Part shown: piece by piece, positions 1 to 64,000 of the stretch
Position numbering within the stretch: the first letter of the stretch is position 1
Layout of the letters: each line of letters opens with the position of its first letter
Source of the DNA: Haliotis rubra
Lineage: Eukaryota
NCBI RefSeq assembly: GCF_003918875.1
Contig: NW_025765647.1
Location: 1,550,001-1,614,000, forward strand
Direction: 5' to 3'
Length of the DNA stretch: 64,000 nucleotides
Made by a program: the position numbers and the translations under genes
Notes under the pieces: generated by a model
Seen by the model: only the letters and a program-made list of their open reading frames with translations
Told to the model about the DNA's origin: nothing
The model's database searches: none

Positions 1-399
1 TAATCAGATTATCACCTTAGGCTGTGTGGTGATTCCAAGCACGTCTTATTGGACTACTAAATATGCAACTGGTGAAGAAACTGTGACATGATTTTTAGAC
101 GCCAAGGGGCTGGTCATCCATTATGTATGTGCGAGTGTGTGTGAGAGGTGCATTGCTTTTGGGGGTTAGATTGGTATCACCCCAACCCCCAACACACACA
201 CAGACCAAGTCCCTTACCCCTGAATATTTTACCAGTCATTTGCCATACAAATGTTGATAGGCATGAAAGAAGCAAGTGAAACACTGCTGTTTTTTTTCTC
301 CATTTAAGAAAATAAAATAAAGTGTGAAATATAAATAAAACTAACAAGATGCTTTTGAAAAAGAAAGGTTTAAATTCATAATCAAATGCATCACCTTTT

Positions 400-615
400 G
401 AGTGAGTGAGTGAGTTTAGTTTTATGCGGCACTCAGCAATTTGCCAGCAATATGGCGGCGGTCTGTAAATAATCAAGTCTGGACCAGACAATCCAGTGAT
501 CAACAGCATGAGCATCGATCGGCACAATTGGGAACCGATGACATGTGTCAACCAAGCCAGCGAGCCTGACCACCCGATCCCATTAGTCGCCTCTTACGAC
601 AAGCATGGATTACTA
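400..615 (-). mobile_element. Short retroelement family A (no tRNA head, (ACTC)n tail), 3' part; its 5' part is at 1903-1943, split by a MULE insertion
   Basis: Matches the ~250-bp repeat seen >12 times in the window; the sequence resumes right after the MULE end at 1903. Confidence 0.85.
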
Positions 616-1902
616 GGTTATCTCCCAAAACCATATCTTAGACAGCCATAACTTAGACACTAATGAAGGGGATTAATTAAGACAACACCCATGGCTGAAA
701 TGGAACAGTCCTAATTAGTGTTCCTTGCTGAGTAGACCTAGCTTGTATTCAGAAGTAAATGATATAAACTGTACAAGCAGGATTAAGTTTAAAGATGCAT
801 GCTATGTTTTCATTTGAATATCTCCTCACAAGATGAAAGGGGTCAACTGTTCTGATACCTTAAGTGGAGTACCTCTGAAATAAACAGAACAATTGTTGTA
901 AAGTATGTGTAAATCTCATTAGTAAATCCCTGCCCCAGATTAGGTCAGTATTCAAACTCCCCTACCCCCACTCCCCATTCATGCCCCCTATTTATACTTA
1001 CTCTCATTTAAGTTTACGTTATACCTGTATCTCTTCTTAACTAACATTACTGCTATTTTTTTTTATCACTTTCCCTTCATAATATCGGCTTTTATTTATT
1101 TTCATCTCATGTTTTAAGACGTTTATTCCTTATCATAAACATATTAATTATTACACTAGCTCCCACCTACCCCAACGGCGACATTGGCTACAGCCAGAAG
1201 CCGACGTTAAACTTCCAATCATCATCATAGGTCAGTATGGCAATATGGCTTGACTTCGAAAGGTAGAGTTTGTTACTTCACAGAAGGGTACACCTAAGTT
1301 CTTCTTGACGGGTATCTTTACAACAGAAACAAAGTGAGGCAGACCCGTACAAGAACGAACACCAATTTGGAAGGATTTCATAACAGAATGAACCGCACCC
1401 TGCCGACTGACATCCTAACATCTTCCGGTTCATCGAAATTATCAGGAGATTGACAACAGATTGGAAAGACTCAAGCAGCAACTTCAACAAGCCGAGAAAA
1501 CATGTACACATCCAGTTCCTTGATGCAGTTGGACATTTGTTTCATCTTGGTTAGGGAAATTTTGTATCAGATAAATGCTGTGCTTAATGTGCCAAGGATG
1601 TCGTGGTAATGTCCAGTAAGGATTACATGTTATGTGCAAATTAAATGTTATGTTATATACAAATATTATAGTTTATGGGAATTTTGTGGAAATGCAGTGG
1701 ACATGATCAACACAGTACCATATTTAATATTTACTATTTATCTCTGTTGAACTTGTAATAAATATGCTTGTGTAATTGATTCTACTGGACTGATCCATTA
1801 TAAGAAATAGGTATCAGCTTGAGAATTAGTTGTGCACTGAACCAGAAATGTTGTTGTTTTAAGCTGTCTAAGACATGGCGGTCTAAGTTTTGGGAGGTTA
1901 CC
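616..1902 (+). mobile_element. Internally deleted Mutator-like (MULE) DNA transposon
   Basis: Imperfect TIRs (ggttatctcccaaaa...cttagacagc / gctgtctaag...ttttgggaggttacc); degenerate ~8-bp TSD (gattacta/ggttactg); remnants LLDGYLYNRNK (FLYWCH-like) and RTNTNLEGFHNRMNRTL..HPNIFRFIEII (MULE transposase C-terminal motif) at ~1300-1450. Confidence 0.75.
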
Positions 1903-2258
1903 GGTTACTGAAGGCTCATTCTAACCTGGACATTCACAGGTCTAACCTTTTGAGAGTGATTACAAAGGTGTTACAGTTAGGGTAGCCCAGTGCTTAACAC
2001 GTTAAGTGACCATGTTTTCAAAGCAAAGGAATATTCTGTTACACATTGTCAAGCACAATTTTTGTGTTCCCTGCTGTTATATTGACAGCATATTACTAGA
2101 AGCAGCATAAACATGATAAACCCACACACTGAAACTCTCGGTGGTGATGTGCATGGGTGTTTATCTACCTTAAACAATGGTTCTCAGCTAAAAAATGAAA
2201 GTGCATTAAACCAAAGGCTTGATCCTTGTGACATTTTTCTATGATCATGATAATGAGT

Positions 2259-2480
2259 CACCCATGAAGATCTGGGTTAGATTCGGTTCTCAGCAACCCC
2301 AGTGCTTGTCATAAACGACTAAAGGGGTTGAGTGTTCAGGCTCGTTTACTTGGCTGACCCACATCATCCCAACTGTGTGAATCGATGCTCATGACATTAA
2401 TCACTGGACTGTCTGGTCCAGACTCGATCATGTACAGATCAGAATATTGCTGAGTGTGGCAGTAGACAACATACAAATAA
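2259..2480 (+). mobile_element. Family A short retroelement, diverged copy
   Basis: cacccatgaagatctgggttag...gaatattgctgagtgtggc matches family A. Confidence 0.8.
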
Positions 2481-3264
2481 AACTAGGCTGAAACTACACA
2501 TTCTTAATGACAATGTACATGACGGACTTGGGGTGGGATAATGAATCAAATTATCAAAACTGACTTCCTGTTTCTATATGACTATCCTTTCCCATGCACA
2601 TGTAATGATAATTAAGAGGTTCATCATTTCACCCACATTATGCCTGTGCACAGAAATCAAATTAGTTTCACCATTATTGCCAAAATAAAAAAAACAATAT
2701 CTGAACATTATAATGCAGCGGCAAGTATAACTGTGAAATGTATATGACTCTATATTCATCAGCCAATAAGGACTGCTAATACAGAATTTTGCATTTGGAA
2801 AAATAAGACAAAATTTGTAAATCAATGCATTACAATAATTATTTAGTCATTTTAGACATGTACATCGCATAATTAGCTTTCACAAAGATAAAAATGAAAA
2901 ATGGACAGGTTAGTGATCAAAGGCCTAGATGAAGTGGAAGATATGCTTCGAGAGATGCACCGTCGACATTGTCAAAAGGCAACTGAAGTTAACGCGAAAG
3001 ATAAACAGATCTGTCTGTGGGGAGCATGCCTAACAGTAACACTGCAGAATGCCGTCTCGACCTGCTGTCTCTTCAAGATTATGGAAGGGTCTTAACTACT
3101 TTCAGCCTCTATCATCTCGTTAACATTGGTGACATGAACATTTCGATATAACTACACTAAAATAAACAAAAAACATATACCTGGCTATGCACTGCTACCT
3201 GTCAAAACCAAGATATCGCATACATCAAGCAGACAAGAATAAAAACACTTTCTGCTCGCAACCA

Positions 3265-3425
3265 TTTGAGTCACGTGATCAAACATATCCAAAGCGCATG
3301 CTTGTGTTGACTTCCGCTTGTATTTACTTCCGGTTTCAAGGCATGACAGATAAACGTTTTCCAAAGAAGTGATAGAGTTGGTATGAGGTTTGTTGCTTTT
3401 TAACCAAAGACATTCACGTAGGTAG
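3265..3425 (+). promoter_or_regulatory. Putative housekeeping promoter and first non-coding exon of GEMIN8
   Basis: CpG-richer patch with E-box GTCACGTGA (3270-3278), GCGCATG (3294-3300) and two ETS-type ACTTCCG (3310-3316, 3326-3333), followed by candidate GT donors; the first coding exon starts at an acceptor, so an upstream exon is needed. Confidence 0.45.
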
Positions 3426-3869
3426 TTAGCTTTAAAAAATTAAAGTTAAGAGTAACTAACGTGTACCAAAGGTTGTGAAAGATAACAGAGCAACTGCTCA
3501 TTAATAATGATTGTTCGCAACATGACCGTCACGGCGTCACCAATTTTCGTCGTACTCGTAGTCGAAATGATTGGCCCGTGGTTTCATTGTTTTATAATAT
3601 GTACATTTTAACTTTGAAAAACCTACACACATCACACCTAGGAATTTTGATGTGGACACTGTTTAAACATCAAAAGACCTAAATAATCTCTTTGAATAAC
3701 AGGGTTTGATTTTAATTCAAAACTAGATTTCATTTTCCAGTCAAATGTGATTTTCAGTGCCACACTCTACTAACTGAGCGTTTGTCGGATCGACGGAAAG
3801 ACTGCCGCTTGTAACCCCCATTTTGTTATGTTTTTATCAATATCATTTTACACCTAAGAATAGATGGGA

Positions 3870-5236
3870 TTTTTATCACCCTCCTCGCGTTTAGCTGGAA
3901 TCGGGGGATATAGTATTAGGCTCTGTACGTACGTACGAATTGGAATATCTCAAGAACCATTGACTAGATTCTTTTCATATTTGGTACCTAGCTTCATCAC
4001 AGTGTAGAAACGTCCAAGTCAGCTTTGGTGACCTTGACCTTCATTTCAAGGTCACAAGGGGATTTTAACGTTTTGCCTGCATGTTAAGCTGTCTCAAGAA
4101 CCGTTCACTGGATTTTCTTCATATTCAATACAACCGCCTCCGTGGTGTAGTGGTTAGAGCGTCCGCCCGGAGAGCGGAAGGTCACGGGTTCGATCCACGA
4201 CCGCGGCATACCAAAAGACATTAAAAAATGGTACTTGTTGGTCCCTGCCTGGCGTTCGGCATTAATGGGTACAACGAGCACTGGTCGTCTCGGAGTCAGT
4301 ATAATGTGTCTGAGTGGTGTATTCATGCTTCACTGCGGAATGGTATCTCAGTGGGCTAGCACTATGAAACCAGCTTAAGTCTGGGCTAGTACAAGCAGCC
4401 GCACATACACATGCATGCATGTCGTCATATGAGTGAAATATTCTCAAGCACGACATAAAACCCAATTTCACCTCTCCTCACCTCATATTCAATACCAAGC
4501 TTTATTAAGGGAAGGCGCAGGGCCCAGTCGATTTTGGTGACCTTCACATAATTTTCAAGGTCATGGCGACACTTTGAGGATTTCAGCATGTTAACCTGCA
4601 TGTTAAGCTATCTCAAGAAGCGTTCACTGGATTTTCTTCATATTTCACACCACACTTCATCCAAGGAAGGCGCAGGGTCCAGTCGATTTTGGTGACCTTC
4701 ACTTTATTTTCAAGGTCACAGAGACACTTTGAAGATTTCAGCATGTTAAATTGCATGTGAAGATAATCAGCAAGATATCGCAAAAAATATTCACTGGATT
4801 TTCTTCATATTTGACACCAAGTTTCATCTAGGGAAGGCCCAGGGCTCAGTCATTTTTGGTGACCTTCACATAATTTTCAGGGTCACGACAACACTTTGAA
4901 GATTTCAGCATGTTAATCTGAATTGTCAGCAAGATATTTCAAGAACTGTTCACTGGATTTTCTTCATACACTTTCAAGAATTCCCATGAATGTTTTTCAA
5001 TAAGCAATTTCTTTAGTACTATTTTTTGCATATTTCATACACTATGACATTCATGTCAAGGTCAAAGTCAGTCTCGAAAATATGTGTGTGTTTGAACCAC
5101 TAAAGAGCAAGATATCAAGAGAGGTTGACTGGTCATGTTTTTGTTGACATTTACCTTCATCTTAAACTTCATTACTTTATAAGTTTGACTTGATAATTTG
5201 CGGCGGGGGATTATGTCACCTAAGGGACAATGTTTT
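3870..5236 (+). mobile_element. Helentron-associated non-autonomous element (HINE / CvA-pearl-like) with internal ~150-180-bp tandem repeats
   Basis: T-rich ends; 5' subterminal tatcaccctcctcgc, palindrome and (GTAC)n microsatellite; ~5 internal units with ttcactggattttcttcatat and gacctt..aaggtca; 3' subterminal gcggcgggggattat plus hairpin tgtcacctaagggaca. Confidence 0.7.
4132..4484 (+). mobile_element. Family B tRNA-derived SINE (resembles mollusc RUDI/MESC-type), full length
   Basis: A box tggtgtagtgg, B box ggttcgatcc, (CACCT)n-like tail, 11-bp TSD atattcaatac (4121-4131 / 4485-4495). Confidence 0.9.
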
Positions 5237-5422
5237 ATAAAAATCGGATGCTTATTTATTCTTTGGTTTTTTTAAACGTTTAAAGGGGGTTTAGAAGTTT
5301 GGGGGAATAAACAGATTTCTAAAGAGATTCAGATGTCAGGACCTAAACTTAACCTTAACTCTAACTCAAACCCTAACATTTTAAGTGGGGGTTATGGGCG
5401 GAACTCTTACCGGATCAACCAC

Positions 5423-5939
5423 TATAGTCTGTTTGCAGTGAAAACGTACCGATGAATTTCACTCTAAACAGAAAGGTAAATCGAATAAAATGAAAACAAG
5501 ATTGCAAATCCTCATAATTTTACCTTGCCAATTGAACATTTCAATCTCAGAATTTTATTCAACTTAGGATAAAAGTTGTTTAACAAACGATCATCGTTTC
5601 AAATCGCTTTTATTGGTTTGCATTACAAGGGGGTATGCACTTTAAATGAAACACCGAGAACAAGTAGTGTTGGTTTAAGTTAACGGCCATCACATACAGC
5701 ACATGCATTTGTTTCACTGTTCCATCTACTGTGCTCACCCCCTTGTAATGCAAACCAATAATAGCGATTTGAATTTATAATCGTTTGTTAAACAACTTTG
5801 TTGAATAAAATTCTGAGATTTAAATGTGCATTTGGCAAGGTAAAATTATGAGGATTCGCAATCTTAGTTTCACTTAACTTGATTTACTTTTTTGTTTAAA
5901 GTGAAATTCATCGGAAGTTTTCACTGCAAACAGACTATA
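5423..5939. mobile_element. Foldback MITE with ~215-bp inverted arms and TA ends
   Basis: tatagtctgtttgcagtgaaaac...cattacaaggggg inverted against cccccttgtaatg...gttttcactgcaaacagactata; ~90-bp spacer. Confidence 0.85.
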
Positions 5940-6644
5940 CTAGGCCTACTCTCCTGTATCATCACGTTTTGCTATTTGAACATGATTAAGTACCTTATAT
6001 ATCTAAACAATATCGCTGTCTTGTTTTCACCTTATTCAGTTTATAGCTCCCTAGGATATCCAAAAATCTGGCTGACAGTGACATATTCAAAGCTCATGAT
6101 AAGATCAATTTTTGAACATGTTGAAATGAGAAAGGTACAATTACATGGTATAAGAGTTGAATCTTGGAAACTTTCCACTTTTGTGCTTTTTAAGTTTATT
6201 GTGTTAGGTTTCTTGCCTTGTATCATTTCTTGAAATGACGTCATGGGTCTCCTGCAAAGAGTGAGTGAGTTCGGTTTTACGACGCTTTTAGCAATATTCC
6301 AGCAATATCACGGCGGGGAACACCAGAAATCTCCCGCAAAGAACTGAAGCCTGTTAGTGAAGAGTTACTTGGTGCTTTTTAATAAGGTATGTCAAATATT
6401 TCCCCAAATACCCATATATTTAGGCACAGAATTGTGAACTTAACTTGCATACTCTTTGAACAGAATGAAATATATGTTGTCTGTATCTTAATAAGTCACG
6501 TAGATGTTGACTCAGAAGAATACATTACACTTGATAAAAAAATTGAAACAGCCGAGGAATCTCTTACCTCCTGTTTTAAACTACAATCCATGAGAACAGG
6601 GTTCGGTGCAATGGATTTCGTACCCTCCTTCCCCAAGTCTTCCA

Positions 6645-6810
6645 GGGTGGTACAGTAGCGTAGTGGTTAAAGTGTTTTCTTGTCAATCCAAAGAACTGTG
6701 TTTGATTCCCCAAATAGATACTATGTGCAAAGTCTACTTCTTTTGTTCCTACTGTGATATTGATTGAATATTGCTAAAAGCTGTGTAAAACTATTTTCTC
6801 GCACTCACTC
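6645..6810 (+). mobile_element. Family C short tRNA-derived SINE, diverged
   Basis: A/B-box remnants and gaatattgctaaaag...actcactc tail. Confidence 0.7.
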
Positions 6811-7726
6811 ACACAACTCAAGGTTCAGTGAGACAAATCAGGCCAAGTATTGATACATTGTTGATATTGGTTGTGTGAAGTGCTAGAAAGCTGTAAAATC
6901 ACATCTAAGGGAGATAACTTGCAAGTGACTAGACAGTAGGTTACACATCCACATTTATAAATGAATAGTTTTGAAATGCAAAAACAATGCCAAATAAAAC
7001 AATTTTGAAACATACAAAGTCTGTAATAAGTTAATTATAAGATTTTCATCCCTACACACCTCACTGACTGTGACATACCCCAGTGAAGAATCAGGTTAGA
7101 GTAGTACCTCGGCAATCAATAATTATTGTAAGAGGCAGTGATCATTGACTTGGTTGATACATGTCATTGTATCAGTCTGATATCTTGGGGTACGAATATT
7201 GCTGAGTGCAAACAAAAAAGCAAACAAAACACCAAAATAACTGTTATTAACACCACTAACTAAACTAAACTCACTCACTCACTCCTTGATTTGCTGGATG
7301 CATAACAACATACCCTGTTTAATATCAAATCACAAGCTCCACTGCATGACTCTATATATTTTTCATTTGGTAAATGGGAAAAAAAGAAAGAAAGAAATTC
7401 TTGAGAATGCCACTGCCTCATATTCTATATCAAATAACTATTTTGAAGAATATCTAGGAAATAATATTGCATTCAGAATTTTACGCTATGCAGAAATTTG
7501 CATCCAGTATGCACAAATGTCCCGAATGTCACCATTGTTGCAATCAGTTTGAGAGACATGCATGTGCATGCCGCAAAATTAGTGAACTAGTCTTGAGCAT
7601 GAATTTAGATCCTCTTCACCTTTATAACCATAATATTAGACAAATGGATGTTGAGCCATGATATGACATCAGTTACATTTACAGAAATCATATGCCATTT
7701 TGTAATTTTCAGATGAACTTATCAGG

Positions 7727-10700
7727 ATGAAAAAAATCCAAATCTTAACAGCAAAGATGTCTGCTGAAACACAGCCACCAGATGGCAGCGCTGAAGATAT
7801 GTCTGCAGACTCAGGCACCGAAGACAAATTATCTTCAAGTGTAACTCTTATCAGAGAAAACATCTCTAAACCGGCTCTCGCAACAGATAATTGTAAAACA
7901 ACTCGCGATTGCTCTTCATCAACCACCTCAGCATGTACCAGCGCAAAGGAGGACAAGAAAAAGGACATTTTCAGTAATCTACCAAAATTTGACACCCAGG
8001 ACTGGTACTCACACAAATGTTTCGACAGATATTGGAGTCACTATGGATACGTGATGAACTGGTATAAGAAGCACGGACATGTGCAGAGGTCTCTTCAGAA
8101 GAAGCTGAGCTACCATAGGTCATACCCATCATACCAAGCAGCATATTCTTATCCGTCTTTCTCATACCAGCCTTACTCTTATCCTTACTCTTATCCTTAC
8201 TCTCATCCTTACTCACATTCTCAGTACATTCATAGACAGACTCCAGTCAGGTCAAGGAAGGGGAGAGGGAGGGCAAATTGTGCTGTGTCAGGGATGCCGA
8301 GTCAGCCATCTGTTCCTCTTAAGAGGAAGCAAGGGGATATTGATATGGACGTAGAAAGTGATTTTGCTGATGCAGTGGAAGTAGGTGATGATGATGTTAC
8401 ATGTGATGTGACGCCAGCGGGAGGGGAGGATGTTGCCTCCCAGATGGAGATGGAGATTTCTGATGAAATGTTGGACTTTTTTGCAACATCTCAAAAACAC
8501 AGGCAACAGAGAGGTATGCACAATATGTCAGAATATGTTCTGAGATCAGTACCATTGTTTTCACAATGGGACATCACTTTTATGCTGCTTTGATTAATAG
8601 CCATGTGATGGTGGTGCTTGGACATATGTCATCGGTTTCCAATTGCGCAGATCGATGCTCATGCTGTTGATCACTGGATTGTCTGGTCCAGACTCGATTA
8701 TGTACAGACCACCGCCATATAGCTGGAATATTGCTGAGTGTGGCGTGAAACTAAACTCACTCACTTGGTGAGACCAAAATCTCCATTCTCAGCTATTTGT
8801 TGGTCCTCGTCAGGTCTCTTGGCATAACATTCTACTCACTCACTCACTCCTTAATAACATAGGTCCTTTGAAGTAAATATGTTCATGGGTTTCCCTTGGT
8901 TCTTGGTTTACCAAGATGTGTTCTCATCAACCCATGTTTTTGGCTTACCTTGACAAGATAGGTCCCACAGCAACCCGCATTTCCTTTATAAAATAGGTCC
9001 CCACCAACCCATGTTCTTGGGTTTCCTTGATAAGATAGGTCCCCACCAACCCATCTTCTTGGGTTTCCTTGATAAGATAGGTCCCCAGCACCCCATCTTC
9101 TTCAGTTTCCTTGATAAGATAGGTCCCCAGCACCCCATCTTTTTGGGTTTCCTTGATAAGATATGTCCCCACCAACCCATCTTCTTGGGTTTCCTTGATA
9201 AGATAGGTCCCCAGCACCCCATCTTCTTGGGTTTCCTTGATAAGATATGTCCCCACCAACCCATCTTCTTGGGTTTCCTTGATAAGATATGTCTCCACCA
9301 ACCCATCTTCTTGGGTTTCCTTGATAAGATATGTCCCCACTAACCCATCTTCTTGGGTTTTCTTGATAGATATGTCCCCAGCACCCCATCTTCTTGGGTT
9401 TCCTTGATAAGATATGTCCCCGCCAACCCATCTTCTTGGGTTTCCTTGATAAGATATGTCCCCAGCACCCCATCTTCTTGGGTTTCCTTGATAACTTAGG
9501 TCCCCAGCACCCCATCTTGGGTTTCCTTGATAAGATATGTCCCCACTAACCCATGTTCTTGGGTTTTCTTGATAAGATATGTCCCCAGCACCCCATCTTC
9601 TTGGGTTTCCTTGATAAGATAGGTCCACAGCACCCCATCTTCTTGGGTTTCCTTGATAAGATATGTCCCCACTAACCCATGTTCTTTGGTTTCCTTGATA
9701 AGATATGTCCCCACCAACCCATCTTCTTGGGTTTCCTTGATAACATAGGTCCCCAGCACCCCATCTTCTTGGGTATCCTTGATAAGATATGTCCCCAGCA
9801 CCCCATCTTCTTGGGTTTCCTTGATAACATAGGTCCACAGCACCCCATCTTCTTGGGTTTCCTTGATAAGATAGGTCCCCAGCACCCCATCTTCTTGGGT
9901 TTTCTTGTTACGATATGTCCCCACCAACCCATCTTCTTGGGTTTCTTTGATAAGATAGGTCCACAGCACCCCATCTTCTTGGGTTTCCTTGATAAGATAT
10001 GTCCCCACCAACCCATCTTCTTGGGTTTCCTTGATAAGATATGTCCCCACCAACCCATCTTCTTGGGTTTCCTTGATAAGATATGTCCCCACCAACCCAT
10101 CTTCTTGGGTTTCCTTGATAAGATAGGTCCACAGCACCCCATCTTCTTGGGTTTCCTTGATTAGATATGTCCCTAGCAACCCATATTCTTGGGTTTCCTC
10201 TGTAAGATATGTCCCAAGCAACCCATGTTCTTGGGTTTTCTTTATGAGGAAATGTAGTACTCAGAAATCTATTTCTTTGTTTGTGTTCCAGAGGCTGAGA
10301 AAAAGGAAGACATAGAAAAAGAAAAGAAAGACAAAAGGATCAACATTGAAGATGGTAAGGCAGAATCTAGAATAACATCTGGTCTCTGATATGAACATAT
10401 TTTACAGACAAAATTTCCTAAATTATTTTCATAAAATATTTTAAAAAGGAGCCCAGAGACTTTATTTTCTGAAATTGAGGTAATCTAGACTTGCCATATA
10501 TTCTAGACTTGCTTGGACTAAAATAGGTGTGTTTGCTTCTGGATTGGTATGTCAGACTAGCGGAAATGTTCAACAGTCATTTTCTCCTGTTTTCCCTGAA
10601 TATTTGCCAAGTTTACTGCAAGTGGTTGGAGAGGAAACATTTGTTGGTTCAATTCTCGGCTCCTTCATGCCGAAAGATGTTAAACAGATTGTACTTGTTA

Positions 10701-11358
10701 TCTCCCTTCCTGGTGCTGGGATTAAACAAGGACTGGTTGGCTCAGAGTATAGTGTGTCTGGTTGATATCCGTATTAAACTGTAGCATATTTGAGTGAGCT
10801 GGCACTACATGATACTGACAGTACGAGCAACTGTATACCCACACTCATACATGCCTAGGGGCGGTGGGGCAGCCTAATGGTTAAAGTGTACGCTCATCAC
10901 ACCAAAGACCCGGGTTCGATTCCCCACATGGGTACAATGTGTGAAGCCCATTTCTGGTGTCGCCCACCATGGTATTGCTGGAATATTGCTAAAAGCGGGC
11001 ATAAAACCAAACTCACTCCCTCACTAACTGCAATAGTCTTCACCACTGGACCCATTTTCACTTTACTCACCTCCATAACATGCTGTCTATTAAAATGGTC
11101 CCTGTGTTTCAAGCTTTGGTATTTACTGCTTCTGTTACAGTGAGAGGACAGCTGCGAGAACGGACATCAGAGGCTCCGAGTGAGAGGCCCGGACTGCGAC
11201 GCACGTCAGAAATGAAGCTGTTGTATGGGACAGGTGCAGCCATGATTCACGGCATGGAGACAGCACTGCAGATGACATACGACAGACACCTTGATGCCAA
11301 CCAGCCCAAATATTGGCCAAATATGCCACTGAGAGTCCACTTTTCAGATTCTTCTTAG
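7727..11358 (+). CDS. GEMIN8: Gem-associated protein 8 (SMN complex subunit), ~355 aa; coding exons 7727-8513, 10292-10354, 11141-11358
   Basis: GT/AG phase-1 junctions keep the frame (1068 nt). Motifs WYSHKCFDRYWSHY, EMEISDEMLDFFATSQKHRQQR and C-terminal RRTSEMKLLYGTGAAMIHGMETALQMTYDRHLDANQPKYWPNMPLR match the Gemin8 family; AATAAA at 11422-11427. Confidence 0.92.
8618..8765 (+). mobile_element. Family A element, 5'-truncated, in a GEMIN8 intron
   Basis: Matches the 3' half of family A including the tail. Confidence 0.8.
8880..10245. repeat. 42-bp minisatellite, ~32 copies, in a GEMIN8 intron
   Basis: Unit tttccttgataagata(t/g)gtcccca(c/g)ca(a/c)cccatcttcttggg; 14-aa periodicity in the ORF track. 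Confidence 0.97.
10858..11027 (+). mobile_element. Family C tRNA-derived SINE
   Basis: ggggcggtggggcagcctaatggttaaag...gggttcgattcccc...aaactcactc. Confidence 0.85.
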
Positions 11359-11743
11359 ACACTGATGATTCGTTTGTAACCAATCCGGAGTTGTGTTGAC
11401 AGACTTGGACTACATGTTTTTAATAAATAATGTTTGTAATCATCATGTCTTAGGCTTGATTTGTTTTGTATAGAACAACACTTTTTATAGTATGTAAACA
11501 TGGAAGAGAGTTAAGCATCACCTTTCTAATTTTGAAAACAGCCTGAACGTTTCAAACTCTGTTGTGTGAAGTTAAAGGGACTGACATAATAGCCTTGCGT
11601 TACCCCAGGTTTTGATGCAACCGAAATACAAAATACACAGTAACCCACCTTTTACCTCAAAATGTCCCTAGTTGAGAACATCAAAGTTCGACACAACTGT
11701 GATTGTACTTTTTAACCCTTCTAACAGTTTCCCAGTTATATCA

Positions 11744-11993
11744 AGTGAGTGAGTGAGTGAGTTTAGTTTCACGCCACACTCGGCAATATTCCAGCTATAT
11801 GGCGGCGGTCTGTAAATACTCGAGTCCGGACCAGACAATCCAGTGATCAACAGCATGAGCATCGATCTGTGCAATTGGGATACGATGACATGTGTCAAAC
11901 AAGCCAGCGAGCCTGACCACCCGATCCGTTAAGTCACCTCTTACGACAAGCATGGGTTACTGAAGACCAATTCTAACCCGGATTTTCATGTGT
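11744..11993 (-). mobile_element. Family A element, full length
   Basis: Complete family A sequence with (GAGT)n tail on the + reading. Confidence 0.9.
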
Positions 11994-12399
11994 CTCCCGA
12001 ACCTAGAAGCTTGATCAAGACAACAGGAATTCAAACCCACAAACATAGGTTTCTCGCGTGACCAGCGCATTGTTCCTCAGATGGAGTGCCACACATTTTC
12101 TGTATACACATGTATCATATTGAGCTCATTTGGATGAATGTCAGAAATACATGTACCACAGATACATAATGAAAGGATAAGCTCAGTGTTCTTACAGACT
12201 TGCAAGGAACGAGTCACACCATGAGATACATAGAAACAAGAGAAAGCAATTGGAAACATGGTCAAATAATGAGTGCCATTGGTCAGTAGCAAAATGTTTC
12301 ATTCTGAAGATCATGTTTTTATGAGATCCAAAGTCATCGAACAAATAAATATTGAAATATCTGGGTATACAATGATTGGAGAGTTTCACAGTTGGAGTA

Positions 12400-13080
12400 C
12401 AGTTTTCTGAAGTGATGTAAAATATGGAGAGTGGGAGTCCGAGTCGTGTACCATCAGAAGGAGGCTGCGGGTGTGAGGGAACGTCGTCCCTTATTCGCAG
12501 ACAGGCACAGTCACGAACGTCTGGAGTCGTGAAGGCTCCTGGAAAATCGCAACTTCATATGGCGTAGGGTTCGTTGGACTGATGAAAGTCTACTCGTTAC
12601 CGGCAACGGTTGTGGCGTTTGGAGACGTCGTAACACGGCATATCAAAGCATATCATTGCAGTTGGACCCTTTGATGGTGGCTCACTGATGGTGTTGGTTG
12701 TGTTTAGTATGACGGCAAGTTGGATCTCACTACAATATCTGGGACATAACAGGAAGTACTGGATACCGCCGTGGTGCTACAATTTGATAACCATCCCCTT
12801 GTCAGTCGTCCAATATTCATGGATGACAACGTTAGTAATCAAAGTTGTCGAAGCATCATCGCCCATTTGCTTAACAATGCCAATGAAACATTATCATGGC
12901 CCGAGATGGGGTCCAAAGAAAACATTTGAGACAATCTTGCACGTCTCGTTCGAGGTAGAGATCCTCCTGTTCCAAGCCTGCAGGAATTACATGTACTCCA
13001 TGAGGAATGGCCGCAGATTCCGATGTTGAGAGTATTAAAACACGGGCAGCCGTTCCGATGGTTGGCTACACCTGGTACTT
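12400..13080 (+). mobile_element. Degenerate Tc1-like transposase remnant
   Basis: Frameshifted motifs FDGGSLMV, VVLQFDNHPLVSRPIFMDDN, HEEWPQIP; same family as 58740-59140. Confidence 0.7.
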
Positions 13081-13091
13081 AGGCCTTCGTC

Positions 13092-13448
13092 GACCGCCTC
13101 CGTGGTGTAGTGGTTAGAGCGTCCGCCCGGAGAGCGGAAGGTCGCGGGTTCGATCCCCGACCGCGTCATACCAAAAGACGTTAAAATATGGTACTTGTTG
13201 GTCCCTGTCTGGCGCTCGGCATTAATGGGTACAACAAGGACTGGTCAGCTCGGAGTCAGTATAATGTGTCTGAGTGGGGTATTCCTGCTTCACTGTGGCA
13301 TGGTATCTGAGTGGGCTAGCACTTTAAAACCAGCTTCAGTCTGGGCTAGTACAAGCAGCCGCACATACACATACACACGCATGCACGTCGTCATATGAGC
13401 GAAATATTCTCAAGCACGACGTAAAACCCACTTTCACCTTACCTCACT
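13092..13448 (+). mobile_element. Family B SINE, full length
   Basis: Near-identical to 4132-4484; imperfect TSD aggccttcgtc/aggcgttcgtc. Confidence 0.9.
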
Positions 13449-14796
13449 AAGGCGTTCGTCAGTGGTGTTTCATACAATCACAGCAATCATTATTTGAAAA
13501 CTACGTGACACTCAGATTTGTGGCGAAGCACGCCATGGAAACGATGGTTTTCGCCATGGTTGATGTTATCATTTTTGTGTATTTCTTTCAGATTTAAGTA
13601 AATTGTTACCCAATTTAAGTTTCAGTTTTGTTGTTGTTTCCAAATTTGCTGTAGTAACCAGTTAAATTTCGGTTTGTTTCCAAAGCATACAGTCATGTAG
13701 ATTAAGTGTTTTCATATTTATCACAGAACAAATGGATAGTGCTTGGTTAATGGTCGTGTGTGTGTGTGTGTGTGTGTGTAGGATTGTCGGTAAATGAGGT
13801 GATGTCCAAATTACGAATCTTAACCTTCTATGCTTATGAGTGGGACGTAGGGTGCCGGGATGAATGTCAACCCACACGAGAATCAAACAAGATTTTACTC
13901 AAGTATGTCGAGGAGTGTATACGCCCACATGTAACAAACCTCAAAGTAAAAGAGATTCAATGTAGCTTTGAACTATCCCCCAGAGAATGGACGTATTCCA
14001 TGAATGGTTCATCCACATCTTTCAAGCATAAACAAGTAGCAAAGTTAGAGCCAGAGAATAACTGAGAACTGCAGGAGCTGGTCACAAGCACAAATTGGTA
14101 TTTACAGTTGCACATCTCACGGGACAAAGATACTGGAGTGTTGTATTCATTTAAATATTTGTACAGTCCAGTATAAATCATCCTAGGCCATGTTGATCAG
14201 AGAATGACTATCGAGGTCAGATGGGACCATATCTGGCAGTGTTCTTAATTAGTAGGCGGGGTAGGTGGATCTGGGACACGTAGGTTGGAAGCCTCGTAGG
14301 AAGTGAAGACATTCGTATGCATGTCTGTTTTGAAATATTTATATTGCCGTTGTTGAGTTACATCAGTATTTGATGTGATCGATAGTTGTTTTCTAAAGTC
14401 GTTGATTGTAAAGGTAATTGTGCTGGTACTTGTAAAATATAAATCAACACCTCTAGTTTAAATTGTGATAAACAATTTGTATTGAAATTTGAACATGTCC
14501 CATGAGTTTTCTTGTGGCAGCCATAGCCGTACACATGTACATTAAGGTAATTACTAATTTGTGTTCTTTGTTTTGTGGTATTAGTGGCGCATACTACTAT
14601 TTAGTGATGCGTCCGTAGGTACCAGGATCCGGTACCCCTGTGTTTGGATTATGATCCAAGGTGTTTCAACACTACATAGTCCAGCCGTATTCTTTACTAT
14701 CAAGATTTTCGACGTCGTTTGGGTAACCAGGTGTTATACACTTGAAATACTGTTCATGACGTGAAACCAATGTCACTTCCGTTTTCCACTTAGCCA

Positions 14797-15285
14797 GGGC
14801 GGTGTGGTAACCTAGTGGGTAAAGCGTTCACTCGTCACGCCGAAGATCTGAGTTCGATTCTTCACATGGGTGTTATGTAGGAATTCATATTTGGTGTCCC
14901 CCTCCATGATATAACTGACCCGTAAAGATCCGGGTTAGAATTGGTCTTCAGCAACCCATGCTTGTCGTAAGAGGCAACAAAAGGGATCGGGTGGTCAGGC
15001 TCGCTGACTTGGTTAACACATGAATTCGTATCTCAATTGCGAAGGTCGATGCTCGTGGTGTTGATCACTGGATTGTCTGGTCCAGACTCGATCTTTTACG
15101 AACCGCTGCAATATAACTGGAAAATTTCGGTTGGCTAGCCTAATGGTTAAAGCGTTCGCTCGTCACGCCACGACCCGGGTTCGATCCCCCACATGCGTAC
15201 AATGTGTGGAGCCCATTTCTGGTGTTCCCCCGCTGTGATATTGCTGGAATGTTGCTAAAAACGACGTAAAACTGAACTCCCTGAC
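14797..15285 (+). mobile_element. Cluster of family C (14797-14916), family A (14917-15122) and family C (15130-15285) elements
   Basis: Each segment aligns with other copies in the window. Confidence 0.85.
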
Positions 15286-15536
15286 ACACTGTTGTTGTTC
15301 GACCCAGGTGATCTGAACTACTTGGTTCCATGATGTACTGAAGTTCACCCTTTGGGTTTACAAAATTTATCAAGGAACATAATTACAGTTTAGGAAACAA
15401 TTTATTTAGTTTAAGAAACACGTTATTCAAGTTTAAAACTAAACAACAACAACAAATACATGCGAAAGGTCACGTTGGTTTCTATGATAGATTGATGCCC
15501 GGGTCTGGACCAAATCGTTCACAAATGTCCAAAACA

Positions 15537-16023
15537 TTATATAATTTCCAGACAAAAAGGAATATTACATGAAGCCTAATCAACGGGAAGAGACTGATCC
15601 GACTTGTTGTTCCCAATGCAAATAATTGTTAGCAACAACATTGCAGACATCTCACATAATATAAAAATGTTTCGCCATGTCGCAGATTGGTCAAGGACAT
15701 TCATCACGTCCAGCTTGTTGTTGTCGTAAATATATGTAACTGAGTTATTTGGACATTTTGATCCGTCGAATATACACTATTATATATATATAATTTCCAG
15801 ACAAAAAGGAATATTACATGAAGCCTAATCAACAGGAAGAGACTGATCCGACTTGTTGTTTCCAATGCAAATAATTGTTAGCGACAACATTCCAGACATC
15901 TCAGATGATATAAACATGTGGCGCCATGTCGCAGATTGGTCAAGGACATTCACCAGGTCCTGCTTGTTGTTGTAAATATATGTAACTGAGTTATTTGGAC
16001 ATTTTGATCCGTCGAATATACAC
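15537..16023. repeat. Local ~245-bp tandem duplication downstream of paralogue A
   Basis: ataatttccagacaaaa...gtcgaatatacact occurs twice here and once in the B copy (~33165-33402). Confidence 0.85.
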
Positions 16024-16918
16024 TTGTCAATAAATTAAAGCGTCAGATACTGTGGCGACCTGAATGTTTCTTTTAACTGAATGGCCAGATTTAGTGTTAA
16101 AGGGTCAAAGGATGGAATCGTCCACAGTGACCCATATAAAATAATAAGAGAATCATTTCGACAATTAAAAAAACCCACCAAACGAATCTAATGTACGATT
16201 CCTACCATACAACATCTAGTATAGCATGTGTTTATTAACCACAATGCAATAGTGATGACACCGGGGGTTCGCGAAAAGGTGAGCGTATCCTGCCTCACTG
16301 GTGGCACCAGTCACAAACACACGCAAAGGCATGTCAATAGATCACTTACAAACACGAGGCCATATCGTACAAGTCAGAACAGGGAATATTTACAGCATAC
16401 GCGAGAGAATCTCCACTATTACAGCACGAACATTATAGTGACACAAAGAAGTAATTTCAGTAATGTATGTAGTTGTGTAGAAATTTCAAAATGGGTAATA
16501 TCTTCCTGGAGATGACAAGGCTTTATGGATGATCATCTTCTTTATTTTGACTTTGTAGAATGCCACTCAAACAAATAATATCCGCCTGTCATGTCTGTGG
16601 TCTAGCAGGTGCATGAGGAGACAACAGATCCCTACTATTGGGACTTTGTAGAATGTCTATCGTTATTATAGTTCAGCAACCCGTAAATCTTGGTTGATAT
16701 GTCATCGTATTCCAGCTGCGTAGATCGATGCTCATGCTTTGATCACTTCATAGTCTGGTCCATTTTCGATTATTTCCAGCCTTCCGCCATTTAGCTGGAA
16801 TATAGCTGAGTTGGCATTAAACAACAAACAAAGAGAACGACTTGCGTTGGGACATTGTGGAAATGTATATCTTCATGATAGCTGTATTCTGTATGGCCTG
16901 TGAGGGAAAATGCATTGT

Positions 16919-17842
16919 CTACCAGTTGCTGATTCTGTTACGAGCTTTTCTTCCTCTACATTTGTCGAAGAGGAAGAGGATGATGAACACCAGGAGCTCC
17001 GCGATCTCTGCGACTGTGAGCAAGCTGGCTCCGAGACACAATCCCATCTGACCCCCGACATTGGCTGCAACAACAACACCATCACATGAACATCTACGGC
17101 GTGACAGAAATGAACTCTGACGTATCATGATTCTGAAAAACGCATTAACAGCTCAATGGTTGTCATATGGCGCAGAATGTACGACTCTGCTGTTAGTGCC
17201 AATTATCCTCTCATGGCAAAGGGACGTGACTATGTACACTAAATTCAGACGCCCCAGGTCAAATTGTGCCCGTCCCAGGTTTAATGATATAGGGAAGCTT
17301 TAGCAATTGGATACTTACAAAACAGAGAAGCCGCGGTATATTGGGGTTGTTGTGTGATGGATGTCACCATCATCTGGTCGTAAAACACTTTCAGCTGCAG
17401 AAAGTTGTATCTGAATAACACACATCGGCAAACGGTTACGACCTAATCCGTCGAATTTTGAACAGCCAGCTGTGCCGATCCGTCGAATCATGCTTGAGAG
17501 TCCAAACATGTATTTAATGCATCAATTTCTCATTGTATCATTTGAGTAGGCAAAGATATATACTGTACAAAAGTAAAAACATATAGAGAGTCAAAACATC
17601 CAACGCCCCTTGTGTCTTTTTTTGGGGTATGATCAAATGTTTTCATAGCTAAGATCACAGTGCCGATCCGTCGAATGCATTTTACTACTCTGAAATCAGA
17701 AATTCGACGGATCGGTAAGCATACATCCGTAGCATATTTACTGGGAGTAATTTTGAAAACCTATGACCATGGCGGTGAAGGACAAAGGATCAACATCTTA
17801 GTCAACCTTAGATATAAACCATTCACCAGCGACGTTGGCAGT

Positions 17843-17888
<46 letters not shown>

Positions 17889-20800
17889 GTGGGGGGCAAC
17901 TCTCTACAGTCTGATTAAACTTCAACAAGATTCAAACATAAACCATTATGTTTGAAGCAAGTAACATCAACATTGAAACTTTTATGAAGTATTGAACCGG
18001 GCGAATTCGGGCGAAATTCATTCAGAGTGAAACATACGGCTTTAAACAAAGATATAGTGTGAGTAATTTAACCACGAAACCCTTTCCACATCAATGATAA
18101 ATCTCCGCCAGAAGCAGAGTCGACAGAACTATTCCAAATATATCATGATCATTTGTTTATGAATTACTATTAAATAGAGATGACACCAGGTGTTTGCGAA
18201 AAGGGGCCCCTGTCCCGTTCTATCGGCGGAACCCGTCATGACATTAACGACGGAAATACAAATATCCATGTTTTTAACATTTGATAAAAACAGAGTCTGG
18301 AAAACATGGAAGTCTTACTCCATACTCGTCCTGTCCTTTGCCCCCGTGTTGTTGAGAAGAGTGGATTCCCATTTGTCTGCAGGGAAGGAGCTGGAGGACA
18401 CCTGGGCCGTGTACCTGTCGAACACGCACTCGCTGACACACTCACACTCCTTCACGAAGGTGCCATTCTTGGACAACGATCCTCGTAAAAGAAACAGTAG
18501 GCCGAGGTTCAAAGGTTTGATGATACACTCAAATGATATCGTGCAACAAAGCCAATTATGAGGCCATGCATAGTAAAATGTTTCACGTCAGGCTAAAAAA
18601 GTATTAGTCAAAAACGTATGTCTTGCTATCCTGTAATGTCTTTTCCTTACTTACTTGGTAGTCTAGTAGGTGTCATACATTGAAAATTGAACCTAATTGT
18701 TGCAAATCCCAGTACCAAACTACACGGCCAGGAGTTCCTGTCGCCGGAGTTGTACATGTATTTGTGTGTGTGAACCTTTGCTTTTCGCCTCTGTACAGTT
18801 GAAACAGAAGAGGTCTATGCTCTCCTATTAAGGGTTGTTGGGTTGGTGGGTGTTTTTTTGTTTAACCCCGCACTCAGCACTATTGCAGATATATAGCGGC
18901 AGTCTGTAGATAATCGAGTCTGGACCAGACAATCCAGTGATCAACATCACGAGCATCGTTCAACTAAATCAGAGAGCCTGACCACCCGATCCCGTTAGTC
19001 GCCTCTTACGACAAGGATGGGTTACTGAAGACCAGTTCTAACCGAGGTCTTCACAGGTATCCTATTAAGGGTAATTAGCCGATATACTCACTAACAGCAG
19101 GATTGTAACAAGTATCCAGCTGCACTAGAGAGCACCGAAGATCATCCACTGTAATGAAAATCAATAAGGTGATCAAAATGAAATCAATGGTGATTTTGCA
19201 CAGGAGAGTGTGTTTCGACATGTGAGATTACAGTTTTGTCGTTGAGAGGGTGACATGAATAATACAAGCGTGAGTTGGTAGGTATGTACAGTACACTGTA
19301 GGACTGTCTCATATAACACCCCAATTGTGGAAACACGAATATGAACATTCACACGAAACACAAGTATCAACATGTGTTATCACCCTGGTCAAGTCACTTA
19401 CTTCATGTGTGCCTCAGTCTACCCTTAGTTAACGTAATCGCCTCCTGGAGAGCGGAAGGTCGCGGGTTCGATCCCCGACCGCGTCATACCAAAAGACGTT
19501 AAAATATGGTACTTGTTGGTCCCTGCCTGGTGCTTGGCATTAATGGGTACAACAAGGACTGGTCGGCTCGGAGTCAAGTCTAGCACTATAAAAAGCCAGC
19601 TTCAGTCTGGGATAGTACAAGCAGCCGCACATACACATACACACGCATGCACGTCGTCATATGAGCGAAATATTCTCAAGCACGACGTAAAACCCAATTT
19701 CACCTCACCTCACCTCAGTTAACGTCTCTATACAGGATTACTAGCAGTTCTTCAAAACTACTCTGGCACCGTTCCTGTAGGACTGCAGTATACCATTGAA
19801 TATGAACTGTGCTTCATTCGCACACTTGGTGTAAATGTATACAACATCTGTCAAATACTTACATGGGACGTAAGGTCCGACACATCCACACTGCTTAAAT
19901 GCCTTCAGCTGAACACACTCCATCAAGCAGTGGTCGTAAGTGTAGAGAGAGTAGATTTTCAGAGGATTAAAAAAATCTGGACTGTCTGTGTCCAGACAAT
20001 TAGTGTCATCAAATGCTTTGTACGGGAGGGTCTGGTAAAGAAACTTGAAACAAAAATCAATGATTTGTTTAAAATGCCTTGAAATTGTGGGGCCAGATGC
20101 AAGTATGCATGAGAGTAGGATTACAGACATCGCATTGGATATGACCACCTAATACACAGCGATACAACATAATAACGCGATGATAATTAAATATTAGGTC
20201 ACCGATTTTGATAATTGATGGCATAGACTTATAGACATTAAAAAGACATAAGTTTTAAGATTTAATGCATCAGAAAATATGCCCTTTTCTCGTTCATAAA
20301 ATCTGCTCATATGATTGTAGGATCAGTGAAGACAATCGACTAACGGGATCGGGTGATCAGGTTTGCTGACTTGGTTGACACATGTCATCCCGGTGGCGTT
20401 GATAGATGTCAACGCAGTTGATCACTGGATTATCTGGTAGCCTCGAATATTTACAGATCGCAGCCATATAGCTGGAATATTGCTGAGTGCGGCGTAAAAC
20501 ACCAACAAACATACCCACCTGAATTTTTTGTATGGCAACATATGTTGAGAACCCGGGTGCAGCCATCACCACAATAGAGCTAGCGTCTGGGTGGACGTCC
20601 GGATGATGGAGAAATACCTGCGAACATACACAGCACAATTCTTTCTCTCCATTTTACATTGTGCGAACTATTTATAAAAATCTTGGGCACACATCTTCAC
20701 ACCAACTACTCCAAGGTTTATGGAAGGGGAGATTTACTTTGAGCCATATCCCTACACGAATAACGTCCTGAAGGTTATTCCTCACAAAATCAGAATCCGT

Positions 20801-22086
20801 AATTTAACAAGTAGTTTTCGTAACCATCAGTGGAGATTGAACCATCTGACGGTTGTGATTAGTTGATTTTGCAAAAGAGTTTTGTGTTTGTTAAATGTAC
20901 ATCCATCCAGTAATTAACCAGTTTATGGATGAGGACTTCCTGTCCAACCGGAAGCGTCCTCCCTAAATATAGGTCGAGGTCTTTACAGAATCAAAACAAT
21001 TCATGATGCCATGTGGCTTAATTGTACACACGTGTAATCTTTTCGGTATGTTTCGCAGATGAGTAGGTAATCCCAGTTTATGTATGTGTACATAATATTG
21101 TTCAGTTCTAATGACAGTTAGCTGCTTGTTTCAACACTTCAACACTGAATGATCTTAGGAAGGTTTTGATTTTTACTTTTTAGTTTGAAATATGTTCAAA
21201 CGGCGTTAATCCGTTACTTAGTGAAGGGGCTATTTACCTTAATCCCGGCTGCCCTGTTTCTGATGAAGGTGTAGTCGTTCTGGTTGATGTCGAATGTGAC
21301 GATGAGGTTTGCGTCGTCACCTGCCGTGTACGCAATTTTACTGGCATTGACGTTGAAGGTATGGCACAACCCCTCATAAGTGAAAATAGGTCGGAACTCG
21401 GTCATACAATCAAAGATGTCACCGCCAAAGACACAATTAAACAACATTTTGGATCCTTCCATTGACATGTTCCTCAACCATTCTAAAGACAACGGTGCCT
21501 GAAACACATCTGAAGTTAGATGAGAAAATGAGTCGTTCGTCTCCCTTCCTTGAGAAATATTGAAAAAATAGTTCTCCATCTCTGGGTAAACCTCAAGGCG
21601 AGTGTTGTTGAAGGTGCATCTGTTGCAGATGGTGACGGCAGGGAAATCTATTGCATGTTTGATTTGGGGTGTGATCTTGGTGACGGTTGGGTAGCTGTAG
21701 TAGGTTCCTATCTCGCCCACAAGGTTATAGACGAGAAACCCCGTAGTTGAACACAAGGCCAAAATCCATGCCAATCTGTTGAAGCAAGAAGACTAAAACT
21801 ATAAGTTTAATAAACACAAGAACATTCGGTACTGTGCAGAATTGCCTTGACTGTGGAAAAACAAGACTTCATTATTAATTTTTTTGGGAAAATTTAGAAT
21901 TGTGTAATGTATAACTTTGAAATGGGCCACACAAAACCGGTTAGTGGGAAAGGGTGACTCTACGTATCTAAAGTACAGTCTGCCAATCGCTATTTCTGTG
22001 GATGTCTTAATGACTCATTGTCAACAAATACACTGTTACAACGCCCAAAACACACTCCCCCTCCCCTAATATAATACCCGAAACAT

Positions 22087-22130
<44 letters not shown>

Positions 22131-23146
22131 GAAGAAGAAAAACGCAATAAAAACATCAACATGCAAACGAGATAAACACTCCCCCTAAAAACAAAACCAA
22201 AAAGAAACAAAACACACCAACAAACAAAGCACAAAAAACAAGCAACACAAAAAACCAAACACAGACAAACAAACAAACAAACAAAAGAAACACAAACAAC
22301 AAACAGATATTGTACAGCAAGATGGACTACTGGGTAAAAATTAGGGAGTGATATAAAAGATAAGTCTACAAACTATGTTGATATTGCATTGTCATGAGTG
22401 CGATCGATGATGGAGTAGGACAGGGGCAGCATTTGCCTCCTTCACTGTTCTCGCTTGATGACGGAATGTTACATGCTTGAGAGGAAACACAACCGATGTT
22501 AATATGCAATGTTATTATGACAAGTGCTTGCTATGTATACAGCTGCTATTAATTATAACGATGATGTCAGTACATCCATTACATTTATTTCTTTTCAGCA
22601 TTAGTAATTTATAAAATATTAATCTCATATTAGAACAGAAAGCATTTGAAAGTAATCTCATGCACATATTAGTATACCATGTATGTATACAACTGGTACT
22701 AATAATAACGATCATACTGTTTGATGTGGAGATAACCAGCTTTCTTAAGATGTATATATAATTACCTCATGAAATGGATCAGAAGATCCATTACATCATT
22801 TTTTCCTTTGAGAAGTGGTAGTAATGTATAAAATATTAGTCTCCTAACGGAAAGTTTTTAAAAGTAATCTCATATGTACATATTAGTATAACATTGTGCA
22901 TATGAACAAAACTATAAGAATGCTTTGTCTTGATTATTTACCACGATATATAGTTCGGCATGTACGTGTTACATACAACCACACCTACCCACGAATCGTA
23001 AATGGCCTGAGTGAAGGAGGTTTAATCTTATCAACAGCATGAAGACCTGTAGTCTGGCTGAATTCAATCCACAGATCTTTCAGTCCATACTCTGTCGAAG
23101 GCCGGTTGGCATCAGGCCTGACGATCTGTGTCCTCTTCTCATCCAT
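16919..23146 (-). CDS. DEG/ENaC (ASIC-like, amiloride-sensitive channel family) subunit, paralogue A, 477 aa; exons 23146-22989, 21775-21238, 20617-20519, 20043-19863, 19148-19092, 18481-18319, 17410-17319, 17064-16919
   Basis: Exon sum 1434 nt with compatible phases; TM1 (LAWILALCSTTGFLVYNL), YYSYPT, FPAVTICN, GLCHTFN, Cys-rich thumb and TM2 SNVGGQMGLCLGASLLTVAE with GAS filter. Confidence 0.92.
17436..17718. mobile_element. MITE-like insertion in intron 6 of paralogue A
   Basis: atccgtcgaattt / aaattcgacggat inverted ends, internal gtgccgatccgtcgaat repeats; absent from the B intron. Confidence 0.6.
17845..17887. repeat. (TG)n microsatellite
   Basis: About 20 TG units. Confidence 0.95.
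18857..19058 (-). mobile_element. Family A element with internal deletion
   Basis: Family A match. Confidence 0.8.
19438..19718 (+). mobile_element. Family B SINE, internally deleted, specific to paralogue A intron 4
   Basis: Family B match; TSD-like agttaacgt on both sides. Confidence 0.85.
22087..22310. repeat. (ACA)n microsatellite and A/C-rich low-complexity tract
   Basis: About 14 ACA units followed by aaac-rich sequence. Confidence 0.9.
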
Positions 23147-23574
23147 TATGTCTGAAAGCGAAAGAGTATGTCATGGTGAGATCACATACAGCGAGCAAGA
23201 AATTAACAAAATGACCACGGTTGATATGGTCACAAAAACGAATCATTTATCACAGGCAGAGCTTTGACCTTCACTAGTGACGCAGGTAGTTTGATCACCT
23301 GGTGTCATCACTTACACTAACTAGTAAGAGTCTACTACCTTTTTATAGAAAATGTGAATACATTTAACGTTTTAGCGTTATTTACAAGCAAGCGGAATGA
23401 AGCTTTCTTGTCGGAGTATGAAAAAATGCTTTCACTTACAGGGTAGAATATGCTTACGCTTGTCGCATCACTGATTTTGAAAGGTCCATTCATATTATTT
23501 TCACACAAAATGTAATCTAATTGTTTGATCGGCATTCTAGAAGTTGGTAAGTAAAAAATGAAACATACAACTTT

Positions 23575-23812
23575 ATGGGTGACAACTTCTTGTTTATTGC
23601 ATAGAGCGATGTTTCGATGTAGATTCTTACACCTTTATCAAGCTTTTCAGCTTGTTTTTTCGATGGATGATTCTTACAACGTTATCAAGCTTTTCATGGA
23701 TGACAACTTCTTGTTTATTGCAGCGATGACGATGTAGATTCTTACACCGACAATGGGTGAGAGGCAAGATGTTTGAGAGGATGGATGATTTTGTTTATTG
23801 CATAGAGCTTGA
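23575..23812 (-). mobile_element. Scrambled tandem fragments of a Penelope-like element terminus with a minimal hammerhead-like motif
   Basis: Minus strand agc-TTGATAA-a-ggtgta-agaatc-tacatc-GAAA-catc-gct followed by aataaa; partial repeats; related copy at 33925-34030. Confidence 0.5.
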
Positions 23813-24231
23813 CAACGGTGAGAGGCAAGAGGACTGATTTTGAGAAAAAACAACACATGCAACCATATTGTTAGAAGTGACAATCGTAGTACACGTCATA
23901 ACAAGCAATGAAACACATAATACACTTTGTGGATGCTCTCAACTTAAAAAAACCCATCGGTTCTTTTGTGAAGAATCAGTTTGGAATAAAGCAGCCTACT
24001 CAATGATTGTAAACAGACCTTTGAAATAATGGAAGAGAATGACAAACATGCCACTCCTGTGAGCGTTTGAACTGTTTGAGGAATCTATCACCATTGTCAG
24101 ATCCAACAACCCATCCCAGTGCTGTCTTGTGAATTTGTTTACCATATATTGTATAGCCAACTAAAGAAATTTGGACTCCCCCGATAACATATTTACGCGT
24201 TGACACTATGTTGTTATATAAAAAGGCGAGG

Positions 24232-24542
24232 TCTGGTGAAATGGGGTTTAACGTCGTACTTGAGAATATTTCGCTCATATGACGGCGTGCATGCGTGTGT
24301 ATGTTGTGTGCGGCTGCTTGTACTAGCCCAGACTTAAGCTGGGTTTATAGTGCTAGCCCACTGAGATACTATGCCGCAGTGAAGCATGAATACCCCACTC
24401 AGACACATTATACTGACTCCGAGCCGACCAGTCCTTGTTGTACCCATCTATGCCGAGCGCCAGACAGGGACCAACAAGTACCATATTTTAACGTCATTTG
24501 GTATGACACGGCGGGGGATCGAACCCGCGACCTTCCGCTCTC
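24232..24542 (-). mobile_element. Family B SINE, slightly 5'-truncated
   Basis: Family B match. Confidence 0.88.
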
Positions 24543-26006
24543 TTATCGTTAGATAAAGACGTTTGATCAAAATGCCTCAGCAGACCCTAACAACATAGAG
24601 TCAACGCCTAAATATGTTATCGGGGGAGTCCAAACTTCTTTAAGGCAAGAAAACTTAAACAATTCATTGGGATTGTATGACGAAAATCACATAACCAGGA
24701 TACATTCATTTTCTTCCCAGACTGATATTGTTTCTGAGAGAATTTTTTTGTCAAAGCATTTGTCGAAAGCATGTAGACGTGAAGTGAATCTGAACTCAGA
24801 CGCTCCAAATTCAGTTTCCATAACAAGCCCATTTGGCTTAACTCCCACACAGAGGCAGTGGTACGTGACAATACTGATTTCGTTGGTAGAATTGTAGTTT
24901 TGGATGCAAAGTCTGTCTACCATATACTCACTATTGTTATGCTAAGCAACTATACGGCGAAACGAAGAAGCGCTCAATCGCAACGCAATCAGGAATCGAG
25001 GGCAAACATGAAGGCGTGGCTGGACTGTCCACAGGTCACAGGGCAATATGGATCCGAAACTCAGTTTATCCCTGGTGGCGTATATTTTTGTTCGGAACGA
25101 TTCATCCTATTATTTGTACTCCGCTATTTCCTTTTCTCAGATTCGATTTCAGTCAAGAAGTTGTAACAAAGCTTACCCTAAAACTTTGCAAATAAAGGCT
25201 CCAGAAGAACGACTGTTCACTGAAATATCCCCAAAACAATGCACAGTGACACCTTCAATCCAATCTGACTTCCAAACCTTGCGACATTTTTCAAAAGACA
25301 AAGAACAAATAGAGTACAAAGAATAATAATGTAAGGCTCTGAAACATTGAAAGTAGCTACAAATGTTGAAATAATCTATCTATATATATATTTATTATAC
25401 TTTTGGAAATGGTTTTGTCGCATATATTTACAAATGGCCGACGATGGTTACAGGTAATGCAACAACACTTCAGGACTCGTTGTTCCGACAGTACAATAAG
25501 CTCTGCCTTCAGCAGAGATTTCAGATAAAGGGAAGCATTTTGTCATCTCTCTCATTTCTATATGCAACAGAGAGTAAGTTTTAAGTCATCATATTTTGGA
25601 CTGTTTGCTATTTGACACAGTCACCAGTAACGTATTTTAAGTAATAGCTGAATCAGACAAATCACTGATTTCAGAAACTCGGTATGATTTCACACACGTC
25701 ATCAAGCCTTACCACCCATGTAAGTCACCTCTGACAACAAACAAACGATACTACCGATGCTCCGAATTCCGAAGGGAATAACGTTACCTGGGCAGTGTAT
25801 GATCACATCCAAAACGAAGTCATCTGTAAATGAAGCTACATTTATTTATCACGACACAAGGAAGTTTCTAAGGCAACCTAACTTTCAACGAAGTATGTCA
25901 TGTGTTGTATGTTCCCTGGAGCGGAGTTGTGCAATAAGTTATTTTGTTATCACATAGGTAATGAATTCACTCAGTCATTGCAATAAATGTCGACTGTCGT
26001 TAATTA

Positions 26007-26110
26007 TGCTCATGCCAATAATGGTTGTCACCCCCTCCCCACCCCACACCCACCCCACATCCCTCTCCAAAAAAAAATTGAAGGGGTGACAACCATTATT
26101 GGCATGAGTA
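26007..26110. mobile_element. 104-bp hairpin MITE with TA target-site duplication
   Basis: ~28-bp TIR t(g/a)ctcatgccaataatggttgtcacccc; empty TA site in the paralogous copy (taatTAtaaatact, ~45087). Confidence 0.9.
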
Positions 26111-27149
26111 TATAAATACTCCTGTTCTTCAACCTTCAACCTACACGTCACACGACATGACCGTTGAGAATCACAATATTACCAGGGCATATCATGGTAA
26201 TGGTTCTGCAGTTCCACGTGCTTGGTTAACAGTGATTACAATGAAAAGTCATTCCTGCACAGCTAGAGACTTGAATCAGCTTTCAGCTTTCATACCACTG
26301 TTTGTTTTCAATGTCTGTATGTGTAGCTTTGTCATTGCTAAGAGGATTTTATCGATCTAGTAAGGTTCCTATTTCTCAAAGTGTTTTCAGGAGACTTCGT
26401 AAGCCAGTGTTAATCTATTTGAAATCAGAGTATCACTGCAATAGTAAGCTGACGTACAAAAGAAAGATCACACCTGATGTTTTGGAATTATTTTCCAAAT
26501 CCCAAGTAGATATTTTGAAACATTTTCTGATTGCGACTTGAAAATCACAAGTTTTGTATACGTGTTGCCAGACATGTTTTGAGTTTGGCAAATGGAACGT
26601 CTTTGTTAGGTCATTTGGGTACGAACAAAACTTGTGACAAAATGTTGTCCCATTACTAATTTTCGGCATGTGTGTTGGCAAAGATAATTAAAGATAATCA
26701 GATAAATACCTTCACCTTGGTTGGGCAATAAGTACATGTATGCTCACATGGTGTCCAGAGGCTGTTCCTTTACGGAAGATTACGGCTCAAGTCATGCTGT
26801 TGATCACTGAATTGTCTGGTCCAGACTCGATTGTTTACAGACCGCCGCCATATAGCTGGAATATCGCTGACTGCGGCGTAAAACTAAACTCACTCACTCC
26901 AAAGCTTGTGAAGTTGCAATGGAAAATTTGAAAGAATCCGAGGACAAGATTGTAACATATGTATACATGGCCAACAGAGGCTCACTAAATATAGCATTAT
27001 TAATATTACTAGTTATAGGTTTGCAGTATATACTAAGGGGGGATCACTCTCATCGGACTTCCTGTAGAAGGCTATGTGCTCACAGCACCAGCCACTGTTC
27101 ACATGACAGTTCCTATTATAGCTTTCTAACACGAAGCTCAACCTTGTAA

Positions 27150-27455
27150 CTTCCTTACAAAGATGAAAGAACAGAGACATTTCCGTCCTGGCGATAAAGT
27201 GTTAGTGTTTACGCCAATCCCTCGTCAACAATTACGTGCTAGGTTCATGAGAGATGTGAGTTTGTAGGTTTGATGAGAATGCTGTTTGTGATTGAAATTT
27301 AAGCCACGTGTAAGCTAGGTTGCTTACCACCTGAATGAACAGCTCAAGTGTCGGAGTTCATTCAAGAGTTCGCTCACTTCTTTCCGGGTGTACCTGGCCA
27401 TACCAATTTAGCATGCCAGGATGTAGATGTAGGTGATGTTGTGCCTGTGAAATAT
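27150..27455 (+). mobile_element. Ty3/Gypsy remnant (integrase C-terminus followed by pre-RT segment)
   Basis: KMKEQRHFRPGDKVLVFTPIPRQQLRARF ... FIQEFAHFFPGVPGHTNLACQDVDVGDVVPVK. Confidence 0.7.
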
Positions 27456-27806
27456 CACAACGAGTTCTTTTACAGACTAATTCCCGGTTACGTTCCTATT
27501 TCCAACTTTGGAATAAACACGTAATTCATGCAATTGGAGAGCAGAGCGATGTCTGTCTGTCCGTGATATTTATTGCATGTTGTTCAATACCGCACTCGGC
27601 AATATTTATGTTATATTAACGTGGACAAAACAAACCCCTAATATGAAAAGCAATGTCCCCACGATGGATCAAGAAATGAAGGAAATTAAGGGGGGAAGTG
27701 GGTACACAGTTGAAAAAAATAATTCGTTTCAGGATAATGAAAACGCAAGCAAATCCTCTGAATTTTTAAGAATCCACATTGATTAAAATTACTTTCTGTG
27801 AATATA

Positions 27807-28180
27807 TACTACCCATCAAAAGTTTAACTTAATAGTGTAAATGTAGCCACTTACTTCAGTCAACTGTTCTATACTAGATTTTGCAACATATTTCATACTG
27901 TTTAAAGGTACTGTTTATACATGAACTGATGTATAGTAAAACAGATTCGGAACCCTGAAAAGATTTTTGTCATGAGTTCAGTAAATGATGGAAATAACAA
28001 AACTTTACACCAAAACGCAACTGTTCACATGCACGATACTTGCACATGGTTTTTAGCAATTTGATGCATGATCCTCGTGCAATTCATCTGCATAAATTCA
28101 TCTTCGATGTAACTATATATATATATATACATAACATATAGTGAGTGCTTTAAGTGAGTCTAAACTTTTGATGGGTAGTA
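27807..28180. mobile_element. Tc1/mariner-type MITE with TA TSD
   Basis: TIR tactacccatcaaaagttta / taaacttttgatgggtagta; absent at the paralogous site (~46465). Confidence 0.85.
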
Positions 28181-28669
28181 TATAAAAGGCATTCCCTATT
28201 GACCTTTCTTAGAGATACATGGTCGTTCATTCGCTGGACCCAGCATACAATTTCTTTCACTCTCTCTGCGGTTTGTTTTAGCTTTGGAATTGGATTTGAA
28301 AACGGAATTGGCATGTCCTAGGATTTTAGGTCAAACCAAAAGTCGTATTTACTGAAGCATGGTTTTGGCAAATATATTCTTTAGTTATTGGCTTTACATT
28401 TGGCATTATTTGATGTATCACTAATATTAAATTCAGTGATGAAATGATCAATTTAGGGATGCTTATATGTAACGATTATGTTTTTTGAGACCTTGTCAAG
28501 GAACAATTACAAAGATATTCATGAAAGTCTGACCAAGCTGATTGGAACAGAACTGTTCTGTTTCATTATTGCGTCGGGTTTTAGGAATTTCATATTATAC
28601 CAGCAATAGGGGTAGCTTAGTGGTTAAAACTTTCCCTCCTCGCACCGAAGATCCGGGTTTGACTCTTTA

Positions 28670-30310
28670 CATGACAAGCCAATTTCTGGTGTCCATCGCC
28701 AAGATATTACTGGAATGTTGGTAAAGGCAGCGTAGAACCATACTCATAAGAACACCGATTTTAAGTCTGAAAGAGATTCAACAAGTTGTTCGACTTATGC
28801 GTTGGCACCATCCACAATGACTATAGACTTTGGTCCTAATGACCAGGAGGCTGCTACGATATTGTGGTCCATATGTGAATAACAGAGGAAGTTTGTTATC
28901 ATCAACACAATAGAAGTCGTCATTGTGACCTACAGGCTGATGACAGTATGATGAGTCTTGTCTGGGAAAAGGATAGGAATTTATCTTGAGCTGTCAAGTC
29001 TACTTGAACGGCATGGATGAACTAGTGTAAAGGAAAATGAAATGTTAACGTTTCCTGAAATTTGAACATTGTGGGACATTTTGGTAAAGTCATGTTTGTC
29101 TGAGAATATTACTTACATTTCAGGCATCCAGTTCACACTTTTCAAATTCCAGAATATCGTTTGATGTGGATGAATCTGTTTCTGTTTTTACCAAACGTTT
29201 AAAAATTAATGTACCTTTGTTCACTTTACCTTTGTTAACTTTTATAACACTGCTTTGCTAACATAAATTAATGTACCTTTGTTCACTTGTACCTTTGTTA
29301 ACTTTTATAACACTGCTTTGCTAACATAAGTTGCATAGAATAGAAAGCTATTGTTAGGAGTTCATCAATTTTGAAAAAGGTAATGTACTGAACGGTTGTC
29401 ACTATATGCAGATGCATTTCTATTTTCACGATGTCATACCGAACCTTTTACCACGTCTGCATTTTTAGGTGCGTTTGGTCATCAGAAAACACACTGATGT
29501 TGGTGATAACAGTCAATTTGGATTGAGGAACATGTTAAAAAACGGTACAATCATGATAAAAACACCACCTTGTAAAAACAAAATTTTGCATTTGGTTTTG
29601 AAAGGTGAAAGGTTTCTTTGGCGGTTCAGTATATGTCAAGCCAGTTTCTGGTGTGCCCCGCTGAGATATTACTGGAATGTTGGTACATGCGGCGAAGAAC
29701 CCAACTCATTTTCTCTCCCAATAAGAACTCCGATTTTAGGTCTGAAAGTGATTCATTAGTTCCTCTTCTCTGTTGAGCTTATGCGTTGGCACCACCCATA
29801 ATGACTATACACTTGTAATCCTAATTACCAGGAGGCTGCTGCGATCTTTTGGTCCATATGTGAATAACAGAGGAAGGTTGTTATCATCAACACAACAGAA
29901 GTCGTCATTGTGACCTACAGGCTGATGGCAGTATGATGAGTCTTGTCCGGGAAAACGAGAGGAATTTATCTTGAGCTGTCAAGTCCTCACATTGAACGAC
30001 ATGGATGAAATAGTGTAAATGAAAATGAAATGTTAACGTTTCCTGAAATTTGAACATTGTCGGACATTTTGGTAAAGTCATGTTTGTCTGAGAATATTAC
30101 TTACAATTCAGGCATCCAGTTAACACTTTTCAAATTCCAGAATATCGTCTGAAGTGGGTGAATCTGTTTCTGTTGTGACCAAACGTTTAGAAAGCAACAT
30201 AGCTTTGTTCAAACTTTTATGATACTGGTTTGTTTACATAAGTTGCTTGCTTACACAAAGAAGATATTGTTAGGGGATCATCAATTTTGGAAAAGGCAAT
30301 ATACTTAATG
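28670..30310. repeat. Local duplication of ~700 bp (28670-29395 versus 29638-30310) separated by a Tc1 end fragment
   Basis: Colinear near-identical blocks; single copy in the second duplicon (~47735-48410). Confidence 0.85.
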
Positions 30311-32679
30311 GTTGAAGACAAATAGACCTGATTCATGAGAAACATGTCAAACTCTATCTCACAGAACACTAATTCCAGTCTGTTGAACACTTACCGTTAC
30401 AGACAAAAGCTATATCGATTTTGAGGGTTGTCCTTTGTTGGTACTATGTGTCTCAGAGAGCAAGCTCTAAGACACCCAGATGCCAAGCGGAACTGCATAT
30501 CAACTCGACAAGACAATACAATAATTACAACTAACTAAACAAGCGGAGTGTAACGGCATACGATCAGCCAAAGTTATAAACACCAACATCATTTAGGCGG
30601 TGCGAGAACTTTTTGGCATTTACGTTTTTACACAAAACTGCTATTGACTAGAGTCAAATTTAACCGGATTTTAAGTTTCCCACATAAGATAACATGATAC
30701 TTAACCTTGGTGTCCACAATAAATGAGTTGTCATTTAATTGAAAATATCATTTCTTTTATCTGTACATTTGATACAAGATACTGATGGAATTAATCCAAG
30801 TTTAGGTTGAGCAAACACTTCAAGCGTTCCACCACCCACCAAGCCTATTTTCTTAAGGATTGATGAGATAAAACCTACTGTGTTCTGACATTTGATATTA
30901 TACCATTATACAAGTAAATTAATTAATAACTGGACTGCTGATGAGGAGATATTATAACTGAGTGCAGCATGATATTGCACAATCAAATACATAGAACAAT
31001 CAAACTATGAAACAATTGAGAATAAACTCAAGTTGTATAGGTAGAGAATGTCCGCGCAAAAGTGAGTGAGTGAATATTGCTTAACGCCGCATCAGCAATG
31101 TTTCAGCTTTTCCCGGCGAGCAGCGCAAAAGAAAACCCAGTCTTGACTATCCTCAGAAACAAACCCCGTTTGATGTAAAGGGAAAAATAGCTGTGAAATC
31201 TTTTATGAATGGATCCTGAAAATCAGTGATGACACCAGGTGTTCCCGACAAAAGTAAGCGTGTCCTGCCCTACGGTAGCACCCGCCATTCACCCAAATTG
31301 CCTAAAAACCGGTGTAGTTTTACCTGTTGTTGTACAGCAGTACTCCTGCCTTGAGACGGTGACATGCACACACACCAGACAATCAGGTGATCAATAAACC
31401 GGAAAATGCAGTTAGATAATTTGGAATTACGACCGCTGTATGGATATTCAGAGATTCCGATGTTTATAAGTACAGAATATGGGAAAGAGAATTGTGTTAC
31501 AACACATTGAGGTCACTTGTAATGTCTCGGACCAAAAATTTCTTTTGTAGTTTATTCAGCATACTGAAATATGCAACTGAGCTTATGATGAATCTCGGGG
31601 CATTCAGTCAACCAACCGAAACATCGACCCAGATGAATTAGCTATAGAACGTCAGTGCTAAAGAATACCCAAGGAATTAAGAACACAGCCAAGGTGTATA
31701 TGGATTTCCAGTTGAATACTGATAAAGACAATACCAAATGGATTGGCTCAGGGACTGGCAGTAAGGTCAAACTATATCACACGTTCATATCAGAATAACA
31801 TAAAGGGCATCTTGACCCATTCTGTGATAACCAGTGGTTGCTCAATTAGAATATTAATGGGTAATGAACACAAGGAAAAGACCTGAAGCAGAATTACAGT
31901 AAACATAATAAGCCTTACACTGATTGTTGTTATAACAACATTATCAGCATTTGTTGTCTGCCTTACCTACACCCCCCACCGACATTTATTAAATTACTAA
32001 ATTTAATTTTGGAGTGATGCATCTGTGATGGAAAAACAAAACAAAATTAGTACACATCACTCTGTTTTAACTGCAGTGAGACTGGGTCAGATCACGGATA
32101 AATAAACAAGCATATTCTCACTGGAATATAACAATCAAAACTGATATACTGAAAAAACTTATTTCAGTATTCCTTTGTATATGTTTATGACGGTTATGGC
32201 GGGGTACTTTTTTGCGAACACCTGATCTCATGGCTGTTTGAGAGTGATTCATACACACATGCTCAGGATAAAGTTGAACACTCGACTTTGCTTTTAGTTC
32301 ATTATGGATGCAGAAAGGCTTTGTGGCTTTTACTTATATGAACCAAATTAATTTGCAGAAACTGCTGTGCTCAGAAAACAAGTGAACTGTTGCTATTCAA
32401 GAAGGCAATTTATGCCTGAATGCATCCGTGATGCACGTGCATCTCGATTTCAATGTTGTGTTTGTGCGAACTCTTCTCTTTCCACAAACAAAAACATGTC
32501 TAACCTCAATCTCAAACAATACTTTATTGTGCAAAACAGGCTATACGACCATGATTAATGTTTTCCTCAAACTTTTCCGGTGTATTTTGAAAAAATAGTT
32601 CAAATACTCCATTGATGCTTATATGTCATTTCCAATATTATGACGTTTCTTTCGCCTTTCAGTATAGCTGGAAAACTGC

Positions 32680-32837
32680 GCAGGGGTGGCCTAGTGGTGA
32701 AAGTGTTCGCTTGTCACGCCACGACCCGGGTTCGATTCCCCACATGGGTACAATGTGTGGAGCCCATTGCTGGTGTTCCTCGCCGTGATGTTGCTGGAAT
32801 ATTGCTAAAAGCGGCTAAAAACTAAACTCACTTACGC
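32680..32837 (+). mobile_element. Family C SINE at the duplication junction
   Basis: Paralogous to 15130-15285, sharing the same small deletion (cacgccacgacccggg). Confidence 0.85.
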
Positions 32838-34704
32838 ACTGTTGTTGTTCGACCCAGGTGATCTGAACTACTTGGTACCATGATGTACTGAAGTTCACCC
32901 TTAGGGTTTACAAACTTTAACAAGGAACATAATTACAGTTTAGGAAACAATTTATTTAGCTTGAGAAACACGTTATTCAAGTATAAAAACACAACTAAAC
33001 AACAACAACAATAAATACATGCCAAATGTCACGTAGGTTTCTATGATGGAATCGGTCCCATCTTATAAGGGCAATGATGCCAGGCTCCGGACCAAATGGT
33101 TCACAAATGTCCAAAACAATTGTGTTGGTACTTTCAACAATATATATATAAAATATTCTCTTAGATAATTTCCAGACACCAAAGAATATTACATGAAGCC
33201 TAATCAACAGGAACAGACTGATCCGACTTGTTGTTTCCAATGCAAATAATTGTTAGCAGCAACATTCCAGACATCTCAGATGATATAAAAATGTGGCGCC
33301 ATGTCGCAGATTTGTCAAGGACATTCATCACGCCCAGCTTGTTGGTGTCGTAAATATATGTAACTGAGTTATTTGGACATTTTGACCCGTCGAATATACA
33401 CTATTAATTAAAGCGTCAGATACTGTAGAGACCTGAATGTTTCTTTTAATTGAATGGCCAGATTTAGTATGATGGAATCGTCCACAGTGACCCCCTTCAC
33501 AACGCCATAGAAAATAATAAGAGAAACATTTCGACAATTAAAAAACACACCAAACGAATCTAATGTACGATTCCTACCATACAACATCTAGTATAGCATG
33601 TGTTTATTAACAACAATGCAATAGTGATGACACCGGGGGTTCGCGAAAAGATGAGCGTATCCTGCCTCACTGGTGGCACAAGTCACAAACACACGCAAAG
33701 GCATGTCAATAGATAAATTACAAACACGGGGCCATATCGTACAAGTCAGAACAGGGAATATTTACAGCATACGCGAGAGAATCTCCACTATTACAGCACG
33801 AACATTATAGTGACACAAAGAAGCAATTTCAGTAATGTCTGTAGTTGTGTAGAAATTTCAAAATGGCTAATATCTTCCTGGAGATGACAAGGCTTTATGG
33901 ATGATAATCTTCTTTATTTTGACATATCATGCTTGGTATGCTTGGAAGCGGTATAAGAATCGATACCGAAACGTCGCCATTGTTAAAATAAAAAAATTGA
34001 TCATCCATAAATTCTAATCATCTCAATTTTGTAGAATGCCACTCAAACAAATAATATCCGCCTGTCATGTCGGTGGTCTAGCAGGTGCATGAGGATCCAA
34101 CAGATCACTACTATTGGGACGTTGTAGAATGTCTATCGTTATTATAGTTCAGCAACCCGTAAATCTTGGTTGACATGTCATCGTATTCCAGCTGCGTAGA
34201 TCGATGCTCATGCTTTGATCACTGCATAATCTGGTCCATTTTCGATTATTTCCAGACTTCCGCCATTTAGCTGGAATATAGCTGAGTCGGCATTAAACAA
34301 CAAATAAAGAGAACAACTTGTGTTGGGACATTGTGGAAATGTATATCTTCATGATAGCTGTATTTTGTACGGCATGTGAGGGATAATGCATTGTCTACCA
34401 GTTGCTGATTCTGTTACGAGCTTTTCTTCCTCTACATTTGTCGAAGAGGAAGAGGATGATGAACACCAGGAGCTCCGCGATCTCTGCGACTGTGAGCAAG
34501 CTGGCTCCGAGACACAATCCCATCTGACCCCCGACATTGGCTGCAACAACAACACCATCACATGAACGTCTACGTCGTGACAGAAATGAACTCTGACGTA
34601 TGATAATTCTGAAAAACGCATTAACAGCTCAATGGTTGTCATATGGTGCAGAATGTACGACTCTGCTGTTAGTGCCAATTATCCTCTCATGGCCAAGGGA
34701 CGTA

Positions 34705-35490
34705 CAGTACAACCAGAAATTAGTGAGATTTTAAAGATTGTAAATCTTTTATTTTTTTCACTCATTACTCACGTATTAAATGTGAATATAAGCAGAACAT
34801 AACTCCAGATTCAAAGACAGGTGAACAGTTAGTGTTTTGTCAAGTCACTATGGCCAGCAATGCAGGCTTCAATTGGGCGGGGCATACTACTGATTAAAGA
34901 TGTTAGAAAGTCTTTGTCCATACTGTCCCAATATCGGACCACCTCTTCTTTCATTTCAGCAATATTTGTCAGAATTTTCTTATTGACACTTTCCTTCATA
35001 AGTCCCCAAACATTTTCTATTGGATTTAGGTCAAGGCTATAGCTTGGCCAATCTAATAATGTCATATTTTGGGTCCGAAACCAGGCCTGTGAATTCTTTG
35101 AACGATGTTTTGGGTCGTTGTCCTGCTGGAAAATCCAAAAATTTCCATAGAACACGTGAGCAGATGGAAGTATTTGTCCCTCGATAATATCTGTGTACCG
35201 CTCACTGTTCATATTCCCTTCAAATACACAGAGGAGCGTTGCCCCTAACACAGATATGCCACCCCACACGTTAAATTTCGGACTGTACTTTGGGCGCTGA
35301 TACAAAGGTTTTTCAGTTTGTTTGGTTCAGAATTTCAGTGTATTAGGAAACAGCCACACAGAACTTTCATCTGAGAAAATCACATTGTCCCAGTTAAAAT
35401 TTCTATGCTGTAAGCACCAGTTCAACCTTCGCTCCTTTTGTTCAGGTTTCATGATCGGTGATGGAATTCCTCGACTTTTCTGCCAACCCA
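34705..35490 (-). mobile_element. 5'-truncated Tc1 (DD34E) transposon in intron 7 of paralogue B
   Basis: VIFSDES, VWGGIS, FQQDNDPKH, WPSYSLDLNPIEN (34 residues between D and E); one end cagtacaaccagaaatt after TA; frameshift near 35320. Confidence 0.9.
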
Positions 35491-38195
35491 TGCCAGTTAT
35501 CCTCTCATGTCTAGGGGACGTATCTCTGTACACCAAATTCAGACGCTCCAAGCCAAATTGTGACCCGTCCAAGGTTTTTATGATATAGGGGAGCTTTAGC
35601 AATTGGATACTTACAAAACAGAGAAGCCACGGTGTATTGAGGTTGTTGTGTGATGGATGTCACCATCATCCGGTCGTAAAACACTTTCAGCTCCAGATAG
35701 TTGTCTCTGAATAACACACATCGGCAAATAGTTATTATATATTCGTGGCATATACATCTATAGCACATTTACTGTGATTAACTCCGCTGAGATTTTGAAA
35801 ACCCACGAACATAGCGGTAAAAGACAAAGGATTGGGATTGGGATTCAAACCATTCACCAGCGACGTTGGCAGTAAGGGGCAGACAACTCTCCACAGTCTG
35901 ATCAAATGCCCTTTATGTGACCGATATGGCGTCAGCATAACAGCGGTAACATTTCGTTCTTTTTGTTGCTTTAATGGCCAAGATTTTATTCGGGTGTTCC
36001 GAGAGCAAAACCTTTAAGATGGAAGTGCCCGATTTTGTCGACAGAACTCAAACATAAACCATTATGTTTGAAGCAAGTAACATTAACATTGAAGCTTTTA
36101 TAAAGTACTGAACTGGGCAATTCTGAGGTATTCGGGCGACATTCATTGAGATTGAAACCTACGGTTTTAAACGGAGATATAGTGTGAGTATTTGAACCAC
36201 GAAACCCTTTCCACATTAATGATAAAGCAGAGTCGACAGAACTATTCCAAATATATCATAAACATTTGCAACACCAGGTGTTTGCGAAAAGGGGCACCTG
36301 TCCTGTTCCATCGCGTAACCCGTCATAACACTACTGACGGAAAGAAATTTCCATGATTTGTTTTTAACATTTGTTAAATCAGAGCGTTGAGAACATGGAA
36401 CTCTTACTCCATACTCTTCCTGTCCCTTGCCCTCGTGTTTTTGAGAAGAGTGGATTCCCATTTGTCTGCAGGGAAGGAGCTGGAGGACACCTGGGCCGTG
36501 TACCTGTCGAACACGCACTCGCTGGCACAGCGACACTCCTCCACGAAGGTGCCATTCTTGGACAACGATCCTCGTGAAAGAAAACTCGCATTAAGCAATG
36601 TTTACACGATTTGGATATTCCCAAATACACTAAACCAACTTCACTGGTTTCAGCAACAGGTATGTCTGATGTTGAACCACTTGGTTACCCAAGCGGGAAC
36701 CTCAGCCTTGACTCTGATATTTCCAAATAAATCGAAGGTTAGCTCTGGATTGTGGTTTTTCCAACAGGTACGAGGGTTGGTTGACAAGGTCTGAGCCTCA
36801 ACAAGATGTGTCTGTGTAATAAACACACCTGAAGCTATTGATTAGTTGATCGATGTATTCATTTCATTCCAGTTATTCACTGCATGTTTTATAAACCGGA
36901 AGTGTGTCTTTGCCAAACACGAAGACCATCCGATCCCGTTAGTCGCTTCATACGACAAGCATGGGCTACTGAAGACTAATTCTAACCCAGGTCTTCACGG
37001 GTATCCTATTGAGGGTAAATAGCTGATATACTCACTAACAGCAGGATTGTAACAAGTATCCAGGTCAACTAGAGAGCACCGAAGATCATCCACTGTAATG
37101 AAAATCAATAAAACACTGTTGGTGATTAGTCACAGGTGAGTATATTTTGACATGTGAGATAACAGTTTTGTCGTGAGAGCCTGCCATGAGTAATACAAGC
37201 GTCAGTTGGCAGGTATGTACAGTACATCGTAGGTCTGTGTCGTATTACGCCTCTTCTTCAAAAGAAGTTCTAGTATCGTTCCTGGAGGACTGCAGTATTC
37301 CACTCAATATGAACTGATGTAAATGTCTCACAAATCAGTCAAATACTTACATGGGACATAAGGTCCGACACATCCACACTGTCGAAATGCCTTCACCTGA
37401 ACACACTCCATGAAGCAATGGTCGTAGGTGTAGCGGGAGTAGATCTTCAGGGGATTCACGAAATTGTGACTGTTTGTGTCCAGGCAAATAGTGTCATCAA
37501 ATGCCTTGTACGGGAGGGGCTGGTAACTATACTAGAAACGAAAGTCAATAATCTATTTGAAATGTCTTGAAATTGTGGGGCCAAATGCATGCATGTCGAG
37601 AGTCCATGGTTGTATGATGACGGACATTGCATTGGATATGACCACCAAATACACAACGACCTAACATAATATTTATCGCGATGATACTTAAATAGTTTAA
37701 AGCGCTGATTTTGATAACTGATTTGTCAGATTTATTGACACCATAAAGAGATAATATTCATAAATATTATGGTTAAATGCTTGAAAAAAACCATGTCCTT
37801 CTCTCGTACATAAAATATGCTTATTTGATTGTAGGACTACTGAATTTGTTTTATTGTACGATATCATATACATCATTCATAAAACTTTGTAGGCAGGTGC
37901 TCGGACTCATTTTGGGAGCAAAAACATCCCAAAACGAACTGATATATATCGCAAACAAGAAATTACTATGTAGACATGGATATGAACACGTGTGTAAAAT
38001 ATAACTCTGTTAACTAATTATAAGAAAATTGTTGAAAATTATCAATGTTGGAGACTTCTCTGGAGCTCTCAATTTTCCACAAGGCATAACTAGGATGCTT
38101 CCTTGGTGCTAAGTCCATAACATTGTGAGCGTGTCCCCAAGTAATCAGAATATAAACTCAAACATACCTCCTATATTCAAGCATATTTACTTGTC

Positions 38196-38410
38196 ACCCG
38201 TGAAGATCTTCAACTACCCATGCTTGTCGTAAGCGGTCACTAACGGGATCGGGTGGTCAGGCTCGCTGACTTGGTTGACACATGTCATCCATTTACGTAG
38301 ATTCATGCTAACGCTGTTGATCACTGGGTTGTCTGGCAGTCTCGGTTATTTACAGACCGCAGCCATATAGCTTGAATATTGCTGAGTGCGGCGTTAAACA
38401 ACAACAAACA
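38196..38410 (+). mobile_element. Family A element in intron 3 of B (orthologous copy at 20336-20511 in A)
   Basis: Family A match at the same intron position in both paralogues. Confidence 0.8.
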
Positions 38411-41400
38411 TACCCACCTGAAATGTTTGTATGGCAACATATGTTGAGAACCCCGGGCGCAGCCGTCACCACAGTAGAGCTAGCGTCTGGGTGGACGTCC
38501 GGATGGTGGAGAAATACCTGCGAGCATACACACAACAATTCTTTCTCTCCATTTTATGCATTTATAATCTTGGGCACACATACTCAAACCTCTGCTACAT
38601 GAACACAGAATCACAACAACTACTCCAAAGGTTTGGAGCCAATATACCTACACAGATAGGAGCCTGAAGGTTCAACAAGTAGTGTTTGTAACCGTCAGTG
38701 GATATCGAACCATCTGAACATTGTGAGTAGCCGATTTTGCGTAATATTTTTGTGCGTCTGTTAAATGTACATCAATCCAGTAATTAACCAGTTTATGGAT
38801 CAGTACTTCCTGTCCAACCGGAAGCGTCCTCCCTAAATAAAGGTCGAGGTCTTTACAGAGTTGAATCAAAACAATACATGAGGCCATGTGGCTGAATTAT
38901 ACAAACGTAATCTTTCGGTTAGTTTCGCAGATGAGTAGATAATCCCAGTTTATGTATGTGTACATAATATTGTTCAGTTCTAATGACAGCTAACTGCTTG
39001 TTTCAACACTTCTACACTGAATGATCTTAGGAAGCTTCCGATATTTACTTTTTATGAAATATGTTCAAACGGCGATAATCCGTTAGGGAGTTACTAAGTG
39101 AAGGGGCTATTTACCTTAATCCCAGCTGCCATGTTTCTGATGAAGGTGTAGTCGTTCTGGTTGATGTTGAATGTGACGATGAGGTTTGCGTCGTCACCTG
39201 CCGTGAACACACTTTTACTGGCATTGAAGTTGAAGGTATGGCACAGCCCCTCATGAGTGAAAATAGGTCGGAAGTTGGTCATACAATCAAAGTTGTCACC
39301 ACCAAAGACACAATTAAACAACATTTTGGACCCTTCCATTGACATATTCTGCAACCATTCTAAAGACAACGGTTTCTGAAACACATCTGAAGTTAGATGA
39401 GAAAATGAGTCTTTCCTCTTCCTTCCTTGAGAAATATTGAAAAAGTAGTTCTCCATTTCTGGGTAAACCTCAAGGCGAGTGTTGTTGAAGGTGCATCTAT
39501 TGCAGATGGTGACGGCAGGGAAATTGATTGCATGTTTGATTTGGGGTGTGATCTTGGTGACGGTTGGGTAGCTGTAGTAGGTTCCTATCTCGCCCACAAG
39601 GTTATAGACGAGAAACCCCGTAGTTGAACACAAGGCCAAGATCCATGCCAATCTGTTGAAGCAAGAACACGAAAACTTCTAGTTTAATAAACACAAGAAT
39701 ATTCGGTACTGTGCAGAATTGCATACACTGTGGAGAAACAAGACTACATTATCTTTTTTTGGGGGAAAACTTAGAATTGTGTAATCTTGAACTTTGAAAT
39801 GAGCCACACCAAACCGGTTTATGGGAAAGGGTGACACTTCGTATCTAAACTCCAATCTGGCAATCGCTATTTCTGTGGATGTCTTAGACTATCATTTAAA
39901 ACACGAGACTAAATGACTCATTGTCACCAAAATATTATGATATTGTAATGAGTGCGATCGATGATGGAGTGAGACAAGGGCAGCATTTGCCTCCTTCACT
40001 GTTCTTGCTATTTTGGTGGACTGTTACACGAATGAGAGGAAACACAACCGATGTCATTATGCAATGTTATTATGACAAGTGCTTGCTATGTCTACAGCTG
40101 AAACTAATTATAACGATCATACTGTTTGATGTGGAGATAACCAGCTTTCTTAAGATGTATATATTATTACCTTATGAAATGGACCAGAAGACCCATTACA
40201 TCATTTTTGCTGTTGAGTAGTAGTAATGTATAAAATTCTAAGCTCTTAAAAGTAATCTCATATGTACATATTAGTATAACATTGTGCATATGAATATAAT
40301 TATAAGAATGGTTTGTCTTGATTATTTACAATGATATATCGTTCGGCATGTCCGTGTTAAACACAACCACACCTACCCACGAATCGTAAACGGGCTGCAT
40401 GAAGGGGGCTTAATCTTATCAACAGCATGAAGGCCTGTAGACTGACTGAATTCAATCCACAGATCTTTCAGTCCATACACTGTCGAAGGCGGGTCTGCAT
40501 CAGACCTCACTGTCTGTGTCCTCTTCTCATCCATTATGTCTGAAAGCGAAAGTATACATCATGGCGAGATCACACTCCGCGGTCATGGTAGGTATTATAT
40601 AGCCCCCTTCCCCGTTGATATGCCTACCGTTTTCACTTCACTGAATTCCAGAGGTTTATTCATATTATGTTCACAGCTATTTTCCCCTTACACCAATGGA
40701 ATCTATTTCGGAGGATAGTTCCAGCTGGTAGTCTATTGCACTGACGTTTAATATATATGTTTCCGAGGACAGTTAATCTTTGTAATCAAACACATGCTGA
40801 TCTCCTCTATTTCCAAGTTACGAATCACTGAAAAAGTACAAAATAGAGTGGCAGTACAAATTCAAAGGTAATACAATACAAGAGCATTGTGTACAGCGTT
40901 AAAGACTGTCCCGCTGGACACATTATCCCGTTATCGTATGTTGTTTAACGCTTTTAATGCTATGAAAGAGATGCCAGAAACTTCTACAATACTCTCTAAG
41001 GTAGGAGATTCTGGAATAATCACGTTGTAGCGATTTCCAGATTTTCCCGTCAAAATATAGAGCCCGCCACTATCCCTTACTGAATATCACATGCACAATG
41101 TATGGAACAGAGTTACACAATGAATAAAACTGATTTGTCAAAAGTTATAATCATTATTACGTGTACTTACAATAACAATTCTTATAAAACCATACTCACT
41201 CGCTGGAGACAACTGTTGGCAGATGATTGTAACTTTAGACTGAGAGTGCTGAGGATGTTCCACAATGCTATGTAGACATTATTCGTCACCATGTTTGTAT
41301 GCACTGGAGGTGTTTTGCGTTAACCATGTGTTTTAATAGTAACTATGTATTTTAATGGTGGACAATTAACGCTACATTTCAGAATGGCAGGTAAACGTTG

Positions 41401-41869
41401 TGACAATATTTACATTACAATCTCCATGGAAACCATGGATACAACCTATTCTCGGTCATTTCCCAAGAGAGATGGTTTGTCATGATACAGCTTTGTTCTC
41501 TGCAGTTAATGTTAGTTACTTCATTTATCGATTTTGAAAAACAAACAATCGTCGTACATATGAATAGGAGCTGTGAAAACTGAACTGAAAACATCCCAAC
41601 ACACAATGGTACATGCAATACACCTTGTGTTTGTTCTCATCCTCCTTTGTGAAGAATCAATTTGGAATAAAGTAGTCTACTCAATGATTGTAAACAGACC
41701 TTTTTGAAATAATGGAAGAGAATGATAAACATGACACTTCTGTGAATGTATCCACTGAATTACTGATTACACAATGCCATTTAGAAAGTGGTCAAATGTA
41801 ACACATATATGTTATATTTAGGATTTCTCTTCCTTAGTGAAGTACAAATTCTAGTACTTTTGGGGTTTT

Positions 41870-41962
41870 GTCCCATCCGGGATTCGAACCTACACCCTCA
41901 GAGTCAGGCAACAAATCGCCAGCACACAAAGTCAGCCGTATAACCCGCTCAGCCACCGCGAC
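41870..41962 (-). mobile_element. tRNA(Leu/Ser)-like pol III head, SINE or pseudo-tRNA
   Basis: A box TGGCTGAGCGG, B box GGTTCGAATCC, D-arm GCTG/CGGC; acceptor and T stems imperfect. Confidence 0.55.
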
Positions 41963-42315
41963 TTCCACAAAATGGAAGTCGGACAACTGGTAGTCTTGAC
42001 TGCGAACTTTGTGTGGAAGTCGTGGTGTAAACATGATTTAGTTCCGAGTAGAAAATGTTCCGTCTCGGAATAAATGCCGTGAAATAGTGAACGGATGACA
42101 CGAATAAAAATTCCGCACACACGGCAAATATTCCATCCAACAGGAACAAATACCGTAGGCCTAACCAACTCCAGTCATTATTGAATGCAAAATGGACTCG
42201 CCCAACTTGTCAACATCCGGGATCTCTCTAGCACGAAATACACGTGAAACATGTTAGATCAAGATGAAAACCAAGTTAACAAGCGGGCATGTGCCACACA
42301 GCAGGAAGGTGCAAC

Positions 42316-42546
42316 ATGGAGACAGGGGAATACACAGCTCTAATAGAGTATATTTGTGAAAACAAATACAAGGAAAAGGCCACAGAAAACGAAAAAAGGA
42401 GAATAAGGAAGAGGGCTAAGCATTTCATGTTTCGCGAAGCTTCGCTGTACTATGTATCGGACGACAGCAAAGATAACTCAGCTCCATTGAAGCTTGTGAT
42501 AACTAGTGACCAGAAATTAGCAACCATGAGGATGTGCCATATCACT
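42316..42546 (+). mobile_element. Ginger/GIN1-like integrase N-terminal exon fragment
   Basis: EYTALIEYICENKYKEKATENEKRRIRKRAKHFMFREASLYY...LVITSDQKLATMRMCH resembles the region before the H2C2 zinc finger; ends at a GTAAGT donor. Confidence 0.55.
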
Positions 42547-43305
42547 GTAAGTTTACCCAAACTATACATCAAATTATAATCGAAAGATATTTGAAGAATT
42601 CTTCAGTACTGTCCGGATTTCGATCAGGACCCTTATCACCTGATACATGCTGTACTTTTGACATGTGAACAGATTATTTCATCATAAGCTAATTCAATGA
42701 CGACATGTAGATATTATACATACATTCTTGAAATAATATTTTGAAATAGATGTACATATTTTAAAGAAAGGTGAAATGCCACGAAGTGAATTCATATTAT
42801 CAAATATTGTGATCGTGTTTATTTGGATTTGGGTGGATGCTTAATATTTAGAATCACCAGTTCAGATTCTGAGGAATCTTTATCCATAATGACCATAGAC
42901 AATAGCAGACCAAGAAGAAAGTGTCGTGATAAAAGAGACAGAGTAGCATTTATGAGTATTTTCATTAGGTTTAACTACACATGTATGCAGTCAGATAAGA
43001 TGAAACCAATCTCCAAAATAAAGACAAATGATGCCAATCTCAACAATACTGTATTTAGTCCTTTTTTAAGGAACTTTCACACATGATGATTGATTCTTGA
43101 AAGCCACAGGATTTGTTCCACATGGAACACGCGTTTTGAGGCTATAGCACTCCGTCACCAACCTTCCACTTTCATTTGAACTGGTCAAAACATCTCTAGC
43201 TCCATATGGAACAAATGCCGTAGGAAAAATCCATTCTTCCTTTCTGTCCCCCCCAAAAAAAACAACAACAACACACCCCCCATTTGTTAAGACTACTCCT
43301 ACAAA

Positions 43306-43472
43306 CGGTGGGGTAGCCTAGTGGTTAAAGCGTTCGCTCGTCACGCCGAAGACCCGGGTTCGATTCCCCACATGGGCACAATGTGTGAAGCTCATTTCTA
43401 GTGTCCCCCGCCGTGATATTGCTGGAATATTGCTAAAAGCGGCGTAAAACCAAACTCACTCACTCACTCACT
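43306..43472 (+). mobile_element. Family C tRNA-derived SINE, young copy
   Basis: Clean A/B boxes, tRNA-Asp-like GTC loop, (ACTC)n tail. Confidence 0.9.
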
Positions 43473-43664
43473 CTTTTAGACTCTTTAGGATGTGTGTGGA
43501 AGTTCCTTTTTGAATCGAGTAGCAGCAACAGTCGGTTTTTCCCTTCGTATTTCGCTACGGCAAACTTTATGCACGTGTAGATTCCTACCGGAACGTCTGC
43601 GGCTTTTCGGTGTTCATTGTGCGGAGGGGCTGCAACCTATATATCCTTGGACCCGCCGTATTTG

Positions 43665-44471
43665 TCAAGGGGGTATGGCAAATATTGCTCTGTCCCTGTA
43701 GCTCTGCTTTTCCCAATTGCTGCCGGAATAAACAGGAATATTTCTCGCATGAACAATTGTCCGCCAATTTGTCGAGGAGGCATCATGAGAGGCAGTCGTT
43801 GTCATACAGGTTGTCATGTTCGAGAGACAGTAGGGGATCCCGATTTCTTCCGGAACCTTGAGTTGAGTCGTTCCTTGGTTGTGTAGTCTATCGCTTTTTT
43901 CCAGAAAATGCATTTCTTGCTGTCGGCGCAGTGGTCGATGGTGCCACACTTGCATGTAGAGTTGTCTGGTCCAAAGAGAGTGGGAGTTTCGATATAGCGG
44001 CGAGGCAGTCGGTGCATCGGTTGTGCCTGTCCTTGGGTACCGGGCAGTAGTCGTCGGCGAGAACGAGTCGGTGTTTGCCTGCTGCGGGGCGAAATTGGTT
44101 TGGTGGGTAGATGAGACCAAATCGACTATTTTGCCGTCTTCTACGAATTGGCGAAAGCACAGCAAATCAAGTTCGAGAAACTGGTGAGGGATCTGGTAGC
44201 GCTCGTAGAAGGTTTGTCCCGATTGCTCCATGAGTTGTTTTTCTTGGTCGGAAAGCAACACATGGGGACACTTCTCCAGCATGGTCCCGAAGACTTCTGC
44301 CATGTCGGGAGTTGTCTGTGGCTCCGGGTCTATACTACCTTGGATTGGTGTATATCTGGCTTGTGATATGTGGTATTTCCTCTTCGCTTCCTGAAGGGAC
44401 AAATGACCTGATCGGATCTCGGCATAGGCTTCGCACGAGAGCTTGGTTCCTGGCATTTTTTCTATATCCAT
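43665..44471 (-). other. Intronless CpG-rich ORF of unknown origin with a psq/HTH-like N-terminus (possible viral or transposon accessory gene, probably decaying)
   Basis: Open frame 43665-44549, first ATG at 44471; EAYAEIRSGHLSLQEAKRKYHISQARY resembles an HTH; Cys-rich peptides in shifted frames; absent from the paralogous A region. Confidence 0.4.
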
Positions 44472-45744
44472 ACACCCGCATAGATCTAATTCCAGTGCAC
44501 TTGTGTTGGGAGACGAAAAGTGGTCCAATATAGCTTGTGAAAAACACAATTTTTTTTATTGGCTGTGGGAGCGGAAGTAGCTAGTATGGAGCTTCTAGGC
44601 AGGGTGTATCTCTGCGTTCCAGAACCCCCATTATGTATGCTACTACGACATAAGGTATGTAAGTAATCACTATTTTAGACTGTTTCCTATTTGATACAGT
44701 CAGCGTCACCAATAATGTTGCTTTATGTAATAACGGTGATTTCAGAAACTCGGTATGATTGCACACAAGTCATCGAGCCTGACCACCTGTTCCATGTAAG
44801 TCACCTCTAACAACAACAAACAATACTACCGATGCATTCTTACCTTGAATCTGAAGGTATTAACGTAACCTGTGCAGTGTCTGATCACATCCAAAGCGAA
44901 ATTAGCTGTAAATGGGAGCTACATTCATTTATCAGGGCACAGGGAAGTTTCCACGGCAACCTAACTTTCATACGTTAAAGTATGTCATGTGTTGAATGCT
45001 ACTGAAGCGGAGTTGTGCAATAACTTATTTTGCAATCACAATGGTAATGAATTCACTCAGTCATTCCAGTGTATGGCGACTGTCGTTAATTATAAATACT
45101 CCTGTTCCTCAACCATGACCATAGCACAGCATGGTAATGGTTACGCGGTTCCATGAGTTTGGTTAAGAGTGACTACAATAGAAAGTCATTATACCTGCAC
45201 GGCTAGAGACTTGAATCTGCTTTGAGCAATATCACGGTTTGCTTTGAATGTATGTATGTGTAGCTTTGTCATTGCCAAGAGGATTACATCGCTCAAGTAA
45301 GGTTCCTATTTCTTTAAGTGTTCTCAGGAGTCTTCGTAAGCCAGTGTTAATCTATTCGAAGTCAGAGTCTCACTGCATTAGTAAGCTGACGTACAAAAGA
45401 AAGATCACACATGATGTTTTGGGATTATGTTTCAAATTCCAACGTAAATATTTTAAAACGTTTTCTGATTGCGACTTAAAAATCACAAACGTTGTATACG
45501 TGTCGCCATAACATCAGATAGGTTTTGAGTTTGGGTTTGAACAAAGCTTGTGACAAAAGTTTGTCCTATTAATTTTAGATTAACCTCATCAGATAATTGC
45601 ATAATCCTTGGTTGGGCTATAAGGACATGCTCACTATCGTGTCCATCAACATGATTTCCAGAGGCTATTCCTTTAAGGAAGATTACGGCTCTGGTTATTA
45701 TCAAGGTTATTGTGTTGTTTGCCTCAGACTACACCGACAGATTC

Positions 45745-46280
45745 AGGTCCACTTTCATGTAGACATAACTCAGGTGAAGTCTAATGTCTATCATCCTGTT
45801 GAATCTCAGGGATCACTAGGGAGATTCCATCAGACTCTTAAGAATGTGATAAGGTCATAGTGCTTTTGAGACTGAGGACTGGGATGAAGTCCTTGTTTTG
45901 TTGTTGTTTTGCTGTGAGGGAGACAATTTAGGAGTCCTTAGGTTTTCTGTCTTTTGACCTTTTCTTTGGCCATACTGTGATTATAAAACAATTGGATGAG
46001 CAATGGCTTAATGAAAGGTCTGAAATGAGTTTGATGGTCTAGGTTTTATCTCTCTGTACTAAGCTTTCCAAAGTTTCCCTGGACAAGATGAAAGTACATT
46101 ATGACAAGACTTGAGAATTTCAGTCCTGGCGATAAAGTGCCAATCCCTGGTTAGCCATTACGTGCTAGGTACCAAGGGAAATAACTTACTGACAAGAAAG
46201 TGAGGTGACACTTGCTATGTTTATCTAACACAGGGCCATCGTAAAAGACACAACATTGTCATGTGAATGTAATTAAAAGT
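45745..46280 (+). mobile_element. Ty3/Gypsy integrase remnant
   Basis: YHPVESQGSLGRFHQTLKNVIRS..DWDE..FAVRET..ESLGF..GHTV..KMKVHYDK..FSPGDKV..HCHVN. Confidence 0.8.
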
Positions 46281-46949
46281 ACCTGAAAGAAATGACGGAA
46301 ATATTTTACACAAGTAATGCCCCACAATGGACCATGAAATGAAGGAAATTAAGGAGGAGAAGGTACACAGTTGAAAAACTTAATTCGTTTCAGGATAATG
46401 AAAATGCAAAAGCAAATCCCCCTGCATTTATGACAGTCCACATGGAGAAAAATAGCCTTTCTGTGAATATATATAAGCCCTTCCTTGTTAACCTTTGATA
46501 CAGCTATGTGGTGGTTCATTCGCTGGACCGAGCAATATATCTAGTACTCTCTCCCTGTTGTTTGCTTTAGCTTTGGAATTGATTTGAAAACGGAATTGAT
46601 ATGTCCTTGGAGTTCAAATCAAACGTCTATTGACTGATGCATGGTGTTGGCAGATATCTTCCTTAGTTACTGGCCTTTCATTATAGGTTGTATGCTTTTC
46701 TCGAGGGTAATGCAGTCTGATGTACGTCTCTTTGTAGCAGTGTCACCCGCTTTAAGAATGGTTAATTATGTTTAAGTTGAGTGTGCAAACGGTGCAATGT
46801 TTAAAATAGCTTTATATAAAGCAGTAAAGGTTGGTAACATAAATGTGTACATAGTGAACTTCAAAACAGATAATGGAACGATTTTCGAACTCCGTGCACT
46901 GCATGCATCATATTATGACGTCATACGATTGTTATACGATATAGCTTCT

Positions 46950-47710
46950 CGGCGGAGAGTTTGGCGGTTGCCGTGGCAGCGGGTAATATGTTTTCCAGTT
47001 GTGACCCTCCTAGGAGATATCCATGAGAAAAAAGCACAGTTTTCCATTGTTGATAACGCCAATTTTGATGCTGAGTTGCCCATTGCCCATCAGTTTTGGT
47101 GGTGACGAGCGGTGAGGACAGGACCACGATACTGTCTGTGACAGCAGAGGTTTCCTCCGCGCATACGTCGACGCACTGTATCGGCACTAATGGGTCTGTT
47201 GTGAGTCCCAATGGTCTGGCGTGTTGTTTCCGGCGTTCTGGTGAAGCGATCCTGCAGATGGTTGCGCACAATCTTTCGGTCTTGACGAAACTGAAGGTCG
47301 TCCATTGTAAGGACGGTCTTGGATGCTGTTAGTGGCCTGATACCGCTCCTGCAGTCGGTAGATCGTCCTAACATGAACATTAAAATGATTGGCTGCCCTA
47401 TCTGCAGTTTGGTCAAAATGCAATCGTCCCATAACTTGGTTCCTCTGATCACTCGTAAGTCGAGGCATGGCGATTGTGTTAAAACAATAATGATTTCAGG
47501 CGAGTTTGGGTCTCGCTTTCATTGGTAGGGTTGTCACTATATGCACGTGCATTTTCATTCTCAACAAACCTTTTACCACGTCTGCCTTTTTAGGTGCGTT
47601 CGGTCATCAGAAAACACACTGATGTTTGTAATAACTGTCAATTTTGATTGAGAAACATGTTAAAAATAAACGGTACAATCATGATAAAAACACCACCTTG
47701 TAAGAACAAA
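46950..47710 (-). mobile_element. Tc1-like transposon 5' fragment (paired-like HTH region)
   Basis: MPRLTSDQRNQVMGRL..HFNVHVRTIYRL..DRPYNGRP..ISADTVRRRMR..QQWKTVLF, frameshifted. Confidence 0.85.
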
Positions 47711-49511
47711 ATTTCTTTTGCGGTTCAGTATATGTCAAGCCAGTTTCTGGTGTGCCCCGCCGAGATATTACTGGAATGTTGGTACATGCGGCGAAGAACC
47801 ATACTCAGTTTCTCTCCCAATAAGAACTCCGATTTTAAGTCTGAAAGTGATTCAATAAGTTTCACTTCTCTGTTGGGCTTATGCTTGGGCACCACCCGAA
47901 TGACTATACACTTGTGATCCTAATTACCAGGAGGCTGCTATGATATTTTGGTCCATATGTGAATAACAGAGGAAGCGTGTTATCATCAACACAATAGAAG
48001 GCGTCATTGTGACCTACAGGCAGATGGCAGTATGATGAGTCTTGTCCGGGAAAACGAGAGGAATTTATCTTGAGCTGTCAAGTTCACACATTGAACGTAA
48101 TGGATGAAATAGTGCAACGGAAAAATAAAATGTTAACATTTCCTGAAATTTAAACATTGTCGGACATTTTGGTAAAGTCATGTTTGTCTAAGAATATTAC
48201 TTACATTTCAGGCATCCAGGTCACACTTTTCAAATTCCAGAATATCATCTAATGTGGGTGATTGTTTCTGTTTTTACCACACGTCTCAAAAGTAATGTAC
48301 CTTTGTTCAAACTTTTATAACACTGGTTGGCTAACATAAGTTGCTTGAACAGAAAGATATTGTTAGGAGTTCATCAATTTTGAAAAAGGACATGTACTGA
48401 ATGGCTGAAGACAAATAGATCTGATTTATGGGAAGCGTGACAAACACTAACCCACGTAACACTTGTTCCAATCTGTTGAACATTTACCATAACAAATAAT
48501 GGCTATATCGATTTTGGGGTTGTCCTTTGTTGGTGATACCTCAGTGGGAAAGATGCAAGACAAACAGATGCCAAGCGGAACTGCATATCAACTCAACCTG
48601 ACAATCCAATACTTGCAACGAACTAAACAATCGGAGTGTAACGGCATGCTACGATCAGCCAAAGTCATAAACACCCACATCATTTAAGCGGTGCGAGAAC
48701 TTTTGGGCATTTACGCTTTTACACAAAACTGCTATTGATTAGATACATATTTAATCAATCATGATTTCATAAAAACCTAAAGCCTTACCAATTACATAAA
48801 CAGAACAAACAAAATATGAAATAAAGGAGAGACAACCCAAGTTGTATAGGTATAGAACGTCAGTGCAAAGAATATTCACTCAGAAACAAACCCCGTTTGC
48901 TGTAAATGGGAAATAGCTGTGGAAATTATATAAATGGATCACTGAAACCAGTGGTGACACCAGGTGTTCACGCAAAAGGGGGTAAGCATGTAATCCCCAC
49001 CTGTAGCACCACCATTCACAATAATTTGCCTAAAACCGGAAGTATTTTCTTTCCTTTTTTTCATACGACGGTAGCTTTGTAAACAAACAGGACAATCAAG
49101 TGATCGATAAAGAGGAAATCCAGTTAGATAATTTAAATTACGACTGATGTGTAGAGGTACAAAGATTCATATGCTTATAAGTAAGAATATGGAGAAAAGA
49201 ATTGTATTACAACACATTGAGGTCAGTTGTAATGTCTCAGACCAAACATTTGTCTATTCAGCATACTAAAATATGCAACTGAGCTTATGATGTATCTCTG
49301 GGCTTTCAGACACCAGCAGAAAAATCGACCCAGATGAATTAAATATAGAACGGTAGTGCAAAGGAATACTCAAGGAATTAAGAACACAGCCAAGGTGTAG
49401 ATGGATTTCCAGCTGAATACTGATAAAGACAATACCAAATGGATTGGCCCAGGGACTGGCAGTAAACTCAAACTATATCGCACGTTTACATCAGAATGAC
49501 ATTAGAGACAT

Positions 49512-49571
49512 GGCACCCCTTGAAGAGCACCCTCCTCGCGGTGGGTGCTGGGTGATGCTAATAGGTCTTCA
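49512..49571 (+). ncRNA. Candidate HDV-like self-cleaving ribozyme with minimal or absent P4
   Basis: P1 GGCACCC/GGGTGCT (G-U at +1), P2 TGAAGAgC/GgTCTTCA, P3 ACC/GGT, L3 CTCCTCGC, P1.1 CC/GG, J4/2 G-C-TAA. Confidence 0.7.
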
Positions 49572-49722
49572 CCCCAGTAGTGTGGACCCGGGGCATATAG
49601 ATCCACAGCACCCTATTGGTGGTCGTGAGACGAATTGGGCAACCTGTTTGCCGTTGGTTGCGCCCGTGGGTTTTCTGTCGGTGGAGAAAGGGAGTCGGTT
49701 GGTGGTTGAGGGTATTAGGAAC
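49512..49722 (+). mobile_element. 5' end of a non-LTR retrotransposon or derivative, 3' part deleted
   Basis: GC-rich block absent from the paralogous region, starting exactly at the ribozyme G+1; similarity to the family A head continues downstream (cagcaccc..gtcgtgagacgaattggg). Confidence 0.55.
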
Positions 49723-49791
49723 CTGTTTGAAAGTGATTCATACACACATGCTTATGATATTGTCAGAGTTGTACACACGACTTTGACTGTA

Positions 49792-50156
49792 GGTGAGGTG
49801 AGGTGAGGTGAGGTGAGGTGAGGTGAGGTGAGGTGAGGTGAAATTGGGTTTAAAGTCGTGCTTGAGAATATTTCGCTCATATGACGACGTGCATGCGTGT
49901 GTATATGTATGTGCGGTTGCTTGTACTAGCCCAGCCCAGATACCATGCCGCAGTGAAGCATGAATACCCCACTCAGACACATTATACTGACTCCGAGCCG
50001 ACCAGTCCTTGTTGTACCCATTAATGCCGAGCGCCAGACAGGGACCAACAAGTACCATATTTTAACGTCTTTTGGTATGACGCGGTCGGGGATCGAACTC
50101 CGCGACCTTCCGCTCTCCGGGCGGACGCTCTAACTAACTACACCACGGAGGCGGTC
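49792..50156 (-). mobile_element. Family B SINE with expanded (CACCT)n tail
   Basis: Family B match; about 10 GGTGA units at 49792-49841. Confidence 0.9.
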
Positions 50157-50586
50157 GCTACTTGACTTTAGATTCATTTGGGATGCAGAAAGGCTTTGTG
50201 GCTTTTATTTATATGAACCAAGTCGATTTGTCAGCTGAAGGATATTTGATCGCCAAGACATATCACTAACTTGGTAGTATTTTACACAGAACTGTTGGCT
50301 GAACTAAACAGAAACTGTTTGGGACGGGTAGTATAACTGCGCAGCGCGTGAAGCCCATTTCTGGTGTCCCCCGAACTTATATTACTGGAATATTGCTACA
50401 AAGGGCGTAAAACCAAACTCACTCTATTTAAGAAATAAAGACTAATTTACATTTTTAGTATTAACGATGTTCAGTAAAACAGGAGGAATTTTTTACCTTC
50501 GAACTTCTCTCCGTGCAATATTTCTTCACGTGACACAAAAAACATTTGCCTGATCTGCACGTTTTTAAAAGACCGTTCTTTTAATT

Positions 50587-50810
50587 GAGTGAGTGAGTTT
50601 AGTTTTTACATCGCACTCAGCAACATTCCAGCTATATGGTGGTTGTCTGTAAATTATCAAGTCTGGACCAGACAACCCAGAGATCAACAGCATGATCATC
50701 GATCTGCGCATTTGGGATACGATGACATGTGTCAACCAAGTCTGACCACCCGATCCCATTTGTCGCCTCTTACGACAAGCATGGGCTGCTGAAGATCAAT
50801 TCCAACCCGT
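50587..50810 (-). mobile_element. Family A element
   Basis: Family A match. Confidence 0.85.
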
Positions 50811-52033
50811 ATCCTGTCACATATTTTCAATGCATGTACTCTTTGATTGATTTATGTTAGAGAGACACAACAGAGATTATTATCAGACAGCATCGATCCA
50901 TAATCAGTAAACGTAACTAGATGTTTCCCATTTTATTTCTAACACATTACTCCATTCCGTGCATGAAAATTAGGATATTAGAACAATATATCATCATTCT
51001 CATAGCCTTAAATGCGTCGACCTTACAGAATATGAAGAGACAATCACTGGATTCGACTGTCATGTACAGTAATTTTGTATGAATGTAATCATGAAATAGG
51101 TGACGTCATTCTAACCAAAGAAGACAACGTATTGAGTTTCGGTATCCTAAAGTCGTCGACACAACCATGCCCACTAGAAGGACGAAGGTCTATGGACACA
51201 TTTATCAGGGGAGAGTTGTTGCCTCTCCTGCAGAAACCACCGTGACACAAAGAGAAGACTTTGTTCTGGGTGATTAAAAGAAATTAAACAACTGTGGCAA
51301 CCTTTGGTGATGGGTGTGTCTACAGACAGTAAATCCCACAAAATGGACAAGCAACTGTATAGTTCTTGATATTGCTACGTAACGTTGGCCAAACCCGAAA
51401 TATATTCTGCTCACAACACCGCATGTTTCCGGATTTGAAATTTGAACAAAGAGAACTGATGCCTGAAATTCTGGCAAAATTCGTGAACAAAATGCTTCCA
51501 AACAGTTTCAATAACGTTTCAGATTTCAGGAAATTTAAAGAAATCCTTTATTGCACGAATACAATTTCATCCAGACTCACTGTACTGCTACATGTACGTC
51601 AAGAGATGCAAAAGGACTTTCTCTATTATTGATAATAACTACCTTCGTAAGCTATTCAATTATGGACTAAAATATTGCTTCTACATTTAGGGATAACAAC
51701 TTAATAATCATAATGGTTGCATGAGCATGGTTGTAGAAGCATTATAAGCCAAAGGTGGGCCCAAGAGAAAAAGAACCAGTACAATGTACAGTGTATTTCA
51801 CAGTGGGCTAAGAAAATGAATGATCTTGTCATTAGTAGATTACACAACTGCAATAGAGGAAACAGAAGGTGAATTAGCACATTCTGCCAACTGTCCCAAT
51901 ATTCACGTTTTCTGTATTCACAGAAGGTACATAAAACAAACGGATTTGATACCATGTGGATTCTCAAAAACTCAAAGGATTTACTTGAATGTTTTCAATC
52001 TCAGAAAACCGTGTTCAGTCCTGTCAAATAATA

Positions 52034-54077
52034 TACTCAGTCAAAAAAGAAACTTCACACTCGTTTGGAGGTCGATAAGTTGAACATACATGAAAAGAGG
52101 TTTTAAATAATGATTTTATTCCATTCCGTACCCATTAAGGACGGTATACCATAAAAATCATGTTCATAATGTAACCAGTTCCACCGGAAATGCTACGGAA
52201 ATGTAAGAGAGTAAAAATTGTCAGTTACAACTTGATGAAAGCATGTCAATAGCGCGTATGCCCTCCATGAGCGTTCACAACTGCGACGCAACGTCTCCTC
52301 ATGGATTGAATGATGCGTCTGAACACAGCTAGGGGGATGCGTCGCCATAATTGTACCAACATGGCACCAAGTTCCTGCAAATTCTGTGGAGGGTTCCTTA
52401 CTTGACGGAGTCTTCTGCCCAACACATCCCATACATGTTCTATGGGACTGAGGTCGGAAGACCTTGAGGGCCACTCCATGACATTGATGCCAGCATTCCT
52501 AAGACAATTCCGCGTTAAATTGGCCGTATAAGGTCTGGCATTATCGTGTTGGAATGTCAGACCTGGGCCATGAGCTGCCATGAATGGCAAGAGCTCTTGA
52601 ATAAGCACTTGATCCCTGTATCCTGCAGCAGTTAAGTTTTCCTTGAACGACAATCAGTCTGGAACGGGCAGGACCATTAAAAGCACCCCAAACCATAACA
52701 CTACCACCCCCAAAACGGTCCATTTCCTGCACACAACACTGGGCGTTGTGTTCACCGCGTCTCCTCCAATCGATCTCAAACTGTGCAAGTGGATGTTTTG
52801 TCAGACAACCTAATCACATTGTAAATCACCGATTTTATGCATTTGTATTTAAGAATCTGTCTTTGCAACTGTCAACAAAATAAACAGCAGAACGCAAACT
52901 GCTTGCAGACGGAGGAGCCAATGACCTGTAACAGAGGCAGTGTTGGGTCATAAAGGTCAATGCACGTGCAGTTCATGATAGTTACCTGTGCAATGCACAG
53001 TGATAGACCGTTTGGATCATTCACATTGACTACTTCTAGCTGCCATCATGAAAGCTTATTCAGATGATGCTAAACGTTTAATTAGAAATGTGTTGAATTT
53101 ATTTTAAAAGAGAGCAAACGTAGCAAAACCGATTTATAAGGTGTCGGATTACATGAAACGTACAACTTTTGCTCTTGGCATGAAAAAGAACATCGTGCTA
53201 AAAATTGAGAAAAATAAACCAACAACCAATAAACAAATCCTTGTACAAAATTAGGCATCCAAAGTTAGATTCTTTTGACATCAGGGTCATCAGAGATGTC
53301 ATTCGCCGGCTATTTGCTAGCAATGAACACCTCTTCATACCTGTCACGTGCATAGCTGACCTACATTGACGAACGTTGACCCAACACTGCCGCTGTTACA
53401 GTCCTCAAGAAGTGTCAAAAACTGAGCACAATCGGTTATAAACTCTGCCAACTGCAATCACTTCCCTGACTCTCCTCTTCACTGACTTAATGCGTCACAT
53501 TCTTGTCTCTTTTACAAAGATGTCAACAATGAGAGGAGAGTCAAGCATTTCACATATTGTTTAGTCGGCAAAGGACGTTGCAGTGAGAAATCGATTACGA
53601 TTTCGCAAATGTGTCGTCACACGTGGTCTGCCCGAACGAGGTCGGTCTGCTGTGGTGCCAGTTTTTTGGAGACGTGTCCGAAGATCATGGATAGTCCGTC
53701 GACTGCATCCATCAATCCTGGCAACGTCAGTGACCGACGTTCCTGTATTCAGCATGCCAATGGCACGTTCACGTTGAATGTTTGACAGTCGTGGCATTGC
53801 AAATCAACGGATAATTGACTGTAAGAACTTGTTTTACGAGATGTCACTCTACCGTGCTAACTTGGGCTCAATTGCACGTGTCTCATAAGGTCACGTGACT
53901 AGGAACACGAGATGTCCGCTCGCACGTGCTGCATGCTTGTGCACGTCGGAGTTGCTGTGTGTCATGATGTCTTTAACAACGCATTTACCCCTAATAATAA
54001 TAATAATAACTCTTGTATTTAGTTTCAAGAAAATATTTAGAAATTTATGAGTGTGAAGTTTCTTTTTTGACTGAGTG
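52034..54077 (-). mobile_element. Tc1 (DD34E) transposon with both TIRs, disrupted by ~790 bp of foreign sequence (52770-53560)
   Basis: 29-bp TIR (c/t)actcagtcaaaaaagaaacttcacactc, TA TSD; ORF pieces 53797-53561 (MPRLS..RSGRPR), 52732-52541 (FGGGSVMVWG), 52653-52246 (FQHDNARP..WPSRSSDLSPIEHVW..GGHTRY). Confidence 0.92.
52926..53401. mobile_element. MITE nested in the Tc1
   Basis: 25-bp TIR ctgtaacagaggcagtgttgggtca / tgacccaacactgccgctgttacag. Confidence 0.7.
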
Positions 54078-55062
54078 TATTTCAACGTCGTCCACCGCTA
54101 TCCCACTGAGGAAATATATAAGCAAAAGGTCATTTGAAGTTTACTGAGAAGACAATATGTGAAATGCTGGATTTCCTCGATGGTTTACATCTGCCTACAC
54201 CTTGGGGATGAAACATTTATAAAGCAGTAGAAGCATCCTCATGGGCACCAGTTGTACTCTCCCTCATTGCAGGTCTGTGTCTCAATGGATATGAATCTGA
54301 ATTTCTGCTCGTGTTGGCAAAACAAACAACAGGAATTTGGCCAAGGTGTTTAACTTAAGCTTCAGGGTATGTCGATGGTTCTGATATCGTTCAGTGACCA
54401 TCAGGTAGTTTATTCCTTTCCTCTGATTTACCCAACTGAACCTGAAATAAGGGCGGCATGTGAGTAAGCCTCAAGTGTTTCATCTTTAAATCTTTGCAAA
54501 CAGATTCGTAGCGACAAAAAGCTGTATGACAAAAAGAATATTTGCTAAAAAAACCATTGTTTCCAAGTTGAAAGAAATAATTTAATCTAGAAATCTATAC
54601 ACAAACGATTTAAACGTGAACGAAACCAACAAACAACAAAGAATTAACATATGTTCGTGTTTCATGAGAAAACATAAATGATATAAAAATGCCAAGAAAA
54701 TATTATCTTTACTCATTTTGGAATTTGTACAAAAGATGTTGAATTATTATTCCAAATAGAAAATAGTACTGGTAAGGTTGAAAGAAAAAAATCAGGATCA
54801 AAGATCATGGTTATAACCAATGCAAATCAGAACGTGTACTGTGTATATGTATTGTTCACAACGCTATTGTGATGAATTAAAACTAATCTGTAACAAATAC
54901 AGATCTGATTCTACCTTTACTGAGGCTGAAAGAAATCACATGTATTCAAACAAAGCTATCCTTTCGTCAGTAATCAGTCTTGCAATAGTGTGAGGAGGAC
55001 CCATTAGACTGGCTGGATTCGTTATTCGATGGTTATCCTCATGTTTGTTGCCTTCAATTTGT

Positions 55063-58000
55063 CTACCAGTTGCTGATTCTGTTACGAGCTTTTCTTCCTC
55101 TACATTTGTCCAAGAGGAAGAGGGTGATGAACACCAGGAATTCCGCGATCTCTGCGACTGTCAGCATGCTGGCTCCAAGACACAGACACATCTGACCCCC
55201 GATATTCGCTGCAACAACAACACCATTGCCTGAACATCTACATCGACATAAGGAACTCCAAAATATCAAGACGACTCCCCGTACCCTGTAGAGTGATACG
55301 AAAAAGTATGCTTTAAATATACTTCTCTTCTTAAAATTATTTCTGACTCTGGATACGTTTCGACTATTCCCGTGAAGATCGGATTTAACTTGGTCTCCAG
55401 CAAACCATGCTTGTCATAATGGGCGACTAACAGGATCGTGTGGTCAGGGTGGGTGACTTTTGACACATGTCATCGTATCCCAGTTGCGTAGATGCCAATG
55501 ATGTTGACCACTGGATTGTCTGGTCCAGACTAGATTATTTACAGACTGCTGTCATATAGCTGGAATATTGCTGAGTGTGGCGTTGAACAAAACAATAAAC
55601 CAACACACAAATAAACAAAAGTTTCGACTCGGTGTGTGTAAGTTTGTTTTGACACTATTTCGTTTTCATTTGAGGTGAGGTGAGGTGAGATTGGGTTTAA
55701 CGTCGTGCTTGAGAACATTTCGCTCATATGACGACGTGCATGCGTGTGTATGTGTATGTACGGCTGCTTGTACTAGCCCGGCGGAAACTGGTTTTATAGT
55801 GCTAGCCCACTGAGATACCATGCCGCAGTGAAGCATGAATATCCCACTCAGACACATTATACTGACTCCAAGCCGACCAGTCCTTGTTGTACCCATTAAT
55901 GCCGAGCGCCAGACAGGGACCAACAAGTACCATATTTTAACGTCATTTGGTATGACGCGGTCGGGGAAGTTTTCAGTTGAACATTAAGGACACGAATATG
56001 ATTTTCATAATCGAAAACTCAAGATGCCAATGCAGTACTAGGTTCTCGCTGTCAAACAATACTATTCGGCTAAGATATATGGCACTTACAAAAAAGCGAG
56101 GCTGCTGTGTATTGAGGTTGCTGTGTGATGGTTGTCACCATCATCTGGTCGTAGAACACTCTCAGTACCACGAAGTTCTCTCTGAATCAAAGACATCATG
56201 AAGTATTTGTCCATCTACTACCCAGTGTGATGGGAGTAATACTGCCGCCATTTTGAAAATTTACATGTGCGTCTTTTGTGCTTTCGGTCCATCTCATCAA
56301 CCTTTTTCTTTTCTGAACCTTTCATGAAGGACTTTCCATTGTGCTACATATTCCCATTAGAACATAAAGAATTACATTTTACAAAACAACAACATTACGC
56401 TGCTTTAGATGTACGGCTGATACTGAGTATTCAATGCCCTGGGCGCTGTTTCAAACGAATAGAAGACTGAAACATTGGTTTGAAACACAAATGTATCACA
56501 TTTCCTTCGCATCCATAGATTGAAATAAACAATAGTTGTTTATGACATTTTTGTTACGGAAACAGAGACTAGATCACGTTTCTCAAAGCAATCTTGGAGC
56601 TACAATGAATGTACGTCCATGTGAAAGTATGGATGTTATGGTCACCCAAGCGCTAAGATCGCTCTCTGGAACGAGGCCTTGGTCCACGCGGAAGTCTTAC
56701 GTCATGGCCTCTTTGTCCTGTGCCCCTCTGGTCTTCAGGAGGTGGTTGATCCAGACCTTTGCTGGGAATGAGCTAGAGGACACCTGGGCAGTGTAACTGT
56801 CAAACTTGCACTCGCTGACACACCCACATCCCTCCAGGAAGTTAGCTTTGCTGGACTCTGCATCTTGTGAAAAGACACGACAAAACCCGTTCCACATCAA
56901 TGAGACGTCTTTGCTAAAAGCAGGGTCGATTGTACAATTCTGACCATACCGTGAGTATCTGTTTCTTTGACGCCACATTCAGCAGTATTATGGCTGTATC
57001 CAGCATCCAGCAAATGATTACACAGTGTAACACGTTTTGGATATTTCCACATATAATATACCACGATAGAAGAGGTCTCACCTCATTGTAAAAGACTACC
57101 GTTATCGGTAAATTCCTAGTCCCGTATACTCACCAAGAATGGGCTTGTAACAACTATCCTCTCTGGTCAATGAACACAAAGGACCACCCCCTGCAATATA
57201 AATCTGTAAATGTGATTGTTACGCAACCATTCCTTCACGGAGCACTACCATTTCCGTCACGAGATAGAAAGAAAGGAATTAATTATATTTTTTTACTACA
57301 GAATTCCATTGAATAAAAAAATACTGAAATACACGTGCGATGAAATCGTTTTGAAAATGAGTTAATAACTTACGTGGATCAGAAGGTCCGACACATCCAC
57401 ACTGGTCGAAGGCCTTGGTCTGGACACACTCCATGACGCAATGGTGAAAGGTGTAAGGGGAGTAGTACTTGAGAGGATTCACAAACTTGGGACTAGTTGT
57501 GTCCACACAGTCCACGTGATCAAACGCCATGTAGGGAAGCGGTTGGTAGACATACTACAAACAAAGCTTCACGTTATTTGTGTTTAGTACGAAATCACCT
57601 TATTGAAATGTAGGACTTAATTGCACAATGCTATGGTTAGCTTACACAGATAATATACTAGTGCTCAAAAGAAAGTATACAGTGTGTTGACCAAACTTTG
57701 ACCAAACGCATAATAATGAACATCTGCTAATTTCAATAGAGCATTCAATTTTACAGCAAATATACACAATTTCATTTCATACAAAGTCGAGGTACCGTTT
57801 GACTGACACTGAAAGACGCGTGGTATCATAGTGTGAACTTTACACAAATGAACAAAACACGTCAATGCATTGATGACATAAGACGACGGATGACGTTAGA
57901 CGTGATCCGTTGCCATTCCTCTTGGAGACCTTGTTCCAGTTGTTGAGCGGTGACAGGTGGCGCTGGTAGTCTTCTGATTTGTCGATCCAGGTAGTCCCAT

Positions 58001-58417
58001 AAGTGTTCCATCGGATTCATGTCGGGAGAACATGCTTGCAACGTCAAGACAACGATGTTAGCGTTGTGGCGAAAGTCGTTTGTCAACTTTGCTGTATGAG
58101 GCCTTACGTTATCGTGCAATGCCACGTGGTTGTTGCTAGATAATCGCAACACAACTGGTCGCAAAAGTTCATCCCCGTATCTTCGAGCATTCAGATTGCC
58201 ATGAGTAATTATTAGTCTCGTTTTGAGATCGCAGGAATAATGAAGGAATGCGCAGGGAAGTTATTCACTTCGAAACACAGCCCCAACGATGTTTGCTTGA
58301 ATATTCATACGTACTGACCTCATATTTTTTCATGGAGACATATGTGGAGAAGCCGGATGCCACCATCACAATGGTGGAGCCAGCGTCTGGGTGGACAGAT
58401 GGATCATGGAGAAATAC
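55063..58417 (-). CDS. DEG/ENaC paralogue C, exons 3-8 (58417-58319, 57554-57374, 57190-57134, 56863-56701, 56181-56090, 55208-55063); complete exons 1-2 not in the window
   Basis: Same exon sizes and phases as A (99, 181, 57, 163, 92, 146 nt), open frame, TM2 SNIGGQMCLCLGASMLTVAE. Confidence 0.88.
55368..55592 (+). mobile_element. Family A element in intron 7 of C
   Basis: Family A match. Confidence 0.85.
55672..55966 (-). mobile_element. Family B SINE, 5'-truncated
   Basis: Family B match. Confidence 0.88.
57862..58235 (-). mobile_element. Tc1 transposase catalytic-domain fragment in intron 3 of C
   Basis: LHDNVRPHTAK...CSPDMNPMEHLWDYLDRQIR...LQEEWQRI. Confidence 0.85.
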
Positions 58418-61400
58418 CTGCATGTATACACAACATTTCCTCAAAGCCAATTCTATATTGATGTGCAGATATAAAGATCAAAGGCATCAAAGCTAATAGT
58501 CTTATCCATACACATTGCAAAAATGATTGCAGCTGTTATGATTATTCATCCCAACATAGCAACTTAAATTCATATCATAATTGTGTTTTGTCTCTGCAGG
58601 CGCACCATACTGCAAATTTTCAATTTTTCACACACTGTTCGTACAACTCGTTGTTTATAAATACATATGGGAGAAGCAATTAACTGACAACTGTTCATAG
58701 AAGGCACTGAGACTTGTCACTGAGGGCCATTGCAAGAGAGCTGGTTGTCATTCGTCAATCAGCCGATTTACCACAAAACATAAGGATTCTTAGGATCACA
58801 AGAGCTCATCCTCTCATGTCACGTGGCGTGTTAAACAGAGAGTCTTTTGTCCAACAGAACGGTCCGAAATCGCCCTAAAATCGGCCGGATCAGGAGCTAA
58901 AAGACCTATCAGACGTCCAAGAGCACAAAACAGCGGGGGTTTGGCGGGGGGTTCATTGATGGTCTCATAGGACTGTAAACGTGACCTTGCAACAATCAGA
59001 CAAAATCTGACTGGACAACGGTACGTGGCTGACATCCAAGACAAGGTTGTTGTGCCACATTTCGATAACCATCCCCTGAGTACAAGACCAGTCTTGGACG
59101 GCAGTGCTAGGCACGTGTCGTTGTTGATTTATAAGGCCAGCATGGTAACTGAGGAAGAAATCTGCCAAAACCATTCCACGGTGCTATCAACATTTAGCTT
59201 GGCATGTTCATTACTCGTTTGTAGTGAATTCAAAGGCTACATAAATATCCGTACAAAGAGAATTATATTGCTGGGTCCAGCAAATGTACCACCAAATCTC
59301 AGTCTAACCATAATCCTTCAAGAAAAGGTTTTCCCGATATTCACTGAGGGTATTTTAGACAAGCGGAATTAATACCATGTGGATTCTCAAAAACGCAAAG
59401 AATTTGCTTACAATTTTACAATCTCAGAAATGGACCAAGTTTAAACCACTATCCCACATAACAAACTTAAGGATCGAATACCTCCTTGATCCATGGGGCA
59501 TTCGTGAGTAAACGTCGTGAACACAGATATACCTACATATCTATCTTCAGAGGTTTAGGACAATTTGTCAAAACATGAAATCAAATGCCATTTGCAGTTC
59601 ATCGACAAAAAATATGTGAAATGCTTGACTCTCCTCTCATTGTTGACATCTTTGTAAAAGAGACAAGAATGTGACGCATTAAGTCAGTGAAGAGGAGAGT
59701 CAGGGAAGTAATTACAGTTGGCAGAGGTTATAACCGATTGTTCTCGGTTTTGACACTTCTTGAGGACTGAAAGGACAGGACTTTTAACGTCATTCCACCA
59801 AAGATATCAGTAGTACAACATGACTCGTTTCTTTCCATGTTTGTTTCTCTAAATTACCTACAGATTTTCGTTCTTTTTTTAGATTTGACATTTAATTATT
59901 CCTTGGGGATAAATTGATCCAGATAGAATAAGCTAGATGGATGAGCTCTTCCCGTACTACCGGAAGTTTCCACTCCAAATGAAAGTCGAGATCAATAAAG
60001 GGATGAAGCAGAATAATATGTGGTACATTACAAACTGATTTAACACTAATCACCTGAAATCACGGTTGTAAATGTTTCAGATAAGTAGATTTAATTGCAC
60101 AATTCTGAAGATGACCTTAAGAGGAATGTAAAACATCACAGCATCACCACCGCAAAATATATATCAGATTGTTTCAACACTTCAAAGTTGAACGATCTCA
60201 AGAAACGTTCAGATGGTGACTTTTCCAGTTATTTCGTTGCCCTAACTCAGGTACTTAGAGAACTTGTGATTTACCTTAATCCCTGCTGCCATGTTTGCTA
60301 CAAATGTGTAGTGATCCTGATTGGTGTTCATTAAGACCATGAGATTCTTGGAGTCACCCGCCTTCTTCACTTGGGCAATTTCACTGTCATTGAAGTTGAA
60401 ATACCTGCATGTATACACAACATTTCCTCAAAGCCAATTCTATATTGATGTGCAGATATAAAGATCAAAGGCATCAAAGCTAATAGTCTTATCCATACAC
60501 ATTGCAAAAATGATTGCAGCTGTTATGATTATTCATCCCAACATAGCAACTTAAATTCATATCATAATTGTGTTTTGTCTCTGCAGGCGCACCATACTGC
60601 AAATTTTCAATTTTTCACACACTGTTCGTACAACTCGTTGTTTATAAATACATATGGGAGAAGCAATTAACTGACAACTGTTCATAGAAGGCACTGAGAC
60701 TTGTCACTGAGGGCCATTGCAAGAGAGCTGGTTGTCATTCGTCAATCAGCCGATTTACCACAAAACATAAGGATTCTTAGGATCACAAGAGCTCATCCTC
60801 TCATGTCACGTGGCGTGTTAAACAGAGAGTCTTTTGTCCAACAGAACGGTCCGAAATCGCCTAAAATCGGCCGGATCAGGAGCTAGAAGACCTATCAGAC
60901 GTCCAAGAGCACAAAACAGCGGGGGTTTGGCGGGGGGTTCATTGATGGTCTCATAGGACTGTAAACGTGACCTTGCAACAATCAGACAAAATCTGACTGG
61001 ACAACGGTACGTGGCTGACATCCAAGACAAGGTTGTTGTGCCTCATTTCGATAACCATCCCCTGAGTACAAGACCAGTCTTGGGCGGCAGTGCTAGGCAC
61101 GTGTCGTTGTTGATTTATAAGGCCAGCATGGTAACTGAGGAAGAAATCTGCCAAAACCATTCCACGGTGCTATCAACATTTAGCTTGGCATGTTCATTAC
61201 TCGTTTGTAGTGAATTCAAAGGCTACATAAATATCCGTGCAAAGAGAATTATATTGCTGGGTCCAGCAAATGTACCACCAAATCTCAGTCTAACCATAAT
61301 CCTTCAAGAAAAGGTTTTCCCGATATTCACTGAGGGTATTTTAGACAAGCGGAATTAATACCATGTGGATTCTCAAAAACGCAAAGAATTTGCTTACAAT

Positions 61401-64000
61401 TTTACAATCTCAGAAATGGACCAAGTTTAAACCACTATCCCACATAACAAACTTAAGGATCGAATACCTCCTTGATCCATGGGGCATTCGTGAGTAAACG
61501 TCGTGAACACAGATATACCTACATATCTATCTTCAGAGGTTTAGGACAATTTGTCAAAACATGAAATCAAATGCCATTTGCAGTTCATCGACAAAAAAAT
61601 ATGTGAAATGCTTGACTCTCCTCTCATTGTTGACATCTTTGTAAAAGAGACAAGAATGTGACGCATTAAGTCAGTGAAGAGGAGAGTCAGGGAAGTAATT
61701 GCAGTTGGCAGAGGTTATAACCGATTGTTCTCGGTTTTTGACACTTCTTGAGGACTGAAAGGACAGGACTTTTTAACGTCATTCCACCAAAGATATCAGT
61801 AGTACAACATGACTCGTTTCTTTCCATGTTTGTTTCTCTAAATTACCTACAGATTTTCGTTCTTTTTAGATTTGACATTTAATTATTCCTTGGGGATAAA
61901 TTGATCCAGATAGAATAAGCTAGATGGATGAGCTCTTCCCGTACTACCGGAAGTTTCCACTCCAAATGAAAGTCGAGATCAATAAAGGGATGAAGCAGAA
62001 TAATATGTGGTACATTACAAACTGATTTAACACTAATCACCTGAAATCACGGTTGTAAATGTTTCAGATAAGTAGATTTAATTGCACAATTCTGAAGATG
62101 ACCTTAAGAGGAATGTAAAACATCACAGCATCACCACCGCAAAATATATCAGATTGTTTCAACACTTCAAAGTTGAACGATCTCAAGAAACGTTCAGATG
62201 GTGACTTTTCCAGTTATTTCGTTGCCCTAACTCAGGTACTTAGAGAACTTGTGATTTACCTTAATCCCTGCTGCCATGTTTGCTACAAATGTGTAGTGAT
62301 CCTGATTGGTGTTCATTAAGACCATGAGATTCTTGGAGTCACCCGCCTTCTTCACTTGGGCAATTTCACTGTCATTGAAGTTGAAATACCTGCATGTATA
62401 CACAACATTTCCTCAAAGCCAATTCTATATTGATGTGCAGATATAAAGATCAAAGGCATCAAAGCTAATAGTCTTATCCATACACATTGCAAAAATGATT
62501 GCAGCTGTTATGATTATTCATCCCAACATAGCAACTTAAATTCATATCATAATTGTGTTTTGTCTCTGCAGGCGCACCATACTGCAAATTTTCAATTTTT
62601 CACACACTGTTCGTACAACTCGTTGTTTATAAATACATATGGGAGAAGCAATTAACTGACAACTGTTCATAGAAGGCACTGAGACTTGTCACTGAGGGCC
62701 ATTGCAAGAGAGCTGGTTGTCATTCGTCAATCAGCCGATTTACCACAAAACATAAGGATTCTTAGGATCACAAGAGCTCATCCTCTCATGTCACGTGGCG
62801 TGTTAAACAGAGAGTCTTTTGTCCAACAGAACGGTCCGAAATCGCCTAAAATCGGCCGGATCAGGAGCTAGAAGACCTATCAGACGTCCAAGAGCACAAA
62901 ACAGCGGGGGTTTGGCGGGGGGGTTCATTGATGGTCTCATAGGACTGTAAACGTGACCTTGCAACAATCAGACAAAATCTGACTGGACAACGGTACGTGG
63001 CTGACATCCAAGACAAGGTTGTTGTGCCTCATTTCGATAACCATCCCCTGAGTACAAGACCAGTCTTGGGCGGCAGTGCTAGGCACGTGTCGTTGTTGAT
63101 TTATAAGGCCAGCATGGTAACTGAGGAAGAAATCTGCCAAAACCATTCCACGGTGCTATCAACATTTAGCTTGGCATGTTCATTACTCGTTTGTAGTGAA
63201 TTCAAAGGCTACATAAATATCCGTGCAAAGAGAATTATATTGCTGGGTCCAGCAAATGTACCACCAAATCTCAGTCTAACCATAATCCTTCAAGAAAAGG
63301 TTTTCCCGATATTCACTGAGGGTATTTTAGACAAGCGGAATTAATACCATGTGGATTCTCAAAAACGCAAAGAATTTGCTTACAATTTTACAATCTCAGA
63401 AATGGACCAAGTTTAAACCACTATCCCACATAACAAACTTAAGGATCGAATACCTCCTTGATCCATGGGGCATTCGTGAGTAAACGTCGTGAACACAGAT
63501 ATACCTACATATCTATCTTCAGAGGTTTAGGACAATTTGTCAAAACATGAAATCAAATGCCATTTGCAGTTCATCGACAAAAAAAATATGTGAAATGCTT
63601 GACTCTCCTCTCATTGTTGACATCTTTGTAAAAGAGACAAGAATGTGACGCGATTAAGTCAGTGAAGAGGAGAGTCAGGGAAGTAATTGCAGTTGGCAGA
63701 GGTTATAACCGATTGTTCTCGGTTTTTGACACTTCTTGAGGACTGAAAGGACAGGACTTTTTAACGTCATTCCACCAAAGATATCAGTAGTACAACATGA
63801 CTCGTTTCTTTCCATGTTTGTTTCTCTAAATTACCTACAGATTTTCGTTCTTTTTAGATTTGACATTTAATTATTCCTTGGGGATAAATTGATCCAGATA
63901 GAATAAGCTAGATGGATGAGCTCTTCCCGTACTACCGGAAGTTTCCACTCCAAATGAAAGTCGAGATCAATAAAGGGATGAAGCAGAATAATATGTGGTA
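58411..64000. repeat. Intragenic tandem repeat of ~1986 bp (units start 58411, 60398, 62383; at least 2.8 copies) covering intron 2 of paralogue C and parts of exons 2 and 3; each unit has Tc1 (~58740-59140) and Penelope-like RT (~59230-59660) remnants
   Basis: Units near-identical; junction ...tgaagttGAAatacctg joins exon 2 sequence to the exon 3 start. Confidence 0.96.
60275..60404 (-). other. Chimeric 130-nt exon (exon 3 acceptor plus 3' end of exon 2); second copy at 62260-62389
   Basis: gcag|GTATTTCAACTTCAATGA...GGGATTAAG|gtaaat; the exon 2 frame reads FNFNDSEIAQVKKAGDSKNLMVLMNTNQDHYTFVANMAAGIK. Confidence 0.8.

What the first reader, a model, noticed from the sequence alone, without database searches (positions are those of the whole stretch)
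14917..14950. The dominant short repeat has no tRNA head and starts with the ribozyme's P1/P2 pseudoknot minus the catalytic core
Seen: family A (>12 copies) lacks A/B boxes and begins GACCCG-TGAAGA(T/C)C-CGGGTT-AGAATT-GGTCTTCA. This can form GACCCG/CGGGTT (G-U first pair) crossed with TGAAGATC/GGTCTTCA. It parallels 49512-49571 (GGCACCC..TGAAGAGC..GGGTGCT..TAATA-GGTCTTCA) with P3/L3 missing. Similarity continues downstream (gcaaccc..gtcgtaagaggcgactaacggg vs gcaccc..gtcgtgagacgaattggg). Copies at 2259 (CCCA/TGGG) and 1943 (CCTG/CAGG) keep the pairing, though CpG decay could mimic this. Inference: family A is a bipartite non-autonomous derivative (LINE 5' end plus LINE 3' tail) whose head is a shrunken ribozyme scaffold, possibly kept as an internal promoter, 5'-protecting fold or RT-recognition element.
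Basis: partly seen in the sequence, partly recalled or inferred. Interest (0 to 1): 0.75.

Follow-up and report, generated by a model that had tools for sequence, protein, structure and literature searches.

The report
LINE-leader head of an abalone SINE
The 34 bases are the start of a very abundant, tRNA-less short jumping element of a type already described in abalone; this start is copied from the stretch lying just behind the self-cutting RNA of a partner LINE, not from a cut-down copy of that self-cutting RNA.

Summary
Family A is a real 244-bp retroposon with 15 copies in the window and 7,590 exact heads in the genome. Target-site duplications flank it directly, so it has no tRNA head.

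Pairwise and profile alignments place head nt 3-65 collinearly on LINE nt 63-126. That segment lies immediately after the LINE's 60-nt HDV-like ribozyme (window 49574-49640). The fit is 78% identity with one gap (z=19; profile E=1e-7). Against the ribozyme alone the profile E is 0.16.

The head hairpin TGAAGATC/GATCTTCA is the homologue of the LINE hairpin TGTGGACC/GGTCCACA, and they differ by compensatory changes. The extra likeness to ribozyme P1/P2 rests on about three bases, plus a private mutation in the window's decayed LINE copy.

The element fits the "LP-SINEs" described in Haliotis in 2016. An extra G precedes 42% of copies, which suggests capped transcripts rather than self-cleavage.

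This scan has flagged the same module several times on other DNA of this genome, with conflicting readings. My tests favour the "module behind the ribozyme" reading. The function is untested.

The parts
14917..14950 (+). Head of this family A copy. It consists of an optional G, a 5' flank ACCCG, a hairpin 5' strand, a 12-nt loop beginning CGGGT, and a hairpin 3' strand.
   Evidence: and 53/54: exact match to the quoted string, and pair counts.
14917..15126 (+). Family A copy covering consensus nt 1-210. The 3' tail is missing; the copy is 89% identical to the consensus.
   Evidence: blastn; alignment.
14797..14916 (+). 5' part of an unrelated tRNA-derived SINE (A/B-box head plus the start of its tail) in which the family A copy is nested.
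   Evidence: five other copies in the window; the junction lies in the tail motif, and comparable nested insertions with duplications occur in L067 and L071.
15128..15290 (+). Second tRNA-derived SINE copy, abutting the truncated 3' end of the family A copy.
49512..49571 (+). Decayed HDV-like, P4-less ribozyme forming the first 60 nt of an I/Nimb-like LINE copy.
   Evidence: RF00094 24.9 bits, E=0.4; the intact copy L061 scores 30 bits, E=0.008, and RF02682 scores 28.3 bits, E=0.0012; target-site duplication at G1 of L061.
49574..49640 (+). LINE leader module directly behind the ribozyme. This is the true homologue of the family A head (hairpin TGTGGACC/GATCCACA in this copy).
11751..11994 (-). 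Full-length family A copy (consensus nt 1-244, 93% identical) with the (CTCA)n tail.
2260..2438 (+). Family A copy with head. It carries the CCCA/TGGG variant, produced by decay of both CpGs.
18856..19058 (-). Family A copy with head (hairpin TGAAGACC/GGTCTTCA) and its own target-site duplication.
36924..37002 (-). Family A head fragment (nt 2-80). It shares about 110 bp of upstream flank with the copy at 19058, so the locus was duplicated.
55369..55593 (+). Family A copy with a decayed head.
1903..1942 (-). The same 40-nt head joined to a different body (a second head-sharing family). It carries the CCTG/CAGG variant.
404..614 (-). 5'-truncated family A copy (consensus nt 34-244). Further truncated copies lie at 8621-8765, 16689-16811, 20337-20500, 26792-26899, 34165-34298, 38205-38399, 44766-44816 and 50587-50813.

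Best explanation
Family A is an LP-type SINE: a 244-bp non-autonomous retroposon without a Pol III head, copied in trans by an I/Nimb-like LINE.

Origin of the parts:
- Its first 65 nt or so are homologous to the leader module at nt 61-126 of that LINE's RNA. This module lies directly behind the LINE's 60-nt HDV-like ribozyme. The SINE carries no part of the ribozyme core and most probably no part of the ribozyme at all.
- Its last 55 nt or so are the LINE-type 3' stem-loop plus a (CTCA)n repeat. These are used to prime reverse transcription at the target.

The first 36 nt are an 8-bp hairpin whose 12-nt loop begins CGGG(G/T) and can pair with the 5' flank (A/C)CCCG.

Shown here: the homology, the precise 5' ends, the compensatory changes in the hairpin, and the absence of ribozyme features.

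Inferred:
- The SINE RNA starts at the A of ACCCG by capped transcription, not by self-cleavage.
- The hairpin works at the RNA level as a leader element that the LINE's proteins or the cell recognise (packaging, RNP formation or stability). It may also act as part of a promoter, as the 2016 authors proposed.
For: Homology of the head:
- blastn aligns head nt 3-65 to LINE nt 63-126 at 78% identity with 1 gap. E is 3e-9 against five LINE loci and 3e-11 against one UTR.
- Smith-Waterman z is 19 (L061 type), 11.6 (L064 type) and 4.9 (window copy), always at the same LINE coordinates.
- A LINE 5' profile hits 34 of 51 SINE heads, always at profile positions 64-118, with best E=1e-7.
- An older SINE subfamily (L020, L067, L068) and a LINE variant share the loop CGGGGTAGAATA 12/12.
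- The SINE shares the GTCGTAAGAGGCGAC indel state only with the L061-type LINE.

Hairpin covariation:
- Between LINE and SINE, AU/UA is 16/10 and AU/GC is 16/10.
- Within the SINE, A12:U29 changes to G:C through G.U (Fisher p=0.0007).

No ribozyme in the head:
- No HDV hit at E of 10 or less.
- Zero nt lie between the two strands where P3/L3 should be.
- No SINE-type head lies behind a ribozyme core, and there are no hybrids.

LINE identity:
- zf-CCHC ORF1, APE, RT and RNase H.
- The tail is 75% identical to the SINE tail, and its stem has two compensatory pairs: CGTCAC/GTGACG versus CGCCGC/GCGGCG.

5' ends:
- Target-site duplications abut ACCCG.
- G precedes the head in 3,206 of 7,590 copies, 42% against 20% G in the window.
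- G precedes 4 of 29 ribozyme-processed LINE copies.

Modularity: the 36-40-nt head alone is joined to other bodies in L066 and at window 1903-1942.

Literature: PMC4758252 describes duplication-flanked LP-SINEs in Haliotis with a LINE 5'-UTR-derived head of about 70 bp and an ACTAAA hexamer before the terminal repeats.
Against: - Head nt 2-15 match ribozyme nt 4-17 of the L064-type LINE at 13/14 (z=5.5).
- The SINE hairpin is closer to ribozyme P2 (14/16) than to the LINE's own leader hairpin (10-12/16).
- Five of the seven differences between SINE head and LINE module sit in the stem while the loop is identical. That is odd for gradual drift and leaves room for a recombination with the ribozyme's 5' strand.
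- Covariation comes from essentially two lineages, so only a few independent events support it.
- Predicted folding energies are not better than shuffles (z from -0.5 to -1.2).
- The extra G could also reflect a templated first base with ragged ends.
- Sequence identity to the published Haliotis LP-SINE could not be checked.
- No RNA data could be obtained.
Confidence: 0.72

Rival explanations
1. The head is the LINE ribozyme's P1 and P2 helices with P3/L3 and the rest of the core deleted. The following LINE hairpin is also deleted, so the head is a dead-ribozyme scaffold.
For: - The order of the blocks is parallel: 5' CCCG, then TGAAGA.C, then GGGT, then AAT-rich, then G.TCTTCA.
- With cheap long gaps, the head against 'ribozyme plus downstream with the LINE hairpin removed' scores z=3.0-5.5.
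- There is a 13/14 match to the L064-type ribozyme 5' strand.
Against: - It needs three deletions (13, 9 and about 37 nt) to reach about 31/39 matches. The collinear alignment reaches 32/39 with none.
- The ribozyme-only profile gives E=0.16.
- z is 1.1-1.9 for the LINE subfamily that is otherwise closest to the SINE, and for the window copy.
- The loop and the 30 nt downstream match the LINE module, not the ribozyme.
- Part of the perceived identity (GGTCTTCA at 49563-49570) is a private mutation of one decayed copy.
Confidence: 0.06
2. Chimeric head. A deletion or a reverse-transcriptase template jump between two similar 15-mers in the LINE leader joined ribozyme nt 4-17 to LINE nt 76 onward. 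The two 15-mers are the ribozyme 5' strand and the 5' strand of the leader hairpin. Under this model only the first 14 nt of the SINE come from the ribozyme, and the hairpin was then repaired by compensatory changes.
For: - The 13/14 match to the L064-type ribozyme.
- The differences from the LINE module are concentrated in the stem, and the new stem bases (AA/TT) equal those of P2.
- The two LINE 15-mers share 11/15.
Against: - The best ribozyme match (L064 type) and the best module match (L061 type) come from different LINE subfamilies.
- Given that the bases changed, matching P2 at two positions plus A2 has a chance probability of about 0.04-0.1 (my estimate).
- The SINE lacks the LINE's first three bases.
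- No hybrid copies exist today.
Confidence: 0.14
3. The head is only a DNA-level internal promoter borrowed from the LINE (the 'LINE promoter' idea of 2016). The RNA pairings have no role.
For: - A SINE needs a portable promoter.
- 5' ends are precise and there is a G excess at -1.
- This is the proposal in PMC4758252.
Against: - Compensatory changes keep the hairpin complementary in LINE and SINE and within SINE subfamilies. A DNA motif does not require that.
- In the LINE the module sits 60 nt inside the RNA. LINE-type modules practically always have the ribozyme in front: 58% carry the upstream 10-mer against 43% for a downstream control 10-mer. So in the LINE the module does not set the start of the propagated RNA.
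Confidence: 0.12
4. The head derives from the T-arm/B-box region of the co-resident tRNA-derived SINE (GAAGACCCGGGTTCGAAT resembles GAAGATCCGGGTTAGAAT).
For: About 16 of 18 bases are identical. Weak nhmmer hits of the head profile on tRNA-SINE copies.
Against: - Those hits have E=0.14-3, against 1e-7 to 1e-11 for the LINE module.
- Other LINE subfamilies have unrelated loop sequences.
- There is no A box, and there are three mismatches to the B-box consensus.
Confidence: 0.02

Closest known systems
LP-SINEs of gastropods and bivalves (Hdi_LP/Hmi_LP of Haliotis, Lsa_2 of Littorina; Matetovici et al. 2016, PMC4758252)
   Same: - No tRNA or 5S head.
- The first 70 bp or so are homologous to the 5' UTR of Nimb/I-type LINEs.
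- Variable target-site duplications.
- 3' short tandem repeats preceded by ACTAAA.
- Found in abalone.
   Different: - Sequence identity could not be checked, because figures and Repbase are not available here.
- The paper places the homologous LINE segment at the first 68-70 bp of Nimb-17_LMi, I-3_DR and RTE-9_CPB. In this genome's LINE the segment starts at nt 61, behind an HDV-like ribozyme.
- The sections I read (section 10 and term-search excerpts) report neither that tandem arrangement nor the hairpin covariation.
NARTc/RIME and SIDER elements of trypanosomatids (PMC4035085, PMC3383444)
   Same: They are non-autonomous elements that share the conserved 5' hallmark of their partner LINE (L1Tc/ingi). 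Some SIDER signatures no longer fold as ribozymes.
   Different: In those elements the shared hallmark (Pr77) is itself the HDV-like ribozyme and promoter. Here the shared piece is the module next to the ribozyme, and the ribozyme is absent from the SINE.
R2 SIDEs (short internally deleted R2 elements, PMC3414825)
   Same: They have a LINE 5' end plus a LINE 3' end and are mobilised in trans.
   Different: - R2 SIDEs keep an active 5' ribozyme and are plain internal deletions.
- Family A lacks the ribozyme.
- Its 120-nt middle part has no match in the LINE loci examined.
HDV-like self-cleaving ribozymes at LINE 5' ends (R2, RTE, L1Tc; Rfam RF00094, RF02682)
   Same: There is a superficial order of two crossed helices, and in 42% of copies a G at position 1 opposite a U.
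   Different: There is no P3, L3 or P1.1, no catalytic C in the main subfamily loop, and no covariance-model hit.

Membership tests
HDV-like ribozyme (applied to the family A head) | P1 helix starting at the cleavage site, crossed with P2 | tested here: met
   ACCCG/CGGGT and TGAAGATC/GATCTTCA are complementary and crossed. With zero linker nucleotides, full formation of both helices is sterically doubtful (my inference).
HDV-like ribozyme (applied to the family A head) | P3 helix, L3 loop and the P1.1 mini-helix forming the active site | tested here: not met
   No nucleotide lies between the P2-like 5' strand and the P1-like 3' strand.
HDV-like ribozyme (applied to the family A head) | Catalytic cytosine in J4/2, and a match to the covariance models | tested here: not met
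   The loop remainder TAGAATT has no C in the main subfamily. There is no RF00094 or RF02682 hit at E of 10 or less, whereas the LINE ribozyme scores 30 and 28 bits.
HDV-like ribozyme (applied to the family A head) | Self-cleavage activity | not testable with these tools
   This needs an in vitro transcription and cleavage assay.
LP-SINE (Matetovici 2016) | No small-RNA-derived head; head homologous to a LINE 5' UTR | tested here: met
LP-SINE (Matetovici 2016) | Variable-length target-site duplications directly flanking the element, and 3' tandem repeats | tested here: met
   duplications of 9-15 nt in 24 copies; (CTCA)n preceded by ACTAAA.
LP-SINE (Matetovici 2016) | Sequence homology to the published Hdi_LP/Hmi_LP consensus and to the first 68-70 bp of Nimb-17_LMi, I-3_DR and RTE-9_CPB | not testable with these tools
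   Figures and supplements are not held, and there is no Repbase or Dfam access.
SIDE (internally deleted LINE) | 5' end identical to the LINE's own 5' end, and a body made only of LINE sequence | tested here: not met
   The SINE starts at the equivalent of LINE nt 61. SINE nt 66-187 have no match in the five LINE loci.
tRNA-derived SINE | A and B boxes or a tRNA-like fold at the 5' end | tested here: not met
   The adjacent tRNA head at 14797-14916 is a separate element.

The most novel reading that the evidence does not exclude
The 36-66-nt head is a functional RNA module and not merely a promoter. It is a hairpin whose G-rich loop pairs with the 5' end, or is bound by the LINE's zinc-knuckle ORF1 protein. 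It serves as the leader or packaging signal of a widespread group of I/Nimb-type LINEs, and SINEs have copied it to be taken up by the LINE machinery.

Its block-by-block likeness to the outer helices of the neighbouring ribozyme would then reflect an old tandem duplication of the ribozyme that lost its core. The LINE copy would later have diverged to avoid misfolding with the active ribozyme.
Probability: 0.15. Interest if true: 0.6.

Novelty: already known. Interest (0 to 1): 0.33.

Why it matters
SINEs without a Pol III head are rare, and how they get a defined 5' end and attract the LINE machinery is unsettled.

Placing the head next to the ribozyme, rather than inside it, changes which experiments make sense. 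Cap and transcription-start mapping and protein-binding or packaging tests are indicated. Cleavage assays are not.

It also settles a disagreement among earlier notes of this scan. The element class itself is already published, so the gain is a refinement and not a discovery.

Tried and rejected
- tRNA-headed full-length copies: rejected. Duplications abut the head. The tRNA head at 14797 belongs to a host SINE.
- Origin from a tRNA T-arm: rejected. E=0.14-3.
- LINE module as a detectable duplicate of its own ribozyme: z is about 0.
- Ribozyme core followed by a SINE-type head, a SINE-type hairpin with LINE downstream sequence, and a LINE-type hairpin with SINE body: 0 genome matches each.
- Rfam on the SINE: only a wrong-strand hit at E=4.4.
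- Thermodynamic stability: not better than shuffles.
Later genome work used counts only.
- The 2011 JBC paper on HDV-like ribozymes in retrotransposons is not held.
- The species name 'abalone' comes from earlier scan notes and from the fit to the Haliotis LP-SINE description. I did not test it independently.

Full report
**What is at the coordinates**

Window 14917-14950 reads exactly as quoted.

- A consensus built from 36 genome copies is 244 nt long. It ends in a stem-loop tail followed by ACTAAA and (CTCA)n.
- The window holds 15 copies or fragments with family A body. Six keep the first three bases.
- The genome is 1.38 Gb. A similarity search gave at least 5,647 candidates, and there are 7,590 exact matches to the 24-nt head.

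**No tRNA head**

- In 24 copies a target-site duplication of 9-15 nt could be found. It abuts ACCCG directly or with one or two extra bases.
- Upstream flanks are unrelated between copies, apart from duplicated loci.
- ARAGORN finds no tRNA in the window. Rfam finds only an unrelated tRNA-like hit at 4136-4208.

The cited copy needs care, because a tRNA-like head (A/B boxes) lies immediately upstream at 14797-14916. That stretch belongs to a separate tRNA-derived SINE with five other copies in the window.

The junction falls in that SINE's tail motif. Genome copies L067 and L071 show family A nested at the same kind of site with clear duplications. So this is a nested insertion, possibly followed by a small deletion between the two similar tails.

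**The LINE and its ribozyme**

Window 49512-49571 gives a full-length but sub-threshold match to the HDV ribozyme models (RF00094 24.9 bits, E=0.4). A search with 49512-49770 found 1,554 candidates.

Intact copies such as L061 are 5.8 kb and have target-site duplications at G1. They encode a zinc-knuckle ORF1, an AP endonuclease, a reverse transcriptase and RNase H. This is an I/Nimb-like architecture. In L061 the ribozyme scores 30 bits (E=0.008) on RF00094 and 28.3 bits (E=0.0012) on RF02682, and it ends at LINE nt 59-60.

**Where the head really aligns**

- blastn of the family A consensus against five LINE loci gives one strong hit. Head nt 3-65 align to LINE nt 63-126 at 78% identity with one gap (E=3e-9; E=3e-11 against one UTR).
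- Smith-Waterman scores against dinucleotide shuffles give z=19 (L061 type), 11.6 (L064 type) and 4.9 (decayed window copy). They always fall on the segment just after the ribozyme, which in the window is 49574-49640.
- A profile of 33 LINE 5' ends hits 34 of 51 SINE heads, always at profile positions 64-118, with best E=1e-7. A profile of the ribozyme alone gives at best E=0.16.

Similarity to 49574-49640 is significant. Similarity to 49512-49571 is not.

Those skipped 38 nt are the homologue of the head.

**Anatomy under the collinear alignment**

| Feature | SINE | LINE |
|---|---|---|
| 5' flank | ACCCG | CCCCG |
| Hairpin | TGAAGATC/GATCTTCA (older copies GGTCTTCA) | TGTGGACC/GGTCCACA |
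| Loop | CGGGTTAGAATT (main); CGGGGTAGAATA (older subfamily) | CGGGGTCGAATA; one variant CGGGGTAGAATA |

- The older SINE subfamily loop is identical, 12/12, to the loop of that LINE variant.
- The following 30 nt, including the GTCGTAAGAGGCGAC hairpin, are shared with the L061-type LINE only.
- On 27 sequences the hairpin is 93% paired. Two pairs are fully switched between LINE and SINE (AU/UA 16/10, AU/GC 16/10).
- A third pair changes within the SINE from A:U through G.U to G:C. C29 occurs in 5 of 10 copies with G12 but in 1 of 39 with A12 (Fisher p=0.0007).
- The 5'-flank/loop pairing is 86% paired and its CCCG/CGGG core is conserved. Only one of its pairs covaries (AU 14, CG 9), and the older SINE subfamily has a mismatch at that pair.
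- The 'kept' variants at 2259 and 1943 are changes at the two CpGs that pair with each other. When those sites change, they are unpaired more often than paired.
- Folding energies are not exceptional.

**How much ribozyme likeness remains**

- The LINE's leader module shows no similarity to its own ribozyme (z about 0).
- The SINE head matches ribozyme nt 4-17 of the L064-type LINE at 13/14 (z=5.5). It does not match the ribozyme of the L061 type, which is the SINE's closest relative in the rest of the module (z=1.1-1.9).
- Relative to the LINE module, the extra likeness to P1/P2 comes from three 5' bases (A2, A9, A10) plus their forced partners. Given that they changed, I estimate the chance of this at 0.04-0.1.
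- GGTCTTCA at 49563-49570, identical to the SINE's 3' strand, is a private mutation of the window copy. The LINE family has GCTCTTC there.

I therefore rank the readings as follows:

1. Collinear: the head is the leader module.
2. Chimeric: the first 14 nt come from the ribozyme's 5' strand through a deletion between two similar 15-mers. This remains possible.
3. This is unlikely.

Exact-pattern searches found no hybrids of any kind.

**How the 5' end is made**

- G precedes the head in 3,206 of 7,590 exact copies. That is 42%, against 20% G in the window.
- Where duplications can be read, this G lies between the duplication and ACCCG.
- Ribozyme-processed LINE copies show G at -1 in 4 of 29.
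- An untemplated G is what reverse transcription of a cap produces in other Pol II-transcribed retroelements (established knowledge). Capped initiation at A is thus the simplest reading. Ragged ends of a templated G are not excluded.
- LINE-type modules are practically always preceded by the ribozyme. Of 476 exact modules, 277 have the upstream ribozyme 10-mer, and 205 have a downstream control 10-mer. So within the LINE the module does not define the start of the propagated RNA. Together with the compensatory changes, this argues that the module is more than a DNA promoter.
- The first 36-40 nt alone occur on at least two other bodies (L066; window 1903-1942). That marks the hairpin as the portable unit.

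**The 3' end**

The SINE tail is 75% identical to the LINE tail over 55 nt (E=2e-4). The stem differs by two compensatory pairs, CGCCGC/GCGGCG versus CGTCAC/GTGACG. The co-resident tRNA-derived SINE carries a still closer version of the same tail. This is the usual arrangement for SINEs that borrow a stringent-type LINE's 3' recognition element (established knowledge). SINE nt 66-187 have no match in the LINE loci examined.

**Comparison with the literature**

Matetovici et al. 2016 (PMC4758252) described 'LP-SINEs' in Littorina, Haliotis, oysters and scallops. Their features:

- Duplication-flanked elements whose first 70 bp or so are homologous to the first 68-70 bp of Nimb-17_LMi, I-3_DR and RTE-9_CPB.
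- In Haliotis and Ostrea, an AATATA or ACTAAA hexamer before the terminal repeats.
- A proposed promoter role, with an explicit comparison to the trypanosomatid Pr77 promoter/ribozyme.

Family A fits every feature I could test. Sequence identity could not be checked.

The related cases differ in one respect. In NARTc/SIDER (PMC4035085) and in R2 SIDEs (PMC3414825), the shared 5' piece is the ribozyme itself. Only one paper in the library uses the LP-SINE term. The sections of it that I read (section 10 and term-search excerpts) report neither the tandem ribozyme-plus-module arrangement nor the hairpin covariation.

**Earlier scan notes**

This scan has flagged the same module on other DNA of this genome at least eight times, with conflicting verdicts.

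- Two notes call it a dead or cut-down ribozyme (s1-339689, s1-349420).
- Two place it in the 70 nt or so after the ribozyme (s1-323644, s1-344836).
- Two infer capped RNA (s1-329509, s1-329451).

My own alignments and counts support the second and third groups and contradict the first.

**Limits**

- No cross-species sequences of the module were available.
- The function of the head remains an inference.

Noticed in passing
window 8980-10242: A 42-bp satellite with 30 copies, 90% matching. Some of its units contain GGTCCACAGCACCCCAT, the 3' strand of the LINE leader hairpin plus the following bases. Profile hits are only marginal (E=0.04-0.5).
   Followed up: partly
window 14797-14916, 15128-15290, 10859-11022, 28611-28673, 32690-32835, 43306-43465: An abundant tRNA-derived SINE whose 3' tail is a close relative of the family A tail, so both SINE families probably use the same LINE partner. 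Its T-arm region (GAAGACCCGGGTTCGAAT) looks superficially like the family A head.
   Followed up: partly
L067:1511-1800, L071:1512-1800, window 14908-15126: Family A copies are repeatedly nested in the ATAT.GCTG^ part of other SINE or LINE tails, with that motif as the target-site duplication. The examples were found with a pattern that required this motif, so a true target preference is not shown.
   Followed up: no
L066:1210-1512 (minus strand); window 1867-1942 (minus strand): Two other short elements carry the same 36-40-nt head on unrelated bodies. The L066 element also has the same type of tail, with an (AACC)n repeat and its own target-site duplication.
   Followed up: partly
window 18856-19200 and 36924-37150: Two family A copies share about 110 bp of upstream flank, including the target-site duplication. 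This is a local duplication of an already occupied site, and the second copy is cut at nt 80.
   Followed up: no
window 49785-49840: A (GGTGA)n microsatellite interrupts the decayed LINE copy about 270 nt after its start. No LINE ORFs follow in the window.
   Followed up: no
window 4136-4208: The only Rfam tRNA hit in the window at gathering threshold (30.3 bits, several non-canonical pairs). The same sequence is inserted in LINE copy L037, so it is the head of yet another tRNA-derived SINE rather than a tRNA gene.
   Followed up: partly
L006, L010, L021, L022, L023, L028 (around position 1500 of each): Six genome loci carry the same family A copy (head variant TGAATTTC) with identical flanks and duplication. 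The occupied site is part of a larger repeated unit.
   Followed up: no

What the first reader, a model, noticed from the sequence alone, without database searches (positions are those of the whole stretch)
49512..49571. Compact HDV-like ribozyme starting exactly at an insertion boundary
Seen: a nested double pseudoknot can be drawn. P1 is 49512-18/49543-49 with a G-U at +1; P2 is 49521-28/49564-71 with one G-G mismatch; P3 is ACC/GGT; L3 is CTCCTCGC; P1.1 is CC/GG; the putative catalytic C49558 sits in G-C-TAA. Only 6 nt (GTGATG) stand where P4 would be. Homology to the paralogous duplicon (~31790-31810) stops at 49511, so the inserted element begins at the predicted cleavage nucleotide. Known: the antigenomic HDV ribozyme has ACC-UCCUCGC-GGU and GCUAA, and HDV-like ribozymes process the 5' ends of several non-LTR retrotransposons (R2, RTE, L1Tc/Ingi). 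Inference: this is the self-cleaving 5' end of a mollusc LINE, in a near-minimal P4-less form.
Basis: partly seen in the sequence, partly recalled or inferred. Interest (0 to 1): 0.85.

Follow-up and report, generated by a model that had tools for sequence, protein, structure and literature searches.

The report
P4-less HDV-like ribozyme heading a LINE
The 60 bases are a decayed copy of a very small hepatitis-delta-type self-cutting RNA that forms the exact first bases of a jumping-gene (LINE) family with thousands of copies in this mollusc genome; the feature is real, but it is a known trick and a ribozyme of this small type was already reported from abalone in 2011.

Summary
Observation confirmed. 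The single copy is only modest evidence: Rfam scores it below threshold, and 3 of 150 shuffled windows pass my strict descriptor. The family is decisive. The 22-nt core occurs about 3,760 times in this 1.38-Gb genome against 0 in the control. In 69 of 70 sampled copies the element starts exactly at the predicted cleavage G, next to unrelated flanks. Full-length copies (CCHC ORF1, APE, RT, RNase H, (TCAAC)n tail) have target-site duplications abutting that G. P2 shows compensatory changes between subfamilies. The same invariant core with a 4-nt linker in place of P4 occurs in phage and metagenome "minimal/theta" HDV-like ribozymes, where P1 covaries at 6 of 7 pairs. The window copy is a dead 211-nt 5' fragment (49512-49722) with no tail or duplication and a substitution in P3. 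Novelty is low: LINE 5' processing by HDV-like ribozymes is established, and a ribozyme with 5 nt instead of P4 was reported from Haliotis discus in 2011 (cited in PMC3774820). This scan has already noted the same family many times elsewhere in this genome. Self-cleavage was not tested.

The parts
49512..49518 (+). P1 5' strand (GGCACCC). G49512 is the +1 nucleotide; the predicted cleavage is 5' of it.
   Evidence: Pairs with 49543-49549. 69 of 70 genomic copies start here. P1 covaries at 6 of 7 pairs in the wider family.
49521..49528 (+). P2 5' strand (TGAAGAGC)
   Evidence: Pairs with 49564-49571, with one G-G mismatch at 49527/49565. Two P2 pairs change on both sides between subfamilies.
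49529..49531 (+). In the family register P3 starts at 49530, where this copy has C instead of A.
   Evidence: The cmsearch alignment marks this pair as non-standard.
49532..49539 (+). L3 loop CTCCTCGC (family: TCCTCGT, 7 nt). CC 49534-35 forms the 5' side of P1.1.
   Evidence: The core is identical to phage and metagenome minimal ribozymes.
49540..49542 (+). P3 3' strand (GGT)
49543..49549 (+). P1 3' strand (GGGTGCT)
49550..49551 (+). GG, the 3' side of P1.1
   Evidence: 99% of cells paired in 57 copies
49552..49557 (+). G-TGAT-G, the short linker that replaces P4 (family consensus G-TAAC-G)
   Evidence: The linker TGAT also occurs in metagenome member L121.
49558..49561 (+). J4/2 CTAA with the putative catalytic C49558
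   Evidence: Aligned to the GCUAA of RF00094 and RF02682. At least 90% conserved in A1.
49564..49571 (+). P2 3' strand (GGTCTTCA)
49572..49722 (+). LINE 5' leader after the ribozyme. It ends abruptly at 49722, without ORFs, a 3' tail or a target-site duplication.
   Evidence: 80-85% identity to nt 1-211 of other copies. Paralogue homology resumes at 49723.

Best explanation
Window 49512-49571 is one copy of a minimal, P4-less HDV-like self-cleaving ribozyme. This ribozyme forms the first ~60 nt of a large family of APE-type, RNase H-bearing (I/Nimb-like) LINEs in a mollusc, probably abalone, genome.

Inferred mechanism, by analogy with R2, RTE, L1Tc and Baggins. The element is transcribed from its own or an upstream promoter. 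The nascent RNA folds into the nested double pseudoknot (P1, P1.1, P2, P3). The J4/2 cytosine (C49558 in this copy) acts with Mg2+ to cut the bond 5' of G+1. This releases an RNA that begins exactly at the element's first base, and that RNA is reverse transcribed by target-primed reverse transcription. This is why full-length DNA copies start at that G, directly after the target-site duplication.

What is shown and what is inferred. Shown here: the fold, the invariant core, the covariation, the precise 5' ends, the target-site duplications and the LINE coding capacity. Inferred: actual cleavage, and its role as opposed to transcription starting at G+1.

The window copy. It is a non-functional relic, a 211-nt 5' fragment. 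It sits where the paralogous duplicon has a different ~423 nt (31811-32233). It was therefore truncated by a later deletion or captured during repair. It carries a P3 substitution and a P2 mismatch, and is probably weakened.
For: Fold and core:
- All helices are present.
- Full-length alignment to RF00094 and RF02682, with only P4 missing.
- Sole descriptor hit in the window.

Abundance and 5' ends:
- 1895 + 1867 core matches in the genome against 0 for the reversed control; 1523 first-look BLAST candidates.
- 69 of 70 copies begin at GGCACCC, with unrelated flanks and no preference for the base at -1.
- Target-site duplications abut G+1: TGACAAGGT in L031 and AATTGTAGTG in L032.

LINE identity:
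- Zinc knuckle, Exo_endo_phos and RVT_1, RNase H, (TCAAC)n tail.

Selection on the RNA structure:
- 97.6% of cells paired.
- P2 has A-U to G-C in 17 copies and G-C to A-U in 2; shifted controls pair at 37-50%.
- Subfamilies A and B share only the first ~320 nt at 82%. Inside the ribozyme they differ only at unpaired positions.

Same core elsewhere:
- More than 120 metagenome contigs, with 58 of the 84 matches examined passing my descriptor, and 10 phage contigs.
- About half of the metagenome contigs checked carry tRNA genes, often in arrays.
- There P1 changes on both sides at 6 of 7 pairs with 98.6% pairing.

Literature:
- Members of this minimal class self-cleave in vitro (PMC10879173).
- P4 is dispensable, and a P4-less ribozyme was reported in abalone (PMC3774820).
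Against: - No cleavage assay was possible.
- Public runs gave only low-coverage contigs that cannot show RNA 5' ends.
- Rfam gathering scores are not reached, and a whole-genome RF00094 search reported nothing at E<=1.
- Within this genome P1, P3 and P1.1 never vary, so they say nothing either way. P1 covariation comes from a model-fitted alignment of distant members.
- A defined first base is also what an internal promoter would give.
- Six related LINE loci from other assemblies showed no ribozyme.
- The window copy has a non-standard P3 pair in the family register.
Confidence: 0.85

Rival explanations
1. The conserved first ~60 nt are an internal (downstream) promoter or initiator. Copies start at G49512-equivalents because transcription starts there, and the HDV-like fold is incidental or secondary.
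For: Many LINEs (jockey, I, L1) define their 5' end by an internal promoter. The first 77 nt of L1Tc are both a promoter and a ribozyme (PMC3383444). LINE-derived heads of mollusc SINEs were read as promoters (PMC4758252). Precise 5' ends do not separate a transcription start from cleavage.
Against: A DNA promoter does not explain the compensatory base-pair changes in P2. It also does not explain base-for-base identity of the unpaired core with phage ribozymes that have a different P1 and P2. A dual role remains possible.
Confidence: 0.07
2. This copy was retained or co-opted by the host: it still self-cleaves and cuts a host transcript, like the intronic CPEB3 ribozyme.
For: The fragment lies between duplicated gene segments. 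Apart from P3, the core is intact.
Against: The paralogous copy lacks it. It shows neutral-looking decay, about 80% identity to other copies, and a P3 substitution. The only channel-like ORF nearby is on the opposite strand and is weak (ASC, E 0.004, below cutoff).
Confidence: 0.04
3. Chance resemblance: a GC-rich stretch that happens to satisfy an HDV descriptor.
For: The loose descriptor hits 43 of 150 shuffled windows. The Rfam E-values are not significant.
Against: About 3,760 copies share the core against 0 in the control. The position coincides to the base with the element boundary. Helices covary.
Confidence: 0.01

Closest known systems
P4-less HDV-like ribozyme of abalone (Haliotis discus), Webb & Luptak 2011, as cited in PMC3774820
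   Same: An HDV-like ribozyme with about 5 nt in place of the P4 stem, in an abalone. By description this is almost certainly the same ribozyme family.
   Different: The 2011 paper is not held, so the sequence could not be compared. I could not check whether it linked the ribozyme to LINE 5' ends or gave copy numbers. The identity of my genome as an abalone is inferred, not shown.
Minimal HDV-like ribozymes (drz-Mtgn) and theta ribozymes of gut Caudoviricetes (PMC10879173)
   Same: No P4. The invariant core is identical: ACC-UCCUCGY-GGU, then the P1 3' strand, then GGG-UAAY-GCUAA. P1 is 7 bp and starts with G-U or G-C. P1 and P2 vary freely and covary.
   Different: Theta ribozymes sit at tRNA 3' ends in phage tRNA arrays. 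The mollusc copies follow random flanks and head a LINE. That paper reported about 99% of such ribozymes in phages and did not search molluscs.
HDV-like ribozymes at the 5' ends of non-LTR retrotransposons (R2, R1, R4, RTE, Ingi/L1Tc, LOA/Baggins; PMC5786205, PMC3185411)
   Same: The ribozyme's +1 base is the element's first base. The proposed role is to release the element's RNA from longer transcripts. Bipartite, internally deleted derivatives keep the 5' end (L002, L074).
   Different: Most of these ribozymes have a P4 stem; the silkmoth R2 ribozymes are an exception (PMC3774820). This LINE has CCHC ORF1, APE, RT and RNase H, so it is I/Nimb-like. That clade is not among the six listed, but I could not establish the clade here.
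LP-SINE / Nimb 'LINE promoter' head (PMC4758252)
   Same: The same genome group (Haliotis, other molluscs) and the same LINE leader region. The abundant SINE in this window shares the LINE leader.
   Different: The SINE head aligns to the ~70 nt after the ribozyme, not to the ribozyme itself. My first idea that the LP head is the ribozyme is therefore not supported.

Membership tests
HDV-like (delta-like) self-cleaving ribozymes | P1 helix of 6-7 bp that starts at the cleavage site, with G at +1 paired to U or C | tested here: met
   GGCACCC/GGGTGCT with G-U at +1. 98.5% paired in 57 copies. Covaries in the wider family.
HDV-like (delta-like) self-cleaving ribozymes | P2 pseudoknot helix between the segment after P1 and the 3' end | tested here: met
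   7 of 8 pairs in the window copy and 8 of 8 in the consensus. Two pairs have compensatory changes.
HDV-like (delta-like) self-cleaving ribozymes | 3-bp P3 closing a ~7-nt L3 (UCCUCGY), and a 2-bp P1.1 between L3 CC and GG after P1 | tested here: inconclusive
   Met in the family consensus. In the window copy the first P3 pair is C-U in the family register, or P3 is kept by a 1-nt shift that gives an 8-nt L3.
HDV-like (delta-like) self-cleaving ribozymes | Catalytic cytosine in J4/2 (C-N-R-A) | tested here: met
   C49558 in GCTAA, aligned to the GCUAA of RF00094 and RF02682.
HDV-like (delta-like) self-cleaving ribozymes | Rfam gathering score (RF00094 50 bits, RF02682 44 bits) | tested here: not met
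   24.9 and 21.7 bits. The shortfall goes with the missing P4, 32 and 17 model positions. P4 is not required for activity (PMC3774820).
HDV-like (delta-like) self-cleaving ribozymes | Mg2+-dependent self-cleavage giving 5'-OH at +1 | not testable with these tools
   Public runs are contigs only.
Minimal drz / theta ribozymes | No P4 domain, short L4, conserved core nucleotides | tested here: met
   The exact core with a 4-nt linker is shared with more than 120 metagenome contigs and 10 phage contigs. The model built on mollusc copies finds them at 20-57 bits.
Minimal drz / theta ribozymes | tRNA 3' end within about 5 nt of the cleavage site (tRNA-associated theta subgroup) | tested here: not met
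   Upstream flanks of 70 copies are unrelated. The only tRNA in the window is at 4136-4208.
LINE 5'-processing ribozymes | Cleavage site coincides with the first nucleotide of a non-LTR retrotransposon | tested here: met
   69 of 70 copies. Target-site duplications abut G+1. APE, RT and RNase H lie downstream.
Nimb clade of I-like LINEs | RT phylogeny with reference elements | not tested
   No reference sequences were available. The domain set (CCHC ORF1, APE, RT, RNase H) is compatible with I, Nimb, Ingi or LOA.

The most novel reading that the evidence does not exclude
The invariant core of this animal LINE ribozyme matches base for base that of the phage 'theta' / metagenomic minimal HDV-like ribozymes, a class reported as about 99% confined to Caudoviricetes. 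If the match reflects common descent or horizontal exchange rather than convergence on the only workable minimal core, one ribozyme lineage would serve both tRNA 3' processing in phages and LINE 5' processing in animals. The roughly half of the metagenome contigs that have no tRNA nearby might then be further eukaryotic or other mobile-element hosts.
Probability: 0.15. Interest if true: 0.6.

Novelty: new member of a known kind. Interest (0 to 1): 0.3.

Why it matters
The result shows how this LINE family gets its exact 5' end. It also gives annotators a sharp one-base marker for full-length and internally deleted copies in abalone genomes. It documents that the smallest natural HDV-like architecture is used on a large scale in an animal genome, with thousands of copies. 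That broadens the host range given in the recent theta-ribozyme work. Neither the mechanism nor the P4-less form in abalone is new, and this particular copy is a dead fragment.

Tried and rejected
- Rfam at gathering thresholds found only a tRNA in the window. RF00094 over the whole genome found nothing at E<=1.
- Six related LINE loci from other assemblies (L076-L081, 55-70% RT identity) had no ribozyme by my model R1, by Rfam or by my descriptor. They may be 5'-truncated or may be other families, so this is not evidence of absence. P0006 was not on record.
- The first versions of my descriptor missed the window copy because of a regex greediness bug and too tight a J4/2 offset. This was fixed.
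- RNA evidence failed. No run on record is RNA, and the four 'RNA?' runs are low-depth contigs with no information on ends.
- Nested MFE folding cannot represent the pseudoknots and was uninformative.
- tblastn of the LINE proteins against the metagenome contigs found nothing.
- I considered that the ~68-bp 'LP-SINE head' of PMC4758252 is the ribozyme. I rejected this after aligning the window's SINE to the LINE leader: the SINE matches the module after the ribozyme.
- Webb & Luptak 2011 and Ruminski 2011 are not held, so the prior abalone report is known only through its citation in PMC3774820.
- The LINE clade and the host gene's strand were not resolved (one search gave only a weak ASC hit on the minus strand).

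Full report
**1. The observation**

- P1 is GGCACCC (49512-18) with GGGTGCT (49543-49), 7 bp, with a G-U pair at +1.
- P2 is 49521-28 with 49564-71. It has 7 of 8 pairs, with G49527 opposite G49565.
- P3 is ACC (49529-31) with GGT (49540-42), and L3 is CTCCTCGC.
- GG 49550-51 can pair with CC 49534-35 to form P1.1.
- C49558 lies in G-CTAA.
- Only GTGATG stands where P4 would be.

Alignment with the paralogous duplicon shows good homology up to ...CAT at 49511 and none from 49512. Homology resumes at 49723, matching 32234. The foreign piece is therefore exactly 49512-49722.

**2. Is it more than chance?**

For this copy alone, only modestly.
- Rfam aligns it end to end to HDV_ribozyme (RF00094, 24.9 bits; gathering score 50) and to HDV-F-prausnitzii (RF02682, 21.7 bits; gathering score 44). 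Only the P4 positions are missing. The E-values are 0.4-0.8 on 2.5 kb.
- A descriptor that I wrote finds this site as the only hit on both strands of the window.
- Its strict form also hits 3 of 150 dinucleotide-shuffled windows, and its loose form hits 43 of 150.

**3. The family settles it**

Abundance and 5' ends:
- A BLAST of 49512-49722 against the window's own genome (1.378 Gb, 2855 contigs) gave 1523 first-look candidates. The 39 scored matches other than the window's own copy were 78-82% identical, and most started at query base 1.
- The 22-nt core (L3 through P1.1, up to 2 mismatches) occurs 1895 + 1867 times, against 0 for the reversed control.
- I read 70 copies: 30 best BLAST hits and 40 taken in contig order. 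69 begin exactly at GGCACCC, after unrelated flanks and with no preference for the base at -1. One is 5'-truncated by 4 nt.

The elements behind the ribozyme:
- They are 5.5-6.8 kb long.
- They encode a zinc-knuckle ORF1, an Exo_endo_phos endonuclease and RVT_1, and in subfamily B an RNase H.
- They end in gacgtaaagc(TCAAC)n.
- Two full-length copies have target-site duplications that abut G+1: TGACAAGGT in L031 and AATTGTAGTG in L032.
- Protein relatives are APE-RT-RNase H elements. The only taxon-bearing names come from a sea slug and a bivalve symbiont bin.
- The host is thus a mollusc. The assembly size and earlier scan notes point to an abalone, which I did not test.

**4. Evidence for RNA structure**

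Within the genome, on 57 copies, 97.6% of the cells of the drawn double pseudoknot pair, against 37-50% when partners are shifted. P2 has two pairs that change on both sides: A-U to G-C in 17 copies and G-C to A-U in 2, with G-U intermediates. P1, P3 and P1.1 never vary here, so they are uninformative.

LINE subfamilies A (L031) and B (L034) are alignable only over the first ~320 nt, at 82%. Inside the ribozyme they differ only at unpaired positions: J1/2, the base between P2 and P3, and the J4/2 spacer.

Beyond the genome, I ran a pattern that fixes only L3, P3, GGG and GCTAA and leaves P1 and P2 free.
- It hit more than 120 metagenome contigs (the scan stopped at its limit), nearly all with a 4-nt linker TAAC or TAAT. 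It also hit 10 large phage contigs.
- 58 of the 84 matches examined pass my descriptor.
- About half of the contigs checked carry tRNA genes, often in arrays.
- The covariance model built on the mollusc copies aligns 72 of these matches. In that alignment 6 of 7 P1 pairs change on both sides and 98.6% of cells pair. The alignment is fitted to the model, which favours pairing.

These are the minimal, P4-less HDV-like ribozymes first found in metagenomes, and the 'theta' ribozymes of gut Caudoviricetes. Members of this class cleave in vitro (PMC10879173).

**5. What the window copy is**

It is a 211-nt 5' fragment with no ORF, no tail and no target-site duplication. Where it sits, the paralogue has a different ~423 nt (31811-32233). 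Either a later deletion removed the rest of the element plus flank, or a 5' piece was captured during repair.

Relative to the family it carries three kinds of change:
- A to C at 49530. This breaks the first P3 pair unless the register shifts by one and L3 becomes 8 nt.
- The P2 G-G mismatch.
- TGAT instead of TAAC in the linker. This variant also occurs in a metagenome member.

It is probably weakened. A weak channel-like ORF nearby lies on the opposite strand, so a role in a host transcript is unlikely.

**6. Mechanism**

Shown: the fold, the core, the covariation, the one-base-precise 5' ends, the target-site duplications and the LINE coding capacity.

Inferred, by analogy with R2, RTE, L1Tc and Baggins (PMC5786205, PMC3185411): co-transcriptional cleavage 5' of G+1 by the J4/2 cytosine frees the element's RNA from any upstream transcript.

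A defined first base would also fit an internal promoter. The covariation and the shared phage core argue for an RNA function, and a dual role as in L1Tc is possible.

Public runs gave no usable RNA ends.

**7. Novelty**

- LINE 5' processing by HDV-like ribozymes is established in six clades (PMC5786205).
- P4 is dispensable, and silkmoth R2 ribozymes lack it.
[quoted passage not shown] I followed this lead from earlier scan notes and confirmed the citation. The 2011 paper itself is not held.
- The scan has already reported this family from many other places in this genome.

Two points may go beyond the literature I could read. One is the scale, about 3,760 copies. The other is the exact identity of the core with phage theta ribozymes, a class reported as about 99% phage-confined in a survey that did not include molluscs.

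My initial idea that the 'LP-SINE head' of PMC4758252 equals the ribozyme is wrong. The window's SINE aligns to the leader just after the ribozyme.

**8. Verdict**

This copy is a relic. It is a new member of a known kind, of modest interest.

Noticed in passing
window 14917-15000 (compare window 49572-49650, L034:160-250): An abundant SINE-like repeat starts with a sequence homologous to the LINE leader immediately after the ribozyme's P2 3' strand (CCCGT..GGACCCGGGG..GGTCCACAGCACCC..GTCGTAAGAGGC). The hairpin arms appear to change in a compensating way. This fits the 'LP-SINE' head of PMC4758252.
   Followed up: partly
window 31811-32233 versus 49512-49722: At the same point of two paralogous duplicons, one copy has ~423 nt and the other has the 211-nt LINE 5' fragment. 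The fragment has no tail or target-site duplication. This suggests insertion plus deletion, or repair-mediated capture.
   Followed up: partly
window 49793-49841 and 49821-50000: A (GGTGA)n microsatellite is followed by a minus-strand repeat that also occurs near other LINE copies (L002, L013, L027). It is probably the tail and body of a SINE or LINE 3' end on the minus strand.
   Followed up: no
window 47090-47468 (-), 52246-52653 (-), 57862-58164 (-): Tc1/mariner-type transposase remnants (HTH_Tnp_Tc3_2, DDE_3) recur in the duplicated segments.
   Followed up: no
window 56697-56978 (-): An ORF gives a weak amiloride-sensitive sodium channel (ASC) hit, E 0.004, below the Pfam cutoff. It may be an exon of the duplicated channel gene, on the strand opposite to the ribozyme.
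   Followed up: no
L041 (G000:C14:1469894-1470594): Two ribozyme cores lie 60 nt apart, a tandem partial duplication of the ribozyme at a LINE 5' end.
   Followed up: no
L024/L025 (G000:C2109, element starts 1172 nt apart): Two LINE 5' ends follow each other head to tail. The first element is cut off after about 890 nt.
   Followed up: no
L105 (PEAW01051765.1, 1340 nt): A contig of unknown origin consists of a 670-nt unit repeated twice. It carries a ribozyme with the same P2 as the mollusc LINE and 83% identity to LINE nt 9-117, but its P1 is imperfect.
   Followed up: partly
L082, L084, L087, L091, L097, L100-L103, L113, L136, L145, L151 and others (metagenome contigs): About half of the metagenome contigs with the same minimal core have no tRNA nearby. 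Several carry 2-4 ribozyme copies within a few kb (L097, L100, L136, L146). Their hosts and roles are unknown, and no LINE-like RT was found by tblastn.
   Followed up: partly
L002, L072, L074: These are bipartite, internally deleted LINE derivatives: the 5' 200-490 nt, including the ribozyme, joined to the last ~65 nt and tail or to the 3' half of the element.
   Followed up: partly
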